NCBI GenBank assembly: GCA_965209165.1 | Contig: CBDBQI010000006.1 | Location: 258,891-322,890, forward strand | Source: Dehalococcoidia bacterium | GTDB taxonomy: Bacteria; Chloroflexota; Dehalococcoidia; Lucifugimonadales; CAJWER01 | Reading direction: 5' to 3' | Length of the DNA stretch: 64,000 bases | Shown here: positions 1-64,000 of the stretch, piece after piece | Numbering within the stretch: position 1 is the stretch's first letter | How the letters are laid out: each line of letters starts with the position of its first letter | Position numbers and translations under genes: made by a program | The notes under the pieces: generated by a model | Database searches by the model: none | What the model saw: the letters and a program-made list of their open reading frames with translations, nothing else | What the model was told of the DNA's origin: nothing

Positions 1-1167
1 GTACGTCCCCATCTCGGTCCGGTTCTGCACACCCGCCGAGACGCCGTCGCTGTCGGCGAACAGCTTGGGTTGGCTGAACCATATGGGCTGGCGGGCGTTT
101 GGCCTGTACTCCCCTAGCAGGAAGAACATCGACCTGCGGTTGAACAAGTACGGCCGGCCCCACAGCGGCTGTGGCCCAGAGCTGGCGGAGCCGTCGTTGT
201 TGTGGGTCTGCTGCAGGTAGCGGCCGTCCTCCAGGGCGAACAGCGGCGGCGGGCTGCCGGGGTTCAGGACGCGCTCGCCGCCGTCCCTGTACCGCATGGG
301 CTCCACGGTCCTCCATGTCGCCCCATCGTCCTCAGACACGGTGTAGTAGACCGAGCCGACGCTCGTTCTGAGCACCATGAAGAGCCGTCCGTCCGGCAGC
401 AGGGCCGGGCAGGGCTCCATCCCGCCCTTTGGCAGGCCCGCCACGGGCTCGTCCGGCAGCCACGTGATGTCGATGTTCGCTGGGTCCGGGCCCTCATCGA
501 TGTTGTTGAAGCGCATGAACTCCAGGAAGGCCCTGTCCTTCGGGTAGTCGTCCCGGTTGGGGTTCCACCGGCCGAACGCCCAGAGCCACCGGCCCTTGGA
601 GTCGCGGATGGCGTTGACCCAGCCGATCCAGTTGGGGGGCAGCTCGGGATCATGGTCGTCCCATGGGCGCCGGTTCATCGGTATCACCTCGGGGTCCGAC
701 CACGTCAGCCCCTCATCGTCCGAGTAACGGCACCGTATCAACCCGTGGGAGTTGCTGCCCATGCCGCTGTGTTCCTGGCGCTTGATGTAGAAGATGTAGA
801 CGCGCCCGGAGTCGCTGACGATTGGGAAGCCGTAGAAGGCGCACTTGTGCCGTGCCTCGTTGGGCCCGTCGATCTCGTAGGGCGCGCTCCACGTTTCGCC
901 CCCGTCCTCGCTGCGGGCCATGACCACGCAGGAGTTGTCCGCCCCCTCGTACGTGCCCTGGCACCACGTGCCGATCAAGTTGCCCTTCGTCGTGGCGACG
1001 ACAAGGAAGTGGACGTTGTCCGTGTCGTGGCCGATGAACTCCTGGGGCAGGTAGACCACGTAGTCCGGGCCGCTGCGCTTCCACTCGTCCGTGTAGCAGG
1101 GCGGCTCGCCCGGGTCCCGCTCGACCGGCGCGCCCATCGTCCCGTACTTCAGGTTGAACCTTCCCAC
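1..1167 (-). CDS. BNR/Asp-box sialidase-like beta-propeller protein, C-terminus beyond window edge; paralog of 6217..7506
   Basis: Absent from the ORF track because it has no stop inside the window. My minus-strand translation from GTG at 1165-1167 reads VGRFNLKYG and ends VQNRTEMGTY at nt 1. This is colinear with MGRYSLKYG...VQNRLDCGTY of 6217..7506, and nucleotide blocks near 60-200 and 6400-6540 align by eye. Confidence 0.7.
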   Translation of the reverse strand, partial: MGRFNLKYGTMGAPVERDPGEPPCYTDEWKRSGPDYVVYLPQEFIGHDTDNVHFLVVATTKGNLIGTWCQGTYEGADNSCVVMARSEDGGETWSAPYEIDGPNEARHKCAFYGFPIVSDSGRVYIFYIKRQEHSGMGSNSHGLIRCRYSDDEGLTWSDPEVIPMNRRPWDDHDPELPPNWIGWVNAIRDSKGRWLWAFGRWNPNRDDYPKDRAFLEFMRFNNIDEGPDPANIDITWLPDEPVAGLPKGGMEPCPALLPDGRLFMVLRTSVGSVYYTVSEDDGATWRTVEPMRYRDGGERVLNPGSPPPLFALEDGRYLQQTHNNDGSASSGPQPLWGRPYLFNRRSMFFLLGEYRPNARQPIWFSQPKLFADSDGVSAGVQNRTEMGTY

Positions 1168-1217
1168 AGATCTTCCTCCTTGCACGGGAGAGCGGCGCGC
1201 CAGGGCGATGGAGTACC

Positions 1218-1889
1218 TTACTGCCGGCCGGCCTTCAGCCGGTCGATCTCGGCCTGGATGGCTTCGCGGTCGGCCCCCAGCGAGACCGCCTTGTCAATGT
1301 CCTGCTGGGCCTCCTCGTCATCGCCGAGGAGGGCGCGCGCTATGCCCCGCTTCGCGTAGGCGTCGGTAAACTCGGCATCGAGCTTGATGGCGCCGTCGAA
1401 GCCGTCGGTAAGGATGGCTGCGCGGTAGTTGCCGCGCGTGAACTCGACAAGGCCGCGGTCATAGAAGAGTTGCGGGTTGCGCCGGTAGGCGGCGATACCA
1501 TTCCCGAAGGAGTCTAAGGCCGCGTCGAGGTCGCCCGTTTTGAATTGGGCGAGACCCAGGTCCCTGAATAGCTCGGCGAACTCCTGCTCGGTGATCCTGG
1601 AGCCGCCCTGGCTGACGGCGTGCTGCTGCCAGAATACGGCCTCCCCGAAGTCCTCGACCGCCTTGTCGTACTGTCCGAGGCCGTAGTAGACGCGTCCGCG
1701 GCTGTTCAGGGCGCGTATGTCCCGGTCGTCCGCTTCGATCGCCTCCGTCAACCGCGCGATCGCGTCCTCGGGCGACTCCCCTGGCTGGACCGCCTCCTTC
1801 GCCGCCCCGTCTTCTTCCGAAGAGCCCCCGCACGCGGCCACCAGCGCTGCCGTAAGAACCAGCATGGTGATTGCGGCTAGTCGCCTCAT
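1218..1889 (-). CDS. TPR-repeat lipoprotein
   Basis: Track ORF 1218..2219 trimmed to the ATG at 1887-1889, which is preceded by GGAG..GGAGG. The N-terminus MRRLAAITMLVLTAALVAACGG is a signal peptide with a lipobox. TPR-like repeats follow (YYGLGQYDKAVEDF, FKTGDLDAALDSF, YAKRGIARALLGDDEEA). Confidence 0.75.
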   Translation of the reverse strand: MRRLAAITMLVLTAALVAACGGSSEEDGAAKEAVQPGESPEDAIARLTEAIEADDRDIRALNSRGRVYYGLGQYDKAVEDFGEAVFWQQHAVSQGGSRITEQEFAELFRDLGLAQFKTGDLDAALDSFGNGIAAYRRNPQLFYDRGLVEFTRGNYRAAILTDGFDGAIKLDAEFTDAYAKRGIARALLGDDEEAQQDIDKAVSLGADREAIQAEIDRLKAGRQ

Positions 1890-2091
1890 GGCGGGTACCT
1901 CCGCTCCGGGGCAGGGTCTCCAGGCGCGATTATACGCACGGGCAGAAACGGGCGCAACGGAGCCGGGGCGGACTAACCCGGCAGGTATCGACCCGCTTCG
2001 GCGCTGTCTTTGCGGTGTCCGTCGTTTATGCGATGATAGCCATCGAATGCCGCCTTGAGGGCCACATGCACTCGGACGCCGGAGGAGAATC

Positions 2092-3006
2092 ATGCCCAGC
2101 CGACCACTGAACATCCTGATAGTAGCAGCACATCCAGCCGACAGCTTCGACCAGGCCGGGGGCACGCTGGCGCACCACGTCGAGAGGGGCGACAACGTGA
2201 CCGCCGTGGTCACCACCACCGGAGTCCGGTCGCATCACTGGGAGCTGGCCGAGAAGAAGCGGCACATGGGAGCCGACTTCGACGTTGAGGAGGCGGTGCG
2301 CCGGGCCACGGAGGAGAAGCTGGAAGAGGTCCGCGCCGCCTGCCGCATCATGGGGTTCGACGACGTCCGCGACCTGGGGTTCGAGGACGACGACATCCTG
2401 GTCACACAGGAGAAGATCGAGGCCATCGCGGACGTGATCCGCGAGGTGAAGCCGGACATCCTGATCAGCCATCACCCGTTCGAGAGCGGCGGGCTGAAGA
2501 TGCACGGGAGCATAGGCCAGTGCACGATGTACGCGTGGCAGCTGGCCCAGGGGACGGGCCGCGGCAGGCAGGAGCGGCACCCGGTGCCGGTGCTCTACTT
2601 CATGAACCCGACAGCCTACGTGGGCAACAACAGCCTGGAGTACGCCGGGACATCAAGGACCGACCTGTACATCGACATCACGGACGTGATCGAGAAGAAG
2701 GTGATGGCCCTCGACAGGATATCGAGCCAGTTCTACGGCGGCCCGTACTCGAGGAAGCGGTCGGAGACCTCCGACGGCGCATACGGCCAGTCCGCCTACG
2801 TCGCCTACGCCGAGTCATTCCAGCGCTTCCTGCCGCAGGTGCTCTACTACCTTCCCATTACCGAGCAAGAGATGGAGGGACACCAGCAGGGCCCGGAGGT
2901 CGGCATGGGCAGGCGCGGCGAGATAGTCGGCGGGCTGATGCCGCTCCCGCCGAACATGGCCTACAGCTCGGAGTACAGGGTGCCCAAGGAGAAGTACGTC
3001 ACCTAG
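2092..3006 (+). CDS. PIG-L/LmbE family N-acetylglucosaminyl deacetylase-like protein
   Basis: N-terminal ILIVAAHPADSFDQAGGTLA matches the PIG-L (AHPDD-type) motif, followed by ISHHPFESGG. A GGAGGAG RBS precedes the ATG. Confidence 0.8.
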   Translation: MPSRPLNILIVAAHPADSFDQAGGTLAHHVERGDNVTAVVTTTGVRSHHWELAEKKRHMGADFDVEEAVRRATEEKLEEVRAACRIMGFDDVRDLGFEDDDILVTQEKIEAIADVIREVKPDILISHHPFESGGLKMHGSIGQCTMYAWQLAQGTGRGRQERHPVPVLYFMNPTAYVGNNSLEYAGTSRTDLYIDITDVIEKKVMALDRISSQFYGGPYSRKRSETSDGAYGQSAYVAYAESFQRFLPQVLYYLPITEQEMEGHQQGPEVGMGRRGEIVGGLMPLPPNMAYSSEYRVPKEKYVT

Positions 3007-3084
3007 TCTGTCCTCTGCAAGGGCACCTCAGCCCGGATCCGACGCTATTCGAGCTGGCCCCCCGCCCCACTGGATTGGGGACAG

Positions 3085-3112
3085 TTCCTGCTCGCAGGAA
3101 TCCCTGCGAGGG
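3085..3112 (+). repeat. Hairpin repeat family B (TTCCTGCTCGCAGGAA core), copy 1
   Basis: ttcctgctcgcaggaatccctgcgagg contains two overlapping perfect hairpins (TTCCTGC/GCAGGAA and CTCGCAGG/CCTGCGAG). The 16-nt core recurs at 52501..52516. Confidence 0.6.
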
Positions 3113-3170
3113 CCACATAAGGGGATGGAAGTGGCGCGTCTCAGTCACCCTAGCTTCGGCTAGTGTCCAC

Positions 3171-3213
3171 GGGGCCGGGGACTGGATACCGGCTCTCGCC
3201 GGTATGACGGTAT
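3171..3213 (+). repeat. Hairpin repeat family A (GGGGCCGGGGACTGGATACCGGC-N4-GCCGGTATGACGGTAT), copy 1
   Basis: Near-identical copies occur at 48721..48763 (+) and 59948..59986 (-). The core is the palindrome ATACCGGC/GCCGGTAT. This copy lies in the convergent intergenic region. Confidence 0.7.
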
Positions 3214-3286
3214 AGGTGTAGGGTGGCCACTCTCATAGCACTGACGGTGATGCAAAGGGCTCCTCAGGGCGAGGCGGGCGGGACCG

Positions 3287-4369
3287 CTACACCTGCTGGA
3301 GGAAGGCCCAGAGGGCGTCGAAGCTCGCTCCGGTCAGCGGCTCGTGCCGGAGGATGGTGTTCACGTCGTTCCCGCGAGACGCGTCGGACATGAAGGCGGG
3401 GGCGTGCTCGAGGGCCTTGCGCAGCTCATCGCGCGACACGTCGATGTCCCGGGGACGCCATCGCACCTTGCAAATGTCGAGCCATCCGGCGAGCGTGCCC
3501 ACGTCCTCCTCGCAGTACCACGCGATGACGACGGCGCCCAGCGCCACGAACTCCCCGTGCACCCACGTCCTGCCGTTGATCTCCTCCGCCGCCAGCCAAA
3601 GGGGATGGTCGGCGGCCGTTGCCGCGGGGTGCCGGACGTTCCGCTCGTCCCTGTTCTTGACCGCCTCCATGATGAGGTAGACGCTGTCGGCCGTCAGCTC
3701 GCCGGCCTGGTCCAGGGTCCTGGGGAACTCCGTGACTATGTGGCGGAAGTGGTCGGCGGTCACGGACAGCGCGGACTCGTCGTAGGGCTCGCCGACGCCC
3801 AGCCTGGAGTTGCGGCGCCACTCGCAGAAGGCCGAGTAGCTGCAGAGCACGTCTCCCAGGCCCGCCGTGTTCAGGTAGTAGGGCGCCTTCAGCACCAGGT
3901 CGTAGTCGATGACGACGTGGTCGAAGTCGAGCCAGGGCCACGTGTCGACCGAATCGACGGTGCTGTGGCCGTTCCACCTGGCGAAGAAGCTGTGGATGAT
4001 GGCCCCGGTCGACACAATCGTGGGGACGAGCACGAGGGGAAGCCCCTTCTTCAGGGCGACGTACTTCGACGCGTCGACCGCGATGCCTCCGCCCATGCCG
4101 ACGATCAACTCGACTCCGTCCGGCACCGTGTCGGTGATCTCCTGCAGGTGCGTCCAGTCGAGCAGGCGGGCGTAACCGTAGCCCTCAGGCTCGCGTGCCA
4201 GGAAGGGCTGTGCCGCGCCATATGCACTGGGGGAGGTCACTGCGAAATAGGCAGGCCACCCACGGCTCTCGCCGGCCAGCAGACCGCTGCCGTAGCGGAG
4301 GTCATGCTGGGCCGCCGTCTTGGCCTCTCCGGCGACCGCGCCGCTCCAGCTTCCCCTGGGTTCCTTCAT
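3287..4369 (-). CDS. Iron-containing alcohol/glycerol dehydrogenase family protein
   Basis: VGMGGGIAVDASKYVA (GGGxxxDxxK nucleotide-binding motif), VPTIVSTGAII, and a histidine-containing C-terminal metal region (HPLW...VHGEFVALG). A GGAGGGG RBS lies upstream. Confidence 0.7.
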   Translation of the reverse strand: MKEPRGSWSGAVAGEAKTAAQHDLRYGSGLLAGESRGWPAYFAVTSPSAYGAAQPFLAREPEGYGYARLLDWTHLQEITDTVPDGVELIVGMGGGIAVDASKYVALKKGLPLVLVPTIVSTGAIIHSFFARWNGHSTVDSVDTWPWLDFDHVVIDYDLVLKAPYYLNTAGLGDVLCSYSAFCEWRRNSRLGVGEPYDESALSVTADHFRHIVTEFPRTLDQAGELTADSVYLIMEAVKNRDERNVRHPAATAADHPLWLAAEEINGRTWVHGEFVALGAVVIAWYCEEDVGTLAGWLDICKVRWRPRDIDVSRDELRKALEHAPAFMSDASRGNDVNTILRHEPLTGASFDALWAFLQQV

Positions 4370-4563
4370 TGCCCCTCCAACCGGCGTGAGTCTATCGGAG
4401 CGTCACTAGGCGGTCAAGCGAAGGAATCAGGGCAGTTTCGTCTACTTCGTGGCAGCCATCCGAACACCATCGCCTTCACTATCGACATAAAGCGGTATGG
4501 TGTAAGCTCCCGGCAATGCCGGGGTACTGCAGCGGATCGAAGTGACCGCGAGACCCGCGGAAG

Positions 4564-6192
4564 ATGGCCTACATGAGACTCACCGCCGTCGTAGCACTTG
4601 GGGTCGTCCTGTGCCTCGTCTCGGCATGCGGCACGGACGCGCTCCCCTTTACTGAGATAGGCGACTCCGCCGGGGTCGCCTTCCGCCACAACAAGCCCAA
4701 CCGGTCCATGCCCCTCGGAGGCGGCACCGTCGTCTTCGACTACGATAACGATGGACGGCAGGACATCTACGTACCCAACTCCATCGGCCCCAATGCCCTT
4801 TACCGCAACGATGGCGACGGCACGTTTACCGACGTGGCCGCGGCCGCGGGAGTGGCCGATACAGGGGGTGAGGGGAACGGCGGCTGCGCGGCGGACTACG
4901 ACAACGACGGCGACCGGGACCTGTTCGTCACGAACTACGGGCCCAGCAGGCTGTTCCGCAACCTGGGAGACGGCACATTCGACGACGTGACCGGGGAGGC
5001 CGGCGTCCACGACGGCGACACGTACCACCGGTCCATGGGCTGCGCGTGGGGCGACTACGACAGGGACGGGCTGCTGGACATCGTGATAGTGCGGCACCTC
5101 CACGAGTGGAACCCCGACCTCTTCCGGGACAAGGACTATGCCATGGCGGTCGGCGGACTGGTCCTGTACCACAACCTGGGCGGCGGCACATTCGAGGACG
5201 TGACCGACCTGCTCGGCGACACGTCGGGCCCGAGAGAGGGCCCCTACGCCGTGCTCGGCAACATCTGGGGCGCTGGATTCCAGCCGGCATGGTTCGACTA
5301 CGACGACGACGGCGACCCGGACCTCTACGTGGTCAACGACTTCGGCGTGGAGGTGCAGCCCAACGTCCTGTGGCGAAACGACGGCCCCGCGACCGGCGGG
5401 GGCTGGAGTTTCGTGGACGTGTCCTGGGACTCGCGGGCCGATGTCGCCATCTATGGGATGGGCGTGGCCGTGGGGGACTACAACCGCGACGGGGCGCTCG
5501 ACCTGTTCGTCACCAACATCAAGGACAATGTCCTGCTGCGCAACAACGGGGATGGGCTGACTTTCTCCGACGTGAGCCGAGAGGCCGACGTTGGAGTAGG
5601 GATGATCGAACGGAAGCTGCGGGTGGCGTGGGGCACGGCCTTCTTCGACTACGACAACGACGGCTACGAGGACCTGTACATCGTCAGCGGGTTCCTTGGG
5701 GGCAAGGAGGTGGGCGCCAACCCGGAGGAGCAGCGCAACGTCCTGCTGCGGAACCTGGGTGACGGCACATTCGAGGACGTGTCCGCAGAGAGCGGCATCG
5801 ACGACGCGGGCGTAGGACGGGGCGGCTCCTACCTGGACTTCAACGGCGACGGCTGCCTCGACTTCTACATCGTCAATCTCGACGGCAACGCCAGGCTGTT
5901 CGAGAACTTCTGCGGGTGGGGCAACAACTGGCTGGCGGTCGAGGCGGTGGGTGCGGCGAGCAATCGAGACGGCGTCGGGGCGCGGATCACCGTGACCACC
6001 GGCGAGGTACGCCAGGTGCGGGAGGTCTCGGCCGGCTCCAGCTCCATGGGACAGAACATGCTGCCCGCCCACTTCGGACTAGGCGAGGTCTCGAATATCG
6101 ACTCGGTAGCCGTCAGGTGGCCCAGCGGCAAGCTGCAGACGCTCTCGGACGTCAGCGTCAACCAGCGCCTGACCATCACTGAGCGCGAGTAG
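4564..6192 (+). CDS. FG-GAP/VCBS-repeat lipoprotein with C-terminal ASPIC/UnbV domain (CRTAC1-like)
   Basis: Signal peptide with lipobox (VVLCLVSACG). Seven D-x-D/N-x-D-G-x-x-D repeats (FDYDNDGRQDIYV, ADYDNDGDRDLFV, FDYDDDGDPDLYV and others). C-terminal NRDGVGARITV...GSSSMGQN...HFGLG is ASPIC/UnbV-like. Confidence 0.8.
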   Translation: MAYMRLTAVVALGVVLCLVSACGTDALPFTEIGDSAGVAFRHNKPNRSMPLGGGTVVFDYDNDGRQDIYVPNSIGPNALYRNDGDGTFTDVAAAAGVADTGGEGNGGCAADYDNDGDRDLFVTNYGPSRLFRNLGDGTFDDVTGEAGVHDGDTYHRSMGCAWGDYDRDGLLDIVIVRHLHEWNPDLFRDKDYAMAVGGLVLYHNLGGGTFEDVTDLLGDTSGPREGPYAVLGNIWGAGFQPAWFDYDDDGDPDLYVVNDFGVEVQPNVLWRNDGPATGGGWSFVDVSWDSRADVAIYGMGVAVGDYNRDGALDLFVTNIKDNVLLRNNGDGLTFSDVSREADVGVGMIERKLRVAWGTAFFDYDNDGYEDLYIVSGFLGGKEVGANPEEQRNVLLRNLGDGTFEDVSAESGIDDAGVGRGGSYLDFNGDGCLDFYIVNLDGNARLFENFCGWGNNWLAVEAVGAASNRDGVGARITVTTGEVRQVREVSAGSSSMGQNMLPAHFGLGEVSNIDSVAVRWPSGKLQTLSDVSVNQRLTITERE

Positions 6193-6216
6193 ACGGGTTC
6201 GCGGCTGGACTGCTTC

Positions 6217-7506
6217 CTAGCCCGCGGGGACGTGCATGTCGGCCAGGAGCGAGTCGGGGACCTTCTTGCCCAGCAGGAAGTGCTTGCGGTCGGGGTACCA
6301 GAGTATCCGCTTGCCGTCGATGTCGGTGAGGCTGCCGTAGGTCCCGCAGTCGAGGCGGTTCTGGACCCCGGCTGACACGCCGTCGGTATCCGCGATCCTC
6401 TTGCCCTGGCTGAACCAGATGGGCTGGTGCGCCTCCGGCCTGTACTCGCCCACCGCGATGAACATCGACCGCCGGGAGAAGCTGTAGGGGCGCGACCACA
6501 TGGGCTGCGGGCCGCCGCTCGCGCTACCGTCGTTGTTGTGATACTGAAGCAGGTAGCGGCCATCCGCGAGGTGGAAGATCGGGCACGGGCTACCTGGGTT
6601 GAGGACGCGCTCGCCCTCGTCCCGGTAGAGCATGGGCTCGGGGCGCCTCCAGCACCTGCCCTCGGCATCCTCGGACACCGTGTACCAGACGCTGCCCTCC
6701 CCCGTCCGCAGTCCCATGAAGAGCCGACCGTCGGGCAGCAGGACAATCGACGGCTCTATGCCGTGGAGGGGCATGGGAGAGATGGGCTCTTCCGGCAGCC
6801 ACGTCAGCTCAAGGTCTTCGGGCTCGGGCCCGTCGTCGATATTCACAAACCGGATGAGGTCGGTCCAGTGGTCGTTAGCGCCCGGCGTCCTCCTGTTCGT
6901 GTACCTTTCGACGGGGACCACCAGGGTCCCTGACGAGTCCCGTATCGTGTTCGTCCACACCTTCCACTTCGGCGGCATGTCCGGGTCCGGGTCGTCCGCC
7001 GGTCGTCTTATCACCGGGATGTCTACGGGCGGCGACGACCACGTGACGCCATCGTCGTCCGAGTACCGGCAGCGCATAAACCCCCGCGTCGAGTCCACCT
7101 CCCACGTGCCCAGGGTCTTCTTGATGTAGAAGATGTAGATGCGCCCCGCGCGGCTGACCACCGGAAACCCGAAGAAGGCCATGTTGTACCGGGCGTCGTT
7201 CGGGCCGTCTATCTCGACGGTCGTGCCCCAGGTCTCGCCGCCGTCCTCGCTCCGCGCGCACACCACCGAGGAGTTGTCCGCCGCCTCGTAGGTAGCCTGC
7301 GTCCACACCCCCAGCAGGGTCCCCTCGTTGGTCGGCGTGACCAGGAAGTGGACGTTATCGGTGTCGGTCCCGATGAACTCCTGAGGCAGATAGACCACGT
7401 GGTCGGGACTCGTCCGCTTCCACTCATCGGTGTAGCACGGCGGCTCGCCCTCGTCATACTGGATAGGGTTGCCGATCGATCCATACTTGAGGCTGTATCG
7501 GCCCAT
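6217..7506 (-). CDS. BNR/Asp-box sialidase-like beta-propeller protein
   Basis: Asp-box motifs SEDGGETWG and SDDDGVTWS. No signal peptide. Paralog of the partial gene at 1..1167. Confidence 0.8.
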   Translation of the reverse strand: MGRYSLKYGSIGNPIQYDEGEPPCYTDEWKRTSPDHVVYLPQEFIGTDTDNVHFLVTPTNEGTLLGVWTQATYEAADNSSVVCARSEDGGETWGTTVEIDGPNDARYNMAFFGFPVVSRAGRIYIFYIKKTLGTWEVDSTRGFMRCRYSDDDGVTWSSPPVDIPVIRRPADDPDPDMPPKWKVWTNTIRDSSGTLVVPVERYTNRRTPGANDHWTDLIRFVNIDDGPEPEDLELTWLPEEPISPMPLHGIEPSIVLLPDGRLFMGLRTGEGSVWYTVSEDAEGRCWRRPEPMLYRDEGERVLNPGSPCPIFHLADGRYLLQYHNNDGSASGGPQPMWSRPYSFSRRSMFIAVGEYRPEAHQPIWFSQGKRIADTDGVSAGVQNRLDCGTYGSLTDIDGKRILWYPDRKHFLLGKKVPDSLLADMHVPAG

Positions 7507-7977
7507 TTCGACGCCTCCTCACGGGGGTCCGGGACCAGCGGGCGCCATCGCCCGCAGGCGGCCGTGTTCTTGTGTGTGAGTTCAGAGGAACCCCGCAGCT
7601 ATTATATATACTCAGCCCCGCCGATTGGCGCCCGCCGACCCGAGAGCCGAGGCCTCGACACATAGGAGACTGCCGTCTGGCCAGCCCATTCAAACAGAGG
7701 GCCGACCGTCCCACTGGGGATGCCTAGTCCACTTCCCCACGTGGGTCTGCCGTCGGTGCCAGCCAAGGCCCCATCCTCAGGGATTGGGCTGAACGGCTGG
7801 TGACAGGCCAATAGAGTGAGCTCGAACTTAGCTCGGTCGGGTACTTGGGCCTCCCGGTTAGCAGTGCAATATCGTGGAGTCGGGTGCTATTGTAGGCGGG
7901 GATATGTGGGGCACGAGTCGGACCGTGACCCACAATCTGACGCTGCGGCAAGCACAAACAGGCGATGAGGTGTCAGC

Positions 7978-8832
7978 ATGGGCAAAGAACGAGCTGAACG
8001 AAGGAAGACCACGATCCTCGACCTTCAGCGAATGAAACGGCAGGGCCGGAAGATCACTATGCTGAGCATCCCGGACTACCCCATGGCCCTCCTCGCCGAT
8101 CGGGCTGGCCTAGACACTATTCTCGTCGGCGATTCGCTGGCGATGACCGTCTTGGGCTACGAGACAACCGTCCCCGTGACTCTGGACGAGATGCTCCACC
8201 ACACCAGGGCCGTAACGCGCGCGACCAGATATGCCCTGGTGGTCGGTGACATGCCATTCATGTCGAACAACACGTCTGAGCGCGATGCCATCATCAACGC
8301 CGGGCGGTTCATGCAGGAGGGCGGCGCCGATTCGGTGAAGGTCGAGGGTGGAGTCGACGCGGCCCACATAGTCAGGGCGATTGTGAGAGCAGGGATGCCG
8401 GTCATGGGCCACGTTGGTCTAACCCCTCAGCACATTTCCCTGCTCGGGGGATACAGGGCCCAGGGCCGGGACGTGCAGACCGCGCGGCAAGTCATCGAAG
8501 ACGCGCTGGCGGTCGAAGAAGCGGGAGCGTTCGCTGTCATCCTGGAGTGTGTGCCGGACCAAATTGCGAAGATCGTAACGGAACGCCTCGAGGTCCCCAC
8601 CATCAGCTATGGCGCCGGCGTCTACTGTGACGGTCAGGGCCTCGTTGCGCACGACATCCTGGGCCTGTTCGATCGGTTCACTCCGAAATTCGTCAAGAAG
8701 TACGCCAACCTGAGTGAAGAGATATCGGGCGCCTTCGAGGCCTACGTCGGGGACGTCACGCGCGGCGAGTTCCCCACGAGCGAGCACTCCTACCACGTCA
8801 ATCAAGATGTCCTGGACGAGGTCAGCCGGTAG
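7978..8832 (+). CDS. panB: 3-methyl-2-oxobutanoate hydroxymethyltransferase
   Basis: Full-length match to the PanB pattern (ITMLSIPDYPMALLADRAGLDTILVGDSLAMTVLGYETTVPVTLDEMLHHTRAV..VVGDMPF..VKVEGG). A GAGGTG RBS is present. Confidence 0.9.
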   Translation: MGKERAERRKTTILDLQRMKRQGRKITMLSIPDYPMALLADRAGLDTILVGDSLAMTVLGYETTVPVTLDEMLHHTRAVTRATRYALVVGDMPFMSNNTSERDAIINAGRFMQEGGADSVKVEGGVDAAHIVRAIVRAGMPVMGHVGLTPQHISLLGGYRAQGRDVQTARQVIEDALAVEEAGAFAVILECVPDQIAKIVTERLEVPTISYGAGVYCDGQGLVAHDILGLFDRFTPKFVKKYANLSEEISGAFEAYVGDVTRGEFPTSEHSYHVNQDVLDEVSR

Positions 8833-9191
8833 GGCCAGTACGGTCGGGGTCGCCAGACTGTACTGGACCTCACTTTCTCACGAGCGGCAGGTCTGGCAGC
8901 CCCTCGTGGCCCGTCCCAGGGTGTGCCCGACTCGGGACGCCAACTCCCGCGACGGGAAGGGCCGCGCCGTGTTGCCGCGCCGAACTTGTCGACGTGCTCA
9001 CATGAGCCGCGGTGGGTGACGGTGACGTTCGCGGCCCTGCTGCTATAGACCCAGTACTCCTGCTGCATCCTCACTTACCTAGCCGGGGTTCGTCCACCGC
9101 TCACCGAACAGCGCCGACCCGCCAACTCCGATAGAGTGTACATAGCAAGTGTGAGGCAGCTGTGAGTTGGTGAATCCATTTCAGTTAGTTA

Positions 9192-9219
9192 TTGTGATTT
9201 TCTGTCAAGGTGGCATAAT
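9192..9219 (+). promoter_or_regulatory. Candidate sigma70-type promoter (TTGTGA-N16-CATAAT) upstream of 9306
   Basis: Hexamers read directly in an AT-richer patch about 87 nt upstream of the start codon. No experimental support. Confidence 0.3.
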
Positions 9220-9305
9220 TGCATCAACTGGGTCGGGGGCCGGCAATGGAACGAAGTCGGCCCGACGGCGCCAAGTAGCCACGGCTCTAGTTAGCCAAGT
9301 CGAGG

Positions 9306-11687
9306 TTGGCCATGGGTAGAAAGGACGAATTGGTGAGTGAGATCGAGGTGCTGCGGAACAGACTCTCCCGTCTCACCGAGGCCAGCCTCCGCATCAACGA
9401 GAGCCTGGACTTCGACACGGTGCTGCAGGAGGTGGTGGACAGCGCCCGCGAGCTGACGGCATCGCAATACGGGGCTATCACCATACCGGGCGAGGTCTTC
9501 CAGCACCCCACGTTCATCGTTTCCGGCCTCACTGGTGAGGAGCACCAGGGGTTCTGGGACATGCCGGAGGGACTGGGGTTCTTCGAGTACCTCAGCGGCC
9601 TTGCCGAGCCCCTGCGGGTACCGAATATAGGCAGCCACCTGAGAGAATTGAACATGCCCACGTTCCTGCCCTCGGTGCCGCTAGGCTCCATGCTGGTAGC
9701 CCCGATTCGTCACCTGGGGGTCGGAGTCGGCACCATCTACCTGGCCTATGAGCCGGGCGGCGGGGAGTTCACCCGGGAGGACGAGGAGACGCTGGTCATG
9801 TTCGCCTCCCAGGCGGCGATGGCCATCGCCAACGCCCGTCGCTACCAGGAAGAGCAGCGGGCCAGGGCCGACCTGGAGACGCTGGTCGACACCTCCCCGG
9901 TGGGCGTGGTGGTCTTCGACGCCGAGACGGGAGCCCCGAAGTCCCTGAACCGCGAGGCCCGCAGGATAGTCGATGTCCTCCGGGATCCCGACCAGTCGCC
10001 AGAGATGCTCTTGGATCTATTGACCTTCAGGCGGGCCGATGGGAGAGAGGTCTCGTTGCAGGAATTCCCGATGTCCGACCTCCTCAGGATAGGCGAGACG
10101 GTGCGCTCAGAAGAGATCGTCATGCGGGTCCCTGACGGGCGGAGCGTGACGGTACTGCTCAACGCAACACCCATCCTCTCGGACGAGGGCGTGGTCGATT
10201 CTATGGTCGTCACCATGCAGGACATGGCAGCCGTTGAAGAGCTGGAGCGGCTGCGGGCCGAGTTTCTGGCCACGGTGAGCCACGAGTTGCGCACTCCACT
10301 CACCTCCATCAAGGGCTCCGTCACAACGCTACTGGATGCCTCCGCTGCCCTCAATTCCGCAGAGATACACCAGTTCCACCGGATCATCGATTCCCAGACC
10401 GACAGGATGCGCGAGCAGATAAGCGATCTGCTCGACGTGGCCCGCATCGACAGCGGCACTCTGTCGATCACTCCAGAGCCTACGGACGTGGCCTCACTCG
10501 CAGAAGAAGCGAGGAGGGTGTACGTGAGCGGGGGGTTCAGGAACACCCTGAACATCGACCTCTCGCAGGACCTGCCCTGGGTCATGGCGGACAGAATGCG
10601 CATCGTCCAGGTCATCAACAACCTGCTCGCCAACGCAGCCAGGCACTCCGGCGAGCCGTCCTCCATCCACGTAACGGCCGTGCTGGAGGGGTTGCACGTC
10701 GCGGTCTCCGTGGCCGACGAGGGCATGGGCGTGCGGGCTGAACACCTGCCTCATCTCTTCAGGAAGTTCACCCGCATCGAAGGTGACGACCGGAGAAACG
10801 ATCTCGATGGGACGGGACTTGGCTTAGCGATCTGCAAGGGGATAGTCGAGGCCCACGGCGGACGCATCTGGGCCGAAAGCGACGGACCCGGCCAGGGTGC
10901 GCGTTTCACGTTCACGATTCCGGTGGCCGATAAGCCGGCGATCGATGCGGTCGCCAGACCTGCTCTGCGCACTACCCAGACTCCCCCAGAGTTGGAGGAG
11001 GAACAGGTACGCATACTCTTGGTAGAGGATGACCCACAGGCCCTCAGATACGCTCGCGACATCCTTTCAAGGTCGGGCTATGTACCCGTGGCGACAGTGG
11101 ACCCAGGAGAGGCGCTTCTCCTATTGGAGGACGAACGGCCTCACCTAGCCTTGTTGGACCTGGTACTCCCGGGGAGCGACGGGATAGACCTGATGAAGGA
11201 GATTCTCGAAAAAGTGGATCTGCCGATCATCTTCCTGTCCGCCTACGGCCGGGATGAAGTCGTAGCCAAGGCCTTGGAGATGGGAGCCGCAGACTACATC
11301 GTCAAGCCATTCTCGCCTACAGAGCTGGTGGCGAGGATCAGGGCGGCCCTGCGAAACCGGGCGAACTCAGAGCCACTGGGACCCTTCCACCTGGGAGACC
11401 TGGCCATAGACTACTCCGGGCGAAGCGTGACCCTTGCCGGCAGCCCGGTCAAGCTCACCTCCATCGAGTACAGGATGCTGGCTGAGCTCTCGGCGAATGC
11501 TGGGCGCACGTTGACTTACGAGCACCTGCTGCAACGGGTTTGGCGCCTGGAGGGCCCTGGAGATCTGCGGCCTATGCGGACTGTCGTAAGCAGCCTGCGA
11601 CGCAAGCTTGGGGACGAGGCGGATAACCCAACCTACATTTCCACGGAGCCGCGCATCGGCTACCGAATGGCGAGGGGTGAGGCGTAG
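9306..11687 (+). CDS. Single-polypeptide two-component protein: GAF-PAS-HisKA-HATPase-REC-OmpR/PhoB winged-helix
   Basis: H-box FLATVSHELRTPL (His about aa 326), N/G boxes (NLLANAARHS, DEGMGV, GTGLGLAICKGIVEAHGG), REC (ILLVEDD..LALLDLVLPGSDG..KPF), and C-terminal Trans_reg_C (LTSIEYRMLAEL...RKLGD...EPRIGYRM). Confidence 0.85.
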   Translation: MAMGRKDELVSEIEVLRNRLSRLTEASLRINESLDFDTVLQEVVDSARELTASQYGAITIPGEVFQHPTFIVSGLTGEEHQGFWDMPEGLGFFEYLSGLAEPLRVPNIGSHLRELNMPTFLPSVPLGSMLVAPIRHLGVGVGTIYLAYEPGGGEFTREDEETLVMFASQAAMAIANARRYQEEQRARADLETLVDTSPVGVVVFDAETGAPKSLNREARRIVDVLRDPDQSPEMLLDLLTFRRADGREVSLQEFPMSDLLRIGETVRSEEIVMRVPDGRSVTVLLNATPILSDEGVVDSMVVTMQDMAAVEELERLRAEFLATVSHELRTPLTSIKGSVTTLLDASAALNSAEIHQFHRIIDSQTDRMREQISDLLDVARIDSGTLSITPEPTDVASLAEEARRVYVSGGFRNTLNIDLSQDLPWVMADRMRIVQVINNLLANAARHSGEPSSIHVTAVLEGLHVAVSVADEGMGVRAEHLPHLFRKFTRIEGDDRRNDLDGTGLGLAICKGIVEAHGGRIWAESDGPGQGARFTFTIPVADKPAIDAVARPALRTTQTPPELEEEQVRILLVEDDPQALRYARDILSRSGYVPVATVDPGEALLLLEDERPHLALLDLVLPGSDGIDLMKEILEKVDLPIIFLSAYGRDEVVAKALEMGAADYIVKPFSPTELVARIRAALRNRANSEPLGPFHLGDLAIDYSGRSVTLAGSPVKLTSIEYRMLAELSANAGRTLTYEHLLQRVWRLEGPGDLRPMRTVVSSLRRKLGDEADNPTYISTEPRIGYRMARGEA

Positions 11688-12026
11688 GGGTAATTCCAGA
11701 CCCTAGTCAACGAGGTTGTGTCTTCTCAAGTTCCGACGGCAGGCGGCGGTTAGCGTTGACGCCTACTTCCTGGCGGCGCCCTCCTTACGTACTTTCACAA
11801 GAACTAATGGAATTGGCCCCCAAATCTCATAACTATCTCACACACACCTTGTATAATCCGACTGGGGCCAGCGGGGTTAGAGGCCTTACCCCCTGGCTCC
11901 CTGTCGGTGGCCCGGCCTGCTGAAGAGCACTGGCCGGGCCATCGCGCCGATGGGCGGCAAAGCGACGAACGCCGCCGTCATCTATCACGCCTTCTGCCAC
12001 GAGATTGACAGGCACGCGAGCATAAC

Positions 12027-12473
12027 ATGACCCGGACCCTTGTATCAGGAGAGAAAGCATCTGACGCGGCGGACTACGAAGGGGTGCCGCACATGCCAGT
12101 TTCAGGAGGCATGGTGGGGGACGACATCGAACAGAATGACGCCGTACGGATAGCCTACCTGGTCAAGAGGTACGACGCCTCCCTGCGCGAGATATCCCAT
12201 AGCAAGAGCATCATAGCCCGGGCCTTCCGCGAGCTACGCTTCATCAACGAGAGAGTCAAGTACTTCGGCGGACAGGATGGGGTACTCACATACAAGGGCA
12301 GGGCGGTGGACACGACGAACCTCCGGCACTTGAATGATGCTCTCAGCGCCCTTGCCCGGCAGATGCGGACCCGCCACGAACTCGAGGCCACACTTGAGGA
12401 CGAGGGACTCCGGCACCTGATCCACCCACTGGAGAGCCCACCCTACGCACGCAGGAGTGACAGGTTCCATTAG
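12027..12473 (+). CDS. Hypothetical protein
   Basis: 148-aa ORF with non-shadow-like composition. No recognisable motif. Confidence 0.35.
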   Translation: MTRTLVSGEKASDAADYEGVPHMPVSGGMVGDDIEQNDAVRIAYLVKRYDASLREISHSKSIIARAFRELRFINERVKYFGGQDGVLTYKGRAVDTTNLRHLNDALSALARQMRTRHELEATLEDEGLRHLIHPLESPPYARRSDRFH

Positions 12474-12654
12474 CAGGACTCGAGGCCGGGTACTCGCTAC
12501 TCGGCAACCAGCGAGCCTGGGAGCCGCAACCGTGATCCTCCTAGTGGCATGGGCGTCGTGGAAAGCTGGCAGAGCGACCGTCGATAGCTCCGGCCCCAGT
12601 GGGAGTTCGTGGGTACATTGGCGAGACCGCATAACGGCGCCCGCGTAGAGCACT

Positions 12655-13248
12655 ATGGAAGCAACATACTGGTTCTCGCTCTACGCACATATGATGATAC
12701 TCCTGGCCGTACTGCTCGGTGCGGTACTTGCGGTGCCCGCAGGGCTCGCGAGCTGCATCATCGCCAGGAGGCAGGGTCACCCACTCTGGTACGGGGCGAT
12801 GGCGGCACTCTATTCCACGTTCGCCCTGCTCCCTTGGATATACTTCATATGCAAGCAGCTGGGATACCACAAGCTGGCCGCTACGCGCTTGCTTGTTCGC
12901 GTCGGCTACGTCGCGCTATACGCTCACTGGTTCATGGGGCCCGTCACCTTCGGCATCATACTGGCAGAGACGGTATGTGAAGGGTGCAGCGCATACGAAG
13001 GGTCATTTGTCGGTGAGTTCAGGCCACTGTTCATCGCTCTCGTCGTACTCAACCTCCTCATGTGCATCGGAACCCTGGTATGGATTTGGTATGCTCGACA
13101 GGCGGCAGCAGGACAACAGGTGAGGGCCAGGTGGGGACTGACCAGCGACGAAGAGCCGTATTTGCTCAGGCCAGTCTACGTGCTACCGTTCCCGCTGACC
13201 ATCCTGTGGGGCGCAATCATGATGGCAGCCTTCTTTAACTCGGCTTAG
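12655..13248 (+). CDS. Hypothetical integral membrane protein (about 5 TM segments)
   Basis: Hydrophobic segments (MMILLAVLLGAVLAVPAGL, LVVLNLLMCIGTLVWIW, FPLTILWGAIMMAAFF). No family recognised. Confidence 0.5.
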   Translation: MEATYWFSLYAHMMILLAVLLGAVLAVPAGLASCIIARRQGHPLWYGAMAALYSTFALLPWIYFICKQLGYHKLAATRLLVRVGYVALYAHWFMGPVTFGIILAETVCEGCSAYEGSFVGEFRPLFIALVVLNLLMCIGTLVWIWYARQAAAGQQVRARWGLTSDEEPYLLRPVYVLPFPLTILWGAIMMAAFFNSA

Positions 13249-13389
13249 GCATCCCGCCCGCCATCACCGGGACTGCCGTCACTCTATCCGCAGCTGTTCG
13301 TCAACGTGGGCGCGACATCCTGACGGCCGTCCGCCGGCATTCCGGTGCGACCATCCTCCACGAGCCTTCAGCCAGGACTCGCGAGATGC

Positions 13390-14802
13390 TCACTCGTTCA
13401 AGGGCAAGCGGATACTCACGGCGGCACCCTGGCCGGGCCCGTCACTGACCACCGCAATCGCGCCCCCATGCGCCTCTACTATAGCCCGGGTGATGGCCAG
13501 TCCCAGGCCCGTGCCGCCTATCCCGCGACTGCGGGACCGGTCGGTGCGATAGAAGCGGTCGAAGACGTGGGGAAGGTCCGCGGCATCGATGCCAATCCCG
13601 TCATCGGTGACCGAGATGGACAGCGAGTTGCCGCCTTCCAGCCCCGCCCTGATCACGACGTTTCCCCTGGCGTCGGTGCATCCGATGGCATTGCTCACGA
13701 CGTTGCCCAACGCCTGGCTCATGCGCATCCGGTCGAGGTCCATGTCGGGGAGGTCGTTGGATGCCTGCAGCGACAAGTCGACCTGCCGAGCCTGGGCTTG
13801 CGGCTGCCAGCGGTCCAGCTCCGCGGCGAGCAGCTCTTGTACAGAGCTGGTCTCCAGCGTGAGCCTCAGCTCTCCCTGGTCAGTCTCCGCAAGCCAGTCC
13901 AGGTCGGTGACCAGGCCGCGCAGCCTGTCCACCTCCTGGATGATGTGGTCGGACGCGCTCTCGGAAGTCTGAAGGCCGTCGCGCAGTCCCTTGGCCTCGA
14001 GCAGTATGACGCTCAGCGGCGTGTTCAGCTCGTGGGAAACGTCGTTTATCAGCCGCTTTCGGAGCTCGCGCTGAGTCTCCAGGGTGGATGTCATTCTGTT
14101 GAAGGCGGCGCTCATCCGGCCCAGCTCGTCCGAAGACGTGACCGGCAGCCGGGTCGTATCTCCTTGGGCGATGGCCTGGGTCGCCTCCGTCAGGGAGGCC
14201 ACAGGATCCGTGATCCGCTTTGACAGCCAGAAGGCCAGGAGGATGGCGACGCCGACCGTCAAGGTCCCGCCAACGAGGATGATGTACAGCAGGGTGCTGA
14301 GGAAACCGTGCGACTCTGTCGACAGGTACTCATGGTTAACGTCCACGTACACGTGGCCCACGAGCCGGTTCGCCGCGAGATCGAGCACGTCCTCGCGACG
14401 CCCCTCCAGGTCGGGCGCGGCCGTTCCGGGCGACAGCTCGGACAGGTTGTCTTTCACCACAAGTCCATCGAGGCCGGTGATGACGACCCTCACCTGGTCC
14501 TGGTGGAAGAGGTCTGACGAGGCCCCCTCCTCCCCTTCGGCGTGTCCCTCCCTTTCCCGTACTTCGTCGTAGACGTACCCGGCCTCGGACAGGGCCGTAC
14601 CCACCGTTCCCCAGCCACCGGCAGCCGTGTACTCCCGGCTCAGCTTACGTGCCAGCTGGGCTGCCTGGTCATCGCCTATCCGGTCTACGAATACGCCCAG
14701 GCGGGACTGCGTCGCGTAGTAACCCACAGCGACGCTCGTCAGGACGGTGAGAACGACGACTAGTACGGTCGAACCCATGATTTGCCAGCGCAGTGACATC
14801 AC
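13390..14802 (-). CDS. Sensor histidine kinase (TM-periplasmic-TM-HAMP-HisKA-HATPase)
   Basis: H-box INDVSHELNTPLS, N box NVVSNAI, G boxes DDGIGI and GTGLGLAITRAIVEAHGG. The start is GTG 14802 or ATG 14799, overlapping the regulator stop. Confidence 0.85.
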   Translation of the reverse strand: MMSLRWQIMGSTVLVVVLTVLTSVAVGYYATQSRLGVFVDRIGDDQAAQLARKLSREYTAAGGWGTVGTALSEAGYVYDEVREREGHAEGEEGASSDLFHQDQVRVVITGLDGLVVKDNLSELSPGTAAPDLEGRREDVLDLAANRLVGHVYVDVNHEYLSTESHGFLSTLLYIILVGGTLTVGVAILLAFWLSKRITDPVASLTEATQAIAQGDTTRLPVTSSDELGRMSAAFNRMTSTLETQRELRKRLINDVSHELNTPLSVILLEAKGLRDGLQTSESASDHIIQEVDRLRGLVTDLDWLAETDQGELRLTLETSSVQELLAAELDRWQPQAQARQVDLSLQASNDLPDMDLDRMRMSQALGNVVSNAIGCTDARGNVVIRAGLEGGNSLSISVTDDGIGIDAADLPHVFDRFYRTDRSRSRGIGGTGLGLAITRAIVEAHGGAIAVVSDGPGQGAAVSIRLPLNE

Positions 14803-15476
14803 TCGTTCTCCACCACGAGCCTGTAGCCCCCACCGTAGACAGTCTGAATGGGCTGTTTGCCATTTCGGCTTATCTGCTTTCGCAGCCGGGCGATCTGGCT
14901 GTCGATGGCGCGGTCGAACCCGTCGAAGTCGTCGTTGAAGGCTAACGAGATCAGCTGATCGCGCGTCAGCAGCTGGTTGGGATGACGCATGAACGTCGAA
15001 AGCAGGGCGACCTGCGCCTGGCTTAGCGTCACAGGCTCTTCATCGACGGTCACGATCCCGGTGGTCTCGTTCAGGGTGATATTTCCTCGTGTCAGTACCC
15101 GCTGGACCCTGTCCTTGACGCGGCGCAGCAAGGCATGCGCGCGGGCAATGACTTCATCGGGATCGAAGGGCTTGACGACATAGTCGTCGGCCCCGCTGTC
15201 CAGCCCTGCGACCCGCTCGGCAGGTGCCTCCCTGGCCGTCAGCATGATTATCGGAACGTCCGACTCCCGGCGCAGGGTCCTGCACAGCTCCACGCCGTCG
15301 AGGCGGGGAAGCATCAGGTCGAGGACTATCAGGTCCGGGGCGAGATTTCGGGCCAGGGCGAGGCCGGACACGCCGTCATGAGCAACCTCGGCGGAGAATC
15401 CGGCGCGCTCGAAGTACACCTTGACCCAGCTCGCGATCCTCGTATCGTCTTCGATTATCAGTACCGCGCCGCTCAT
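14799..15476 (-). CDS. OmpR/PhoB-family response regulator
   Basis: REC (VLIIEDD..LIVLDLMLPRLDG..KPF) plus winged helix (LSQAQVALLSTFM..LRKQISRNG..IQTVYGGGYRL). Confidence 0.9.
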   Translation of the reverse strand: MSGAVLIIEDDTRIASWVKVYFERAGFSAEVAHDGVSGLALARNLAPDLIVLDLMLPRLDGVELCRTLRRESDVPIIMLTAREAPAERVAGLDSGADDYVVKPFDPDEVIARAHALLRRVKDRVQRVLTRGNITLNETTGIVTVDEEPVTLSQAQVALLSTFMRHPNQLLTRDQLISLAFNDDFDGFDRAIDSQIARLRKQISRNGKQPIQTVYGGGYRLVVENE

Positions 15477-15614
15477 CCCATCGTTCCCCTACGAGCAGTC
15501 TTGGACGCGATGCCTCCGAGGAGACATCGCGTCCATCCGCTATATGGGCCCAGGGGTCGATTATCTCACTTCAAGCGAAGACTCGACATCTCCCCTTGGC
15601 CTGCTCCGATAGCT

Positions 15615-17171
15615 CTAGCCGCCTCCGCGACTCTCGCCGCGACCGCCGTGTTCTCCGCCGGATTCCCGGCCACCGCCGTGCTCTCCATCGGACTCACTGC
15701 CGCTGCCGTGCTCACCGCCACCTTCACCTCCGGACTCGCCTCCGCCAACCTCGGCATGGGCTATCCACCCTGTGAACGGCGCCTGGGTCGAGGGCAGGTT
15801 GACCCGCAACGCCTGGCCTGGGGCCATGTCCACAGGATTGGTCGGACCGAGTTCCGTCCCGTTGGAGAGGTGCACTTCGATCCTGACCCGTGTCAGGACG
15901 TTGTTGGTCGTGTTCTCCACCATGCCCCTGAAGGAGTTGCTTGCGGCATCGTAGCCCATGACCAGGCGTGCGCCACCGCGAGTTGCGTCGAAGATCTCGT
16001 CCGGGGCCAGTTGATTGGTACTGCCCTCTTCGCTGCCGGCCCCTTCGCCGCCGCCCTCGTTGCCGGAGCCTTCGCCACCGGGACCGTGTCCCTCACCGAC
16101 GGCTCCCTCGCCACCTCCGCCTTCACCGCCCTCACCTCCAGTGTGAGGCACAGGGCCGGTGCCGGCACAGTCGAAGACTTCGAGGTGAACGACGTATCCG
16201 TCGTAGGAGACTCCCGCGAGGCCCGGCTCACTGTCGACCGACACGCTGGTCGTCGCCGTCTGGCCGGGGCTCAGATGCCCCATCACGTCGGGGCCAAGCT
16301 CGCCCACCGTGGTAGCGCCCGACTTCAGGTGAGGCTCGGCCTGCACGTAGCAGAGCATCTGCGAGAGGGTGTTCTGGACCGTTGACTGGACGGACCTGGT
16401 CGCCACATCGTACCGGGCGTCGACGGCCAGTCCGCCGAGGACGCCGGTCCACGTCTGTCCGAGCGGAATGATGGGGCTGGACATGGCGGCTTCACCGGCC
16501 TCAGCGCCGCCTTCACCGCCGCCAGCCTCATTGCCCGACTCGCTGCCCGACTCTCCGCCACTGCCGCCGTGCTCGCCGCCGGACTCACCGCCCGCCTGGC
16601 TCGCCTCACCGCCTCCACCACCAACCTCGGCATGCGCTATCCATCCGGTGAACGCTGCCTGGGTCGAGGGCAGGGTGACAGGCAAGGTCTGGCCTGGTGT
16701 GAGGTCTACCGGAGTCGTGGGACCGAGCTCCGTGCCGTTCGACAGGTGCACTTCGATCCTGACCCTTGTTAGGACGCTGTTGGTCGTGTTCTCCACCGTG
16801 CCGGTGAAGGCGTTGGCCGGAGCGTCGTAGTTCAGGACCAGCCGGGCGCCGCTGCGGATCATGTCGAAGGTCTCGTCCGGCGCCAGATTGGCGCCGCTGG
16901 CCTCTTCGCTTCCGGCTCCCTCGCCACCTGCACCTTCGTTGCCGCCCTCGGCGCCATCACCGCCGCCGCGGTGCTCGCCACCGGACTCGCCGCCGCCCTG
17001 CTCGAAGATGACCTGGGTAACCGCGGCGCGGTTGGCCTCCCTGCCACCTTCGTGTTCCGTGTCGCCGGAACAGCCGATCAGTATCCCGGTGCCCAGCATG
17101 GCCGCCAGGACCGGCCCGAGTATGACTGCCCTGTTCATCAGCTTCCTGGTAATCAGCTTCTTGATATTCAT
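15615..17171 (-). CDS. His/Gly/Glu-rich three-module lipoprotein, first gene of the RR-HK operon
   Basis: Track ORF trimmed to the ATG at 17169-17171, which has an AGGAGG RBS. Signal peptide with lipobox (GILIGCSG). Three related about 90-aa modules are separated by G/E/S/H low-complexity linkers bearing repeated GGEH motifs. Confidence 0.7.
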   Translation of the reverse strand: MNIKKLITRKLMNRAVILGPVLAAMLGTGILIGCSGDTEHEGGREANRAAVTQVIFEQGGGESGGEHRGGGDGAEGGNEGAGGEGAGSEEASGANLAPDETFDMIRSGARLVLNYDAPANAFTGTVENTTNSVLTRVRIEVHLSNGTELGPTTPVDLTPGQTLPVTLPSTQAAFTGWIAHAEVGGGGGEASQAGGESGGEHGGSGGESGSESGNEAGGGEGGAEAGEAAMSSPIIPLGQTWTGVLGGLAVDARYDVATRSVQSTVQNTLSQMLCYVQAEPHLKSGATTVGELGPDVMGHLSPGQTATTSVSVDSEPGLAGVSYDGYVVHLEVFDCAGTGPVPHTGGEGGEGGGGEGAVGEGHGPGGEGSGNEGGGEGAGSEEGSTNQLAPDEIFDATRGGARLVMGYDAASNSFRGMVENTTNNVLTRVRIEVHLSNGTELGPTNPVDMAPGQALRVNLPSTQAPFTGWIAHAEVGGGESGGEGGGEHGSGSESDGEHGGGRESGGEHGGRGESRGGG

Positions 17172-17483
17172 CCTTCCCCTCCTTTCGTGGGGTATTTGTG
17201 ATGCACCCAAGATAAGAAGGAAATGTCGCAGAAATATGTCACCGGTAGACCGGATGGACATCTGCTTCGCCGATGCCCAGGGACTTGGGACGTCCCTATG
17301 ACCTAGGAGTTTCGAGAGCCGCTGGGACTCAGATTCTCCGCGGAGTCAATTGAGGGGATGTCTTCCGCAAACAGATAAGTGGGGACGCCGCATCGGTCTG
17401 TTTCTCGGAGTCGCGACCTGTAAGGCCACCAGATCCTGTCAGTTACAATCGATGCGCTCGCCCGCAGCTACTGGAGGAGAAAC

Positions 17484-18551
17484 ATGCCTCGCGCACGACT
17501 ACGAGACCTCGGCTTTGCCATAGGCCGGATGCCCACCGGCAGGTTCAACGCCATCACCGACGTGCCCGGCACCCTTGTAGGTCACACAACCCTCATCCAC
17601 GATGACCCCCACATCGCGCGGACCGGGGTCACGGTAGTCGTTCCTCGTGAGGGCGAGATATGGAACGATGCCGCCTTTTGCGGCTCCTTTTCCTTTAACG
17701 GAAACGGCGAGATGACCGGCATTCCCTGGATCCAGGAGTCGGGCATGCTGGGGTCGATCATCGGCATTACCAACACCCATCAGGTGGGCCTCGTACGGGA
17801 CGCCCTGGTGGAGTACTCGATCAGCAACGGCTACGTCGAAGGCTGGGTGCTGCCCGTTGTCGCCGAAACCTACGACGGCTTCCTTAACGACATCGACGCC
17901 TTCCACCTCGACAAGGAGCATGTGTTCCAGGCCATCGCCTCGGCCGGCGTCGGCGTCCCCGCTGAGGGTAGCGTCGGCGGCGGCACCGGCATGATCTGCC
18001 ATGAATTCAAGGGAGGCATCGGCACATCCTCCAGGCTGGTGGAGACCGGAAGCGGCCCGTTCACCGTCGGCGCACTGGTACAGGCCAACTACGGGGCCCG
18101 TGCCGACCTGCGCGTCGATGGCGTGCCCGTTGGGCTGGAGATCGACCAGGAGGTAACCCCACACCGCGGAAACACCGGCATCGCCGGCGGATCTATCATC
18201 ATAATCGTCGCTACGGATGCGCCCCTGCTCCCCATCCAGTGCCAGCGACTGGCCAGGCGCGCCACAGTCGGTCTGTCCAGGGCGGGAGGATCGGGACACA
18301 GCGGCAGCGGCGATATCTTCCTGGCCTTCTCCACCGGAAACCACGTCATCCGCACCGACGAGCCGCTTGACGTGCGGATGCTACCCCTGGACCACATCAG
18401 CCCTCTCTTCGACGCGACCGCGGAGGCCGTGGAAGAGTCGATCATAAACGCCCTGACCTCCGCCGAGTCGATGACCGGCTTAGACGGCCGCACGGCCCAC
18501 GCCCTCCCACTCGACGAGCTCGAACGGGTAATGCGCAGGTACGGTCGCTGA
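17484..18551 (+). CDS. DmpA/BapA-type aminopeptidase (peptidase family S58/P1)
   Basis: FNAITDVPGTLVGHTTL, NGNGEMTG and GGGTGMICHEFKGGIGTSS (self-processing nucleophile region) are typical of the DmpA family. Confidence 0.8.
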   Translation: MPRARLRDLGFAIGRMPTGRFNAITDVPGTLVGHTTLIHDDPHIARTGVTVVVPREGEIWNDAAFCGSFSFNGNGEMTGIPWIQESGMLGSIIGITNTHQVGLVRDALVEYSISNGYVEGWVLPVVAETYDGFLNDIDAFHLDKEHVFQAIASAGVGVPAEGSVGGGTGMICHEFKGGIGTSSRLVETGSGPFTVGALVQANYGARADLRVDGVPVGLEIDQEVTPHRGNTGIAGGSIIIIVATDAPLLPIQCQRLARRATVGLSRAGGSGHSGSGDIFLAFSTGNHVIRTDEPLDVRMLPLDHISPLFDATAEAVEESIINALTSAESMTGLDGRTAHALPLDELERVMRRYGR

Positions 18552-18777
18552 AGTAACTTTCGCCAGTCCGGCCGGCCAGCTTTCGCCGCAACCGCCTACA
18601 GGGTTCAATAGCGGTAGGGCTGTGGAGGGGTCACAACTCGAGGGCCAACTTCGAGGTGAGGGTTCTAGGCCTCGTCCGATCTCGTGAACTACATGCTGAC
18701 GATAACTTACAAGTATTTGATATATATCCGGTGACTATCTCACAGCTAGCTCATACACCTCATGTAGAATACGCCGG

Positions 18778-20571
18778 GTGAGAATACCCGGACTTGAAAG
18801 CGCTAACGCCATTCTTGGGTCTTGCAGAAGATGGCTGCAGGGGGCAGGGACTACCAAGCCGGTTTCCGAGTCCCAGCGTGGATGGAGCACGAAGGTTCGT
18901 ACGGCTGCCTCGGATGCTCGAACGGCCGCGGCGTCCCTTCCCAGCCTCCAGTACAACCTTCAGACTCTACGCGGGGACATCCTCGGCGGCGTCACGGCGG
19001 CCGTAGTCAGTCTGCCGGTCGCATTGGCGTTCGGCCTGGCCGCGGGTCTGAGCCCCGCGGCGGGAATATACGGCGCGATCTCGGTCGGCTTCTTTGCCGC
19101 CGTGTTCGGGGGCACCCGGGCGCTCATATCAGGCCCCACCGGCTCGATGACAGTGGCCATGGCCGTAATCGTCGCCGGCCACTCGGAGAACATCGCCCAG
19201 GCTTTCACGATAGTCATCATGGCGGGCCTGATCCAGATGCTGTTCGGCCTGCTGCGGATCGGACGCTACGTCACTTACACCCCGTACTCAGTCATATCCG
19301 GATTCATGACAGGGGTTGGAGTGATAATCATCCTGGTCCAGACCCCGCCTTTCCTGGGCGCGCCCATCGCGGCGGGCGGGCCAATGGCGACACTCGGCAA
19401 CCTTTCGGGAGTGTTCGATAACTTCGAGCACAACGCACTGGGCATAGCTATCGTCACCCTTGCCGTGGCCGTGCTCTGGCCCAAGAGGTTTGACAGGTAT
19501 CTGCCCTCGACCCTAATCGCGTTGGGAGTTGGGACGGTCATGGGCGTCCTATGGTTCACTGACGCGCCGACCATCGGCGCCGTACCCACCGACCTGCCAT
19601 CGTTCCATCTGCCGGAAACAGACTTTGGTGTACTCATTCGATCCGTCGAGCCGGCGTTGGTCATAGCACTGGTGGGCTCCGTAGATACGCTGCTTACCGC
19701 CCTGGTAGGGGACTCGATGACACGCACACGCAACGATCCGAGCCGGGAGCTGCTGGCGCAGGGCATCGGTAATGTGGTCACCGGGTTTATCAGAGGACTG
19801 CCCGGGTCCGGCGCAACTCCGAGCACGGTGGCGAATATCCAGGCAGGTGGGGCGACCCTGGTCTCCGGGGTCCTTGCCGTGGCTATCCTGGCGGTCATGA
19901 TACTGACGCTGGGAGACTATGTAGGCTCGATACCGAACGCCGTCCTGGCCGGTATCCTGGTCAAGGTCGCGCTGGACACCATCGACTGGCGATTCGTCAC
20001 CAGGATGCACCGCGTGCAACGCGAGCACCTGGCGGTCATGCTGCTCACCTTCGGACTGACGGTGTTCCTGGACCTAGTGGCCGCTGTGGCCGTGGGCATG
20101 ATAGCGGCCGCCGTAACCAGCGCACGGCAGTTCGAGCGCCTGGAGATGGACAGCGTCGTTTCGGTGCCCCTGCTCGACCGGGAGTTCCTCGGAACAGACG
20201 AGGACGACGAGGATATTGACCTCTTTTCGGCCAGGGTAGGGCTGGTGTCGCTCAGGGGCACCTTTACCGTTGCATCCTCCAGCAAGCTCATCGACACCAT
20301 TGGCGGAGACATACGGGACCATGAGGTGGTCATTCTTGACTTCTCCGACACGATATATATGGATGACAGCGCGGCCCTAGTGGTGGAGCAGCTCGTTGAA
20401 ACCGCCCTGGCCCAAGACACTCCCTGCATCGTAATGGGTCTCTCGGGCGCACCGGCGCAGAACCTCCATGCGCTTGACGTTCTAAAGCGTGTGCCCGACG
20501 ACCGGATAGTTGGCACCTGGGATGAGGCGAGAGAAACCGCGTTGGAGCTACTTGGCGACAGGGAGTGTTGA
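18778..20571 (+). CDS. SulP-family anion permease with C-terminal STAS domain
   Basis: LRGDILGGVTAAVVSLPVALAFGLAAG N-terminal SulP motif, multiple TM segments, and a STAS domain at the C-terminus. The true start is uncertain (GTG at 18778 is the longest option). Confidence 0.85.
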   Translation: MRIPGLESANAILGSCRRWLQGAGTTKPVSESQRGWSTKVRTAASDARTAAASLPSLQYNLQTLRGDILGGVTAAVVSLPVALAFGLAAGLSPAAGIYGAISVGFFAAVFGGTRALISGPTGSMTVAMAVIVAGHSENIAQAFTIVIMAGLIQMLFGLLRIGRYVTYTPYSVISGFMTGVGVIIILVQTPPFLGAPIAAGGPMATLGNLSGVFDNFEHNALGIAIVTLAVAVLWPKRFDRYLPSTLIALGVGTVMGVLWFTDAPTIGAVPTDLPSFHLPETDFGVLIRSVEPALVIALVGSVDTLLTALVGDSMTRTRNDPSRELLAQGIGNVVTGFIRGLPGSGATPSTVANIQAGGATLVSGVLAVAILAVMILTLGDYVGSIPNAVLAGILVKVALDTIDWRFVTRMHRVQREHLAVMLLTFGLTVFLDLVAAVAVGMIAAAVTSARQFERLEMDSVVSVPLLDREFLGTDEDDEDIDLFSARVGLVSLRGTFTVASSSKLIDTIGGDIRDHEVVILDFSDTIYMDDSAALVVEQLVETALAQDTPCIVMGLSGAPAQNLHALDVLKRVPDDRIVGTWDEARETALELLGDREC

Positions 20572-20860
20572 GGAGGACGGCAGCCTCTTCAGTGGCCTGG
20601 CGGGGCTGCGCAGGACGACTCTGCACTACGACGAGTCGGGCACGCTGACGGACAGCACCTTCAACCCTCTCCCCCTCCGGCAGGACCTCGAGGCATTACG
20701 CTATCGTCCACCACCGACCTGGCGTGACTGTACCGAATCCGACGGCCCACGAGCAGCGCCGTTTTTTCGTTACCATTGCGTCAGACAATTGAGAATAGCA
20801 TCCTGTGTGTACTCTCTGGCGCCAGCTCGTGGGCTAGAAAGACAGAAAGGAGGAGCACAC

Positions 20861-22333
20861 GTGGAGCGAAGACCTAATCTGCTGTTCCTCCTCACCGACG
20901 AGCAGCGGGCCGACACCCTGGAGTGCTACGGCAACTCCGTCGTCCAGGCGCCTAACCTCAATGGCCTTGCCCGGCGCAGCTTCGTTTTCGAGCGGCCCTA
21001 CGCCACCCAGCCAGTGTGCACTCCCGCCCGCTCCTCCATTATGACCGGGCTCTATCCTCACACGAACGGCTGTACCGAGAACAACATACCCCTCAAGCCT
21101 GAGACGAAGACCATTGCAGAGATGGTGTCGCAAGACTACCGGTGCGGCTACTTCGGCAAGTGGCACCTCGGAGACGAGATGGCGCCCCAACACGGCTTCG
21201 AGCGGTGGGGGAGCATGGAGGATACCTACCGCAAGTGGTCCACTGAAGGGAGGTACCAGGAGCGGTTCAGCGAGTACTATCACTATCTGCGTTCTCACGG
21301 CTACGAGCCTGACGAGGAGATAGGCGGCGCCCCGGTCTTCAGCCGTCCGATGGCGGCCAAGCTGCCGATGCAGCACAGGAAGTCGATCTGGCTGGGTCGA
21401 GAGGCGTCCTGCTTCATCAGTGAGAACGAGGACCGGCCCTTCGTCCTCTACGTCAACTTCCTGGACCCGCACGAGTACGGCGAGACTCCAGACGACCTGT
21501 ATCCGCGAGACGACCTAGCAACCGGGCCCGCGTTCCTGAAGAAGCCGGCGGAGAGCGCGTCCTTCCTACACCGGACAAGGGCCGAGTACTATGCCAGCGC
21601 GGCCGGACACGGCAACGTGAGCGACCCGCTGGACTTCAGCACTGAGGCCGCCTGGCGGGAGGTCCGCGCACGCTACTTCGGAAGCGTCACGCTCGTCGAC
21701 CAGGGTGTAGGGATGATACTGGAGGCGCTGGAGGAGAGCGGCCAGGCGGAGAACACGATCGTGGTCTTCACCAGCGAGCACGGTGACATGTTGGGCGACC
21801 ATTACATGCTGCACAAGACCACGATGTACGAGGAGTCGGCGAAGGTGCCTCTCATCATCCACGTCCCGTGGCTGAGCAAGGACCAGGAGAACCTCAGCGG
21901 TCCGGTGAGCCAGATCGACCTTGTACCTACTTTGCTGGACCTGCTGGGCGAACCGATTCCTCCTGAGCTGGAGGGCGAGAGCCTGATACCGGTGCTCAGA
22001 GGAGACCGGACACTGGAGGGGAACGACGTCGTCATCCAGTGGAACGGGCCCAACAACCGGACGATCGGATGGGACAGCGGACTGCTGGCGCGGGAGCGGC
22101 TTCGGGAGATCTGCCTCGCACCGGGAAGGACCATCGTCTCCGGCGACGGCTGGAAGCTGAACCTGGTGCCCGGCGACCGTGCCGAGCTCTACGACCTGAA
22201 CTCGGACCCGTATGAGATGACCAATCGCTTCGACGACCCGACCCAGCGCGACCGGGTCCGAGACCTCTTCGCACGCCTCCAGGCCTGGCAAGCGCGCACG
22301 GGCGACACCGCCCCCTTACCGGCGCTCAAATGA
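20861..22333 (+). CDS. Cys-type arylsulfatase, no signal peptide
   Basis: Track ORF 20510.. trimmed to the in-frame GTG at 20861, which has an AAAGGAGGA RBS. Motifs: LLFLLTDEQRAD, CTPARSSIMTG (C-x-P-x-R formylglycine motif), GKWHLG. Confidence 0.85.
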   Translation: MERRPNLLFLLTDEQRADTLECYGNSVVQAPNLNGLARRSFVFERPYATQPVCTPARSSIMTGLYPHTNGCTENNIPLKPETKTIAEMVSQDYRCGYFGKWHLGDEMAPQHGFERWGSMEDTYRKWSTEGRYQERFSEYYHYLRSHGYEPDEEIGGAPVFSRPMAAKLPMQHRKSIWLGREASCFISENEDRPFVLYVNFLDPHEYGETPDDLYPRDDLATGPAFLKKPAESASFLHRTRAEYYASAAGHGNVSDPLDFSTEAAWREVRARYFGSVTLVDQGVGMILEALEESGQAENTIVVFTSEHGDMLGDHYMLHKTTMYEESAKVPLIIHVPWLSKDQENLSGPVSQIDLVPTLLDLLGEPIPPELEGESLIPVLRGDRTLEGNDVVIQWNGPNNRTIGWDSGLLARERLREICLAPGRTIVSGDGWKLNLVPGDRAELYDLNSDPYEMTNRFDDPTQRDRVRDLFARLQAWQARTGDTAPLPALK

Positions 22334-22525
22334 ACTGCCGCGCAGTGCTGAGCGTTTAGGATTGGCGGAGGCCGGGCGTTGCCCTTTCATCGAGCGGAGG
22401 TTTACCCTTCACCCTGCCGTATGGCTAAGTTGCAAACTGCCGACACCTAGATTTGCAATCAGCCGATGACCGGGAACACGCTCCTCCTGTCAGCGATGGG
22501 TCGACCAAGACAAGCGAAGTACTGT

Positions 22526-22762
22526 CTTGACTTCTCGGACACGGTCTACATGGACGACAGCGCGGCCCTCGTGGTGGAGCAGCTAGTCGAGACCGCCCTG
22601 ACCCACGACACTCCCTGCATCGTAATGGGGCTGTCCGGCGCACCGGCGCAGAACCTCCACGCGCTCGACGTTCTCAGGCGTGTTCCCGACGACAGGATAG
22701 TTGGCACTTGGGATGAGGCTAGGGAAACCGCGTTGGGGCCACTTGGGCATCGGGAAGCTTAG
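22526..22762 (+). pseudogene. 3' stump of a second sulP gene (partial STAS domain)
   Basis: 237 nt colinear with 20335..20571. About 34 mismatches by hand alignment, roughly two thirds at third codon positions. The region encodes only the last about 78 aa of a SulP protein. Confidence 0.6.
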
Positions 22763-22878
22763 GCACGTAAGGAGTCAGGTTGACGGTGCCAGGAAGGCAC
22801 TTGACCGCTAGTCCAGCCGGCGTCGTGCGTGCTCACACGTCGTGCTCCGGAGATGGTGAAGTATCGAGACCGGAGGGT

Positions 22879-23223
22879 CTACCACTCGTCGGGTGGGCCG
22901 GCGGCTACGTAGGCCTCGGTCCTTGTGTCCAGCTCCATGGGCGTAACGAGCCCGCGGTCCAGCGCCAGGCTTTCGAGGGCCCTGAGCCAGCGCTCGTAGT
23001 AGCCGGTGTGCCCTCCGTGCCCGTGCCCCTCGTCGTGGGCCGTCTCCTCCACGAGCCTTTCGCGGAAGTCTGTCCAGTCGTAGACGCCGCTCTCGTTCAT
23101 GGCGACGGCCAGGCCGAAGGCCCGGCCCTCCCAGGGCGCCTCGAATACCAGCTCTCCGTTCCTCCGGGGCAGCGCCGCCTCGCCCGTCATGCTTGAAATC
23201 CCACGGTCTGGCTGTGTGCTCAT
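22879..23223 (-). CDS. Nitrile hydratase accessory (activator) protein
   Basis: ALPRRNGELVFEAPWEGRAFGLAVAM...WTDFRERLVEE resembles NHase accessory proteins related to the beta N-terminus. It lies 14 nt downstream of the alpha subunit with a GGAGAG RBS. ATG 23223 is chosen; 23190 is an alternative. Confidence 0.7.
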   Translation of the reverse strand: MSTQPDRGISSMTGEAALPRRNGELVFEAPWEGRAFGLAVAMNESGVYDWTDFRERLVEETAHDEGHGHGGHTGYYERWLRALESLALDRGLVTPMELDTRTEAYVAAGPPDEW

Positions 23224-23237
23224 TGCCTCTCTCCGTG

Positions 23238-23870
23238 CTAGTCCGCCTGTCCTGCGACGGCCGGCGACTTCGCCACCGCCACACCGATCATCGAGTCCCG
23301 TGTGACCAGGTCGGCCAGCTCGTCCTCCGTGAGGTCGTCCGTGCCGTCGGGGCGCTCCGGCAGCACCATGTACCGCAGAGTCGCGGTGCTGTCCCACACG
23401 CGGACCTCCTTGGACTCGGCGACGTCCACGCCGAACTCCCTCAGCACCACGCGGGGCTCCAGTACGACGCGGGACCGGTATGCGGGGTCCTTGTACCAGC
23501 TGGGAGCCAGGCCAAGTACCGGCCACGGGTAGCAGGAGCACAGCGTGCACACGACGACGTTGTGCACTTCGGGCGTGCTCTCCAGCACGACGATCTCCGC
23601 CCCCTCCGCGCCGCCGAAGCCAAGCTCGGCGATCGCGTCCGTGCCGTTCTCCAGGAGACGCTGCTTGTACTCAGGATCGACCCACGCCCTGGCTATAACC
23701 CTGGCGCCGTTCAGGGGGCCGATGTCCTGCTCGTATGTGCGTACCACCTCGTCGATTGCGTCGGTGGTGACGATGCCCTTCTCTACGAGAAGCGACTCGA
23801 GCGCCCGCGCGCGCACCGAGGCGTATGGCTCCGGATGTGGATGGTGATCGCCGTCGTGGTCTCCGCTCAT
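23238..23870 (-). CDS. nthA: Nitrile hydratase alpha subunit, cobalt type
   Basis: Metal-binding motif [11 protein letters not shown]. Thr in C-T-L-C-S-C indicates Co-type, whereas Fe-type has Ser. The ATG overlaps the beta-subunit stop (ATGA). Confidence 0.9.
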
Positions 23871-24550
23871 GTGTCGCTCCTTTCCGTTCCAGCAGGCTCG
23901 AGGTAGCCTTCCCACATGTCGATGTGCAGGGCCGTGCCCGGCTCGGCGGCGTCTCCCCAGAGCTCGGCGGCCTCGAACCTGACGCTGTAGAGCTGCTGCG
24001 CGGGCGCGTCCTCATGCTCGCGGCCCGGCTCCTCGTCCGGCAGGTCGTAGGCCGCGTAGACCGCCGCCACTGTCCCACGCCTGCCCTGGGCGTATCCGGG
24101 CAGCCTCGTATGCCCGCCGTGCTGGATCCGGCGAGTCCTCACGGGGTCTCCCACCGCAAACGCCGGAGGACGGCCAATCTGCCTGCGCACCTGGCGCTGC
24201 CGGTACATGTCCGCACGCACGCGCTCGGTCAGCTCAGGGTCGACGACGCGCGGGGGACGGGCTTCCGGGTTGTCGAGAAAGTGCTCGGCTTTCGCCTCCA
24301 GCTCCTCCGGGCTCAGCACGCCTCGCTCGACCAGCCCGCGCTCCAGGGCCGCCATCAACCGGTGGTAGTAGCCGGCCAGGTACACGTCCGGGTCGAGGCT
24401 CTCGATGGTGCTGCGCGAGAAGCCGCCCTTGACCGAGACCACGAGCCCGAACACCCTGCCCTCCCACTCGTCGTGGAAGACCGGCTCGTTCTCCTCGGGC
24501 TCCACGGGCCCGTAGCCCCGCACGCCGCCCATGTCGTGTATGCCTGCCAT
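23867..24550 (-). CDS. nthB: Nitrile hydratase beta subunit
   Basis: Trimmed to [16 protein letters not shown], the canonical NHase-beta N-terminus, followed by [11 protein letters not shown]. Confidence 0.85.
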
Positions 24551-24895
24551 AGTGATATGTTCGCCGCTAGTGATGGTGGTCCTTATGATCGTGGTCTCGA
24601 TGGCTCCCGCCGGGAGCCTCAGGGGCGTCCCTTCAACATCCGGGCTGCCCGGGGTTCCCACAGCAGACGCTTCGACGCTGGACCCTGACCTTCACGCTGC
24701 CGAGAAACATCAATATGCGGGCATGCCATGGATCGGACGCTGACAGGAGAATCCTGAATGACCGCCGCATATTGGCGATTAGGGGGAGCATGGCCGGCCC
24801 AGTTTACTGTCGAGAGCGCTGGTGGGCAAATCGCACCAGTCAGGGAGCGTCGAAGAAGCTGAACGAGTAGACCTCCGCGTCCCGCGCTGGAGCAT

Positions 24896-24924
24896 TTGCA
24901 GTGGTATGAGGTCGGTTGTAGGAT
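24896..24924 (+). promoter_or_regulatory. Candidate promoter TTGCAG-N17-TAGGAT upstream of MMPL exporter 1
   Basis: Hexamers and spacing read directly, about 75 nt upstream of ATG 25001. Unverified. Confidence 0.3.
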
Positions 24925-25000
24925 TAGGCGACCATGAAGGCACGTGGCTCAGCGCGATCCGCTGAGTCGCGGGCAGCCGTGCCCTGGGAGATCTATCCCC

Positions 25001-27487
25001 ATGATGAACCAGGTACTTGACAGGCTAAGCTGGCTGGTAACGGTTCGCCCGTACCTCACTATAGTCGTCCTCGTCGTCGTCGCCATAGCCCTGGCCGCGG
25101 GGGCTTCGCTGCGGCTCCCGCCGACCGAGGGGGCCGATGTCGCATTCCTGCCGCCCGGGCACCCCGTCGCCGATGCGACTCGCCAGGTCAGCGAGCTCTT
25201 CAGCGATTCGGGCGACATCCGCGTCGCAACCCTCATCTTCCGGGGCGAGGCGCTTACACCAGGCGGCCTTTCCCAGATGTCCTCGCTGATCGGCGACATC
25301 GCCGGCGACCCGGGCGTCGGCGGGCTCCTGGCTCCCGCCAACCCCATCGTCGCGCCGGCTCCCATCATCGGCGCCGCGTTGCAGGTGGACGACTTCGAGT
25401 CCGTCACCCAGGAGCAGATCGACTCCCTACGCAGCGTGCCGGAGGTCCAGGGAGCCCTCTCGGCCATGACGGGGACCGACAAGGACGGCTCGCCGGTCGC
25501 AATAGCCAACATCCGGCTGACCGATACGGGCGACGAGAGGACCGAGAACGCCGAACGGAGGGTCAGCGAGCTCGCCGCCGCGAGTGACGGTCCGCTGCAC
25601 GTGAGCAGCCTGTCCCCGGTGATCGTCGAGGACGAATACAAGCAGGCCACGGAGCAGGGAATGGCGCCGCTGATAGGGCTGGCCCTGCTGCTGATCGTGG
25701 TGCTGCTCCTGCTCTTCACCCGCGCCATCTCCGACATGCTGCTCACCCTGACGGGCCTGATCCTGTCTATCGCCGGCGTTGTCGGGGCGGAGGGCTGGCT
25801 CGGGCCGAACGGGCTGGGCCTGATAGGCCCTCCAAGCTCGCTCACAGCAATGGTGCCCGTCATCCTGATCAGCCTCACGGTGGACTACGCAATCCAGACC
25901 GTCTCCCACTACCGCGAGCAGCGTGTCGAGGGCCTGGCGGTTGCGGCTGCGGTGCGGACAGGGTTGAGACACGTCACCATTCCCTTGACGCTGGCCGCCG
26001 TCACGACGATCGTCAGCCTGCTGGCGACCCTGTTCTCGCCAATCGGGGTGATTGGCGACTTCGGCATCGTCGCGGGGTTGGGGGTGGGCATCAGCCTGCT
26101 GGTGATGCTGACGCTGATACCGGCCGGCAGGATACTCATCGACCGGCGGCGCGAGGCGAGAGGCACCCTCAAGCCCGCCCGCCCCATCTCGAACGCACTC
26201 CCCGGCATTCCGAAGGCGGCGGAGCTGCTTGGGAGGTGGGTGACGCATAGACCTGCGCCCTACCTCGTCGCCGTGCTCCTGGTGACGGCCGGCCTCGGAT
26301 ATGCGGCCACGGGCCTGGAGTCGGAATTCAGCATCAAGGACATCCTGCCCCGGGGCGGGGGAGTGCTGGAGGACATGAACACCCTGGAAGCTGCCGTCGG
26401 CGGCTCCACGGAGATCGCCAGCCTGCTCATCGAGGCCGAAGTAACTGAGTCCAGGACTCTCCTGAACCTCCACGACCTCACTTCCGCCTTCGAGGACGAG
26501 CAGCGCCGCCCGCGCGGCGCAGCAGGACCAATGCAGGGGTCTTACGAGAGGCTCGTGTACGACTGGACCAACGACTCCGGAGAGCCCGGCGACAAGTATG
26601 ATCCTGAGCTGGAAGCGCTCTTCCGCGAAGCCTCGCCCGGGGTGGAGCTCGATCCGGCGCTGATGCAGCAGGTCGTCGACGAGCTCGTCGCAAGAGAGCC
26701 CGACCTGGCGCACTTCCTGGTCAACAATCCGGATGGCCTCGACACGATGCTTCTCCAGTTCCCGATCTTCCCGAACGATCCCGTTGGGACCAGGATGCTT
26801 CACGAGGACATCGAAGAGCTCTGGCTCGGAGACGATAGCGCCGTCACGGCGACTTCGGCCAGCATCGTCGCGGTCGCCGTCACCGATCAGATCACCGACG
26901 GGCAGACGGAGTCGATCAGCACCACCATCGCCATCGCCCTGGGAATCCTCGCCATCTTCTTCTGGGTGACGCTGCGCCAGCCCGCGCTGGGGATAGTCGC
27001 CGTCGGCCCAATCGTGCTGGTCCTCATATCCGTGCTGGGCACCATGGCGCTGCTGGGCATTCCCTACACGCTCGTCACCTCGATCATCACGGCCCTGTCG
27101 ATAGGCATCGGGGTGGACTACACCATCCACGTCATCCATCGCTACCGGGAAGAGTTCACCCGGCTTCGCAACCCGGAGAGGGCGGCGATCCAGACCCTCG
27201 CGACCACCGGCTCTGCGCTGCTCGGCTCGGCACTGACGACGGCGTTCGGGTTCGGAGTGCTGATAGCGTCGCCGCTGCTGGCGTCGGCCCAGTTCGGCAT
27301 CACGGCCACCATCACCATCGTCTACTCCCTGGCAGTCTCGATCCTGGTGGTGCTGCCCGCCATGGTCGTTTGGGGCGCGTACCAGAACATGCGGATGCGC
27401 TCGATGGTCACGCGTATGTGGGACGACCTGGACGTGGCCATCGAGGACATCAGCAAACGCCACCACGGGGACGCCGCGCCGTCGTAG
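25001..27487 (+). CDS. MMPL/RND-superfamily (HAE3-like) lipid exporter, paralog 1
   Basis: Two repeats of a large extracytoplasmic loop followed by a TM bundle (LTVDYAIQTVSHYRE and IGVDYTIHVIHRYREE). Alignable end to end with 41583..44048. Start trimmed to ATG 25001. Confidence 0.85.
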   Translation: MMNQVLDRLSWLVTVRPYLTIVVLVVVAIALAAGASLRLPPTEGADVAFLPPGHPVADATRQVSELFSDSGDIRVATLIFRGEALTPGGLSQMSSLIGDIAGDPGVGGLLAPANPIVAPAPIIGAALQVDDFESVTQEQIDSLRSVPEVQGALSAMTGTDKDGSPVAIANIRLTDTGDERTENAERRVSELAAASDGPLHVSSLSPVIVEDEYKQATEQGMAPLIGLALLLIVVLLLLFTRAISDMLLTLTGLILSIAGVVGAEGWLGPNGLGLIGPPSSLTAMVPVILISLTVDYAIQTVSHYREQRVEGLAVAAAVRTGLRHVTIPLTLAAVTTIVSLLATLFSPIGVIGDFGIVAGLGVGISLLVMLTLIPAGRILIDRRREARGTLKPARPISNALPGIPKAAELLGRWVTHRPAPYLVAVLLVTAGLGYAATGLESEFSIKDILPRGGGVLEDMNTLEAAVGGSTEIASLLIEAEVTESRTLLNLHDLTSAFEDEQRRPRGAAGPMQGSYERLVYDWTNDSGEPGDKYDPELEALFREASPGVELDPALMQQVVDELVAREPDLAHFLVNNPDGLDTMLLQFPIFPNDPVGTRMLHEDIEELWLGDDSAVTATSASIVAVAVTDQITDGQTESISTTIAIALGILAIFFWVTLRQPALGIVAVGPIVLVLISVLGTMALLGIPYTLVTSIITALSIGIGVDYTIHVIHRYREEFTRLRNPERAAIQTLATTGSALLGSALTTAFGFGVLIASPLLASAQFGITATITIVYSLAVSILVVLPAMVVWGAYQNMRMRSMVTRMWDDLDVAIEDISKRHHGDAAPS

Positions 27488-27497
27488 GGAGGGGTGA

Positions 27498-28535
27498 ATG
27501 CAGCTTCACAGGCTAGCCAAGGGGCTCAGGGCCGCGTACCGTGACTCGGACGCCCGCAGCCGCGTGAGAGACCTCGACGGGTGGACGGACAGGGCGCAAG
27601 TGGACGGCGCCGGCCCGGGGAGCTACGACCACACCGAGACCGTCAGGGAATACTACGATCTCTGCAGCGAGTTCATGGTGTTCGGTTGGGGCGAGTCCCT
27701 CCACTTTGCGCCCCTGTCGCCCCGGGAGAGCCTGGAGGAATCCAAGGTCCGGCACCAGCGGCTGATGATTGACAAGCTGGAGCTGCGCGAGGGCATGACA
27801 GTGATCGACGTCGGTTGCGGGATCGGCGGCCCGATGCGCCGCGTTGCCCGGGAGGCTGGTGTCAGGGTGGTAGGGGTCAATAGCAGTGAAGTCCAGCTGG
27901 CGAAGGCGAAGGCGTTGAACGCCGAGGCGGGGCTCGACCACATGATCGACTACCTCGCGTGCAGCTTCATGGACATGGGCGCCGTCGCGGACGGCACATT
28001 CGACCGGGGATACGCGATCGAATCGACGTGCCACGCGCCGGACAAGGCGGGAGCGTTCGCCGAGATCTACCGCGTGCTGAAACCCGGAGCCCTCTTCTGG
28101 GGCCAAGAAATGTGCATGACGGACAAGTTCGATCCCGGCGACGACCGCCACCAGGCGACGAAAGAGGACCTGATGCACGGCATCGCCCTCAAGGATATCG
28201 CGACTATGGGCGAGGTGGACCGGGCGCTCGAAGCGGCGGGATTCCAGGTCATCGAGGTGAAGGACCGGGCCGTCGACGAGAACAGTCCGGTCACGCCGTG
28301 GTATCAGCCCATGGAGGCCCGGGGCAACACTCTGGGCAACGCCCTGCGCAGGACGCCGCTGGGCCGCAGGGCGCTCAAGGGGACATCAGGGCTGGCCGAA
28401 GCTCTGGGGATACTCCCGAAGGGGTCCGCGGATGTAATCGGGCTGATGGACCGTACCGCCAGGGCCTATGTCGCAGGCGGCAGGGCCGGAATCTTCACCC
28501 CGCTGTACTGTTTCTTGGCCCTCAAGCCCCGCTAG
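27498..28535 (+). CDS. ERG6/SMT-like sterol C-methyltransferase homologue 1
   Basis: YYDLCSEFMVFGWGESLHFAP, VIDVGCGIGGP (SAM motif I), YAIESTCHAPD, EIYRVLKPG and the C-terminal GIFTPLYCFLALKP tail are colinear with the yeast ERG6 motifs YYNLVTDFYEYGWGSSFHF / LDVGCGVGGP / YAIEATCHAP / LFTPMMLFVARKP. The start lies 10 nt after the exporter stop, with a GGGAGGGG RBS. Confidence 0.8.
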   Translation: MQLHRLAKGLRAAYRDSDARSRVRDLDGWTDRAQVDGAGPGSYDHTETVREYYDLCSEFMVFGWGESLHFAPLSPRESLEESKVRHQRLMIDKLELREGMTVIDVGCGIGGPMRRVAREAGVRVVGVNSSEVQLAKAKALNAEAGLDHMIDYLACSFMDMGAVADGTFDRGYAIESTCHAPDKAGAFAEIYRVLKPGALFWGQEMCMTDKFDPGDDRHQATKEDLMHGIALKDIATMGEVDRALEAAGFQVIEVKDRAVDENSPVTPWYQPMEARGNTLGNALRRTPLGRRALKGTSGLAEALGILPKGSADVIGLMDRTARAYVAGGRAGIFTPLYCFLALKPR

Positions 28536-28571
28536 ACGCTGCCCAGTCTCTCGGGGATTCCTGGGTGTGCC

Positions 28572-30596
28572 CTAGACGTTAATCTCGCGCCTCTGTTCGG
28601 CGATGTGGAACTTCAGCTTCTTGCTCGGCTTCATCGAGGGAAGCGGGTTGAACTTGAGCTTGTAGTTCGCCGGCGACACTTCGAGCGTGAAGTGGTGCGC
28701 GACCATCAGCAGGTTGACGGCAAGCTGGAGCTCCATCCACCGGGAGCCCAGACACGTGTGCGGGCCCAGCCCGTACGGTGCATATCCTGGACTGCGGTGT
28801 TCGTTGCGTGGAGGCAGGTAGCGGTCGATATCGAATTTGTAGGGCTCAGGGAAGACGTCCTCCATGAAGTGAGCCGCTGTCTGGGCAATGTAGATCCGCG
28901 ATCCCACAGGCAGCTCGTAGTTCTCTACCACGCACGAATTCATCACGTTTCGGATAGACACTGGGACGATCGGGTACATGCGCAGGCATTCCATGAGGAA
29001 GCGATGGGTCACGTCTATCGCGGGCGGAGCGAAGTCCCCACTGGCCGGGTCGCCGTTGTCGAACAGGGCGTCGGCTTCACTCCGGATACTGTCGTAAAGG
29101 TCCGGCTGTGACGCCATCGCGTACAACGCAAAGCTGAAGGCGTCGCCAAGGTACACGCTGGCGATCAACGCCGCTGCGAGCTGGAAACGCAGTGTCGTCT
29201 CCGGCACGAACTGTGGATCGCTTGCGTGCAGGCTCAGCCAGTCGTCCGCAAGGCTCCGCGGAGCATCTTCCCGCTGCGCTGATGTATGGACGCTCTGGAC
29301 CCGTTGCAGCAGCGTATCCACGGCCTTCGCCTTGCGTTTCATGCCCGGGGTGTTAAGCATGAACTTAGGCAGGACCTTCACGATGTGGACGAGGAGTGCT
29401 CGTTCCTTGTACTTCGCCAGGTCGTCAAAGATGTCCTGGGAGTCAACGCTGACAAAAAGCGGCGAGAGCTGCGAGTTGACCATCTGCCGGCTCATGCTCG
29501 TTGCAGAGAGGGTGTCTCCAACCGCCCACCCCGCCATGTGCCCCCGACCGCAGCTGTAGAGACTGTTCAGCTGCCCTTCCAGTCTATGGCGGGAATACGC
29601 CGCCGACATGGCCTTTCGAAGCCGGAAGTGGTCGGCGCCATCCATGGAGGGCATGACTCCAGACGCGCCGTAGACCTGCTCGAAGTCACTAAAATAGTCC
29701 TTGGTCCTCAGGTATATTCGACCTCGCCGATGGGCCCAGTGATTCGTTTCCGGGCCGGCCAGCACAATCATGGGTTTGGCAAACGGCGGGCGCAGCTCGA
29801 ACACCGGGCCATGCTCTTTTGCGATGTCCGCAAAGAACGCGGCAACGTTACCGTCGCGGACATGTGGATTGAAGAGCGCCTGGCGCAGTGGGACGACCGG
29901 TATCTTTTTCGTGAGTGAAGACTGCCGAAGCAGCGGGCCCGCGAGGTTGTGGGAGACAGCCGCGGCGATCGACCGTCCGATCAGGTCCATCCTGCAGATG
30001 AACTGGATGCGCTCCTCCGCCGCGTCGTCCAGGTTGAATATGAACCGGAAGACGTCGCACGTATTGATGAGACAGATGATGATCACATCTCGCGGGTCGG
30101 GAATCTCGTTGTTGAAGATCACCTGGCCGATTCGCGTCTTTACAAACTGGACCGCGTCGCCCTCCGGAGAGCTGAACATGTCCGCATGCCGTGCGGAATG
30201 CGTCACCGTCCAGTAATCGCCGGAGTGGTGCTCCAGGACATCCATCTCGACCAGCCTATCCAGGGTAGAGTCGATTATCGACTCGGCGCGTGGAGCAATC
30301 CGCTCGACCCAGTACTGGGCGTTCCGCTGCACCGGCTCGGAAGCGATCTCCTCCAGGATGGGGTCCAGGACGGGGTTGCCGGTCTCCGTCTTGTCCAGGA
30401 GGTACAGGGACTCCATGTCCGTGTCGATTCGAGACAGCAGCGAGAGCTCCGCGAGCACGGAGCCGGCCACGGCGCAGTTCAGGTCCCAGCCGGGCACCTG
30501 GTGAAAGTAGCCGCTCTCCTCGTTGAGCAGCATCAGTATCAGCTCTGAGGGCAGAGTTAGCTGCTGGGTTGCCACACCGTCTTCTGTGAGAGTCAT
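28572..30596 (-). CDS. Cytochrome P450 with N-terminal GPP34/GOLPH3-like domain
   Basis: C-terminal heme loop YGLGPHTCLGSRW. The N-terminal about 220 aa (LPSELILMLLNEESGYF...LNCAVAGSVLAELSLLSRI...DPILEEI...PDPRDVIIICLINTCDV) follow the GPP34-family pattern. Confidence 0.8.
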   Translation of the reverse strand: MTLTEDGVATQQLTLPSELILMLLNEESGYFHQVPGWDLNCAVAGSVLAELSLLSRIDTDMESLYLLDKTETGNPVLDPILEEIASEPVQRNAQYWVERIAPRAESIIDSTLDRLVEMDVLEHHSGDYWTVTHSARHADMFSSPEGDAVQFVKTRIGQVIFNNEIPDPRDVIIICLINTCDVFRFIFNLDDAAEERIQFICRMDLIGRSIAAAVSHNLAGPLLRQSSLTKKIPVVPLRQALFNPHVRDGNVAAFFADIAKEHGPVFELRPPFAKPMIVLAGPETNHWAHRRGRIYLRTKDYFSDFEQVYGASGVMPSMDGADHFRLRKAMSAAYSRHRLEGQLNSLYSCGRGHMAGWAVGDTLSATSMSRQMVNSQLSPLFVSVDSQDIFDDLAKYKERALLVHIVKVLPKFMLNTPGMKRKAKAVDTLLQRVQSVHTSAQREDAPRSLADDWLSLHASDPQFVPETTLRFQLAAALIASVYLGDAFSFALYAMASQPDLYDSIRSEADALFDNGDPASGDFAPPAIDVTHRFLMECLRMYPIVPVSIRNVMNSCVVENYELPVGSRIYIAQTAAHFMEDVFPEPYKFDIDRYLPPRNEHRSPGYAPYGLGPHTCLGSRWMELQLAVNLLMVAHHFTLEVSPANYKLKFNPLPSMKPSKKLKFHIAEQRREINV

Positions 30597-30785
30597 TAGC
30601 CTTGCCCCCCTTGAATGGCCTTGCTAGACTCGTTAGGTATGCGCCGCCCCTGGCACCGCAACCAATTGACACTTTAGCATACAGCGTTCAGAGGGCGCAT
30701 ATGACACTTGGGCTAAGGTTTCGACCAATGCAACTCGGCACGGCAGACGTGTCGCCCAGGGTTCCCTGCAAGGGGCGATAAGGCG

Positions 30786-31838
30786 ATGGCAACCCGGCGA
30801 CGAGTGCCCACGGAAGATGCGGTACTTTCCCCGTTTCCCGAGGGCTGGTACTTCGTAGCGACCCGCGAGGCAGTGCTGAAGGAGAAGCTCGTCCAGAAGA
30901 CCTGGATGGGCGAAAATGTCGTGGTCTGGTGCGACGACAACGGGCGCGTCTGCGTCGCCGAAGCCGTCTGCCCGCACCTTGGGGCCGACCTGGGGCCAGC
31001 AGCCGGGGGATGCATCCGCGGCGGGCGGCTGCTCTGCCCCTTCCACGGCTACGAATTCGACGCCACCGGCCAGTGCGTCGCCACTCCCTTCGCAGAGCCG
31101 CCCAGGACCGCTAAGCTGCGCGTCTTCGAAACCCAGGAGATATTCGGCCTCATCTTCGCCTGGTGGGGCACCGGGGGACGCGAGCCCCAGTGGAGCCTGC
31201 CCGTGGGAACGCTGGATGCGGAGGGCTGGAGCGGCTTCGAGATCAGCACCCTCCGCTTCCCGGGCCACCCACAGGAGACGACCGAGAATTCGGTGGACCT
31301 GGCCCACCTGCGCTACGTCCACGGCTACGACAATGTCGAGCCCGTCGAGGAGGCTTTGGTGGACGGCCACCTACTCCAGGCCAGTTTCGACTTCAAGAGA
31401 AAGAGGACTATCGCCGGCGCCGTCAATCTCATCTTCGACGTGTCGGCCAGCGCCAGCATCTACGGGCTGGGCTACTCGTTCGTGGATATCCGCGAGAAGT
31501 CCATTGGATTGAACATGCGCCTCTGGGTGCTGGCGACGCCGATCGACGGCACCCTCATAGACCTGACGCTGGTCTCGCAGGTGCGGGAGATCCGCAGCCC
31601 GAAGCGCCTGATAGTGGGCCTGGGGTTCCTCCCCGTCGGACTGCGCGCGCCCCTCATCAACAAGTTCATGGCGTCCCAGCAGAAGGACGACGTCGAGCAG
31701 GACGTCATCATCTGGAGCAACAAGCAGTACGTTTCGCGCCCGCGCCTCTGCCGCTCAGACGGCAGGATCATGCCATTCAGGTACTGCTGCGCCCAGTTCT
31801 ACCCCGACCCTGGCGACTCCAACGGCTCCACTCCCTAA
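30786..31838 (+). CDS. Rieske [2Fe-2S] non-haem iron oxygenase, KshA / cholesterol-7-desaturase-like
   Basis: CPHLG..(17)..CPFHG Rieske ligands, ENSVDLAHLRYVH mononuclear-iron motif, and C-terminal DVEQDVIIWSNKQY...DGRIMPFR tail. Confidence 0.8.
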   Translation: MATRRRVPTEDAVLSPFPEGWYFVATREAVLKEKLVQKTWMGENVVVWCDDNGRVCVAEAVCPHLGADLGPAAGGCIRGGRLLCPFHGYEFDATGQCVATPFAEPPRTAKLRVFETQEIFGLIFAWWGTGGREPQWSLPVGTLDAEGWSGFEISTLRFPGHPQETTENSVDLAHLRYVHGYDNVEPVEEALVDGHLLQASFDFKRKRTIAGAVNLIFDVSASASIYGLGYSFVDIREKSIGLNMRLWVLATPIDGTLIDLTLVSQVREIRSPKRLIVGLGFLPVGLRAPLINKFMASQQKDDVEQDVIIWSNKQYVSRPRLCRSDGRIMPFRYCCAQFYPDPGDSNGSTP

Positions 31839-31910
31839 GACGGGAGAGGGCTAGGAAGTCCGCTCACCCTAAGCCGGGATGGTAAGCCGCACCCGCCGCC
31901 CCTCTGGGTT

Positions 31911-31929
31911 CCCCGTATCGAGTACGGGG
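31911..31929. repeat. Hairpin CCCCGTA-N5-TACGGGG (family D hairpin module)
   Basis: ccccgtatcgagtacgggg. The same stem with the reverse-complemented loop occurs at 58794..58812. Confidence 0.5.
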
Positions 31930-31989
31930 CAGGCTCTGCCTCCGCAGGAACGACGATTGGGTGAGCAGTGTCAGCTCTGTACTCCTGCG

Positions 31990-33348
31990 CTATGCCTTCC
32001 TGAACCGCGACCCGTACAGGATCCCCCCGTAGTAGTTGAACCACCCCTTCGCCTCGACATCGTCGAACGGGTAGTCCGCGCCCAGCTGCCTTGCGGCGGC
32101 GAGCCCGGTCACGAAGCAAGTCTCCTGGCTGTTCACCAGCGTGTGGGCGCCGCAGTGCCACGACCGACGCCTGCCTTGGATGAACCGGAATAGGTAGACG
32201 AGCAGCGCCACGTGCCGCACGTCATGGACGACGTGCTGGAACGTTCGCCTCCCGATGACCTTCCCCTCGTCGATGGGGTTGACCGCGTTGTAGGTCACAA
32301 GGCAGGGCTTGTCCGACCCGCCGGCCCACGGCTGCTGGTTGTGCATGATGTACGTGATCTCGTAGTTATCCGGCTTCGCGCCGTACTGCTCGATGTAGTT
32401 GCTCCGCGTCCCCAGCGGCTTCGCCTCGTTGTCAGGCAGCACTGAAGCGTCCGAGTGGACGACCGCCCGGCCGTGGAGCGAGTCGTCGTAGCGTATCGAC
32501 GACAGTATGTAGCGCTCGAGAAACGTGGGCTTGTCGAGAATCGCCAGCGTCTGGTTCGCGTTGCACGCGAATACCACCTCGTCGAACGTCTCCCTTACGC
32601 CCTCCTCGTCCTCGACCACCACGCGCTCGGCCTCCCTGTACACCTTCCGGACGGGCCGTCCCAGGTAGATCTTGTCCCGGAAGTCCACCGACAGGTTCTC
32701 GTAGATGCGCCGCGTTCCCCGGTCCCACGTGTGCAGGGGAGTGGCGGACTCGATGTCGAAGAACTCCAGGTACCTCGCGAACAGCGCCGCGGGCATGGAG
32801 AACACGTCCGTCGCCATCAGGAAGTTGACGAACATCGGCTTCAGTACCTTGTACCTGAAGTCGTCGGAGAACCCGCCCAGCCTCAGGACCGTCCCCATGC
32901 TGACGTAGTTGAACGGGTTGAGCGCGTTCAGCAGCTTCGACCGGGAGCGGGTCAGCCAGCCGATCCGGTGGAGCCGGCCCAGGACCCGCTGGAACTTCTC
33001 GATCTCGGGCTGGAGCTGCTCCCTTAGGTCGGAGTCGAAGTCGTGGGCGTAGAGTTGGCCGCCGTACCTCACGCTGTAGCTGAACCTGGTGTCGACCAGC
33101 TCGATGCCGAACCGCTCCATCAGCAGCAGGATGTGGTGGTACACGGACGGAATGCAGGCCGTGACGGAAATGTCGAAGGGGATCGAGCTACCGTCGTCCT
33201 GCGGCATGTCTGCCGTAACCGCGTTCCCGCCGATCTGAGCCTCGGCCTCGAACAGCCGGAAGTCGAACCGGTCCGCGTGGTGGCTCAGCGCCCACGCGGC
33301 GCCCAGCCCCGAAACGCCCCCGCCGACAATGGCAATCCGCCGCACCAC
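31990..33348 (-). CDS. FAD/NAD(P)-binding amine-oxidase-fold oxidoreductase
   Basis: GTG start with an AAGGAGAGG RBS. The N-terminal Rossmann motif is IAIVGGGVSGLGAAWAL. Overall it resembles the flavoproteins often found next to lipid methyltransferase or cyclopropane synthase genes. Confidence 0.7.
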   Translation of the reverse strand: MVRRIAIVGGGVSGLGAAWALSHHADRFDFRLFEAEAQIGGNAVTADMPQDDGSSIPFDISVTACIPSVYHHILLLMERFGIELVDTRFSYSVRYGGQLYAHDFDSDLREQLQPEIEKFQRVLGRLHRIGWLTRSRSKLLNALNPFNYVSMGTVLRLGGFSDDFRYKVLKPMFVNFLMATDVFSMPAALFARYLEFFDIESATPLHTWDRGTRRIYENLSVDFRDKIYLGRPVRKVYREAERVVVEDEEGVRETFDEVVFACNANQTLAILDKPTFLERYILSSIRYDDSLHGRAVVHSDASVLPDNEAKPLGTRSNYIEQYGAKPDNYEITYIMHNQQPWAGGSDKPCLVTYNAVNPIDEGKVIGRRTFQHVVHDVRHVALLVYLFRFIQGRRRSWHCGAHTLVNSQETCFVTGLAAARQLGADYPFDDVEAKGWFNYYGGILYGSRFRKA

Positions 33349-33452
33349 CGGACCTTACCTCTCCTTCTAGCCGCGGCATCGTATCCTACCACCGCCCTGC
33401 CTGCTGCCTAAGCAACTACCGCAAGATGCTTTCCGCAAGTCCTGGACGGGAA

Positions 33453-33489
33453 GATCGTTCGCCCTGAGCTTGTCGAAGGGCAGTGCTCC
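33453..33489 (+). repeat. Intergenic repeat family D (GATCGTTCGCCCTGAGCTTGTCGAAGGG-CAGTGCTCC), copy 1
   Basis: Matches 58762..58823 except that the latter carries a 24-nt hairpin insertion between the two halves. Confidence 0.6.
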
Positions 33490-33646
33490 ACTAGTGCACA
33501 CCCCTTGAGCAATGTCCTACGCGAAGTTCGAACAAGCGAGACTGACACCGGTGCGGTCCCAACGACAAGGACCCCTCATCGCAGCGCACTTTCATTGACC
33601 GGGTGTCATATCATTCCTGCCACAGCCGATTCCGGAGCACAGCCAC

Positions 33647-35053
33647 ATGAACAAACGCGCTTGCGACACACTCATCCGCAGCGGCCAGGTCATCACCATA
33701 GATTCCGAGCGCAGGATCTACCGCCCGGGCGCGGTGGCGGTCACCGGGTCGCGCATCGTGGAGGTCGGGCCCGACGCCGATCTGCGTAGCCGCTACGACG
33801 CAACGGAGACCATCGACGCCGGGGGCGGCATCGTCCACCCGGGCTTCATCGACGCCCACAACCACATCGTGCATACGTCCTGCCGCGGCGTCGGCACGCT
33901 CCGCGACGACACCCCGTCGCCCGTCAACTTCGCCGACTGGAAGGCCGGCGTCATCGATGAGGATGAGGCGGCGGCCACGGCAATGGCCGGCGTCGAGATG
34001 CTGCGGAGCGGCTTCACCATGTTCATCGAGCCCGGTTCCCTCTTCTCGACGGCGGCGGCAGCGGAGGCCGTCGAGCGGGTGGGCATGCGCGCGCTATTCG
34101 CCCCGCTCTACCTCTGGGACAGGCGCGAGTGCTTCGAGGCGGTGCCGTCCTTATACAGCCCGAGCCTCATGACCCGCGCTCCCATCGACCTCGACCGCTC
34201 GCTGGCCCAGCTCGACGCGGAGCTTCACCGGAATAGCGACCCCGACGCCCTGGTGCGCGGCTACGTCTTCGTCTACGGCGTGGGGACCGCCTCGGCCGAG
34301 CTGATGCGGGCCGCCCACGCGTGCGCCCGAGACAACGACGTGCCTCTCCAGCTACACGCCGGCTATGTCCCCGGCGAGGCCGAGATCTACCGCGGGATGA
34401 CCGGACTCAGCCAGATGTTACACCTGCGCGACCTGGGCGTCCTCGACGAGCACACCGTCATCATCCACGCCAACGTGCTGGATGACGACGAGGAGGCCGC
34501 GGTCCGCGAGACGGGCTGCGAGGTCGTGTGGTGCCCGGCCGCCTTCTTCTCCCTCGGCCTTGGCCGAAGCGCGAGCTTCCGCATGGTGGAGCGCTACAGG
34601 CAGGGCACCCGCGTCGCCCTCGGAACCGACGGCGCGTTCGCGTGCACTCCCGCCGGTATCATGCCCGCGGCCCACTATGCGGCCCAGGCCTACGGCGACC
34701 CCCTGTCGCCCGGCGCGCTGCTCGAAATGCAGACCATCAACGGCGCCGCTGCCGCCGGGCTGGAGGCGGAGCTGGGAAGCCTGGATCCGGGCAAGCGCGC
34801 CGACATCGTGGTCCGCTCCGCCCGGGCGTCCGAGGCCCACCCGGACAACAACCCGGTCCACCTGCTGGCCCTGACGATGGGAACAGGCACCGTCGACACG
34901 GTCCTCGTCGACGGCCAGGTAGTCCTCCGCGATGGCCGCTCCACCCGCGTCGACGAGCCCGAGGTCTACCGCGCCGTCTCGGACTCCGTAACCGCCCGCG
35001 CAGCCCGCCTAGGCATCGACCTGACTCCCGAGTGGCCGACTGTAGGCTCTTAG
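33647..35053 (+). CDS. Amidohydrolase-superfamily hydrolase (chlorohydrolase/deaminase-like)
   Basis: HPGFIDAHNHIVH metal-binding motif, and further His/Asp positions (LQLHAG, IIHANV, GTDGA). Confidence 0.75.
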   Translation: MNKRACDTLIRSGQVITIDSERRIYRPGAVAVTGSRIVEVGPDADLRSRYDATETIDAGGGIVHPGFIDAHNHIVHTSCRGVGTLRDDTPSPVNFADWKAGVIDEDEAAATAMAGVEMLRSGFTMFIEPGSLFSTAAAAEAVERVGMRALFAPLYLWDRRECFEAVPSLYSPSLMTRAPIDLDRSLAQLDAELHRNSDPDALVRGYVFVYGVGTASAELMRAAHACARDNDVPLQLHAGYVPGEAEIYRGMTGLSQMLHLRDLGVLDEHTVIIHANVLDDDEEAAVRETGCEVVWCPAAFFSLGLGRSASFRMVERYRQGTRVALGTDGAFACTPAGIMPAAHYAAQAYGDPLSPGALLEMQTINGAAAAGLEAELGSLDPGKRADIVVRSARASEAHPDNNPVHLLALTMGTGTVDTVLVDGQVVLRDGRSTRVDEPEVYRAVSDSVTARAARLGIDLTPEWPTVGS

Positions 35054-35123
35054 ACATGTCGGGAATTTGACCGACGGGGACTGATAGACTAGTCTGATAT
35101 CTAGTCGGCATGAGGCAAATGCG

Positions 35124-35399
35124 TTGAGTGAAGGGCAAGTGAACAACACGTGGCAGGTGCAGGAAGCCAAGGCGCGCTTCAGCGAGATGCTGGAGACGTC
35201 CCTGGCCGACGGCCCTCAAGTCGTCACCAAGCATGGTGTCGAGACAGCAGTGCTCGTCCCTATCGAGGAGTGGCGCCGCTTGGTGCGCATGACCAAGCCG
35301 AACCTCAAAGAACTGCTCCTCGCCCCCGAGCCCCGTACCGATGCGCTGACACCCCCACGACGTGAGCTCTCTCGACGCGAGCCCCCCAGGCTCGACTAG
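35124..35399 (+). CDS. Phd/YefM-type antitoxin (VapB-like)
   Basis: WQVQEAKARFSEMLE...GPQVVTKHGVETAVLVPIEEW is the typical Phd/YefM N-terminal fold. TTG start (a GTG 15 nt downstream is possible). Immediately upstream of the PIN toxin. Confidence 0.7.
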   Translation: MSEGQVNNTWQVQEAKARFSEMLETSLADGPQVVTKHGVETAVLVPIEEWRRLVRMTKPNLKELLLAPEPRTDALTPPRRELSRREPPRLD

Positions 35400-35404
35400 A
35401 CCGC

Positions 35405-35836
35405 TTGTACCTTCTCGACACCAACATAGTCTCCGAGCTGCGCCGGACTAGGCCGCACCCCTCGGTGCTACAGTGGATACAGGGAGTGCCAGCAGAGCAG
35501 CTCTACCTGTCCGCGGTCACCATTGGCGAACTCCAGGCGGGAATCGAAATCACTCGAGAACAGGACCCCGTCCGGGCGAGCGAACTGGAAACTTGGCTCC
35601 ATATGGTCATGGACACCTACAGCATACTTGACATGGACGCAACCGCCTTCCGAGAGTGGGCAAGGCTCATGCACCGCCAGTCCAACACCCTAATCCAAGA
35701 TGCCTTAATAGCCGTTGTCGCCAACGTCCACAGGCTAACCGTCGTGACCCGCAACGTCAGAGACTTCGAGCAGCTCGGTGTCCAAGTGCTCGATCCGTTC
35801 GCCCTTCCTGGATCGACCCCGACCAGGAGAACCTGA
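35405..35836 (+). CDS. vapC: PIN-domain toxin VapC
   Basis: YLLDTNIVSE (first acidic residue), TIGELQAGI, and ALIAVVANVHRLTVVTRNVRDF (C-terminal acidic residue). Confidence 0.8.
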   Translation: MYLLDTNIVSELRRTRPHPSVLQWIQGVPAEQLYLSAVTIGELQAGIEITREQDPVRASELETWLHMVMDTYSILDMDATAFREWARLMHRQSNTLIQDALIAVVANVHRLTVVTRNVRDFEQLGVQVLDPFALPGSTPTRRT

Positions 35837-37335
35837 TGATCACCGCCGACGACTGTCGAGCCCTAGGGACCGAGAAGCACGTATTCGTCGACTGGGAGCT
35901 CGTCGAGCCGGGCTACGGCGTTGCGTGGGCGGGCGTATCGCCCGGCGCATGGGAGATGCCGGCCGGCGTGAGGCTCGCCGTCCACAGGCCGCGCATCGAC
36001 GACGGGCCATTCATACAGGCCGACAGGCCGTGGGAGGCCGCAATCGGCAGCCACGGCACCGTATTCGAGGACGGCGGCGTGTACCGCTTCTACTACCGCG
36101 TCCGCACCAGCGCGACGGGCGGCGACGCCTCGTCGCCCATGCTGCTCGCCTATGCCGAGTCGACCGACGGCGCGACCTGGACCAAGCCCACCATAGGCAC
36201 AGTCGAGATCGACGGCTCGAAGGACAACAACGTCGTATACGGCCTGAACGTCGCCCGCGGCCGCTCCGTCAACAGCGCCTGCGTATTCAGTGACCCCACT
36301 GGCGGCACGAGCGACCGTTACAAGCTGCTCTACCGCGACCCAACGGACGACGTCCACCACCTCTACGGGGCCGTGTCGCCCGATGGGCTGCACTGGGAGA
36401 CCCTCGACGAGCCGATCATCCCCAACTACTTCAGCGACACCCACAACGTCGCCGGCTACGACCCCAGGCGAGGCCGGTATGTCGCCTACGTCCGCGGCTG
36501 GACCCGGTTCCGGCGCGGCGGGTTCCACGGGCGCCGCACGATCGCCCACGCCGCCTCGGACCGCTTCGACGCCTGGCCGCGCCCCGAGCCCGTATACGCG
36601 CCCGACGCCCTCGACGGCCCCGACACCGACATCTACACCAACGCGTATACCCCCTGGCCCGGCGCAGACGCATACCTGATGTTCCCCGCCTTCTATCAGC
36701 GCAGCGCCGACATCGTCGAGACGCAGATGCTCACCAGCCGCGACGGCGTGAGCTGGCAGCGCCTCACCCGCGAGCCCGTGGTGCCCGGGGGCGAGCCGGG
36801 CACCGACGCCGAGGGCGGCTACTACGCCGGCGCGGGGCTCGCCAGCTTCCGTCCCGGCGAGGTGTCGCTGTTCGTCTCGCCCACCTGGCACACCCACAAC
36901 GAGGGCCACTACCGCAGCACCCGCGCATCCGGAACCCACCGGGGCTACTGGTCGACCGCCACCTGGCGCGAGGACGGCTTCGTGTCGATCGAGGCCCCGG
37001 ACGAGGGCAGCTTCACGACCATACCCATCACGTTCGATGGGGCACGGTTCACCATCAACGCGTGGACGAGGTTCGGCGGCGAGATCAGCTTCGAGCTGGC
37101 CGACGCCTCCGCCGAAGACATGGGACGCTTCGGAGAAGGCGCCCCCGCCGCCAACGCCGCGCCCATACCGGGCAGGGCCTTCGCCGACTGCGACCCCTTC
37201 ACCGGCGACTCCACCGGCCACACCGTGACCTGGAGCGGCGAGTCCGACATTTCGGCGTGGGCGGGCCGCCCCGTGAGGCTGCGCGTCAGGATGCGCCGCG
37301 CCAGGCTCTACGCCCTGCAGGCCGTCACCCCATGA
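35836..37335 (+). CDS. Asp-box (BNR) repeat beta-propeller protein, putative glycoside hydrolase
   Basis: Track ORF trimmed to ATG 35836, whose first base is the last base of the vapC TGA. Asp-box-like motifs: STDGATWTK, SPDGLHWE, SRDGVSWQ. Confidence 0.6.
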   Translation: MITADDCRALGTEKHVFVDWELVEPGYGVAWAGVSPGAWEMPAGVRLAVHRPRIDDGPFIQADRPWEAAIGSHGTVFEDGGVYRFYYRVRTSATGGDASSPMLLAYAESTDGATWTKPTIGTVEIDGSKDNNVVYGLNVARGRSVNSACVFSDPTGGTSDRYKLLYRDPTDDVHHLYGAVSPDGLHWETLDEPIIPNYFSDTHNVAGYDPRRGRYVAYVRGWTRFRRGGFHGRRTIAHAASDRFDAWPRPEPVYAPDALDGPDTDIYTNAYTPWPGADAYLMFPAFYQRSADIVETQMLTSRDGVSWQRLTREPVVPGGEPGTDAEGGYYAGAGLASFRPGEVSLFVSPTWHTHNEGHYRSTRASGTHRGYWSTATWREDGFVSIEAPDEGSFTTIPITFDGARFTINAWTRFGGEISFELADASAEDMGRFGEGAPAANAAPIPGRAFADCDPFTGDSTGHTVTWSGESDISAWAGRPVRLRVRMRRARLYALQAVTP

Positions 37336-38384
37336 GGATCACCGAGGTCAGCGCCGTCTACCCGAAGTGGAAGAGGCCGCCGAGCGACGCCTGGCAGTCC
37401 CACTTCTGGCAGATCGTCGTCCGCGTCGAGGCCGACGACGGCACGGTCGGCTACGGCTACGGGGGCGGCGGCGACCCCGCCTGCATCGTCGTCAACCGCC
37501 ACTTCCGCGACCTGGTCGTTGGGCGCGTCGTCGAGAGCCCCGACGACATTCGCGCGGTCTGGGACCACGTCTACGCCCTCTCCCTCCCCTACGGGCGCAA
37601 GGGCCTCGCCGTGATGGCCCTCAGCGGACTCGACCTGGCGCTGTGGGACCTCCTCGGCAAGAGGCAGGGCAGGCCCGTGTACGACCTCCTCGGCGGCCTC
37701 CGCAGACCCAGTGTCAGGGCCTACGCGACCGGCGCGGACTTCGAGCGCCACCGCGACATGGGCTACACGGCCGCCAAGTTCGGCCCGGCGAAATCGGAGT
37801 CGAAGGTCGACGTCGAAGCCACCGTCGCGACGGCCCGACGCGCCCGGTCCGTATTCGGCGACGACGCCCTCGTCATGTCCGACTGCTACATGTCGTGGGA
37901 CTTCGACACCACCGTCACAATGGCCGGCGCCCTGCGCGAGTTCGACCTCTACTGGTTCGAGGACGTCACAACGCCCGACCGGCTGGAGGAGCAGGCGGCG
38001 CTGAGGGAGATCGTCCGCCCCGTCAACATCGCCGGCGGCGAGCACGAGTTCACCCGCTTCGGCTTCGCCGACATAGCCAGGGCCGGCGCGCTGGACATAT
38101 GGCAGCCCGACATCACATGGTGCGGCGGCATCACCGAGACACTGCGCATCCTCGACATGGCCCGCGAGCACGGCATCCCCGTCGCGCCTCACCGGGGCGG
38201 CGAGATATGGGGCCTCCACCTCATGGCCGCCACCGACTGCGCCGACCTCGCCGAAACCCACCCCGTGCGATGGACCAGCTCAGCCGACGAGCTGTGGCTG
38301 GGCGAGCCCAGGGTCGTCGACGGCCACATCGCCCCCCTTGACCGCCCAGGCTTCGGCGTAGTCCTGAACGAGGCTATGCTGTAG
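37332..38384 (+). CDS. Enolase-superfamily enzyme (mandelate racemase / acid-sugar dehydratase family)
   Basis: ATG overlaps the upstream stop (ATGA). Motifs: ALSGLDLALWDLLGKRQGRPVYDLLGG, and metal-ligand regions MSDCY, WFEDV, GGEHEF. Confidence 0.8.
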   Translation: MRITEVSAVYPKWKRPPSDAWQSHFWQIVVRVEADDGTVGYGYGGGGDPACIVVNRHFRDLVVGRVVESPDDIRAVWDHVYALSLPYGRKGLAVMALSGLDLALWDLLGKRQGRPVYDLLGGLRRPSVRAYATGADFERHRDMGYTAAKFGPAKSESKVDVEATVATARRARSVFGDDALVMSDCYMSWDFDTTVTMAGALREFDLYWFEDVTTPDRLEEQAALREIVRPVNIAGGEHEFTRFGFADIARAGALDIWQPDITWCGGITETLRILDMAREHGIPVAPHRGGEIWGLHLMAATDCADLAETHPVRWTSSADELWLGEPRVVDGHIAPLDRPGFGVVLNEAML

Positions 38385-38469
38385 CCGCCTGCCCCCTCTG
38401 AAGACTCTTACCCCTTCTCCCTTGACCGGAGAGGGCTGGGGTGAGGGTGAAGGCGGGGCAGGGGTGAAT

Positions 38470-39324
38470 TCAGCCACCCACCGCAGGCGACCACCCGTAT
38501 ATCCTCGCGAGCGACCCGCCCATCAGCGCGGCACGCTCTCCATCCGTAAGCCCGTCCGTCACCCTGAACGCCTCCACGCCCTGCTCGTACGTCAGCAGCC
38601 GCACGGCGCGCGTCCAGTCCGTCCCCCACATGCACCTGTCGAAGCCGTACGCGTCGAATATCCTGCCCAGCGGCTCCCATATGTCCGCGTAGGGGAACGG
38701 CTCGTGCGACAGCGTGCAGGCCCCGGAGATCTTGATCGCCACGTTGTCAAGCTCGGCCAGCGACAGCACGTTCGCCAAGTCCGCGAACGGCTCCGGCGGC
38801 GGGGGCGGCTGGAACGGCTGGGCCAGCCCCACGTGATCGACCACCACCTGCGTGTCCGGATGCCGGCGCGCAAGCTCGCGCACCAGCGGTAGCTGGCCCG
38901 AGCCCATGATGTTGATCGGCACCCCTGCCCGCCTCCCAGCGGTGAGTATGCGGCCCAGCCCGGGGTGGTCCGCGTCGAATTCCCCGTACGTGAGCATGAT
39001 GCGGGCCCCGACCACGCCCGGCCTTCCCGTCCAGTCCGCCATCTCGTCGGCGGTCGCCTCCGACTCCGCGTCGAACGGTCTGATCAGCCCGAACCTGCCC
39101 GGGTGCTTCGCGTACACCTCCAGCGCGTAGCTGGCGTCGTAGCGGTACATCGAGTACGGCGAGACCAGCAGCGCCCCGTCGACGCCCACCGCGTCCATCG
39201 CAGCGACCATGTCATCGCCCGTGACCTCATCCGGCCCCTCCAGCGACCCGTGCCAGGGACGCTCGGGGCTGTTCCGCTCGTACGCGTGCACCTGCGAGTC
39301 GATTACCGGAGTGCGGTTGGCCAT
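38470..39324 (-). CDS. Amidohydrolase_2 (ACMSD/lactonase-like) family protein
   Basis: VIDSQVHAY N-terminal metal motif, VVDHVG, and WGTDW near the C-terminus are typical of this family. Confidence 0.75.
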   Translation of the reverse strand: MANRTPVIDSQVHAYERNSPERPWHGSLEGPDEVTGDDMVAAMDAVGVDGALLVSPYSMYRYDASYALEVYAKHPGRFGLIRPFDAESEATADEMADWTGRPGVVGARIMLTYGEFDADHPGLGRILTAGRRAGVPINIMGSGQLPLVRELARRHPDTQVVVDHVGLAQPFQPPPPPEPFADLANVLSLAELDNVAIKISGACTLSHEPFPYADIWEPLGRIFDAYGFDRCMWGTDWTRAVRLLTYEQGVEAFRVTDGLTDGERAALMGGSLARIYGWSPAVGG

Positions 39325-39504
39325 TGCAGCCCTCCTGTTGATTCCTGCGCCATAGGATAACGCCGCCTGCCGGGCCCCTCAACAACGGCCGGAAGTTGAC
39401 CTGCTGCGCCACCGGTGCGCTGTGATAGTATGCGGAAGTCGTGTGCCGGCCTTTCGTCGCCTGCGATTGCCGGCCATAGACCAATCGGAAGGGGAGGTGA
39501 CGCG

Positions 39505-40047
39505 ATGCTGGACAGGATGATAGGCGCCGCCCGGTTGAACTCCGAGACCTACGAGGAAGTGGAGCATGACCGCGGCGCCACTATCCAGGCCCTGGTGGTG
39601 GTGATAATCGTTGCCGCATTCAGCGGTATCGGGACCTACTTGAGCGGTGACGCCAGCCTTCTCGATGCGGTGATACTCGGCGCGGCCCGGGGAGTCGTCG
39701 TATGGGCCGTGTGGGCCCTGGTGACCTGGATGATTGGTGCAACACTACTGAAGACCCCGGACACCGAAGCCGACTGGGGGCAGCTCGCTCGGTGCACGGG
39801 TTTCGCGCAGACCCCAGGGCTCCTGAACATCCTGATCTTCATCCCGTTTGTCGGATGGGCCTTCGGGCTGGTGTCGTTCGTCTGGCAGTTCGCGGCCATG
39901 TTGGTCGCCGTCCGGCAAAGCCTGGACTACAAGTCGACGTGGCGCGCCTTCTTCGTCATCCTGATCTCCTTCGTAGTCGCCATGATCATATTCCTGCCGG
40001 TGGCGATCATCCTGTTCATACTAGGCGGCGATACGGCAACCTCATAG
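39505..40047 (+). CDS. Yip1-domain membrane protein, tandem copy 1
   Basis: Trimmed to an ATG with a GGGGAGG RBS. Motifs: TYEEVEHDRGATIQAL, five TM segments, GFAQTPGLLNIL. Paralog of 40205..40729. Confidence 0.65.
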   Translation: MLDRMIGAARLNSETYEEVEHDRGATIQALVVVIIVAAFSGIGTYLSGDASLLDAVILGAARGVVVWAVWALVTWMIGATLLKTPDTEADWGQLARCTGFAQTPGLLNILIFIPFVGWAFGLVSFVWQFAAMLVAVRQSLDYKSTWRAFFVILISFVVAMIIFLPVAIILFILGGDTATS

Positions 40048-40204
40048 AAGACATCGACCCCCCGGCCCACATGAGGAGGGAGCCTTCGCACTGAGCGGCG
40101 TTATGCCCGCACGCGGGCAGCGCTGGGTAGTATGCCGGGGTCGCGTCCCCTTGGTTGCACGCTACCGCTAGCCTGCGGACACGAATGGGGAGCGAGGTAA
40201 CGCG

Positions 40205-40729
40205 ATGCTGGACGGGATGCTCGGCAGGATGCTCGGCGCCGCCCTGTTACGTCCCAATACCTTCGAGGAAGTGGAGGACGACAGCGGGGCAACCAAACAG
40301 GCTGTGGCCGTGGTAATCATGGTCGCAGTCTTCACCGGCATCGGGGTCTCCCTGAGCGGCTACGCCAGTTTCTTCGATGCAGTGGTATACGGCGTATTCC
40401 GCGGCGCCATCGGCTGGGCCATCTGGGCGTTTGTGACCCTTGTGGTTGGAACGGTGTTCCTGAAGGTGCCGGATACCGACGCCGACTGGGGACAGATGGC
40501 TCGGGTCACGGGTTTCGCCCAGACCCCCGGACTTCTCAACATTCTCACCTTCATATACGTGGCCGAGCTCTATATCTGGTTGGGCGCATTCCTGTGGCAA
40601 TTCGCGGCCATGATGGTTGGCGTACGCCAGGCGCTGGACTACACGTCGTACTGGCGAGCGTTCTTCGTGATCCTCATCTCATCCTTGTTCGTCCTCGTAG
40701 TCGTCACCACCGCGGTCTGGGGCTGGTAA
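40205..40729 (+). CDS. Yip1-domain membrane protein, tandem copy 2
   Basis: Same architecture and conserved blocks as copy 1 (TFEEVEDDSGATKQAV, DADWGQMARVTGFAQTPGLLNIL). The upstream leader is also similar (..gaggtaacgcgATGctggac). Confidence 0.65.
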   Translation: MLDGMLGRMLGAALLRPNTFEEVEDDSGATKQAVAVVIMVAVFTGIGVSLSGYASFFDAVVYGVFRGAIGWAIWAFVTLVVGTVFLKVPDTDADWGQMARVTGFAQTPGLLNILTFIYVAELYIWLGAFLWQFAAMMVGVRQALDYTSYWRAFFVILISSLFVLVVVTTAVWGW

Positions 40730-40790
40730 CCCAGGGTTCGTCTCGTGGAAACTGTGCCGGCGGCGATGACCCGGCTCCGCAAGTTCACAG

Positions 40791-41300
40791 GTGCCGGTGC
40801 GTCGCCCCGACGGGCCGCTGTCCTGGGAGCACCCGTTGATTGATCGGCCGCCGCCCGGAAGGGGATACCTGGCGTTACTCTACGGGCTCATCCTGAGCAC
40901 GCTCGCAATGTTCGTCGTAATCGGCCTGCTCCTCCGCGGAGAGGGACTCGTCGGGCAGGTCCTGGCGGTTGTGATCTTCTACATCCCCATGACGGCGCTG
41001 ACCCTCGCTCCGCTTCACGCCGCCCTTCGTACCGTGTACGAGCTCTCGGACCGCACCCTGCGCCTCAGGTCCGGCATCATCATCCGCGCCGAGCTCCGGT
41101 ACGGCGACATCGCAAGTGTCGAGCGGGTCGACTTCATCACCCGCGTCGTGGGCTGGGGAGGCGGGCGCGGCCTCGCCAACCGCTTCACCGACGGCCTCCA
41201 GATCACCCTGCACTCAGGCGACGTCTACTTCATCAGCCCCACCGACCCCGCAGCCTTCGGCGACAGGATCCTCGCCGTCCCCGCAAAGCGAAGCCCATGA
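40791..41300 (+). CDS. Membrane protein with bacterial PH (YdbS/YdbT-like) domain
   Basis: Two N-terminal TM helices followed by YELSDRTLRLRSGIIIRAELRYGDIASVE, which is typical of bPH_2 domains. GTG start. Confidence 0.5.
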   Translation: MPVRRPDGPLSWEHPLIDRPPPGRGYLALLYGLILSTLAMFVVIGLLLRGEGLVGQVLAVVIFYIPMTALTLAPLHAALRTVYELSDRTLRLRSGIIIRAELRYGDIASVERVDFITRVVGWGGGRGLANRFTDGLQITLHSGDVYFISPTDPAAFGDRILAVPAKRSP

Positions 41301-41411
41301 TAGGAGGCGCTGACCTCCAATTCGGCCTGGCCCTACGCCGCAGTCCAGTCACAGGATTGGCCTGTGAGGGCACGTTGAGATATACTTCCAAGCTCAGTTC
41401 ACTTGCCAGCG

Positions 41412-41440
41412 TCAATGTCAATCTTGCTCATTGATATTGA
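41412..41440. promoter_or_regulatory. Candidate operator: 11-bp inverted repeat TCAATGTCAAT-N7-ATTGATATTGA
   Basis: Read directly; one mismatch between the arms. It lies 143 nt upstream of MMPL exporter 2 in an AT-richer stretch and overlaps a possible TTGCTC-N17-CTACAT promoter. Confidence 0.35.
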
Positions 41441-41582
41441 CTCTCACTACATGGCTCCGTCCGGGAGCGGTGAGATGGCCAGGGAACACCGACATGGGTC
41501 CTGCACGATACCGGTGGCGCGCTGTCTGACGGTATTTCTACGGCGCGGCGTCCGGCTAGGCCTCTCGAATGTAGGGTAGACC

Positions 41583-44048
41583 ATGGACAAGACGCTCACC
41601 GTTCTGAGCGGGCTGGTCACGGCCCGGCCGTACCTAACGCTCGGGGCGCTTCTCATTGTCACCGTCCTGCTGGGTGCAGGGGGAACGCTGCGCGCGCCGC
41701 CGCCGGACATCGCGGCGACGCTTCCAAAGGGGAGCGCCGTCGCCGACGCCCTGGACCGGATAGACGACCTGTTCGGGGAGTCGGGCGATGTCAGGGTTGC
41801 AACGCTGCTCTTCCGCGGCGAGGCCATGACGCCCGGCGGTCTCGGGCAGATGGCGTCCCTCGTCGAGGACATCGCCGCCGACCCGGGGGTGAGAGAGCTG
41901 CTGACCCCAGTCGATCCCGTCGTCTCGCCTTCCCTGCTGATCATGGCCCTTCTGCAGGTGGATGGCTTCGAGTCCGTGACACAGGCGGACATCGACGCCC
42001 TCTCAGGCCCCCCGGAGGTCCTGGGAATCCTCGGTGCGATGACGGGGACCGACACGGACGGCACCCCAGTCGCGGTCGCGTCGATCCGCATGCTCGACAC
42101 GGGCGACGAGCGGGTCAAGGACGCTGAACGCAGGATCCACGAGCTGGCGACCGGCGACGAGGGCCCGCTGCGCGTGAGCAGTATCTCGTTTGCAGTGATA
42201 GAGGACGAGTCCCGGGAGGCGGTCGAGTCGGGGATGGGGCCGTTGATAGGGCTGGCCCTGCTGCTGATCGCCGGCCTGATCCTGCTCTTCATGCGCACGA
42301 TCTCAGACCTCCTGCTCACGCTCTCAGGGCTGCTCATGTCGCTGGTCTGGATCATTGGAGCCGAAGGCTGGCTGGGACCCAATGCGCTGGGCCTCACCGG
42401 CCCGCCCAACTCCCTGACGTCTATGGTGCCGATCATCATAATCGGCCTGACGGTGGACTACGCGATTCAGGCGGTCTCCCACTACCGCGAGCGGCGCGTC
42501 GCAGGTGAACCCGTGCTGGGCGCGGTACGCACGGGACTGCGCAACGTCACTATTCCGCTGGTGCTGGCTGCGGTGACGACGATCGTGAGCCTCCTGGTGA
42601 GCCTCTTCTCCCCGTTGGAAATCGTCGGGGACTTCGGCATCATCGCTGGGATGGGCGTGGGAATGAGCTTGATCGTGATGCTCACGCTGATTCCTGCCGG
42701 ACGTACGATCATCGACCGGCGGCGCGAGGCCCGCGGCTCGTTGCCCCCGGCCCGCCCTATATCCAGCGCATTGCCAGGCATCGAGAGGATGGCGGAGCTA
42801 TTGGGGAGGCAGGTAACACGCAGGCCCGCTCCCTACATCATCGTCGTGGTCGCCGTCACAATAGGGCTCGGGTACGCGGCCACGGGCATCGAGTCCGAAT
42901 TCAGCATCCGCGACCTGCTTCCCAGGGGCGGCAGCGTGCTCGAGGACCTGAACACGCTCGACTCCTCCGTCGGCGGCTCGACGGAGATGACCAGCATCCT
43001 GGTGACGGCCGAGGCGACGGAGACCCGCACGCTCCTGAACATTCAAGACCTCGAAATAGCCTTCCGGGATGACGAGCGGCGGCCACCTGCGGCAGCCGGC
43101 CCTATTGTGACTTCGTACGAGCTGCTCGTGCAGGACTGGACTACCGACAGCGGCGAGCCGGGAGACAAGTATGACCCGGAGCTCGCTGCGCTCTTCGAGG
43201 AAGCCTCCGCGGGAGTCCGGCTCGACCCGGGGCTGATGCAGGAGTTCCTCGACAGGCTCGAGGCGAAGGATCCCGCCGTCGCGCACAGCCTGGTGAACGA
43301 ACCGGATCGCGTCGACACCATACTGCTCCAGTTCCCGGCTTACACGGGCGATCCCGAGGCGAGCAAGCAGCTGCAGGGAGACATAGAAGAGCTCTGGTTC
43401 GGCGTCGACGACGCCATCACCGCGACTTCGGACAGCATCATCTCGTTCGCGGTCACGGATGCCATCAGGGACCGGCAGACCGAGTCGATCGCCACGACCA
43501 TCCTCGTCGCCCTCGTCGTCCTCGCCTTCTTCTTCTGGCTGACGGTGCGCCAGGCGGCCCTGGCGATCGTGGCGGTCGCGCCGACCGCGCTGGTGCTCAT
43601 CTCGGTGCTGGGTACGATGGCGCTGCTCGACATCCCGTACACCATCATCACGTCGATCATCACGGCTCTCTCCATCGGGATCGGGGTGGACTACACCATT
43701 CACATGATCCACCGCTACCGCGAGGAGTTCACCCGCCTGCGCAACCCGGAGCAGGCGGCCGTCCAGACACTCGCGACGACCGGCTCGGCGCTGCTCGGCT
43801 CCGCGCTGACGACGGCGCTCGGCATAGGGGTACTGGCTGCCTCGCCGCTAGCCGCGTCCCAGCAGTTCGGCATCACGGCGGCGATAACCATCGCCTATTC
43901 GCTGCTGGTCTCCATCCTGGTCGTGCCCCCAGCCATGACTGTGTGGGGCGCGTACCAGAACATGCGGCTGCGCTCCATGGTGAAGCGCCAGTGGGATGAG
44001 CTCGACCTTGCGATAGAAGACATACACAGGCGCCACGGTGAGGCGTAG
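41583..44048 (+). CDS. MMPL/RND-superfamily (HAE3-like) lipid exporter, paralog 2
   Basis: Colinear with 25001..27487 (for example FRGEAMTPGGLGQMASL vs FRGEALTPGGLSQMSSL, and LTVDYAIQAVSHYRER vs LTVDYAIQTVSHYREQ). Confidence 0.85.
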   Translation: MDKTLTVLSGLVTARPYLTLGALLIVTVLLGAGGTLRAPPPDIAATLPKGSAVADALDRIDDLFGESGDVRVATLLFRGEAMTPGGLGQMASLVEDIAADPGVRELLTPVDPVVSPSLLIMALLQVDGFESVTQADIDALSGPPEVLGILGAMTGTDTDGTPVAVASIRMLDTGDERVKDAERRIHELATGDEGPLRVSSISFAVIEDESREAVESGMGPLIGLALLLIAGLILLFMRTISDLLLTLSGLLMSLVWIIGAEGWLGPNALGLTGPPNSLTSMVPIIIIGLTVDYAIQAVSHYRERRVAGEPVLGAVRTGLRNVTIPLVLAAVTTIVSLLVSLFSPLEIVGDFGIIAGMGVGMSLIVMLTLIPAGRTIIDRRREARGSLPPARPISSALPGIERMAELLGRQVTRRPAPYIIVVVAVTIGLGYAATGIESEFSIRDLLPRGGSVLEDLNTLDSSVGGSTEMTSILVTAEATETRTLLNIQDLEIAFRDDERRPPAAAGPIVTSYELLVQDWTTDSGEPGDKYDPELAALFEEASAGVRLDPGLMQEFLDRLEAKDPAVAHSLVNEPDRVDTILLQFPAYTGDPEASKQLQGDIEELWFGVDDAITATSDSIISFAVTDAIRDRQTESIATTILVALVVLAFFFWLTVRQAALAIVAVAPTALVLISVLGTMALLDIPYTIITSIITALSIGIGVDYTIHMIHRYREEFTRLRNPEQAAVQTLATTGSALLGSALTTALGIGVLAASPLAASQQFGITAAITIAYSLLVSILVVPPAMTVWGAYQNMRLRSMVKRQWDELDLAIEDIHRRHGEA

Positions 44049-44226
44049 GGTGGAAAAAAGCGACGGGCGCCGTTCAGCGCCAAGCGGAGGTTGTACGCGC
44101 CACGGGCCGGGCCATACCCGGCTCTTGTGATCGCTGGCCTCGACTGTATGCTATAGGCGGAAACTGGAGCGCCGAGGGGGAACACCCCGATGACGGCGCC
44201 CATGAACAACAGGAGGGGTGGTAGAG

Positions 44227-45006
44227 ATGACGATCAGATACGCAGGTCTGGCATTGATGGTCGGTGTAGTGCTGGCTTTCGTGGCTCCGCTGTTCATGCC
44301 TGGGTACACCTTCATAAACCCGGTGGACCAGACTGACTTCCCCACGGCGCTGAGGGCCCTGGGCGATTCGGCGGTCCTGGCTCACTGGATGACGTTCTTC
44401 ACGCTCATTTCGCTGCTGCTTATGTCCTTCGGCTTCCTGGGCATCCTGCCCATGGCGGTCCGGCAAGGCGGGCTGGGAGGAAAGCTCCTGCAGTTCGGCA
44501 TCATCGCCACGCTCATCGAATGGAGCATTCTCATCATCGCCACGGGGATGCGCCACTTCGAAATCCACCTGATGCAGCGCAGCAACCTGGCTTCGACAGG
44601 GTCCCAGACGGCGGCAGACTTCGAGGCGGCGGCCCTGGCAGTGCACATCGACATGACGGGGATCACTTTGGCATTCATAGCGCTGGTCCCGCTATCGTCT
44701 AGCCTGTTCGGCATTGGGCTGTCCACCCGGTTCGCCTCAATGGACCTCTACAAGGGGGCATGCTACGTTATGGTGGCAGCAGGAGCGGTGGCGATGGCCA
44801 ACTTCCTGCTGGCAATGAATGCTCCCGACCTCGGCATCCAGGCACTGCTCATGGTGAACTCCATATCCCTCTACATCCAGGGGGTCTGCCTGATCATCGT
44901 CGGGTACGGCATGTACCAAGGACAAGAAGAGCTCTCCGGGGAGTCCCCAGCCGCTCCCCAAGCTGGAGTGCCTGGGACTATGCAGGCAGGAACAGCAGGC
45001 GGCTGA
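44227..45006 (+). CDS. Hypothetical polytopic membrane protein
   Basis: ATG with an AGGAGGGG RBS 8 nt upstream. About 7 hydrophobic segments. No family recognised. Confidence 0.55.
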   Translation: MTIRYAGLALMVGVVLAFVAPLFMPGYTFINPVDQTDFPTALRALGDSAVLAHWMTFFTLISLLLMSFGFLGILPMAVRQGGLGGKLLQFGIIATLIEWSILIIATGMRHFEIHLMQRSNLASTGSQTAADFEAAALAVHIDMTGITLAFIALVPLSSSLFGIGLSTRFASMDLYKGACYVMVAAGAVAMANFLLAMNAPDLGIQALLMVNSISLYIQGVCLIIVGYGMYQGQEELSGESPAAPQAGVPGTMQAGTAGG

Positions 45007-45019
45007 GATCCTCCTGCAG

Positions 45020-45040
45020 GGGCGGGTTTCAAACCCGCCC
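45020..45040 (+). terminator. Hairpin repeat family C (GGGCGGGTTT/AAACCCGCCC), terminator-like, copy 1
   Basis: Perfect 10-bp stem starting 14 nt after the stop at 45006. A related copy lies at 50899..50920, after the stop at 50889. No clear T-tract. Confidence 0.4.
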
Positions 45041-45179
45041 TCCAGGTTCCTCAGGCAGCGGCCGCAAAGGCGCTGGACCTGGCCGCTGCCACGCATTTGA
45101 CCGGCCCCGGTCGATGGGATAACGTTGCGTCCATCTACCGGCGCACTTGTCCTCCAAGCGGGACAGCAGGACCTACTGG

Positions 45180-46631
45180 ATGGCCGATGGCCAATCGCAG
45201 GATTCCGGACCAGAGCCAAGCCCGCGGCCTGAGACCGCTGCCTCTCCGGGGACGCGCGGCGGCCGCCGGAGGCGGACTGGACGACCCGGCCGCGACCTAA
45301 CCAGGGGAAGCGTACGCCGGCACCTCTGGTACCTTGGTTGGCCCCAGATAGCCGAGGGCGCCCTCGGCGTCGTCGACCAATTCGCCGACCTGGTCTGGGC
45401 AGGCCGCCTGGGCTTCCAGGCGATTGCCGGTCTCGGGGTTGCCCAGTCCTACCTCATGCTGGCGTTCATGGCCCGCATGGGCCTCGACTCGGCCATGAGG
45501 TCGATGATCGCCCGCGCCCTCGGAGCCAGGAACGCCGCCCGCGCCAACCACGTCCTGCTGCAGTCGATGGTGCTGACCGGCGTCTATGCCGGCCTGATGA
45601 TCGCCATCGGTCAGCTGCTGACCGAGCCGATGCTGCGCCTGCTGGGCCTGAGCGACGCCGTCATAGCGGAGGCGGCGGGGTACATGAGGATCCAGTTCAT
45701 GGCGATGGGCATACTGGGCTTCCACCGCCTCACCGGCGGGGCACTGCAGGCCGCGGGCGATCCGATGACGCCCCTGAAGGCGGCAACCACGACGAGGGTC
45801 CTTCACCTGGTGTTGAGCCCGATCCTGATCTTCGGCTGGCTGGGGTTCCCCTCCATGGGACTGGCGGGCGCGGCCGTCGCGAGGCTGGCGGCCGAATGGA
45901 TAGGGCTGGCCATGAACCTCTACGGGCTCACCGGGGGCAGGTCTAGGGTCCAGCTCACCCTGCGGGGCGGGCGCCTGGACCTGCCGCTGATGTGGCGCCT
46001 GGTCAGGCTGGGGCTCCCGGCCTCGGTGACCAACATGCAGCGCGGCACATCCCAGCTCATAGTCGTCGCCCTGGTGGCCCCCTTTGGGGACGGCGCGCTG
46101 GCGGCGTTCGCGCTCACGCGCAGGGCCGAGAACGTGGTGAACCAGAGCAGCAGGGGGATGGGCCGGGCCGCCGGGGCACTGGCGGGGCACAACCTGGGCG
46201 CGGAGCTTCCCGACCGCGCGAGGAGCGCGGTGAAGTGGGCCGCCATCTACTCGGCCGCCGCCACCCTCGCGCTCACGGCGCTGACAGTCGCCTTCCCCGA
46301 GCCCCTCGTAAAGCTGTTCGGCAGCGATGCCGAGTTCGTCTCCCACGCCGCAAACTGGGTCGTCATAATGGCCGTCGGCTACCTGTCCGTGAGCCTCGTG
46401 CAGGTCTTCACCCAGGCCTTCAACACCAGCGGGGACACCTTCGGCCCGATGGTCATCACGCTGGCGACGGTGTGGGCCGTCGAGCTGCCCCTGGCCCTAG
46501 CGCTGTCACTGTTCACACCCCTTGGGGAGTATGGGGTCGCGTGGGCCATCGTCATAGGCATGACCGTGCGGCTCGCGCTCTTCATCTGGTACTACCTAAG
46601 AGGCGGCTGGCTTCGCACCGGAGTCGTCTAG
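45180..46631 (+). CDS. MATE-family efflux transporter
   Basis: 12 predicted TM segments and MATE-like blocks (GWPQIAEGALGVVDQFADLVWAGRLG, ALQAAGDPMTPL). Start uncertain (45147 TTG or 45180 ATG). Confidence 0.8.
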   Translation: MADGQSQDSGPEPSPRPETAASPGTRGGRRRRTGRPGRDLTRGSVRRHLWYLGWPQIAEGALGVVDQFADLVWAGRLGFQAIAGLGVAQSYLMLAFMARMGLDSAMRSMIARALGARNAARANHVLLQSMVLTGVYAGLMIAIGQLLTEPMLRLLGLSDAVIAEAAGYMRIQFMAMGILGFHRLTGGALQAAGDPMTPLKAATTTRVLHLVLSPILIFGWLGFPSMGLAGAAVARLAAEWIGLAMNLYGLTGGRSRVQLTLRGGRLDLPLMWRLVRLGLPASVTNMQRGTSQLIVVALVAPFGDGALAAFALTRRAENVVNQSSRGMGRAAGALAGHNLGAELPDRARSAVKWAAIYSAAATLALTALTVAFPEPLVKLFGSDAEFVSHAANWVVIMAVGYLSVSLVQVFTQAFNTSGDTFGPMVITLATVWAVELPLALALSLFTPLGEYGVAWAIVIGMTVRLALFIWYYLRGGWLRTGVV

Positions 46632-46694
46632 GGGACCGGTCCTGCGACAAGGACGCCCGCAACAGGGGGAACCCAGTCCCGGCAGACCGGCGGC

Positions 46695-47039
46695 TTAGTA
46701 GTAGCCCCTCGGTTTGCGTACCCTGATAGGTTTCGCGTTGGGGAAAGCACGTCCCTCTATTGGATCTAGCAGGTCTGCAAGGTAACGCTCGACTCCACCT
46801 CGCCTCGATGGGGACACTCTAGCAAATCTCGCTTTCAGCGTGCCCTTGTTTCTATGCCTAGTTATCTTCTCATTACTCAGGTGCTGAGACAGCCGCACTC
46901 TTATTTCGTCAGCCTGTCCCACCCATATCGTTCTGCGCTTGATTCCCCTAGCATAGCCAATGACGTAGACTCCACCTAAGTTAATGCCGCTGAGATCGGC
47001 AGACCACAGATTGACTTCCTTCTGCCAGCTTAGCTTCAC
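46695..47039 (-). CDS. Possible GIY-YIG-like domain protein
   Basis: GVYVIGY..(9)..IWVGQADEIRVRLSQH loosely fits GIY-(10-13)-YIG plus a conserved Arg. Lower GC than the neighbouring genes. GTG start. Confidence 0.35.
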   Translation of the reverse strand: MKLSWQKEVNLWSADLSGINLGGVYVIGYARGIKRRTIWVGQADEIRVRLSQHLSNEKITRHRNKGTLKARFARVSPSRRGGVERYLADLLDPIEGRAFPNAKPIRVRKPRGYY

Positions 47040-47164
47040 GCCTACTTCTATGCCGCCCCTTATTGGGCTTGACCCTTCCTTCCGCTTTCAGGCTAGCACC
47101 CTCGGGTTGGCGAGTCAAAATCCGGAAGAGTCCGAGACTTGGCACCTCTCTATGGGGGAGTAAC

Positions 47165-47209
47165 TTGACATGCTATATCTCATCACGCTATAGTGTTACG
47201 CGATATAGC
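47165..47209 (+). promoter_or_regulatory. Candidate padR promoter (TTGACA-N18-TATAGT) bracketed by 8-bp inverted repeat GCTATATC/GATATAGC
   Basis: The -35 is at 47165-47170 and the -10 at 47189-47194. Inverted-repeat arms lie at 47172-47179 and 47202-47209. All read directly. Confidence 0.45.
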
Positions 47210-47254
47210 CAGCGCAGCGATCGAAACTGTCTACTGGAAGGAGGCCGGCTGACA

Positions 47255-47620
47255 TTGACGAAGCTAATTCCCCTGGACCTGCTTCCCCTCCCCGTGGCCC
47301 AGCTGCATATCCTGCTGGCCCTGGCCACAGGGGACAAGCACGGATACGCGATCATGAGCGAGGTCGAGGTGCTTACCGAGGGGGCGGTCACGATGGGACC
47401 CGGCACGTTGTACGGGACCGTCAAGAAGATGCTGAAGGCCAGCCTTGTCGAGGAGAGCGACGACCGCCCTGACCCCGAGCTGGACGATCAACGCCGCCGG
47501 TACTACCGGATAACCGGCCTGGGCAAACGGGTACTCGATGCCGAGGTCGACCGGATGGAGCAGCTTGCGCGCACCGCCAGATTGATACGGGAGACTGTCC
47601 CGCGAGGGCCCAGCGCCTGA
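47255..47620 (+). CDS. PadR-family transcriptional regulator
   Basis: TTG start with a GGAAGGAGG RBS. Winged-helix blocks LHILLALATGDKHGYAIMSEV...GPGTLYGTVKKM...YYRITGLGKRVL. Confidence 0.8.
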   Translation: MTKLIPLDLLPLPVAQLHILLALATGDKHGYAIMSEVEVLTEGAVTMGPGTLYGTVKKMLKASLVEESDDRPDPELDDQRRRYYRITGLGKRVLDAEVDRMEQLARTARLIRETVPRGPSA

Positions 47621-47621
47621 C

Positions 47622-47822
47622 ATGCTCTCGGAGCGAGTCTACCGCTGGCTGCTCTTCGCCTATCCGCGGGAGCACCGGCAGGAATACGGCGAGCCGATGG
47701 TCCAGCTGTTCCGCGACCGGATGCGCCGTGATGGCGACGGCTTCCTGGCATTGGCGGTCTGGCTTCACATGGTGTTCGACCTCATTGGGTCGGCATTCGA
47801 AGAACACAGGGAAGGAGTTGTA
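47622..47822 (+). CDS. PadR-associated 'permease-prefix'-like peptide, open in frame into purC
   Basis: VYRWLLFAYPREHRQEYGEPMVQLFRD resembles the N-terminal prefix of PadR-linked membrane proteins. There is no stop codon before the purC ATG at 47823 in the same frame. Confidence 0.3.
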
Positions 47823-48704
47823 ATGAGCAAGCTAGGACTTATGGAGTCTCCTCTGCCCAACCTCGTCTACAGGGGGAAGGTCAGGGACACGCACGAGATG
47901 GACGACAAGCTGTTCCTAATGGTGGCGACGGACCGCATATCCGCCTTCGACGTCGTGCTGCCCACGGCGGTGCCCGACAAGGGCGCGGTGCTGTGCCAGA
48001 TTTCCTACTTCTGGTTCGACCAGACCGAGGACATCGTGCCCAACCACTTCGTCGCCCGGGCTACCGACAGGCCAGAGCTGGACATTCCGGCCAATCTAGC
48101 CCGCCAGGCGATGGTCGTCAGGCGCGCTGAGCGCATCGACGTCGAGTGCGTCATTCGCGGGTACATCACGGGTTCGGCGTGGTCCGAGTACAAGAAGAGC
48201 GGCACCGTCCAGGGGATGCCGATGCCTGCCGGCCTCCAGGAGGGGGACAAGTTCCCGGAGCCGCTGTTCACTCCCACCACCAAGGCCGAGGTGGGCCACG
48301 ACGAGAACATGACCATGGAAGAGGTCGAGGCGATGGTGGGGGTGGACGAGGCCAAGCGGCTTGCCGAGACCACGGCCGCCGTCTACAACAAGGCCCACGA
48401 CATCGCCCTCGCCAAGGGCATCGTCATAGCCGACACGAAGATGGAGTTCGGCTATATCGACGGCGAGCTGACGCTCATCGACGAGCTGCTGACCCCGGAC
48501 TCGAGCCGGTTCTGGGACGCCGAGGGCTACGCGCCCGGCAAGTCCCAGCCCAACTTCGACAAGCAGTACGTCAGGGACTGGCTCGACGACCAGGGCTGGG
48601 ACCACGAGCCCCCGGCTCCTGAGCTGCCCGACGACGTGGTCGAGAAGACCCGGCTGCGCTACATCGAGGCGTACGAGCGGTTGACCGGGCAAAGCCTCCA
48701 GTAG
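47823..48704 (+). CDS. purC: Phosphoribosylaminoimidazole-succinocarboxamide (SAICAR) synthase
   Basis: LVYRGKVRDTHEM..LFLMVATDRISAFDVVLP, ADTKMEFG, DELLTPDSSRFW. A GGGAAGGAG RBS precedes the ATG at 47823. Confidence 0.9.
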   Translation: MSKLGLMESPLPNLVYRGKVRDTHEMDDKLFLMVATDRISAFDVVLPTAVPDKGAVLCQISYFWFDQTEDIVPNHFVARATDRPELDIPANLARQAMVVRRAERIDVECVIRGYITGSAWSEYKKSGTVQGMPMPAGLQEGDKFPEPLFTPTTKAEVGHDENMTMEEVEAMVGVDEAKRLAETTAAVYNKAHDIALAKGIVIADTKMEFGYIDGELTLIDELLTPDSSRFWDAEGYAPGKSQPNFDKQYVRDWLDDQGWDHEPPAPELPDDVVEKTRLRYIEAYERLTGQSLQ

Positions 48705-48720
48705 CGCAGCTGTTGTCCCC

Positions 48721-48763
48721 GGGGCCGGGGACTGGATACCGGCTTCCGCCGGTATGACGGTAT
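48721..48763 (+). repeat. Hairpin repeat family A, copy 2
   Basis: ggggccggggactggataccggcttccgccggtatgacggtat, 17 nt after the purC stop. Confidence 0.7.
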
Positions 48764-48867
48764 GTTGTCGGGCGGCCATTTAAGAGGAACGACGGGGTTG
48801 TGCAAGAGCTCCGGGTGGGTCAGGGCCTCCTGGGGACTCCGCATTGTGGTGTAAGCTCAGGAGCGCC

Positions 48868-49604
48868 ATGACTGAACAACCCCAGTTGTATCGTGACTTG
48901 GCGGGCTGGTTCCACCTGCTCACCGCGCCCCACGAGTACCGTGACGAGGCCAGGTACTACGGCGATCGCATCGTCGAGGCCGCGTCCGGCCAGGTCCGCA
49001 CCGTGCTCGAGATGGGCTCCGGCGGCGGGAACAATGCATCGCACATGAAGCGGCGCTTCACAATGACCCTGTCCGACCTCTCGGCAGAGATGCTCGCGCT
49101 CAGCCGGCGGATCAACCCCGAGCTCGAGCACGTCCAGGGCGACATGCGCTCCCTGAGAATCCCGGGCGCACGGTTCGACGCCGTGTTCGTGCACGACGCA
49201 GCCTCTTACCTCGCCTCCGAAGACGACGTGCGCGCCATGGCAGCCACCGCCGCTTTCCACTGCCGGCCCGGCGGGGCCGCCGTAGTCGTCCCCGACCACG
49301 TCCGAGAGAACTTCGCCCCGCCGTACGTCGAGCGCGGCGGCCACGACTCCCCCGACGGGCACGGCATGCGCTACCTCATGTGGACCACCGACCCCGACCC
49401 CGCCGACTCTACCTACATTGCCGACTTCGCCTACCTGCTGCGAGACGCGATGGGACTGTCCGCGCCGAGCACGACCGGCACGTCTTCGGCATTTTCCCCG
49501 AGGCGCTGTGGACCGGCGCGCTCCAGGACGCGGGTTTCGACGTAACGGTGCAGACCGACCCCTGGGGCGCACGAGTCTTCTCAGGCACAAACCCCGCCGC
49601 CTAA
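48868..49604 (+). pseudogene. Class I SAM-dependent methyltransferase with an apparent frameshift near 49441-49448
   Basis: Motif I is VLEMGSGGG. The reading frame with family-like sequence switches from ...ADFAYLLR (frame of 48844..49545) to RDGTVRAEHDRHVFGIFPEALWTGALQDAGF... (frame of 49380..49604). Confidence 0.6.
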
Positions 49605-49682
49605 GAAGACGCGTTCCCGTGGCCGGCATCGTCCTATCGAGGTTGGCTGACCTCATGCACGTCCCTTGCCGGCAGCGCTCTA

Positions 49683-49711
49683 TTGACCGGCTTTCCGCCT
49701 ATGGACATAAT
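49683..49711 (+). promoter_or_regulatory. Candidate promoter TTGACC-N17-CATAAT upstream of the ERG4/ERG24-like gene
   Basis: Hexamers and 17-nt spacing read directly. 32 nt separate the -10 from ATG 49744, with an AAGGGG RBS in between. Confidence 0.45.
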
Positions 49712-49743
49712 GACCCCATCTCTGGAGCAAGGGGCATTCAGTC

Positions 49744-50889
49744 ATGATCGAATGGCTTGGCATCGAACACCTCTTCGAGCTCTCCGGGACCGAGGCGATC
49801 GCGGGGTTCCTCACCCCGCTGGCGATCTTCGCCGTCTTCTTCGTGGCGCAGCTCATACTGCCGGCGAGGCGGGTTACCGGCTACGTCATCAACCCGGAGA
49901 CGGGCGAGCCCCGCAACTACCGGCTGAACGGCATCCTGGTGTTCGTCATCGCCATCGTCGTGTGGGCATTCGTCTTGGAGCGTATCGGAATACCCCGCGA
50001 CTGGTTCTACCGTTCCTCCATCTATGCGGTGGCCGGCGGGACGGTCTTCTGCTTCATCTTCTCGCTCTGGGCGCTCCTCAGCCAGCCGGAGGGGCACATA
50101 AAGAACCCCTTCCTCGCCTTCTGGGAAGGGCGTTCATTGGAGCTGCCCTTCTTCAACGAGCGCTTCGACGTCAAGATGTACCTGTACGTCGTCGGCGGGA
50201 CGATGTTGTCGCTCAACGCCCTGTCAGGCGCCGCGTACCACTACGAGCTCTTTCCCGAAAACCCCAACCCGGGCGTCTTTCTGTTCGCGGGGTTCCTCAC
50301 GTTCTACGTGTTCGATTACTTCATCTTCGAGCGCGTCCAGCTATACACCTACGACCTGATCCACGAGCACCTCGGCTTCAAACTGATCTGGGGAGGCCTC
50401 GTCATCTACGGATGGCTCTACATACTCCCGCTGTGGGGCATGGCCGTCCACCCGGACCCCGGCTTCTCGACGCCGCTGGCTTATGTCTGGCTCATCGTAA
50501 CGGCCACGCTGTTCATGGTCGGGTGGGGCATCTCGCGCGGCGCGAACATGCAGAAGTACACCTTCAAGCGCTGGCCCGACCGCAAGTTCCTCGGACTCAT
50601 CGAGCCCGAGTACATCCAGGCCGGCGAGCGCAAGATCCTGTGCAGCGGCCTGTGGGGTTACGCCCGTCACTTCAACTACCTCGGCGAGGGGTTCGCCTCC
50701 TTCTCGATGGGGCTGGCATTCGGCCACTTCGGCAATCCCTGGGCATGGACCTACTTCGTCTTCATCGTATCGCTGTTCACCTGGCGCCAGACGGTCGACG
50801 AGAAGAACTGTGCCGAGAAGTACGGGGCGGAGAAGTGGGCCGAGTACCGGAAGCGGGTGAAGTACCGGATTCTTCCCGGCATCTATTGA
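49744..50889 (+). CDS. ERG4/ERG24-family sterol reductase homologue
   Basis: About 8 TM segments. C-terminal signature LWGYARHFNYLGEGF ... DEKNCAEKYGAEKWAEYRKRVKYRILPGIY matches the family hallmarks (RHxNYxGE; KYGxxWxxYxxxVxYRIxPxIY). Confidence 0.85.
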   Translation: MIEWLGIEHLFELSGTEAIAGFLTPLAIFAVFFVAQLILPARRVTGYVINPETGEPRNYRLNGILVFVIAIVVWAFVLERIGIPRDWFYRSSIYAVAGGTVFCFIFSLWALLSQPEGHIKNPFLAFWEGRSLELPFFNERFDVKMYLYVVGGTMLSLNALSGAAYHYELFPENPNPGVFLFAGFLTFYVFDYFIFERVQLYTYDLIHEHLGFKLIWGGLVIYGWLYILPLWGMAVHPDPGFSTPLAYVWLIVTATLFMVGWGISRGANMQKYTFKRWPDRKFLGLIEPEYIQAGERKILCSGLWGYARHFNYLGEGFASFSMGLAFGHFGNPWAWTYFVFIVSLFTWRQTVDEKNCAEKYGAEKWAEYRKRVKYRILPGIY

Positions 50890-50898
50890 TCAGAGGGA

Positions 50899-50920
50899 GG
50901 GCGGGTTTGAAACCCACCCC
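50899..50920 (+). terminator. Hairpin repeat family C, copy 2 (GGGCGGGTTTGAAACCCACCCC)
   Basis: Starts 10 nt after the stop at 50889. One mismatch in the stem. Confidence 0.4.
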
Positions 50921-51072
50921 TACAGGGCGGCCGGCGCCCTGGGGACCGCCAGTGGCATCTGGGCGCCCGCGGTGGCCTACCACGCTGACGTGCGGTGCTC
51001 GCCGCCGGCACGACAGCAGGCCCTCCAGGCCGGTGTCTGATCAACTTCGAGCGCATCGCCACGCCCATGGCC

Positions 51073-52317
51073 TTACGTGTAGTTCGCCTCCGGGCCGCTC
51101 GCCGTGATCTTCCCCGCCGCCACCAGCTCCACCACGTCCTCGAGATCGCTCAGGTACGCGTCCACATACGGCTCGTGGCCCGGCGACTGCATGAACCGGA
51201 TCGCCTTGAACGGCACCGTGTCCTTCGACACCATCCAGCCGCGCTCCTCCATTCCCGCCGCGATGGCGTAGATGTCCATCGTCGTCGACGTGTACGCGAA
51301 CAGCGACATGTCCGGCTCGCCCAGGACCTTCAGCCCCTCGATGGCGTTGATGCGGTCCTGGAACCGTCGCATGTAGCGCATCGTCCCGTCCACCAGCCGC
51401 ATGTACCCCTTCTCGCCCAGGTACATCATCACGGCCCACGCGGCGGCGATGGCCCCGCCCGCCCGGCTGCCCGCGATGGTCGGCGTGGCGTAGTAGCCCT
51501 GCGGCCGCTTCGGCGGGCCGTAGTCGAACACCTGGTACTGGAAGATGTCCTCGTCGCGCGACACTATCGCCGACGCCCCCTTCGCCGTGTACCCGAACTT
51601 GTGCAGGTCCGCCGAGATCGTCGTCACGCCCGGCACCCGGAAGTCCCACGGCGTGACCTCGTACCCCAGCTTCTCGGTGAACGGCAGAAAGTAGCCGCCC
51701 ACGCACGCGTCCACGTGGAAGCTGATGCCCCGCTCAGCCGCCGGAGCCGCCATATCGGGTATCGGGTCCACCATGCCCAGCATCGTGCTCGGCGCGGACC
51801 CTACCATCAGCACGGTGTTGTCCGTGACGGCGGCGTGGTAGGCAGGGACGTCCACCATCCCCTCGGAGGTCAGCGGCGTCGACACGAGCGTGAGCCCGAA
51901 GTAGTCGGCAGCCTTCTGAAACGAGGGGTGCGCCGACTCGGGTGCGACGATCTCCGGCTCGGTCACCTCGGGCCTCAGGGCTCGTGCCCGGTCCCGGGCT
52001 GACTTGACCCCGAGCAGGTTGCTCTCCGTGCCCCCCGACGAGATCGCGCCGACGGCGTCATCGCCGTGCAGCAGGCCCGCCGTCATCTCGATCACCTCCC
52101 GCTCGAACCGGGCCGTGCTCGGGAAGATCGAGGGGTACAGCGCGTTCACCGAGAAGAAGTCGATATAGGCCTGCTGGGCGACCTCCAGCACGTCGTCACC
52201 CGCCGGGTACGACACGCCGGACGCAAGCCGCTCCTTCCACTGCTTGTCGCCCTTCGCCCTCTCACGCATCGTCTCCCGCAGCTCATCCGCCGGCACACCC
52301 TTCCTGTCCAGCTTCAT
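51073..52317 (-). CDS. PLP-dependent group II decarboxylase-fold enzyme, sphingosine-1-phosphate-lyase-like
   Basis: ISSGGTESN, HVDACVGG, and the PLP-lysine motif ISADLHKFGYTAKGAS (compare S1P lyase SxDxHKYGxAPKG). No N-terminal TM segment. Confidence 0.75.
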   Translation of the reverse strand: MKLDRKGVPADELRETMRERAKGDKQWKERLASGVSYPAGDDVLEVAQQAYIDFFSVNALYPSIFPSTARFEREVIEMTAGLLHGDDAVGAISSGGTESNLLGVKSARDRARALRPEVTEPEIVAPESAHPSFQKAADYFGLTLVSTPLTSEGMVDVPAYHAAVTDNTVLMVGSAPSTMLGMVDPIPDMAAPAAERGISFHVDACVGGYFLPFTEKLGYEVTPWDFRVPGVTTISADLHKFGYTAKGASAIVSRDEDIFQYQVFDYGPPKRPQGYYATPTIAGSRAGGAIAAAWAVMMYLGEKGYMRLVDGTMRYMRRFQDRINAIEGLKVLGEPDMSLFAYTSTTMDIYAIAAGMEERGWMVSKDTVPFKAIRFMQSPGHEPYVDAYLSDLEDVVELVAAGKITASGPEANYT

Positions 52318-52500
52318 TTCGGTACTCCTTAGCCGAATCCGTCAATGCTATGAATACAGCGTCCTGCCAACCCTGCATGTCGTCCCGAGCCCCGAGGGAC
52401 CTGGGGCGGGGTCGGCCTCCACCATGCCAAGAGACGGCGGCGCTTTCATCCCATTTGCGTGGCCTTCGCAAGGCGATGGTGGTTCAGGCTTTGGGCGGGA

Positions 52501-52516
52501 TTCCTGCTCGCAGGAA
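52501..52516 (+). repeat. Hairpin repeat family B, copy 2
   Basis: ttcctgctcgcaggaa, identical to the core at 3085..3100. It sits at the left border of the lower-GC island. Confidence 0.5.
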
Positions 52517-52566
52517 CCGTGCCCATCCATCCCCCGCCGTTACATCGGGTGGTGCGTCAGGCTGAA

Positions 52567-52794
52567 TTAGGCAGGGCCTCGTACTATTTTTGTACTTCGG
52601 CGACGAATAGGAGAAGGTGATGCGACTGTCGTTTCAGTGTAGTGGTCTACCAGAGGGTCTCGTAGGTTGCGATATGCCTGCCGGACACTCATCTTTGGGG
52701 GCGATTGCACTACATAACCAATGCTTGCTTTTGGGCCTAGAGACGAAACTTCAAGGCTCACGGCGAGAGTCTCGACTGCTTCCGTAATCTTCAT
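52567..52794 (-). CDS. Hypothetical small protein
   Basis: ATG at 52792-52794 with a GGAGG RBS. No recognisable motif. Lies in the lower-GC region. Confidence 0.3.
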   Translation of the reverse strand: MKITEAVETLAVSLEVSSLGPKASIGYVVQSPPKMSVRQAYRNLRDPLVDHYTETTVASPSPIRRRSTKIVRGPA

Positions 52795-52872
52795 GCGGCC
52801 TCCGGTGGTTGAGATTGTAGGTGCCCAGCGGCTACTGGGCACCTACTCACGAGGATAACATAGGAAAGGGAC

Positions 52873-53040
52873 TTAGCCTCCCCTTGCCCATGCTGCCAAC
52901 AGGAAGAGCAAGCCGACGGTCACCAGCCACGCGCCGTACTGACCCTTTGCAAAGCGACGGTCACGAGAAACGAGGACAGCCCCGACTAAGGCGAACATAA
53001 CTCCAACAAATGCTACTGCTATCACTATCCAATCAGGCAT
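52873..53040 (-). CDS. Small two-TM membrane protein
   Basis: MPDWIVIAVAFVGVMFALVGAVLV...LVTVGLLFLLAAWA. The ATG at 53038-53040 overlaps the end of the DUF805 gene by 8 nt. Confidence 0.35.
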   Translation of the reverse strand: MPDWIVIAVAFVGVMFALVGAVLVSRDRRFAKGQYGAWLVTVGLLFLLAAWARGG

Positions 53041-53416
53041 TACTATGCTCCTTTTCCATGACCCAGCCACCTGGCAAGCCGTATTTGTTTGACTCTAGAC
53101 TGCCTCTAAAGAACCCGAGATAAACCCACAGGGCAATGTTCACGAACGGAACAAAGAGGAACAACACCCACCATCCTGAATGTCCGAGATCATGCAGACG
53201 ACGAGCATGAACTGATGCAATTGCAGGGTATGCGATTAACATTGCCAGAATAACGAAGATTCCAATGGGGTCGCCAAAGGCTCTGGTGTGAGGAAGCCAG
53301 TAGGCTAGTAATAGTGGCCCAACTATCATTGCCGACCAGAACAGGTGATGGCCCCAAAACTCGAAGCGAGTTACTCGACCCGAAAAGCTGAAAGCATTGT
53401 GAAGTGTGAACCGCAT
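53033..53416 (-). CDS. DUF805-family inner membrane protein
   Basis: GRVTRFEFW...VHARRLHDLGHSGWWVL...NKYG are the DUF805 hallmarks. Trimmed to the ATG at 53414-53416, which has a GGAGG RBS. Confidence 0.75.
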   Translation of the reverse strand: MRFTLHNAFSFSGRVTRFEFWGHHLFWSAMIVGPLLLAYWLPHTRAFGDPIGIFVILAMLIAYPAIASVHARRLHDLGHSGWWVLFLFVPFVNIALWVYLGFFRGSLESNKYGLPGGWVMEKEHSNA

Positions 53417-53724
53417 AAAGGTGCCTCCGGTGGTCTGGGATTCTCTTTGCCACAAGTGAATCCTTTATGCGAGCCACACGGAGGCGCGGCAGAGCATCCC
53501 GGCAAACCAAGGGCTCGCTTCATCAGATTCACTTGTGGCATAGCTAATCTTATCTTGGGCGGGTTGGGTAGGTCAAATCGCCAGTTTCCAGACGGTGGCT
53601 GCCCTTGCTCTAGGTACGAGGGCAGGTGTAGAGTCAGGGCTGACGATAGGCTCCCTTCCCTGCTGGTACGATTGGGGCCCGGGTGATATGGTGGCTCTGT
53701 AGGGGATTCCCCAGGGAGGATTTC

Positions 53725-53904
53725 ATGTTAGGTCCCAACGGACGAATGGAGCTGGAGGACGACAACGCCAACGCGGTGAGTGTTGCGCGGGGTCTGCTCA
53801 ACATTGACGACGAGGGCAATGACCTAGCTGAGTCAGACGAGTGCCAGCCCTGTGACGTGGTGGAGGAGCCGGGAATCGAACCCGGTCAGGTCGGTCTAAG
53901 CTAG
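53725..53904 (+). CDS. Possible small acidic protein (59 aa), antisense to the tRNA-like fragment
   Basis: A GGGAGGA RBS lies 4 nt before the ATG. The ORF ends 31 nt before a clean hairpin with a T-tract. Its 3' third is the complement of a tRNA T-arm, so coding status is doubtful. Confidence 0.25.
   Translation: MLGPNGRMELEDDNANAVSVARGLLNIDDEGNDLAESDECQPCDVVEEPGIEPGQVGLS
53858..53885 (-). other. tRNA 3'-end-like fragment (T-arm + acceptor 3' strand + discriminator A + CCA)
   Basis: The minus strand reads CCGGG-TTCGATT-CCCGG-CTCCTCC-A-CCA. Upstream sequence cannot be folded into D and anticodon arms, and no complementary GGAGGAG 5' strand is present. Confidence 0.5.
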
Positions 53905-53935
53905 CCCTACCGCACCAGCGGCTCCCCACCACTAA

Positions 53936-53965
53936 GACCCGTCTCTGCGAGAGGCGGGTCTTTTC
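53936..53965 (+). terminator. Rho-independent terminator-like hairpin
   Basis: gacccgtctc-tgcga-gaggcgggtc forms a 10-bp stem (one G-T pair) followed by tttt. Confidence 0.5.
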
Positions 53966-54129
53966 TATCGTCTCGTGGCCCACATAGAGGGCTGTCAGCT
54001 GGATGTGTTGTTCACACTGTACTAGTCTCCACTCTGTAATAGTTCCCATCTCTTAAGAGCAGTTGACTATTAAATTCGTATCCCCAAAGACGATTTGGCA
54101 GAATAGGGATTCAGAGCGATACTAGTAGT

Positions 54130-55188
54130 ATGAACCAGTTGCCAAAGGCCACCAGGATTCGGATTCTGCAGATGCTCTGCGAAGGCTCCTCGATGCGGTC
54201 TATTTCGAGGGTCAATGATGTGAGCTTTAATACGGTGAACAAGCTGCTCATTGAGGCGGGCCAGGCCTGCCTTGAGTTCCATGACAATCATGTGAGGAAT
54301 GTGAGAGCCAGTATTGTTCAGTGCGACGAGATGTGGACGTTTATCTATGCCAAACAGAAGACCGTGAAGCGGCGAGGAAAGATATACGCCTGGAGAGACA
54401 GGCAGTTAGGACGTGAGCCGAGACTCCAGGTTGAGGGCCACGACTGGCAAGGTGATGCGTGGACTTGGACAGCGGTTGATAAGGAGTCTAAGTTACTCAT
54501 CTCCTGGACCTTGGGCGAAAGAACGAATCAGTACGCCAACAAGCTGGCCGAAGACCTGAAGGGACGACTTGCCGATGGAGACAAGGTGCGCCTTGCAACC
54601 GATGGACTGTCTGCCTATCAGGACGCTATTGACAGAGTATGGAGTCCAGACGAGGAGATTGACTTTGCAAGGACGGTCAAGCTCTACACAGAGACAGGGC
54701 GGTACAAGACCTCGCTAAGGGAGGTGCATCGCGGTCTTCCTCGGCCGGACGACTTTGGTACTACCTCTGTTGAGCGCCTGAACCTAACAATGAGGATGGG
54801 ACAGAAGCGGTATACCCGTCGCGCGAACTCCTTCAGCAAGAAGCTAGAGAACCACAACTACAGCCTAGCCCTGTTCTTTGTGTTCTACAACTTCATGCGA
54901 CCCCACATGACTCTGAACAGGCGGAACAAGAGACGGCGAACTACCCCTGCAATGGCAGCGAAGCTAGCCTTGCGGCCCATGACTTGGGAGACCCTGCTGG
55001 ACTACATTGACAGCCGGCGACCCAAGCCAGTGCGTGGTCCGTACCGGCCTCATACGAGGCCGAATGCAAGGAAGCGACCTGAGCCCAGGTGGGTGAACCC
55101 GAAGCCGTGCAGAGACGGCAAGTCAGTAGTCACGAGGAGGATAGGCAATGACCTTAGCCCTAATACCGGTGGCTCTTGTTTGACCTAG
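54130..55188 (+). CDS. IS1-family transposase (single ORF)
   Basis: N-terminal HTH (RIRILQMLCEGSSMRSISRV), QCDEMWTFI, and SVERLNLTMRMGQKRYTRRANSFSKKLENHNYSLALFFVFYNFMRPH, which is characteristic of IS1-family DDE transposases. Element ends not resolved. Confidence 0.75.
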   Translation: MNQLPKATRIRILQMLCEGSSMRSISRVNDVSFNTVNKLLIEAGQACLEFHDNHVRNVRASIVQCDEMWTFIYAKQKTVKRRGKIYAWRDRQLGREPRLQVEGHDWQGDAWTWTAVDKESKLLISWTLGERTNQYANKLAEDLKGRLADGDKVRLATDGLSAYQDAIDRVWSPDEEIDFARTVKLYTETGRYKTSLREVHRGLPRPDDFGTTSVERLNLTMRMGQKRYTRRANSFSKKLENHNYSLALFFVFYNFMRPHMTLNRRNKRRRTTPAMAAKLALRPMTWETLLDYIDSRRPKPVRGPYRPHTRPNARKRPEPRWVNPKPCRDGKSVVTRRIGNDLSPNTGGSCLT

Positions 55189-55721
55189 GTCTGGTAGAGT
55201 GGGACGAGCGGGAGCCCATGGGCAAGGCCTACTTCCGAATGCCAACCAAGCGATAGAGCCGCAAGGCCCTCATCGAGGCTCCGGCAGGTAGCGGGCCAGA
55301 CGACGTGCCGGTTGCTGCCCGTGACCTGCTCCACAAGGACCCGTCGCTGTGGTCGGCATAGTTTCGACTTCTCCATAGTAATCCTCAGACGCCATCCCGA
55401 AATCCACGATTGCCACCCAGGGGCAATATCGGTAAACTGGAGTTGTGGGGCCTCCCAAGGTCCCCAATCCACCTGCGAGGTCAGAGGCGGGATGTAGATT
55501 CCCCATGCAGTGGCGGGATGTTTGCCATCCTCGACGAGGGGATGCAGGACAAGGCTGAACGGTCACGCATGAGGCCTTCGAGGCTGTTCCTGTATCTGAC
55601 GGGAGGCAAGGGACTGAGAGTTGCAATTGAACAAAAGATAGAACAAAATAACCTTGCGCTGTTCTAAAGGCCGGTGATAAGTAGATGTCCTGCCTGACGA
55701 GCCGGGAGGATACATCCGAAT

Positions 55722-55927
55722 ATGGGCGACAGGGAAGACACAGCGCCCAGGCGGGCCTCCATTTGGGAAATCCAGGAGAGCTACAGGCCACTCTATGTAC
55801 TAGTCTTCCTCGCTGTACTCTTAGTTTTGGCATGGTACTTCCTAAATCTAGAGATAGAGGATTTGCCAAAGAGTCTAGTAAGCGCAGGCAAGAAAATCGC
55901 ACCCTTTACGCTGCTAGCTGCAGCGAT
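55722..55927 (+). pseudogene. 5' part of a membrane-anchored coiled-coil protein gene interrupted by IS21-family element
   Basis: Joining 55722..55927 to 58122..58407 (removing the IS and one CGAT copy) gives a continuous 492-nt ORF (..LLAAAI|GFTSTEAVVW..). Confidence 0.7.
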
Positions 55928-56058
55928 TGTCATCGCCGGTGTGAAAATGACCCACCATCGCCGGAATGGAATTGACCCACCTGAAAGCATGGAGCACCTT
56001 GGGAGTCGGGAGGAATCCCGACCTGGAGGTGCCCAACAGATTGCTAAGAGGTGGGACA

Positions 56059-57276
56059 GTGAAAGAGATCTACGAGATGAGGGGAGCGGGACTGTCGATC
56101 AGGGAGATCGCGCGCGAGTTGAGTGTATCTAGGAACTCGGTGCGCAAGTATCTGAGGTCTGCCGGAGTGCCGAAGGAGAAGCCGCGGAACAGGCGACCTT
56201 CGAAGCTGGACCCGTACACTGATCACATCGACACCCGCCTATCTGAGGGCCTGGACAACTGCGTGGTGTTGCTGCGTGAGCTGCGGGCTCTCGGGTACAG
56301 TGGCGGTTACACGATCCTGAAGGACTATGTTCAGCCCCGCCGTCGCCGCCGGCAGCCCAATGCGACGATCAGGTTCGAGACGGGTCCCGGAGAGCAGGCG
56401 CAGGTTGATTGGGGAAGCCTGGCCTACATCGACGAGGACGGCCGCAAGCGCAGGGTGTGGGCGTTCGTGATGGTGCTGAGCTGGTCGCGTGCGATCTACG
56501 TTGAGTTCGTCCGCCGCGCCGATGTCGCGACCTTCATGCGCTGTCACGTCAATGCGTTCGACTACTTCGGCGGAGTGCCTCGCCGGTGCCTGTACGACAA
56601 CGCGAAGGTGGTGGTACTAGGACGCGACTCTGACGGACGCCCCGAGTGGAACAGCCGGATGCTGGACTTCTCGTTGCGGGTGGGCTTCGAGATGAGGTTG
56701 TGCCGGCCGTACCGCGCTCAGACCAAGGGCAAGGTGGAGAGCGGGGTCAAGTACGTCCGCCGCAACCTGTGGCCCACTGTCCGGTTCAGCGACGATTCGG
56801 ACATGAACAGGCAGGGCATGGAGTGGTGTGAGACGGTGGCCAACGAGCGGGTGCATGGTACGACGAAGAGTCGGCCGAAGGCGCTCCTCGACAAGGAACG
56901 TGCGCACATGCTCGACCTGCCCGAACGGTCGGGTCTGGCGCCGTACCTCCGGGAGGAGCGCAGGGTGGGGCGTGACGGGTACGTGAATTGGGACGGGGCG
57001 TGGTACGGGGTGCCGTGGTCCTGGGCAGGCCGGACAGTGCAGGTCGGGCTCGGATCGGGGATGGTGGAGATCTGGTCGGATGCGGACAGGCTGGCAGTGC
57101 ATCCGAGGGCTCACAGGCGAGGGCAGAGGTTGACGCTGCCGGGTCAGTGGGCCGGCCTTGTCAACGGCGATGCGGGTCCCAGGAAGGAAGCCGTGGCGGT
57201 TCAGGTGTCGACCGCTCAGGTAGAGCGCCGGTCGCTTGAGGTGTACGAGCTACTGGCTTCAGGGGGTGTGCGATGA
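56059..57276 (+). CDS. istA: IS21-family transposase IstA
   Basis: GTG 56059 with a GAGGTGG RBS. HTH (GLSIREIARELSVSRNSVRKYL), DDE core (QVDWGS...YDNAK...), and the C-terminal domain. Confidence 0.85.
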   Translation: MKEIYEMRGAGLSIREIARELSVSRNSVRKYLRSAGVPKEKPRNRRPSKLDPYTDHIDTRLSEGLDNCVVLLRELRALGYSGGYTILKDYVQPRRRRRQPNATIRFETGPGEQAQVDWGSLAYIDEDGRKRRVWAFVMVLSWSRAIYVEFVRRADVATFMRCHVNAFDYFGGVPRRCLYDNAKVVVLGRDSDGRPEWNSRMLDFSLRVGFEMRLCRPYRAQTKGKVESGVKYVRRNLWPTVRFSDDSDMNRQGMEWCETVANERVHGTTKSRPKALLDKERAHMLDLPERSGLAPYLREERRVGRDGYVNWDGAWYGVPWSWAGRTVQVGLGSGMVEIWSDADRLAVHPRAHRRGQRLTLPGQWAGLVNGDAGPRKEAVAVQVSTAQVERRSLEVYELLASGGVR

Positions 57277-58079
57277 TCGCCCTCGAGCAGGCGCGGCAGT
57301 ACATGGCGAGCTTGGACATGAAGGCAGCTGTTGAGGTGCTGGACAGCAGGCTTGACGCCGCCGCCAGCAAGCAGATGCCGTATCCCGAGATGCTGGCCGA
57401 CCTGCTGGGCGTTGAGGTGTCGGCCCGCAGGGAGAGGTACCTGACCACCAGGACGCGGTTGGCCAAGCTCCCCTTCCAGCGCACCCTGGAGCAGTTCGAC
57501 TTCGCCTTCCAGCCCTCCATCGACGAGCGCCAGGTGAAGGAGCTGGCCTTCGTTGCAGAGGCATCCAACCTCCTGTTGCTGGGCCCCCCGGGAGTGGGAA
57601 AGACTCACCTGGCGGTCGCGCTGGCCATGCGGTCCATAGAGAACGGGTACGGTGCGTACTTCGTGCGTGCCTATGACCTGATGGAGGACCTGAGAAAGGC
57701 CCGTGCCGAGCACCGGCTGGATAGGCGCATGAGAGTGTACCTGGCGCCCAAGGTGCTCATCGTCGACGAGTTCGGCATCTGGCCCTACGACCGCGACGCT
57801 GCCACCGCCTTCTTCAGCCTGGTGTCGGCCAGGTATGAGAGGGGAAGCATCATCCTGACGTCGAACAAGGGCTTCTCGGAGTGGGGAGAGCTCCTTGGCG
57901 ACGCCGTCATCGCCACTGCCATCCTCGACCGGCTGCTGCACCACAGCCACGTCCTCAACATCCGGGGAGAAAGCTACAGGCTCAAGGACAAACGGCAGGC
58001 AGGTCTGCTGACCTCGCCCCAGCTGCTCAATCCACAGTCGGAGGAGCACAAATCAGAGGTGGGGGTGGGTCAAAACTAA
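57273..58079 (+). CDS. istB: IS21-family helper ATPase IstB
   Basis: Walker A LLLGPPGVGKTHLAVAL and Walker B VLIVDEFG. The ATG overlaps the istA stop (ATGA). Confidence 0.9.
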   Translation: MIALEQARQYMASLDMKAAVEVLDSRLDAAASKQMPYPEMLADLLGVEVSARRERYLTTRTRLAKLPFQRTLEQFDFAFQPSIDERQVKELAFVAEASNLLLLGPPGVGKTHLAVALAMRSIENGYGAYFVRAYDLMEDLRKARAEHRLDRRMRVYLAPKVLIVDEFGIWPYDRDAATAFFSLVSARYERGSIILTSNKGFSEWGELLGDAVIATAILDRLLHHSHVLNIRGESYRLKDKRQAGLLTSPQLLNPQSEEHKSEVGVGQN

Positions 58080-58117
58080 ACCGGCGATAGTGGGTCAAAA
58101 GCAAATCGGCGTTGACA

Positions 58118-58407
58118 CGATTGGTTTTACATCTACAGAAGCGGTGGTGTGGCTCATGGTATTGTCAAGAGGGCTGGCAGCAAGGGTAGAACAAAGAAGA
58201 CTTGAAAATGAAGAGAAGAAAAGGCAACTGGAAGAGAGTCCTCTCCAGCCTGTTCTTGATGGACTAGAGGATATAAAGAAAACTATGTCTAGCACTAATC
58301 AGAGGCTGGGCAAAGTAGAGAAGACAGTTAATACCTTGAAAGAAGGCCATGAAGAGCTTGCAAACCGGGTTGAAAAACTTGAGGGCGCGGCAAGGCCGAA
58401 GAAGTGA
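58118..58407 (+). pseudogene. 3' part of the IS21-interrupted coiled-coil protein gene
   Basis: See 55722..55927. It encodes the second TM segment and a heptad-rich tail (RRLENEEKKRQLEE...LKEGHEELANRVEKLEG). Confidence 0.7.
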
Positions 58408-58649
58408 TGGATGAATCGATAGATACCTTACTTGAAGACCTTTTTGCTATCTACAGATCTTCTCCGTATGGGTCTGAGGAGGAAGCCTCTGCACTAAGGG
58501 CCATCGGGAGAGTAGGCACCCAAAAAGCTATTGATTTCTTAAGCGGGATTCTTGAGGTGACTAGGGATGAGGAAGATTCGTTCGTAGTCCAGACAAGGAT
58601 TATGGTAATTGAAGCACTAGTAGAGGCAAAGAGGCGGGACAAGGGCTAA
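58407..58649 (+). CDS. Small HEAT-repeat-like protein
   Basis: The ATG overlaps the upstream TGA. ALRAIGRVGTQKAIDFLSGIL resembles PBS-lyase/HEAT-like repeats. Weak call. Confidence 0.35.
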   Translation: MDESIDTLLEDLFAIYRSSPYGSEEEASALRAIGRVGTQKAIDFLSGILEVTRDEEDSFVVQTRIMVIEALVEAKRRDKG

Positions 58650-58761
58650 AGCTAATTCAAACTGCCACACTATCCGATTCCCGGGTCAAAACAAATATTG
58701 GCAATGTACAAAACTCAGGAGTGTAGTGACGCACTACATTACATCGGCTCAGGCTGATCGG

Positions 58762-58823
58762 GATTCGTTCGCCCTGAGCCTGCCGAAGGGCCTGCCCCGT
58801 ACTCGATACGGGGGCAGTGCTCC
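58762..58823 (+). repeat. Intergenic repeat family D, copy 2, with nested 24-nt hairpin insertion (58791..58814)
   Basis: gattcgttcgccctgagcctgccgaaggg + cctgccccgtactcgatacggggg + cagtgctcc. The flanks match 33453..33489. Confidence 0.6.
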
Positions 58824-58863
58824 GCCAATTCCATGGTGTTGAGCCAGTCCAGCCACCCCCCCC

Positions 58864-59835
58864 CTACTCACCACTCCCAATCTCCCCCACCGAAGGCACT
58901 CCTCCAACTCCCGTCGCGCACCGCACCCCCCTCACAATTGCCCTCCCCACGCAATCCACCACCGCAACCTCCAACCTCAGCATATCCGCCTTGCCCTCGA
59001 CGGCGCCGGTGCCCAGCGCGAACATCGTATCCCCGTCACGCATAGTGTGGACCGGGCGGACCGCCAGCGCCAGCCCGTCGTGCGAGATCGACGCCAGCTT
59101 GTTCGCCTCCTCCTTGCTCAACGTCGCGCTCGTCGCCACCACGCCGATGGTCGTATTGCTCCCAAACGGGGCGGGCGCGTCTCCAGTGTCGTCCGACAGC
59201 AGCGCCTCCACCGGGTCGTCCATGCTCCGGCGGTCGTTCCGCGGCCCGGCGACGAGAGCGCCCGTATCGGGATCGTACACGCCCCCAATCGCGTTGACGG
59301 CCACGATCGCGCCCACCACAACGCCGCCGCCAAGGTCGACGCTCGCCGTGCCGACACCGCCCTTCACGGCCCGGTCCGCTCCCAGCGTCTTCGCCACCGT
59401 CGCGCCAGTCCCAGCGCCCACGCTGCCCTCCTCGACCGCGCCATCCGAGGCCGCGGCGCAAGCCGCATACCCCTCGTCCGCACCGGGATGAACGCCATGC
59501 CTGGCGATCCCCATGTCGAACAGGATAGCCGCTGGCACGATGGGCACCGTGACCGGCCCGGCCCGGTACCCGATGTCGCGCTCAGCCAAGTACCGCACCA
59601 CCCCCGAAGCCGCGTCCAGCCCAAAGGCGCTCCCGCCGCCCAGGACTACGGCCTGCACCTCCGTGACGTGGCTGGTAGGCCGCAGCAGGTCCGTCTCCCG
59701 CGTCCCCGGCGCCGACCCGCGAACATCCACACCCCCAACCGCCCCACCCCGACACAGCACCACAGTACACCCCGACCCGCGCTCCAGGTCCGTCGCATGC
59801 CCCACCTCGACACCGGTCACGTCCGTGATGCTCAA
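58864..59835 (-). CDS. P1/DmpA-family (S58) peptidase, second copy
   Basis: LSITDVTGVEVGHATD, GGVDVRGSAPGTRETDLL, AVVLGGGSAFG. The preferred start is TTG 59833-59835, 9 nt after GGAGG. GTG 59859 is the longest alternative. Confidence 0.75.
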   Translation of the reverse strand: MSITDVTGVEVGHATDLERGSGCTVVLCRGGAVGGVDVRGSAPGTRETDLLRPTSHVTEVQAVVLGGGSAFGLDAASGVVRYLAERDIGYRAGPVTVPIVPAAILFDMGIARHGVHPGADEGYAACAAASDGAVEEGSVGAGTGATVAKTLGADRAVKGGVGTASVDLGGGVVVGAIVAVNAIGGVYDPDTGALVAGPRNDRRSMDDPVEALLSDDTGDAPAPFGSNTTIGVVATSATLSKEEANKLASISHDGLALAVRPVHTMRDGDTMFALGTGAVEGKADMLRLEVAVVDCVGRAIVRGVRCATGVGGVPSVGEIGSGE

Positions 59836-59947
59836 GCGAAGAAACCTCCGAACCCACACCGAGGGAAGCCGATTGACTGCGCCGAATCATAGCAGCCGCT
59901 TGCGCGCCCGCGAAAGGAAGGCGATTACCCCCGACACTGCCTCCGGC

Positions 59948-59986
59948 ACCGTCATACCGGCGAAGCCGGTATCCAGTCCCCGGGCC
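59948..59986 (-). repeat. Hairpin repeat family A, copy 3 (inverted orientation)
   Basis: The reverse complement reads ggcccggggactggataccggcttcgccggtatgacggt. It lies about 185 nt downstream of the minus-strand SMT-like gene. Confidence 0.7.
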
Positions 59987-60170
59987 TGGGTCCCTAGCTA
60001 CGTTGAGACAACAGCAAGACCGCCTTCTCACCGCTGGCGCCGAACGAGGTGTCGGAGTGGGGCCCCAGCGACCACTGCCAGATCGCCATAGACGTTGGAG
60101 GTGCCCCCTCCTAGCTCCCCTCGGGTACGTGACTCAGGGTGACCAGCCTTCCCACGAAGACTTGACCGCG

Positions 60171-61196
60171 CTAGTCCGGCTTGCGCGCGTGGATGAAGTA
60201 CATCGGCGTGAAGATGCCGAGCCGGCCCGCCCCCGCCATGGCTGACGCGCAGAGATTCAGGGTTCCCGACACGCGGACCGTTCCCTGAGGCACGATGCGG
60301 AGTGCCTCTAGCACCTTCAGCGAGCTGTGGGTCACCCAGCGTCCGATAGTGGAGCTGCGGAAGGCGGCGAGGGAGAGTCCCAACCCCACGAGGGGCTGGT
60401 ACCACGGAATCGACGGGCCGGACTGCACTGCGAGGTCACGCGTCTCCAGCACCTCGAATCCCACCGTTCGAAGCGCGTCATCGACCGTCGGCGCATCGTC
60501 GATTATGAGCAGCCCGCCACCCAGCTGAATGTCGGCCTTGAGCTTGACGTGGACGGGGTCGCTCGCGTCGAAGCGGTCGGTCACGCAGTATTCGTAGGCG
60601 CCGAAGTGCGCGCCCGGCTTCAAGAGGCGAAAGACCTCGCTGTAGATGCTGACCTTGTCCGGCGCGCAGCAGCTTGCCTCGATCGAGTAGGCTGCGTCGA
60701 ACGATTCGTCCGAGGCATCCACGTCCAGGAAGTCGCATTGCAGGAAATCGGCCAGGTGAGCGAGGCCCGCCTCTCCGGTCAGTTTCCGGGCGCGTTCGAG
60801 CTGATAGCCATTGCTGTTTATGCCGACGACCCTGGCGCCCGAAGTGCGGGCAATCTCAATCAAAGGCCCGCCAACGCCGCAGCCAATGTCGGCCACTACC
60901 ATCTCCGGTCCGAGGCCAAGCGCCTGCGACATGAATCGCTCATGGCGTGCCAGCGACTCCTTGAAGCTCTCCCCCGGCACACGGGGCGCAAAGTGAAAGG
61001 ATCTGCCCCAGCCATACTCGAATAAGTCGGTGACCAGGTCGTAGTAGAGATTGTTGACCTTCTCGTGCTCGCCCTCTTGCCCTACGGGGGCGCCGCCCTC
61101 GGCCGCCCTGAAGCGGTCCTCGTATTCGCTGACGGCCGGATCGACACCGGAGGTGCCGGGTTGCTCCTTCAGGATTTCGGAGAGCTTGACAGGCAT
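60171..61196 (-). CDS. ERG6/SMT-like sterol C-methyltransferase homologue 2
   Basis: NNLYYDLVTDLFEYGWGRSFHFAPR, VADIGCGVGGP, YSIEASCCAPD, EVFRLLKPG, IPWYQPL and the C-terminal GIFTPMYFIHARKP are very close to the ERG6 motif set. Trimmed to the ATG at 61194-61196. Confidence 0.8.
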   Translation of the reverse strand: MPVKLSEILKEQPGTSGVDPAVSEYEDRFRAAEGGAPVGQEGEHEKVNNLYYDLVTDLFEYGWGRSFHFAPRVPGESFKESLARHERFMSQALGLGPEMVVADIGCGVGGPLIEIARTSGARVVGINSNGYQLERARKLTGEAGLAHLADFLQCDFLDVDASDESFDAAYSIEASCCAPDKVSIYSEVFRLLKPGAHFGAYEYCVTDRFDASDPVHVKLKADIQLGGGLLIIDDAPTVDDALRTVGFEVLETRDLAVQSGPSIPWYQPLVGLGLSLAAFRSSTIGRWVTHSSLKVLEALRIVPQGTVRVSGTLNLCASAMAGAGRLGIFTPMYFIHARKPD

Positions 61197-61534
61197 CGAG
61201 GCGCTCCCAACCTGCTCCTGGCCGGCACGGACCCTCGCGCCTGAGGGCCTCCGTATGCGAACTCGCCGCCTGCCGGCCAGTCGATACGGCATCATACCAC
61301 GTGGCACTCCAGTGCCTTGAGGGCGGCGTCCAGAAACACTTGCTGGCCAGCACTGAGGGACAGCCTTCGGGCCTCGCGGACAGGAACGAGCTCTGAGCCA
61401 AACACATAGCCATCCGCCCCCTTAAGGTCCGGGCGGTGTGCGCCTGGGCCACCGGCGTAAACGACCTGAATGAAGTCTGGGTGTCGCCGAGTCCCGCCCC
61501 TTCCAAAGTCTGGAGGCTCGGGACCAGCCCGCCT

Positions 61535-63004
61535 ATGGTACTCTTGCCCATCCCAACCCGGAGGCGGCACATACAGCTTCACATCGCCAGACGCTACCGC
61601 TGGTGGGTCTACGCCGCCACCTCGCTCGGCATCTTCGTGTCCGTGGCCGACCACGGCGCGACCGCGGTAGCCCTCCCCAGCATCGCCGACGAGTTCCGCA
61701 CCGACCTGCCCACCGTCCAGTGGGTGATGATCGCCTACGCCCTCACCATCGGCTGCCTGCTGCTGCCGATGGGTCGCCTCTCGGACATCGTCGGGCGCAA
61801 GCGCCTCTACCTGGCCGGCTTCGCCATATTCCTTGTTGCCGCCCTGCTGTGCGCCGTCGGCGGCAGCGTAGCCGCGCTGATAGGGTCGCGCGTGCTCATG
61901 GGCATCGGCGCGTCCATGACCCAGGCGACCTCGATGGCGATCCTCCTCTCGTCCTTCGACGAGAGCGAGCGCGGCAAGGCCCTTGGCCTGCAGCTCAGCG
62001 CCGTCGGCGCGGGTGCCGTCGGAGGCCCGCCCATCGGCGGCTTCGTCGTGGAGCTGTTCGGATGGCGGGGCATATTCCTGCTCACGGCGGTCCTCACGGT
62101 CGCGGCCATCGCCTTCGCCCAGGTCGTTCTCGACCGCAGGAGGACGGACGGAGCGCTGTCAGGAGGGCGGTTCGACCTCGTTGGGGCGGTCACGTCCACG
62201 GCGGTCCTCGTCGTCTTCCTCCTAGCGATGAGCAACGGCGCCGAGCTTGGCTGGAGATCGGCGCCGTTGGTCGCCGGGTTCGCCGCCGTCATCGGGCTCG
62301 CGGCCTTCTTCACCTACTGGGAGCTGCGGGCCCGCAGCCCGATGCTCGACGTGACCCTGTTCCGGCACCCTGTCTTTACCGTCGGCGTAGCGGCGAGCGC
62401 CATCTCGTTCATGAGCATCTCGTCCGTGCGCTTCCTGATGCCCTTCTACCTCCAGTCCGTCCTGGGCTACTCCCCCGGCGCCGTGGGGCTGGTGCTCGTG
62501 CCGGCCGCGTTCGCCATGATCCTGATGGGGCCGCTCGGCGGGAGGCTGTCCGACCGCTACGGATGGACGCCCTTCAACGTCGGGGGGCTGGCCCTATCCG
62601 CTGCCGGGCTGTTCATCCTCTCGCGGGCAACGGAGGCCTCGCCCATCGGCCTGATAGTCCTGGGGACGGTGACCCAGAGCGTAGGGTCCGGCATATTCAA
62701 TCCCCCCAACAACAGCTCGATCCTCAGCGTGGTCGACCGGAGCAGCTACGGCGCGATGTCCGGTTTCCTGAACCTCGTGCGAAACTCGGCCAACATCACC
62801 GGCATAGCCGTCGCCACCACCATAGTGGTCACGGTGATGGGCGCGGAAGGCTTCGAGCCCAGCCTGGCCGCCGTGTCGGACTCGGGGGCCCAGGGCGTGC
62901 TGGGCGCGTTCACATCCGGGATGAAGACGGCCTACCTATCCATGGCCGCCCTGGCCCTAGCCGGATCCGCCCTGTCCCTGCTCAAGCCCAGGCAAGCTTC
63001 CTGA
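61535..63004 (+). CDS. MFS transporter, DHA2 (EmrB/QacA, 14-TMS) type
   Basis: LPMGRLSDIVGRKRLYLAGF (MFS motif A-like), GIGASMTQATSMAIL, and 14 hydrophobic segments. Start uncertain. Confidence 0.8.
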   Translation: MVLLPIPTRRRHIQLHIARRYRWWVYAATSLGIFVSVADHGATAVALPSIADEFRTDLPTVQWVMIAYALTIGCLLLPMGRLSDIVGRKRLYLAGFAIFLVAALLCAVGGSVAALIGSRVLMGIGASMTQATSMAILLSSFDESERGKALGLQLSAVGAGAVGGPPIGGFVVELFGWRGIFLLTAVLTVAAIAFAQVVLDRRRTDGALSGGRFDLVGAVTSTAVLVVFLLAMSNGAELGWRSAPLVAGFAAVIGLAAFFTYWELRARSPMLDVTLFRHPVFTVGVAASAISFMSISSVRFLMPFYLQSVLGYSPGAVGLVLVPAAFAMILMGPLGGRLSDRYGWTPFNVGGLALSAAGLFILSRATEASPIGLIVLGTVTQSVGSGIFNPPNNSSILSVVDRSSYGAMSGFLNLVRNSANITGIAVATTIVVTVMGAEGFEPSLAAVSDSGAQGVLGAFTSGMKTAYLSMAALALAGSALSLLKPRQAS

Positions 63005-63050
63005 CCGGCGACCCCAACCATCAGGGCTCATGCACTGCATGGGAGGCATT

Positions 63051-64000
63051 TCAGCCTTCGGAACGACCTCCAGCAGGCCGGCGACCGAGAATGTAGACCG
63101 CCACTACTCCAATCAAGGCGACAATGGCCACAATCAGGGCGATGATGCTCAAGGCCTCGGCTGCGGGGCTTGGGGATCCTGCCGGACCCCGTCGACCGGG
63201 CACCCCTTGAGCGCCGCGCGCCCCGTCCTGGCCGTTCACGCCCGGGATACCGGCAGGGCCTCGCTCACCAGCGAAGCCGATCGGGCCTCGAGGCCCCTGG
63301 AGGCCGGTAGCCCCATCCGCACCGTCCACGCCCGGCGGACCCGCAGGACCTCGCTCACCAGGGACGCCGGGCGCGCCCTGCGGCCCTTGGGGACCGGGAG
63401 GGCTTTCATCGCCGGCGGGTCCCGGCACACTCACAACTTCGCTGTCCGTCTCGGTGGGCTCCACGATGGTAATCATCGCCGCCGCAACCCTGTCATTCAC
63501 CCCGCCACCAAAGCCTCTCGTGCCACACGGAGCCAGCCCGTCCTCGGGATAAGCACCGTCCGGGCCGCCCCAGCAGGACGTCATCTGCAGATAGTGGTCG
63601 CCGACCGGTACGTTGTGGGGCAGCACGATCTCCGCGGTGAATGCTCCGTCAGGCGCCGTGTTCGCGGGGTCTATGTCGATGTGCTCCGCGACGTACAGTC
63701 CCGACTCGGTCTTCCTGGCCGCGTGCAGATACCCAGATGCAGGGTTCACGCTCGCCACGCCGGCTATCGGCACGCCGCCAATCGTAATCGTCGATGTGTA
63801 GATGAATGACCCATCCGTCCCCACCCTGAAGCCCGAGCCCCTCACCGTTATGGTGTCGCCTGCCACGGCTTCGCTCACACTCAAGCTCAACTCGGCCGTG
63901 TGGTCGTCCGCCCGAACCGCCGTGGCAAACACGGTGGAGGCCAGCACACCAGCCGCTGCCAATATGATTGACAGTAATGGACGCCGGACATCCGACAGTG
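63051..64000 (-). CDS. Collagen-like (G-X-Y) surface protein with N-terminal globular domain and C-terminal TM anchor; 5' end beyond window
   Basis: 25 uninterrupted G-X-Y triplets (63171..63395: GPQGPQGAPGVPGERGPAGPPGVDG...), followed by the hydrophobic ALSIIALIVAIVALIGVVAVYIL and RRP. The signal-peptide-like N-terminus (LLSIILAAAGVLASTVFATAVRA) stays open to nt 64000. Confidence 0.75.
   Translation of the reverse strand, partial: LSDVRRPLLSIILAAAGVLASTVFATAVRADDHTAELSLSVSEAVAGDTITVRGSGFRVGTDGSFIYTSTITIGGVPIAGVASVNPASGYLHAARKTESGLYVAEHIDIDPANTAPDGAFTAEIVLPHNVPVGDHYLQMTSCWGGPDGAYPEDGLAPCGTRGFGGGVNDRVAAAMITIVEPTETDSEVVSVPGPAGDESPPGPQGPQGAPGVPGERGPAGPPGVDGADGATGLQGPRGPIGFAGERGPAGIPGVNGQDGARGAQGVPGRRGPAGSPSPAAEALSIIALIVAIVALIGVVAVYILGRRPAGGRSEG

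Follow-up and report, generated by a model that had tools for sequence, protein, structure and literature searches.

A sterol-type gene module pairing a divergent methyltransferase with an MMPL transporter in sponge-associated Dehalococcoidia

Gene content of the locus

The window, the whole stretch of 64,000 nucleotides that was analysed, comes from a sponge-associated member of the Dehalococcoidia (Chloroflexota). A preliminary description had placed five adjacent genes in it, and ORF calls located all five at the coordinates given below. HMM searches confirmed the domain assignment of each protein, and the motifs quoted for them (YGLGPHTCLGSRW, CPHLG/CPFHG, ENSVDLAHLRYVH and GIFTPLYCFLALKP) were all found in the sequence. 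The cofactor or catalytic motifs are intact in all five proteins.

25001..27487, + strand: MMPL/HAE3-type RND-superfamily membrane transporter, 828 aa (Pfam MMPL 2.4e-42)
27487..27497, + strand: 10-nt MMPL-SMT1 junction with Shine-Dalgarno-like GGGAGGGG (sequence read directly)
27498..28535, + strand: SMT1-type sterol-methyltransferase paralog, 345 aa (Pfam Methyltransf_11 5.9e-18, Sterol_MT_C 1.5e-14)
28572..30596, - strand: GPP34(GOLPH3-like)-cytochrome P450 fusion, 674 aa (Pfam GPP34 2.4e-26, p450 9.4e-34)
30597..30785, no strand: divergent P450-Rieske intergenic region, 189 nt (ORF calls)
30786..31838, + strand: KshA-like Rieske non-heme-iron oxygenase, 350 aa (Pfam Rieske 1.9e-17, KshA_C 8.1e-24)
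31990..33348, - strand: LkcE-like flavoprotein of amine-oxidase fold, 452 aa (Pfam Amino_oxidase 1.8e-14)
41583..44048, + strand: second MMPL/HAE3 paralog, unlinked to the module (Pfam MMPL 3e-42, with SSD matches)
49744..50889, + strand: ERG4/ERG24-family sterol-reductase-like membrane protein, unlinked (Pfam ERG4_ERG24 6.3e-38)
60171..61196, - strand: canonical SMT ('SMT2'), 341 aa from an internal ATG, unlinked (Pfam Sterol_MT_C 3.4e-22)

The mechanical ORF of the transporter begins at GTG 24944; from ATG 25001 the protein has 828 aa, as does the homolog called in the closest relative. The 12-TM exporter architecture that had been described agrees with the hydropathy profile, whose 12 hydrophobic segments follow a 1+5/1+5 arrangement; two large extracytoplasmic loops are predicted. 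The protein also matches the sterol-sensing/Patched SSD (Pfam). Its best NCBIfam match is HAE3 (TIGR00921; 197 bits, cut-off 352), followed by HpnN (101 bits, cut-off 752), and it scores 22 bits against BstA and 41 bits against MmpL3, both with a cut-off of 1400. The best PDB matches are the SSD region of Patched-1 and HpnN (5khn), at ~48 bits, and the sterol-sensing region of NPC1 is also among the matches. It is family precedent that suggests lipid export by this pump. The second MMPL protein scores 194 bits against HAE3 and is taken to be a paralog because it and the first align to the same gene in related loci, the second at 63-71%; its tie to the module is only a possible one.

The SMT gene does start 10 nt after the exporter stop, as had been claimed: the TAG lies at 27485-27487 and is followed by GGGAGGGG and the ATG at 27498. 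There is no terminator-like site between the two genes, and MMPL and SMT1 are considered an operon because the short junction holds this Shine-Dalgarno-like element.

SMT1 has a class I SAM fold and a Sterol_MT_C score of 54.3 bits against a Pfam cut-off of 21.7. Both SMT-like proteins of the window carry this sterol-MT C-terminal domain, and their family assignment stands on this count. Compared with an ERG6 sequence, SMT1 is 37% identical over 332 aa (E 7e-70) and SMT2 is 40% identical (3e-84); the two are 44% identical to each other. Region I of SMT2 reads FEYGWGRSFHF. In SMT1 the canonical YEYGWGxSFHF is replaced by FMVFGWGESLHF, and this signature holds across ~135 homologs. The SMT1-type clade is monophyletic in 50/50 NJ bootstraps and is marked by 15 clade-specific substitutions. 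The earlier label of an ERG6-like SMT is therefore right as to Sterol_MT_C and ERG6 similarity but not as to an ordinary ERG6-like enzyme; judged by its sequence, the MMPL-linked methyltransferase is a distinct paralog with a clade of its own.

In the fusion protein the GPP34 domain covers residues 15-214 and the p450 domain residues 411-662 (Pfam). The P450 holds a heme-Cys loop (YGLGPHTCLG), ExxR and a PERF-like motif, and its best PDB matches are 7wzl, M. capsulatus CYP51 and CYP120. Since the heme loop and ExxR are intact, the enzyme presumably depends on redox partners in the cytoplasm. The window showed neither a reductase nor a ferredoxin that could serve the P450 or the Rieske enzyme.

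The divergent region between the P450 and Rieske genes spans 30597-30785 and has the 189 nt previously given for it. A bidirectional promoter is presumed here; no sigma-70-type consensus occurs in the region, an absence that says little for Chloroflexota.

Neverland/DAF-36 and SdmA are Rieske sterol oxygenases related to KshA (3-ketosteroid 9-alpha-hydroxylase). The Rieske protein of the window scores 85 bits against KshA_C (Pfam), aligns full-length with Rhodococcus KshA (4qdc, 1.5e-24) and contains the iron motifs CPHLG...CPFHG and DLAHLRYVH. It has the Rieske cluster, the mononuclear-iron motifs and the KshA_C domain in common with KshA, but its gene has no KshB-type reductase nearby and its context is not catabolic. 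SdmA is related, but an assignment to it was ruled out, as the protein scores 39 bits where 600 are required and shares 24% identity with a true SdmA homolog; the two are not orthologs.

The amine-oxidase fold proposed for the flavoprotein is borne out by its Pfam match; the protein also matches NAD_binding_8 (Pfam). It shares the FAD fold and full-length similarity with LkcE, the lankacidin amide oxidase/cyclase (6f7l, 3.5e-26), and the next match is chain 2b9w ('putative aminooxidase'), which we take to be the P. acnes polyenoic fatty-acid isomerase. Being LkcE-like, the flavoprotein was rejected as a known sterol enzyme; neither LkcE nor the isomerase acts on sterols.

Conservation of the module

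Tight MMPL-SMT coupling, another point of the preliminary description, is reflected in related loci: in 72 of 81, MMPL is the immediate upstream neighbour of the SMT1 homolog, and about 46 of 65 show a same-strand gap of 5-27 nt. The GPP34-P450 gene comes next in convergent orientation (69/81), KshA-like Rieske homologs follow the P450 gene in the map order or lie on the upstream side of MMPL (62/81), and flavoprotein homologs are found in 47 of the 81 loci. De novo clustering of neighbours gave the same ranking (MMPL, P450 fusion, Rieske, flavoprotein). At least 70 Dehalococcoidia genomes, counted at species level, retain the module, and SMT1 stands alone in a minority of genomes. The flanking genes vary between related loci without conservation. 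Since the arrangement is found again in dozens of species-level genomes with differing flanks, it is not due to chance. An LppX/LprG-like lipoprotein and an MFS transporter adjoin the module in 23-24 loci and may form a second lipid-export pair.

Other sterol-type genes are found near the module. SMT2-type genes lie 3-7 kb from it in four loci (L015, L023, L056, L077) and on the same chromosome in others (L009, L043, L058, L071). The ERG4/ERG24-like protein of the window has the delta14-sterol reductase MaSR1 (4quv, 7e-36) as its best PDB match; in 7 loci its homologs are found no more than 10 kb from the module, with tandem pairs in L068, L071 and L081.

The window had been said to lack squalene epoxidase and (oxido)squalene cyclase, and neither was found among the ~50 ORFs scanned; the window is also free of DCTAE-type motifs. 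OSC, SHC and epoxidase genes were likewise missing within 10 kb of the module in each of 80 genome-contig loci, nearly all of them labelled Dehalococcoidia or Chloroflexota, and the 120 best-matching homologs of the symbiont SMO::OSC fusion all lie outside module-bearing chromosomes.

All traceable metagenome relatives come from sponge metagenomes, and the module family appears to be strictly sponge-associated. Compared between Chloroflexota, Nitrospira and Acidimicrobiia, SMT1-type proteins share 72-76% identity, which suggests horizontal spread of these genes between phyla.

Relation to sponge sterol clusters

On contig MPMZ01000005.1 of a Nitrospira sponge MAG, close homologs of the flavoprotein, SMT1 and GPP34-P450 lie on either side of a de novo sterol operon of the order sdmB-sdmA-ERG24-CYP51-SMO::OSC-SMT, in which the SMT is canonical. 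A flavoprotein gene and then an HAE3 pump gene precede sdmB, and a KshA-like remnant, the SMT1-type gene and GPP34-P450 follow the canonical SMT. Identity to the proteins of the window is 81% for the flavoprotein, 72% for SMT1, 73% for GPP34-P450 and 59% for the KshA-like remnant. The HAE3 pump is only 23% identical to the MMPL of the window, and ERG24 only 32% identical to its ERG4/ERG24-like protein.

The sponge-symbiont clusters of Brown et al. 2023 (PMC10070321) and Kelly et al. 2022 (PMC9531527) share with the window the habitat and an SMT family with Sterol_MT_C. The A. aerophoba cluster has the gene order of MPMZ01000005.1: sdmB, sdmA, ERG24, ERG11, SMO::OSC, SMT, an intervening gene and a further SMT. 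'SMT 2 of 2' of Brown et al. is 35% identical to ERG6 (PMC10070321) and is most likely an SMT1-type enzyme; an SMT1-type gene from the same position has probably already been cloned in that study. Unlike these clusters, the window lacks the core genes OSC, SMO, CYP51 and sdmAB and couples a divergent SMT to MMPL, GPP34-P450, a KshA-like Rieske protein and an LkcE-like flavoprotein. MMPL, RND, P450, Rieske and Chloroflexi go unmentioned in the main text and accessible supplements of Brown et al. (PMC10070321).

Proposed function and alternatives

The locus had been proposed to be a sterol-type tailoring module with a dedicated exporter. The tailoring reading is strengthened because the module is conserved and its parts flank the Nitrospira sterol operon, and the coupling of the genes holds in synteny; the export part is left weaker, as the pump falls below the HAE3, HpnN, BstA and MmpL3 cut-offs. 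The module is a real, new form of bacterial sterol gene cluster, and its five genes probably methylate and oxidise sterols, to go by the sequences. On balance we lean towards an accessory part of the sterol pathway, consisting of tailoring enzymes and a transporter, that circulates among sponge-associated bacteria.

A membrane sterol made by the cell itself, by neighbouring symbionts or by the host would be methylated with SAM at a side-chain double bond by the SMT1-type enzyme, whose altered Region I hints that its substrate or its site of attack is unlike that of canonical C-24 enzymes. The cytoplasmic P450 would oxygenate the sterol, with GPP34 as a membrane- or lipid-docking module and not a PI4P reader. 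The KshA-like oxygenase may hydroxylate or desaturate it and the LkcE-like flavoprotein may oxidise or isomerise it. The presumably co-transcribed MMPL/HAE3 pump, driven by the proton gradient, would transfer the lipid between the cytoplasmic membrane and either the cell surface or the surroundings. Lipid-exporting RND pumps include HpnN for hopanoids, MmpL3 for trehalose monomycolate and BstA for sterols in Methylococcus, and to our knowledge these characterised bacterial RND/MMPL lipid pumps all move lipid outward. The pump of the window shares their RND 12-TM architecture and MMPL domain and is likewise encoded beside genes making a lipid, but it scores far below every equivalog cut-off of the three. 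By analogy with them, export seems more likely than import.

Uptake would be required if the Dehalococcoidia had no sterol of their own, a possibility that we regard as unlikely but take seriously. MMPL would take up sponge sterols in the manner of NPC1/Patched and the enzymes would remodel them, to serve the bacterium in its membrane or as a signal. The absence of cyclase and epoxidase near the module in all 80 genome-contig loci fits such scavenging, as do the lack of the top 120 SMO::OSC homologs on module-bearing chromosomes, the Patched-1 and NPC1 sterol-sensing regions among the pump's best PDB matches and the apparently strict sponge association. An envelope-spanning export route would also be unnecessary if the cells, as members of the Chloroflexota, are bounded by a single membrane. 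However, HpnN, MmpL3 and BstA move lipid outward, the Nitrospira version adjoins a complete de novo operon, and Kelly et al. 2022 (PMC9531527) report ERG24-CYP51-LSS operons in sponge Dehalococcoidia MAGs.

It is improbable that the substrate is not a sterol but squalene, a hopanoid, a carotenoid-like compound or another isoprenoid or membrane lipid exported by MMPL. The divergent Region I of SMT1 could be explained in this way. Botryococcus SMT-family enzymes with a changed substrate choice methylate squalene and botryococcene, but they are eukaryotic, act on linear triterpenes and are likened here by description. HpnN as the pump's second-best family, a flavoprotein whose nearest solved relatives (LkcE and the presumed fatty-acid isomerase) are not sterol enzymes and the absence of the core pathway nearby in Dehalococcoidia point the same way. 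SMT1 nevertheless retains Sterol_MT_C, and in Nitrospira these genes are arranged around an operon that contains OSC. The module is also accompanied by canonical SMT and ERG4/24-like genes, and the best full-length match of the Rieske protein is the steroid hydroxylase KshA.

The GPP34-P450 fusion has been named 'GPP34_L' and described as a sponge-symbiont hallmark (Microbiome 2025, PMC11706023). It was reported to be exclusive to sponge symbionts, from 16 phyla, to be expressed in A. aerophoba and to be carried by 80% of sponge Dehalococcoidia MAGs, and it was proposed to be a secreted PI4P effector; sterol, methyltransferase and MMPL are not mentioned (PMC11706023). The two-domain architecture is identical to that of the window's fusion and the taxonomic setting matches, but here the gene is built into a sterol-type metabolic module. 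An effector that keeps phagosomes in sponge cells from maturing, with functionally unrelated neighbours, would suit a fusion that is expressed and restricted to sponge symbionts, and a GPP34-domain profile that matches GOLPH3 (3kn1) at 3e-10 and also recognises Vps74. The effector reading is nonetheless very doubtful: read by eye, the N-terminus has no signal-peptide-like segment, and the P450 heme loop and ExxR are intact. The GOLPH3 PI4P residues W81, R90, R171 and R174 (PMC3596250) align with V34, A44, E105 and I108 in the profile alignment, by which the PI4P-binding residues are not conserved in the fusion. The fusion adjoins the SMT1 homolog in 104 of 135 loci, and the two genes are convergent with stop codons 18-59 nt apart in about 65 of 76, across phyla.

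Actinobacterial P450s start cholesterol side-chain degradation and KshA gives the Rieske protein's best matches, yet a fragment of a steroid catabolic pathway, with a KshA-like ring hydroxylase and a side-chain P450, is the least credible reading given that a SAM methyltransferase is anabolic, that KstD, Hsa, FadD/E and Mce-type genes are absent from the window and the conserved neighbours, and that the Nitrospira context is biosynthetic.

As a probable accessory part of a sterol pathway, the module bears on the question of who makes the unusual sponge sterols that are used as the oldest chemical fossils of animals.

Arrangement and distribution of the module

The arrangement of the five genes is real and not due to chance. 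All five open reading frames of the preliminary description were found at their positions by ORF calling, every domain assigned to them was matched in Pfam profile searches, and the motif strings quoted for the proteins were all present. The genes discussed here, together with a second methyltransferase in the window, are:

25001..27487, plus strand, MMPL pump
27498..28535, plus strand, methyltransferase SMT1
28572..30596, minus strand, GPP34-P450 fusion
30786..31838, plus strand, Rieske protein
31990..33348, minus strand, flavoprotein
60171..61196, minus strand, SMT2, a canonical sterol methyltransferase (SMT)

The mechanical reading frame of the pump starts at a GTG at 24944, and the ATG at 25001 gives an 828-aa protein that agrees with the called homolog of the nearest relative. 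The pump TAG ends at 27487 and is followed by GGGAGGGG and the methyltransferase ATG at 27498. No terminator-like site was found between the two genes by a terminator scan. Promoter and terminator scans gave no signal above chance, and the window has no match to any Rfam RNA family.

For the conservation counts, the window proteins were searched by tblastn in 81 loci, each covering 10 kb on both sides of an SMT homolog.

Table. Occurrence of module genes around SMT homologs
Gene; loci; position
MMPL; 72/81; directly upstream of SMT
GPP34-P450; 69/81; convergent, directly downstream of SMT
Rieske; 62/81; after the P450 gene or upstream of MMPL
Flavoprotein; 47/81; within 10 kb

In about 46 of 65 loci MMPL and SMT are separated by 5-27 nt, and in about 65 of 76 the SMT and P450 stop codons are 18-59 nt apart. 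Outside the two or three closest genomes, the window's own flanking genes (nitrile hydratase, amidohydrolase) do not recur. When the neighbours at 148 loci were clustered without supervision, the same five families came out at the top; an MFS transporter followed at 24 loci, then an LppX/LprG-type lipoprotein at 23 (Pfam 1.1e-11). The lipoprotein gene overlaps the MFS gene start, for example at 5043-7318 of one related locus (L017) and 3776-6147 of another (L013). This pair, which resembles the mycobacterial LprG-P55 lipid export pair, adjoins the module in 23-24 genomes and is not at that position in the window. Some genomes have SMT1 alone, without its module partners. An IS element (DUF4096 + DDE_Tnp_1) lies between the Rieske and flavoprotein genes of a 92%-identical relative (L001/L003, 14378-15171). 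Literature searches found no paper on MMPL-SMT coupling or on the five-gene module.

Relatives of SMT1 number more than 1,800; among them, the best 120 are 78-92% identical and are named, where names are given, as Chloroflexi MAGs. Among one-genome-per-species contigs, 426 pattern-matched stretches encode an SMT1 relative. The best 80 of the 426 come from Dehalococcoidia, Chloroflexota or SAR202 MAGs, save one Candidatus Poriferisocius, and many of the 80 bear sponge bin names (APA, SB066x, COS, RHO). Identity to the closest genome is 94-99% over the module, and the flanking nitrile hydratase occurs in that genome as well. The SMT1 metagenome matches with a traceable source are all from Aplysina aerophoba, Petrosia ficiformis or Sarcotragus foetidus (sources from PMC10070321). 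Because the genomes and metagenome contigs of its relatives are sponge-derived, the module is assigned to a sponge-associated member of the Dehalococcoidia. The eukaryote-like proteins encoded nearby in the relatives' loci (ankyrin, LRR/WD40, alpha-2-macroglobulin) agree with this association. An SMT1-type protein at 76% identity occurs in an Acidimicrobiia genome (Candidatus Poriferisocius), and since SMT1-type identities are so high between phyla, horizontal transfer among sponge symbionts is indicated. Within sponges, genes for sterol tailoring seem to pass among Chloroflexota, Nitrospirota and Actinomycetota. The best reading of the gene set is that it serves sterol tailoring and transport and is shared among sponge symbionts by horizontal transfer.

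The methyltransferase and its canonical relatives

SMT1 has the class I SAM-dependent methyltransferase fold (Pfam Methyltransf_11 and Methyltransf_25), and its glycine-rich SAM motif VIDVGCGIGGP aligns with LDVGCGVGGP of ERG6. It had been described as an ERG6-like SMT, and this stands as far as the Sterol_MT_C domain (PF08498) is concerned, which is kept at residues 283-344 (54.3 bits against a cut-off of 21.7; 78.8 bits for SMT2). The Region I motif, however, reads FMVFGWGESLHF in SMT1, a departure from the canonical YEYGWGxSFHF that is fixed throughout the clade. SMT2 has the canonical FEYGWGRSFHF. The form F[YF]E[YF]GWGxSFHF is common to SMT2, ERG6 and the SMT linked to an oxidosqualene cyclase (OSC) in Nitrospira, whereas SMT1 and about 135 relatives have FM[V..][FWY]GW[GSN]ESLHF. 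In 50 of 50 neighbour-joining bootstraps the SMT1-type sequences form one clade, with ERG6, SMT2 and the OSC-linked SMT all outside it, in a tree that contains neither characterised plant, sponge or bacterial SMTs nor non-sterol outgroups and whose ERG6 sequence is approximate. The clade has 15 clade-specific fixed substitutions.

Identities to the yeast ERG6 query, itself an approximate sequence, serve as a lead only: 37% for SMT1 (E 7e-70) and 40% for SMT2 (E 3e-84), both inside the 35-42% given by Brown et al. for bacterial homologs of SMTs (PMC10070321). SMT1 and SMT2 are 44% identical to each other. The PDB search returned no SMT structure; its '24-sterol C-methyltransferase' chain, 6f5z, is a weak partial match (29 bits, query residues 89-201). 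An exact-sequence look-up found no copy of the window SMT sequence on record. On sequence criteria, the methyltransferase of the module is a distinct paralog among the SMTs.

Several other genes of the window are possibly related to the module, namely a second MMPL paralog, an ERG4/24-family reductase and SMT2. The reductase has a delta14-sterol reductase as its best solved relative; it adjoins the module in other genomes, at times in tandem, as does SMT2. Since its identity to ERG24 in the Nitrospira operon described below is only 32%, and tandem paralogs stand beside the module in three related loci (L068, L071, L081), it may reduce sterols in the side chain or elsewhere. Further observations along the window are:

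15615-17261 and 35656-37335, large proteins (548 and 559 aa) without a Pfam family; a 31%-identical paralog of the latter adjoins the module in L003
17484-18551 and 58864-59859, DmpA/S58 peptidase paralogs
18778-22333, SulP sulfate permease with a STAS domain beside a sulfatase
23238-24661, nitrile hydratase alpha and beta subunits, directly upstream of the module
35124-35836, Phd/YefM antitoxin and PIN-domain toxin, just downstream of the module-neighbouring amidohydrolase
41583-46631, the second MMPL paralog, with two Yip1-domain membrane proteins and a bacterial-PH-like protein ahead of it, then a 262-aa protein without a family match and a MATE transporter
48844-50889, small class I methyltransferase directly upstream of the ERG4/ERG24-family reductase
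54130-58079, low-GC segment (54-58% vs about 65% elsewhere) with an IS1-like transposase and an IS21-type istA/istB pair
60171-63809, SMT2 (likely ATG 37 codons into the mechanical frame) and, in divergent orientation, an MFS transporter, then a 259-aa protein without a family match

The partner proteins

The pump matches the MMPL domain (2.4e-42) as well as sterol-sensing and Patched models in Pfam, and its hydropathy profile has 12 TM segments in the RND 1+5/1+5 pattern. Its best PDB matches are the Patched-1 sterol-sensing region and HpnN. In RND topology and MMPL domain it is like HpnN, BstA and MmpL3, but it falls below every curated NCBIfam equivalog cut-off (HpnN, 101 vs 752 and 73 vs 1100; BstA, 22 vs 1400; MmpL3, 41 vs 1400), and these scores rule it out as an HpnN or BstA ortholog. 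Its best family is HAE3, with a subfamily score of 197 against a cut-off of 352.

The Rieske protein has the Rieske CxH...CxxH motif, the mononuclear-iron motif and the KshA_C domain, and aligns end to end with KshA. A role of the module in steroid catabolism was rejected, as no catabolic genes were seen among the scanned window ORFs or the conserved neighbours. No KshB-like partner reductase was found among the scanned window ORFs or the conserved neighbours, and no redox partners for the module oxygenases were seen in the window. The protein is not SdmA either: it scores 39 bits on NF052579, in the Rieske part only, compared with 410 bits for the Nitrospira SdmA homolog. The flavoprotein is an Amino_oxidase in Pfam and matches LkcE over its full length; a weaker alignment is with a 'putative aminooxidase' chain of the PDB, which we take to be a fatty-acid double-bond isomerase.

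The GPP34-P450 protein is a single 674-aa polypeptide with PF05719 at the N-terminus (residues 15-214) and PF00067 at the C-terminus (411-662). This architecture is kept in 33 aligned homologs, with a mean column identity of 66%. The nearest solved relatives of the P450 domain, at about 60-70 bits each, are 7wzl, Methylococcus CYP51, CYP120 and taxadiene hydroxylase, and its identity to CYP51 in the Nitrospira operon is only 24-28%. The domain belongs to an unnamed family.

The fusion, named GPP34_L, was described in 2025 in 656 proteins from 16 phyla, in sponge symbionts only, and as expressed; its authors suggest that it is secreted, binds PI4P and acts as an effector against phagocytosis (PMC11706023). 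The words 'sterol', 'methyltransferase' and 'MMPL' never occur in that text. The module conforms to the sponge restriction, its closest genomes and metagenome contigs being sponge-derived MAGs or assemblies. A profile of the 33 GPP34 domains recognises GOLPH3 (3e-10) and Vps74, as a PI4P-binding role would have it, a likeness that needed the profile, as a pairwise PDB search with the GPP34 domain alone gave no match. However, the residues W81, R90, R171 and R174 of the GOLPH3 PI4P pocket (PMC3596250) align with V34, A44, E105 and I108 when the profile is aligned to 3kn1/9qpq, an alignment that is remote (mean posterior 0.71). The N-terminus, inspected by eye, has no signal-peptide-like segment, and all P450 signature motifs are kept. 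Together with the fixed pairing with SMT1, these points tentatively favour a cytoplasmic, membrane-associated enzyme.

Sterol supply and significance

The preliminary description had noted that the window lacks a cyclase and an epoxidase, and neither was present among the scanned ORFs, motif search included. On two A. aerophoba contigs, a DCTAE motif search located a 1,220-aa fusion of squalene monooxygenase and OSC (SMO::OSC), with an SMT1-type gene a few kb away. Homologs of the fusion carry the name Nitrospira sp., and an identical-protein look-up returned a longer contig.

Table. Genes of contig MPMZ01000005.1, in order, with identity to the window copy or score
1; flavoprotein; 81% identical
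2; HAE3/MMPL pump; 23% identical to the window pump
3; sdmB homolog; NCBIfam 316 bits
4; sdmA homolog; 410 bits
5; ERG24
6; CYP51-like P450
7; SMO::OSC fusion
8; canonical SMT
9; KshA-like Rieske remnant; 59% identical over residues 246-341
10; SMT1-type; 72% identical
11; GPP34-P450; 73% identical

In this gene order, homologs of the flavoprotein, SMT1 and GPP34-P450 flank a de novo sterol operon in another phylum; the flanks also hold the Rieske remnant and an HAE3-type pump unrelated to that of the window. In the sponge Nitrospira MAG the genes form one continuous island (968-18503 of this contig, locus L151; also seen at L096, L097, L150 and L152).

The order equals that of genes 16 to 9 of the A. 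aerophoba cluster of Brown et al. (PMC10070321). Their 'SMT 2 of 2' is 35.2% identical to ERG6 (PMC10070321), and the Nitrospira SMT1-type protein is 34.5% identical to the approximate ERG6 sequence. Given the equal gene order and these two values, it is very probable that Brown et al. cloned an SMT1-type enzyme, and '2 of 2' is probably one that they assayed. None of the 67 metagenome matches of SMT1 is Ga0209021_1000146, LXNJ01000389 or LXNJ01004423, the contigs assayed in that study.

Among the matches listed, SMO::OSC fusions named as Nitrospira, Acidimicrobiia and Rhodospirillales proteins share 72-100% identity, which suggests that the core sterol pathway has recently spread among sponge symbionts by horizontal transfer. 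No core sterol genes were found within 10 kb of the module in 80 loci on genome contigs, nearly all labelled as Dehalococcoidia or Chloroflexota, and no chromosome on which the module is known has any of the best 120 of 496 SMO::OSC homologs. As core sterol genes were not found near the module, the sterol may be self-made or may come from neighbouring symbionts or from the host.

The steranes 24-isopropylcholestane and 26-methylstigmastane have unusual side chains and are read as the earliest chemical evidence of animals, and we know of no C-26 methyltransferase. According to Brown et al., the enzyme for non-canonical side-chain methylation is the key one missing for the 26-methyl biomarker (PMC10070321), and as of 2025 it remained undecided whether the enzymes for unusual sterols belong to sponges or to the bacteria in them (PMC12541326, PMC10070321). 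Activity of bacterial SMTs from sponge metagenomes was shown in 2023 (PMC10070321), and PMC9531527 reports SMT and ERG24-CYP51-LSS operons as enriched in Ircinia symbionts, Dehalococcoidia included.

The module offers a sponge-restricted SMT paralog with an altered sterol-binding motif, which hundreds of symbiont genomes encode, usually beside a pump. Because this distinct paralog recurs with the same oxygenase partners, the genes form a set of candidates that can be cloned to study how symbionts may tailor sterols in non-canonical ways, and the module supplies a clonable candidate enzyme for non-canonical side-chain methylation. It is improbable, in our estimate, that the SMT1-type proteins are the long-sought SMT acting elsewhere than C-24; the most interesting option would be a 26-SMT on delta-25(27) sterols, converting codisterol or clerosterol to aplysterol-type or 26-methylstigmastane-type side chains. 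The module also provides a testable alternative to the proposed effector role of the symbiosis-specific GPP34-P450 fusion. If the C-26 reading were true, sponge bacteria of several phyla would make or finish the Neoproterozoic 'sponge' biomarker sterols and release them by an RND pump, and GPP34-P450 would be a sterol enzyme rather than a phagocytosis effector.

What the first reader, a model, noticed from the sequence alone, without database searches (positions are those of the whole stretch)
49683..50889. ERG4/ERG24-family sterol reductase homologue with its own promoter
A polytopic 381-aa protein ends in LWGYARHFNYLGEGF...DEKNCAEKYGAEKWAEYRKRVKYRILPGIY. This is the diagnostic C-terminal signature of sterol C-14, C-7 and C-24(28) reductases. 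A TTGACC-N17-CATAAT promoter-like element and an AAGGGG RBS lie directly upstream. This family is overwhelmingly eukaryotic, and only sporadic bacterial members are known (for example in intracellular pathogens and some sterol producers). Inference: together with the two SMT homologues in this window, it would complete the SMT -> delta24(28)-reductase sequence that yields saturated 24-alkyl sterol side chains. The gene sits 16 kb from the core cluster and 10 kb from the second SMT, so the pathway, if real, is dispersed rather than a single operon.
Basis: partly seen in the sequence, partly recalled or inferred. Interest (0 to 1): 0.7.

Follow-up and report, generated by a model that had tools for sequence, protein, structure and literature searches.

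The report
Orphan-clade sterol reductase, mobile among sponge symbionts
This gene encodes a real membrane reductase of the sterol-reductase family, but it belongs to an uncharacterised branch, not the yeast ERG4 type, and near-identical copies with the same promoter occur in many unrelated uncultured bacteria, several from sponge metagenomes, so its link to side-chain-methylated "sponge biomarker" sterols can be tested but is not shown.

Summary
ORF 49744-50889 (+, 381 aa) matches ERG4_ERG24 (PF01222, 131 bits). Its AlphaFold model (pLDDT 90.8) superposes on the bacterial delta14-sterol reductase 4QUV (TM 0.81). All NADPH-binding positions and the catalytic Tyr are kept; the catalytic Asp is Glu.

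In a bootstrapped tree the protein is not an ERG4 orthologue (19-22% identity), nor a C-14 reductase or DHCR7. It falls in a 100%-supported orphan clade with unnamed proteins of choanoflagellates, chytrids, oomycetes and some bacteria.

It is not a sporadic bacterial member. 460 stretches in species-representative genomes encode relatives. The best 80 are 74-96% identical, in MAGs labelled as at least eight phyla, with dS of only 0.6-1.1.

The TTGACC-N17-CATAAT promoter and RBS travel with the gene: 29 of 80 loci carry it at the same offset.

In 12 of 80 loci, in at least four arrangements, the gene lies within 10 kb of the same SSD-transporter/SMT/P450/Rieske/FAD-oxidase cluster seen in this window. 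From the SMT side the link is rare (1 of 67 loci).

One genome carries a canonical OSC-CYP51-C14-reductase cluster as well as this paralogue. The substrate is unknown. A side-chain olefin made by the SMTs is my leading guess, and it is unproven.

The parts
49683..49688 (+). -35 hexamer TTGACC
   Evidence: Found by the promoter scan. Invariant in L001-L004. The TTGACN-N16-18-NATAAT pattern lies 61-62 nt upstream of the ATG in 29 of 80 homologous loci, with TTGACC in 28 of them.
49706..49711 (+). -10 hexamer CATAAT, 17-nt spacer after the -35
   Evidence: Among the 29 loci, CATAAT occurs 20 times, GATAAT 6, TATAAT 2 and AATAAT 1, almost always with a 17-nt spacer (two loci have 18).
49712..49743 (+). 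conserved 5' leader with the RBS AAGGGG (49729-49734), 9 nt before the ATG
   Evidence: The column consensus ..cgtcac..G.gg.aGGGG.attcGgTCATG holds across 80 loci. No consensus RNA structure was found and there is no Rfam family match.
49744..50889 (+). CDS of the 381-aa ERG4/ERG24-family reductase, orphan clade. Key codons: Tyr188 at 50305-50307, Asn311 at 50674-50676, Glu315 at 50686-50688, Arg348 at 50785-50787.
24944..27487 (+). MMPL/RND transporter with sterol-sensing-domain hits. It is part of the cluster that adjoins the reductase in other genomes.
27498..28535 (+). SMT homologue 1 (Sterol_MT_C 54 bits)
28572..30596 (-). GPP34-domain::cytochrome P450 fusion. It is not CYP51 proper: 62 bits to CYP51 structures.
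   Evidence: It is the steady neighbour of SMT1-type genes in the metagenome loci.
30786..31838 (+). Rieske oxygenase, KshA-like. It is only 25% identical (E 5e-10) to the SdmA-position Rieske gene of the canonical cluster in L066.
31990..33348 (-). FAD amine-oxidase-family protein (LkcE-like)
60171..61307 (-). SMT homologue 2 (Sterol_MT_C 79 bits), 9.3 kb downstream. The interval holds IS1-like and IS21 transposase genes (54130-58079).

Best explanation
The gene encodes a functional NADPH-dependent membrane reductase of carbon-carbon double bonds, with the MaSR1 sterol-reductase fold. It belongs to an uncharacterised fourth branch of the ERG4/ERG24 family, not to the ERG4, C-14-reductase or DHCR7 branches. 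It is transcribed from its own sigma-70-type promoter. Gene, RBS and promoter have spread together by horizontal transfer among uncultured bacteria labelled as many phyla, several of them from sponge metagenomes, and are kept under strong purifying selection. Mechanism, inferred from the family: the conserved Tyr188, positioned with Glu315, protonates a sterol olefin, and hydride then passes from NADPH held by the C-terminal pocket (Arg265, Asn268, Lys271, Arg308, His309, Asn311, Tyr312, Arg348, Asp352, Lys359, Tyr360). The substrate is probably a sterol double bond other than delta14. My leading candidate is a side-chain olefin, delta24(28), delta24(25) or delta25(27), left by the symbionts' sterol methyltransferases. 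That would be ERG4-like work done by a non-ERG4 enzyme. Shown: family, fold, residue conservation, clade placement, promoter conservation, mobility and occasional clustering with SMT genes. Inferred: that it is active, that its substrate is a sterol, and which bond it reduces. My sub-confidences are: family, fold and cofactor about 0.9; sterol substrate about 0.7; side-chain bond about 0.35.
For: Family and fold: PF01222 at 131 bits. The best solved relative is 4QUV, the delta14-sterol reductase MaSR1, at E 7e-36. The AF2 model has pLDDT 90.8 and matches 4QUV at TM 0.81, E 2e-16 over 377 alignment columns.
Active site: the positions equivalent to MaSR1 Tyr241, Asn359, Arg395, Lys319, Arg313, His357 and Asp399 are kept, and Asp363 is Glu (residue roles from PMC12489058 and PMC4951196). 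All these positions are invariant in 121 homologues.
Clade: the symbiont group has 100% bootstrap support. It nests with bacterial P0123 (98%) and P0131/P0146 (88%) inside an orphan clade. That clade is separated at 100% from C-14 reductases, ERG4 and DHCR7. Its named members are unannotated proteins of Monosiga, chytrids and Aphanomyces, plus EukProt entries from Corallochytrium and Phalansterium.
Not the C-14 reductase: locus L066 has a fused SMO::OSC gene, a true CYP51 (359 bits), a 368-aa C14R-type paralogue only 33% identical to the target, and a Rieske gene. The 379-aa type lies 2.9 kb away from that paralogue.
Mobility and selection: the best 80 relatives are 74-96% identical, in MAGs labelled as at least eight phyla, many on Mb-scale chromosomes. 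Flank GC ranges from 52 to 73% and the gene's GC3 tracks it (r 0.79). dS is 0.3-1.4 and dN/dS is 0.06-0.25. A purC-like gene in the same loci is 37-39% identical while the reductase is 81-85% identical.
Sterol link: 12 of 80 loci place the gene within 10 kb of the SSD-transporter/SMT/GPP34::P450/Rieske/FAD-oxidase set, in at least four different arrangements. Eight loci carry a tandem duplicate about 70% identical.
Sponge origin: all 67 SMT1-type loci found in the JGI metagenome collection belong to a few contig series. Four of those series (LXNI, LXNJ, JGIcombinedJ30088, Ga0209021) are documented sponge metagenomes. One of these loci, L086 from a Sarcotragus foetidus metagenome, also carries the reductase.
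Against: No activity data exist for any member of this clade.
From the SMT side the association is weak: 1 of 67 SMT1-type loci has the 379-aa gene within reach. About 85% of reductase loci show no sterol gene nearby.
The window has no OSC, squalene monooxygenase, CYP51 or SdmB, so de novo sterol synthesis in this organism is not shown.
Orphan-clade relatives in a soil bacterium and a Myxococcota MAG sit in non-sterol contexts, translationally coupled to an SDR. Eukaryotic members occur fused to SDR-type domains. These point to a two-step ketone/olefin chemistry that the side-chain idea does not explain.
Most orphan-clade members outside the symbiont group have Phe in place of the catalytic Tyr.
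The tree is neighbour-joining on 354 columns, not maximum likelihood, and deep nodes inside the orphan clade are unresolved.
Taxon labels of the MAGs are not fully reliable (L001 vs L004).
Confidence: 0.55

Rival explanations
1. It is a second, redundant delta14-sterol reductase, as automatic annotation calls it. It would complete C-14 demethylation of de novo made or imported sterols.
For: Sources name close homologues 'delta14-sterol reductase' (P0087). The best solved relative is MaSR1, a delta14 reductase. The catalytic Tyr is retained. In the tree the orphan clade lies nearer the C14R-type sequences than ERG4.
Against: It falls outside the C14R group with 95-100% bootstrap support. In L066 the position next to CYP51 and OSC is held by a different paralogue only 33% identical to the target. 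Published symbiont sterol clusters list one ERG24 next to CYP51 (PMC10070321 Supplementary Data 1; PMC9531527). No CYP51 is present in this window.
Confidence: 0.15
2. It reduces a ring double bond of host-derived sterols, either delta7 of 5,7-dienes or a delta4/delta5 bond on the way to stanols. It would work with a neighbouring short-chain dehydrogenase, so that symbionts remodel or detoxify sponge sterols rather than build their own.
For: There is no de novo pathway in the window. Two SSD-type RND transporters are in the window. SDR genes lie within 50-200 bp in four symbiont lineages. An SDR is translationally coupled in Myxococcota and soil relatives and fused in eukaryotic members (P0519, P0210). 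The protein is 29% identical to DHCR7, against 19-22% to ERG4.
Against: The SDRs near the symbiont genes are not orthologous to each other or to the coupled ones, at about 30-40% identity. SDRs are so common that adjacency may be chance. The protein is not in the DHCR7 clade. Monosiga is reported to have a 'C7-reductase orthologue' while keeping delta7 sterols (PMC4967820). I could not check whether that gene is the orphan-clade one.
Confidence: 0.2
3. Its substrate is not a sterol at all but another membrane isoprenoid or lipid olefin. The occasional proximity to SMT genes would then be incidental.
For: About 85% of loci have no sterol gene nearby. Relatives in free-living bacteria lie next to NRPS, radical-SAM, ABC-transporter and peptidase genes. 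The clade has no characterised member.
Against: Every characterised member of PF01222 acts on sterols (established knowledge). Finding the gene within 10 kb of the SMT cluster in 12 of 80 loci, in at least four arrangements and often in tandem copies, is far above what I estimate for chance (roughly 0.5% for a 20-kb window in a 3-6 Mb genome; my arithmetic, not a tool result). It also lies 2.9 kb from the C14R-type gene of a canonical sterol cluster in L066.
Confidence: 0.1
4. One reading: it is an ERG4-type delta24(28) reductase orthologue that completes an SMT pathway encoded in this window.
For: Two SMT homologues are in the window. The gene clusters with SMT genes in other genomes.
Against: It is 19-22% identical to ERG4s and lies in a different clade with 100% support. 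True ERG4-like bacterial genes exist elsewhere, at 34-41% identity to yeast ERG4 next to SMTs in lake and hot-spring metagenomes (PMC10070321 Supplementary Data 1). The function could still be analogous to ERG4.
Confidence: 0.05

Closest known systems
MaSR1, the delta14-sterol reductase of Methylotuvimicrobium alcaliphilum (PDB 4QUV)
   Same: Same fold (TM 0.81, 30% identity over 377 alignment columns). Same NADPH-pocket residues and catalytic Tyr. Both are bacterial.
   Different: It lies in a different clade. Glu replaces the catalytic Asp363. The first ~75 positions of the Pfam profile are not matched, so the protein is shorter at the N-terminus. It is not next to CYP51. The substrate is unknown.
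The ERG24-type reductase of the canonical sponge-symbiont sterol clusters (SMO::OSC-CYP51-ERG24-SdmA-SdmB; Kelly 2022 PMC9531527, Brown 2023 PMC10070321)
   Same: Same family and the same kind of host bacteria. Horizontal transfer and purifying selection were reported for that gene too. Both paralogues occur in one genome (L066).
   Different: The two are only 33% identical. The gene studied here is usually solitary and has its own promoter. When clustered, it sits with a different gene set: SSD transporter, SMT, GPP34::P450, KshA-like Rieske and FAD oxidase. The papers I read (full text of Kelly 2022; text and Supplementary Data 1 of Brown 2023) do not distinguish the two paralogues.
Yeast ERG4, the sterol C-24(28) reductase
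   Same: Same Pfam family. It is a possible functional analogue, since both would act after an SMT.
   Different: 19-22% identity and a separate clade. ERG4 differs at several NADPH-pocket positions that the target shares with C14R and DHCR7 (His for Asn359, Asp for Arg313, Lys for His357).
DHCR7, the 7-dehydrocholesterol reductase
   Same: Same family, 29% identity, same pocket residues.
   Different: Separate clade. DHCR7 is about 100 residues longer at the N-terminus. There is no evidence for a 5,7-diene substrate.
Coxiella burnetii sterol reductase homologues (Gilk 2010, cited in PMC9666466). This comparison rests on my own knowledge and was not tested here.
   Same: They are bacterial ERG4/ERG24-family genes in host-associated bacteria that make no sterols, thought to modify host sterols.
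   Different: I could not obtain their sequences, so their relation to this clade is unknown.

Membership tests
ERG4/ERG24 sterol reductase family (PF01222) | Profile HMM match above the curated threshold over most of the domain | tested here: met
   131.1 bits against a cutoff of 27, covering profile positions 75-432 of 432
ERG4/ERG24 sterol reductase family (PF01222) | Polytopic helical fold of MaSR1 with a C-terminal NADPH pocket | tested here: met
   AF2 pLDDT 90.8. Foldseek to 4QUV gives TM 0.81, E 2e-16.
ERG4/ERG24 sterol reductase family (PF01222) | NADPH-contacting residues (MaSR1 Asn359, Arg395, Lys319, Arg313, His357, Tyr360, Asp399, Lys406, Tyr407) | tested here: met
   All are conserved and invariant in 121 homologues. 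The roles of Asn359 and Arg395 come from PMC4951196.
ERG4/ERG24 sterol reductase family (PF01222) | Proposed catalytic pair Tyr241/Asp363 (MaSR1 numbering) | tested here: inconclusive
   Tyr188 is kept. Asp is replaced by Glu315 in the whole symbiont group and in most of the orphan clade. Residue roles are from PMC12489058.
ERG4/ERG24 sterol reductase family (PF01222) | NADPH-dependent reduction of a sterol C=C | not testable with these tools
   Needs an enzyme assay.
ERG4 subfamily (delta24(28) reductase) | Groups with characterised ERG4 in a phylogeny | tested here: not met
   ERG4 forms its own 100% clade. The target is 19-22% identical and lies in another 100% clade.
C-14 reductase subfamily (ERG24/TM7SF2/LBR/FK/MaSR1) | Groups with characterised C-14 reductases | tested here: not met
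   The known enzymes separate from the orphan clade at 95-100% bootstrap. Identity to C-14 reductases is 27-32%.
C-14 reductase subfamily (ERG24/TM7SF2/LBR/FK/MaSR1) | In bacteria, adjacency to CYP51 and OSC | tested here: not met
   There is no CYP51 or OSC in the window. In L066 that position is held by another paralogue.
DHCR7 subfamily | Groups with DHCR7 | tested here: not met
   29% identity, outside the orphan clade. Only one reference was used, a composite of two primate database entries.
   DUF1295 scores 31 bits against 131 for PF01222. The SRD5A structures 7BW1 and 7C83 and the ICMT structure 5V7P give TM 0.31-0.38 and E of 0.09 or worse.

The most novel reading that the evidence does not exclude
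The 379-381-aa clade is a new sterol-reductase specificity. It would saturate the side-chain olefins, delta24(28), delta24(25) or delta25(27), produced by symbiont sterol methyltransferases, and so supply the missing last step from the 24-isopropyl-dienols made in vitro by bacterial SMTs to saturated 24-isopropylcholesterol-type sterols. It would have been passed around the sponge microbiome as a self-contained cassette of promoter, RBS and gene. Bacteria would then be able to finish, not just start, the side chains used as the oldest 'animal' biomarker.
Probability: 0.3. Interest if true: 0.85.

Novelty: new variant of a known kind. Interest (0 to 1): 0.6.

Why it matters
24-isopropylcholestane in Cryogenian rocks is read as the oldest trace of animals (sponges). 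Brown et al. 2023 showed that bacterial symbiont SMTs can build the 24-isopropyl carbon skeleton, but their products keep a side-chain double bond. None of the papers I read names a bacterial side-chain reductase for 24-alkylated sterols. This gene is a concrete candidate that can be cloned. It is found in hundreds of species-representative genomes of uncultured bacteria, at least some of them sponge-associated. It is under strong purifying selection and sometimes lies beside the SMTs.

Whatever its substrate, it also marks a fourth, uncharacterised branch of the sterol-reductase family shared with choanoflagellates, chytrids and oomycetes. Assigning its activity would fill a gap in eukaryotic sterol pathways as well. 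Finally, a promoter that travels with its gene across bacteria labelled as different phyla is a clear example of how a host-associated community shares a trait.

Tried and rejected
1. NCBIfam gave no match.
2. An exact-sequence look-up of the window protein found nothing on record. The 95% relative P0001 sits on a 1.6-kb TARA scaffold, which is uninformative and shows that relatives are not documented only from sponges.
3. A regulatory RNA in the conserved leader is rejected. RNAalifold predicts no pairs in 23 leaders. Rfam gives only sub-threshold mir-137 noise upstream, at 49563-49619.
4. The cluster P450 as CYP51 is rejected: 62 bits to CYP51 structures, against 359 bits for the true CYP51 of L066.
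5. The cluster Rieske protein as SdmA is rejected. It is 25% identical (E 5e-10) to the Rieske gene that occupies the SdmA position in L066, and it is closer to KshA.
6. A conserved SDR partner for the symbiont genes is rejected as orthology. The adjacent SDRs are 29-41% identical between lineages and about 30% identical to the coupled SDRs of the soil and Myxococcota relatives.
7. A tight SMT-reductase operon is rejected: only 1 of 67 SMT1-type loci carries the reductase.
8. Searching papers for the OZ/OY chromosome accessions, to confirm their hosts, found nothing. The sponge origin of those particular MAGs therefore rests on my recollection of the sequencing projects, not on a tool result.
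9. Naming orphan-clade members through cluster look-ups returned only 'hypothetical', 'DUF1295' or automatic 'delta14-sterol reductase' and 'Ste14' labels.
Full report
**Observation**

The window has 64% G+C. An ATG-initiated ORF at 49744..50889 (+) encodes 381 aa with the quoted C-terminus. Its third-position G+C of 0.90 matches that of its neighbours. It matches Pfam ERG4_ERG24 at 131 bits, E 6e-38, over profile positions 75-432 of 432. A weaker DUF1295 hit scores 31 bits. NCBIfam has no model for it. TTGACC (49683-49688), a 17-nt spacer, CATAAT (49706-49711), AAGGGG (49729-49734) and the ATG are as described. Within the window alone the promoter match is not better than chance: 1 site found against 0.5 expected.

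**Family, fold and active site**

The closest solved protein is MaSR1 (4QUV), a bacterial delta14-sterol reductase, at E 7e-36. A eukaryotic delta14 reductase, 9L5R, comes second. An AlphaFold2 model built on 46 homologues has mean pLDDT 90.8 and pTM 0.90. It superposes on 4QUV at TM 0.81, E 2e-16. The steroid 5-alpha-reductases 7BW1 and 7C83 and the ICMT structure 5V7P reach only TM 0.31-0.38.

I mapped published MaSR1 residues onto the protein. The putative catalytic residues Tyr241 and Asp363 come from PMC12489058. The NADPH contacts Asn359 and Arg395 come from PMC4951196. The target has Tyr188, Glu315 (Asp to Glu), Asn311 and Arg348. The remaining pocket residues are also kept. All of these positions are invariant in 121 homologues, in which 109 of 381 positions never vary. 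I infer an active NADPH-dependent reductase.

**Which subfamily**

A search of 1.84 billion 50%-identity representatives collapsed the close homologues into one full-length cluster (P0121, plus fragment clusters). The next hits were at 49% (P0123) and 43% (P0131, from a Gammaproteobacteria MAG). After those came many proteins of 36-42% identity.

Named members of that last group are unannotated eukaryotic proteins:
- Monosiga brevicollis A9VAA6;
- EukProt entries from Corallochytrium and Phalansterium;
- several chytrids;
- Aphanomyces species.

I then used only the database sequences that came back. P0300, S. cerevisiae Erg4p, was 99% identical to the bait. The DHCR7 reference is a composite of two primate entries, because each had a mispredicted part. 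The MaSR1 sequence (residues 76-427) was taken from the alignment printed.

I built a neighbour-joining tree on 354 columns with 100 bootstraps. It shows:
- the target plus 21 MAG homologues as a 100% clade;
- that clade joined to P0123 at 98% and to P0131/P0146 at 88%;
- all of these, with the eukaryotic unknowns, forming a clade separated at 100% from C-14 reductases (MaSR1, Apium FK, Naegleria, and the L066 C14R-type paralogue), ERG4 and DHCR7.

Identity to the target is 19-22% for ERG4, 27-32% for C-14 reductases and 29% for DHCR7. The protein is therefore a member of the family but of none of its three characterised subfamilies. Glu at the Asp363 position marks the orphan clade. The catalytic Tyr is kept in the symbiont group but is Phe in 24 of 26 other orphan-clade sequences.

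**Distribution and mobility**

In one genome per GTDB species, 460 stretches encode relatives. The best 80 are 74-96% identical over the full length. They lie in MAGs labelled Acidimicrobiales, Dehalococcoidia/SAR202/Chloroflexota, Bryobacterales, Gemmatimonadota, Nitrospirales, Latescibacterota, Binatia, Syntrophobacterales and Opitutales. Many sit on chromosomes of 2.4-6.8 Mb, so mis-binning cannot explain the pattern.

Several lines point to horizontal transfer followed by long residence under purifying selection:
- The flanks share almost no genes.
- Flank G+C ranges from 52 to 73%, and the gene's GC3 follows it (r 0.79).
- Against the window copy, dS is 0.3-1.4 and dN/dS is 0.06-0.25. I would expect dS to be saturated if the genes had diverged vertically between phyla (my expectation, not tested).
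- In three loci that also carry a purC-like gene, that gene is 37-39% identical to the window's copy while the reductase is 81-85% identical.

A caveat applies to the labels. L001 ('Acidimicrobiales') and L004 ('Dehalococcoidia') are both syntenic with the window at 84-96% protein identity. At least one of those labels must be wrong, so the count of phyla is approximate.

Sponge origin is documented for part of the data. All 67 SMT1-type loci found in the JGI metagenome collection lie on a few contig series. The supplement of Brown et al. assigns JGIcombinedJ30088 and Ga0209021 to Aplysina aerophoba, LXNJ to Petrosia ficiformis and LXNI to Sarcotragus foetidus. L086 (LXNI) also carries the reductase. 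For the other MAG series (SB066x, RHO, IRC, COS and the OZ/OY chromosomes) sponge origin is my recollection, and I could not confirm it. One close relative is on a TARA scaffold.

**The promoter travels with the gene**

In L001-L004 the -35, the -10 and their spacing are invariant while the surrounding intergenic DNA is not alignable. Across 80 loci, 29 have TTGACN-N16-18-NATAAT at 61-62 nt upstream of the ATG. The whole set of loci, on both strands, holds only 38 such patterns. The leader and RBS are recognisably conserved in still more loci. There is no conserved RNA structure and no Rfam family match. The mobile unit appears to be promoter plus RBS plus gene.

**Context**

The window holds the following genes:
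- an SSD-type MMPL transporter (24944-27487);
- SMT1 (27498-28535);
- a GPP34::P450 fusion (28572-30596), which is not CYP51;
- a KshA-like Rieske oxygenase (30786-31838), which is not SdmA-like;
- an LkcE-like FAD oxidase (31990-33348);
- a second SSD transporter (41583-44048);
- SMT2 (60171-61307).

It holds no OSC, squalene monooxygenase, CYP51 or SdmB.

In 12 of 80 reductase loci the same five-gene set lies within 10 kb, in at least four arrangements:
- eight Chloroflexota loci with two tandem reductase copies about 70% identical to each other;
- L008;
- L035;
- the Gemmatimonadota loci L038 and L048.

A further locus, L001, has an SMT2-type gene 6.6 kb away. For a 20-kb window in a 3-6 Mb genome I estimate the chance expectation at roughly 0.5% (my arithmetic, not a tool result).

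Seen from the SMT side, the steady partner is the P450 (roughly half of the 67 loci), followed by the Rieske gene. The reductase appears once. The link is therefore real but loose.

In L066 (Ca. Palauibacter) a canonical cluster is present. It comprises a fused SMO::OSC gene, a true CYP51 (359 bits), a 368-aa C14R-type reductase and a Rieske gene. The 379-aa paralogue lies 2.9 kb from the C14R-type gene, and the two are 33-35% identical. That canonical layout is the one published by Kelly 2022 and Brown 2023. The gene studied here is therefore the 'scattered' paralogue, which those papers do not separate from the canonical one.

**Function**

Chemistry of the family (established knowledge; PMC12489058): an acid protonates an olefin, and NADPH then delivers hydride to the resulting carbocation. 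The delta14 role is taken by another paralogue wherever a canonical cluster is seen. Bacterial SMTs leave delta24(28), delta25(27) or delta24(25) olefins (PMC10070321). Each of these would give a tertiary cation on protonation, so a side-chain reductase is chemically plausible and fits the clustering. I give this about 0.35.

Other evidence points elsewhere. Orphan-clade genes in a Myxococcota MAG and in farmland soil are translationally coupled to an SDR. Eukaryotic members are fused to SDR-type domains (P0519, P0210). Non-orthologous SDRs adjoin the gene in four symbiont lineages. This suggests a dehydrogenase/reductase pair acting on the sterol ring, for example in stanol formation, or on another lipid.

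Najle et al. remark that Monosiga has a 'C7-reductase orthologue' although its sterols keep delta7. If that gene is the orphan-clade one, which I could not verify, a delta7 role is unlikely.

**Verdict**

The gene is real, almost certainly functional, and correctly assigned to ERG4/ERG24. It is not an ERG4 orthologue and not a rare bacterial oddity. It represents an uncharacterised branch of the family that has spread as a promoter-bearing cassette among uncultured bacteria, several of them documented sponge associates.

I rate it a new variant of a known kind, with interest 0.6. It is a concrete candidate for the unassigned reductase step in bacterial 24-alkyl sterol synthesis, but its substrate remains unknown.

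Noticed in passing
window 28572-30596 (-): A GPP34 (GOLPH3-like) domain is fused to a divergent cytochrome P450. This fusion, not the reductase, is the steady neighbour of SMT1-type genes, appearing in roughly half of the 67 metagenome loci.
   Followed up: partly
L049, L052, L054, L059, L060, L061, L063, L079 (about 8730-11140 in most): Two tandem copies of the 379-aa reductase, about 70% identical to each other, follow the SSD-transporter/SMT/P450/Rieske/FAD-oxidase cluster in Chloroflexota MAGs. This suggests two specificities.
   Followed up: partly
L066 1290-8878 and 10001-11140: A canonical sterol cluster (fused SMO::OSC, true CYP51, 368-aa C14R-type reductase, Rieske oxygenase) lies 2.9 kb from the 379-aa paralogue in a Ca. 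Palauibacter chromosome.
   Followed up: yes
L149 9174-11080; L152 9201-11080; proteins P0519, P0210: Orphan-clade reductases of a Myxococcota MAG and a farmland-soil contig overlap the stop codon of an upstream SDR. Eukaryotic members occur as SDR::reductase and reductase::NAD-epimerase-like fusions. This hints at a two-enzyme step.
   Followed up: partly
window 47063-48704; L005, L006, L012 about 7100-9700: A PadR regulator is followed by a ~67-aa segment that reads in frame into purC. PadR and that segment are 64-76% identical to copies lying next to the reductase in three Dehalococcoidia loci, while the whole following ORF, including the purC part, is only 37-39% identical. I have no explanation. 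PadR might regulate the reductase.
   Followed up: partly
L001 vs L004 (whole loci): Two MAGs labelled as different phyla (Acidimicrobiales and Dehalococcoidia) are both syntenic with the window at 84-96% protein identity. At least one public taxon label is wrong.
   Followed up: no
window 54130-58079: An IS1-like transposase gene and an IS21 pair (istA/istB) lie between the PLP-dependent decarboxylase and the S58 peptidase/SMT2 region. The syntenic relative L001 has only 6.6 kb between the reductase and SMT2, against 9.3 kb here. I did not search L001 for the IS genes.
   Followed up: partly
window 24944-27487 and 41583-44048: Two MMPL/RND transporters with sterol-sensing-domain and Patched hits. 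They may export or import sterols.
   Followed up: no
window 39415-40047, 40205-40729: Two adjacent genes for Yip1-domain membrane proteins. Yip1, like GPP34, is known to me mainly from eukaryotic Golgi trafficking proteins.
   Followed up: no
window 35124-35836: A Phd/YefM antitoxin and PIN toxin pair lies between the sterol-type cluster and the reductase.
   Followed up: no
window 44972-45066 (-): ARAGORN calls a 95-nt tRNA-Ser (TGA), but the Rfam gathering-threshold scan of the whole window reports no RNA family at all.
   Followed up: no
window 48844-49545 (+): A class-I SAM methyltransferase without a sterol-MT C-terminal domain lies directly upstream of the reductase promoter. It is conserved at about 84% only in the syntenic relatives L001 and L004.
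   Followed up: no
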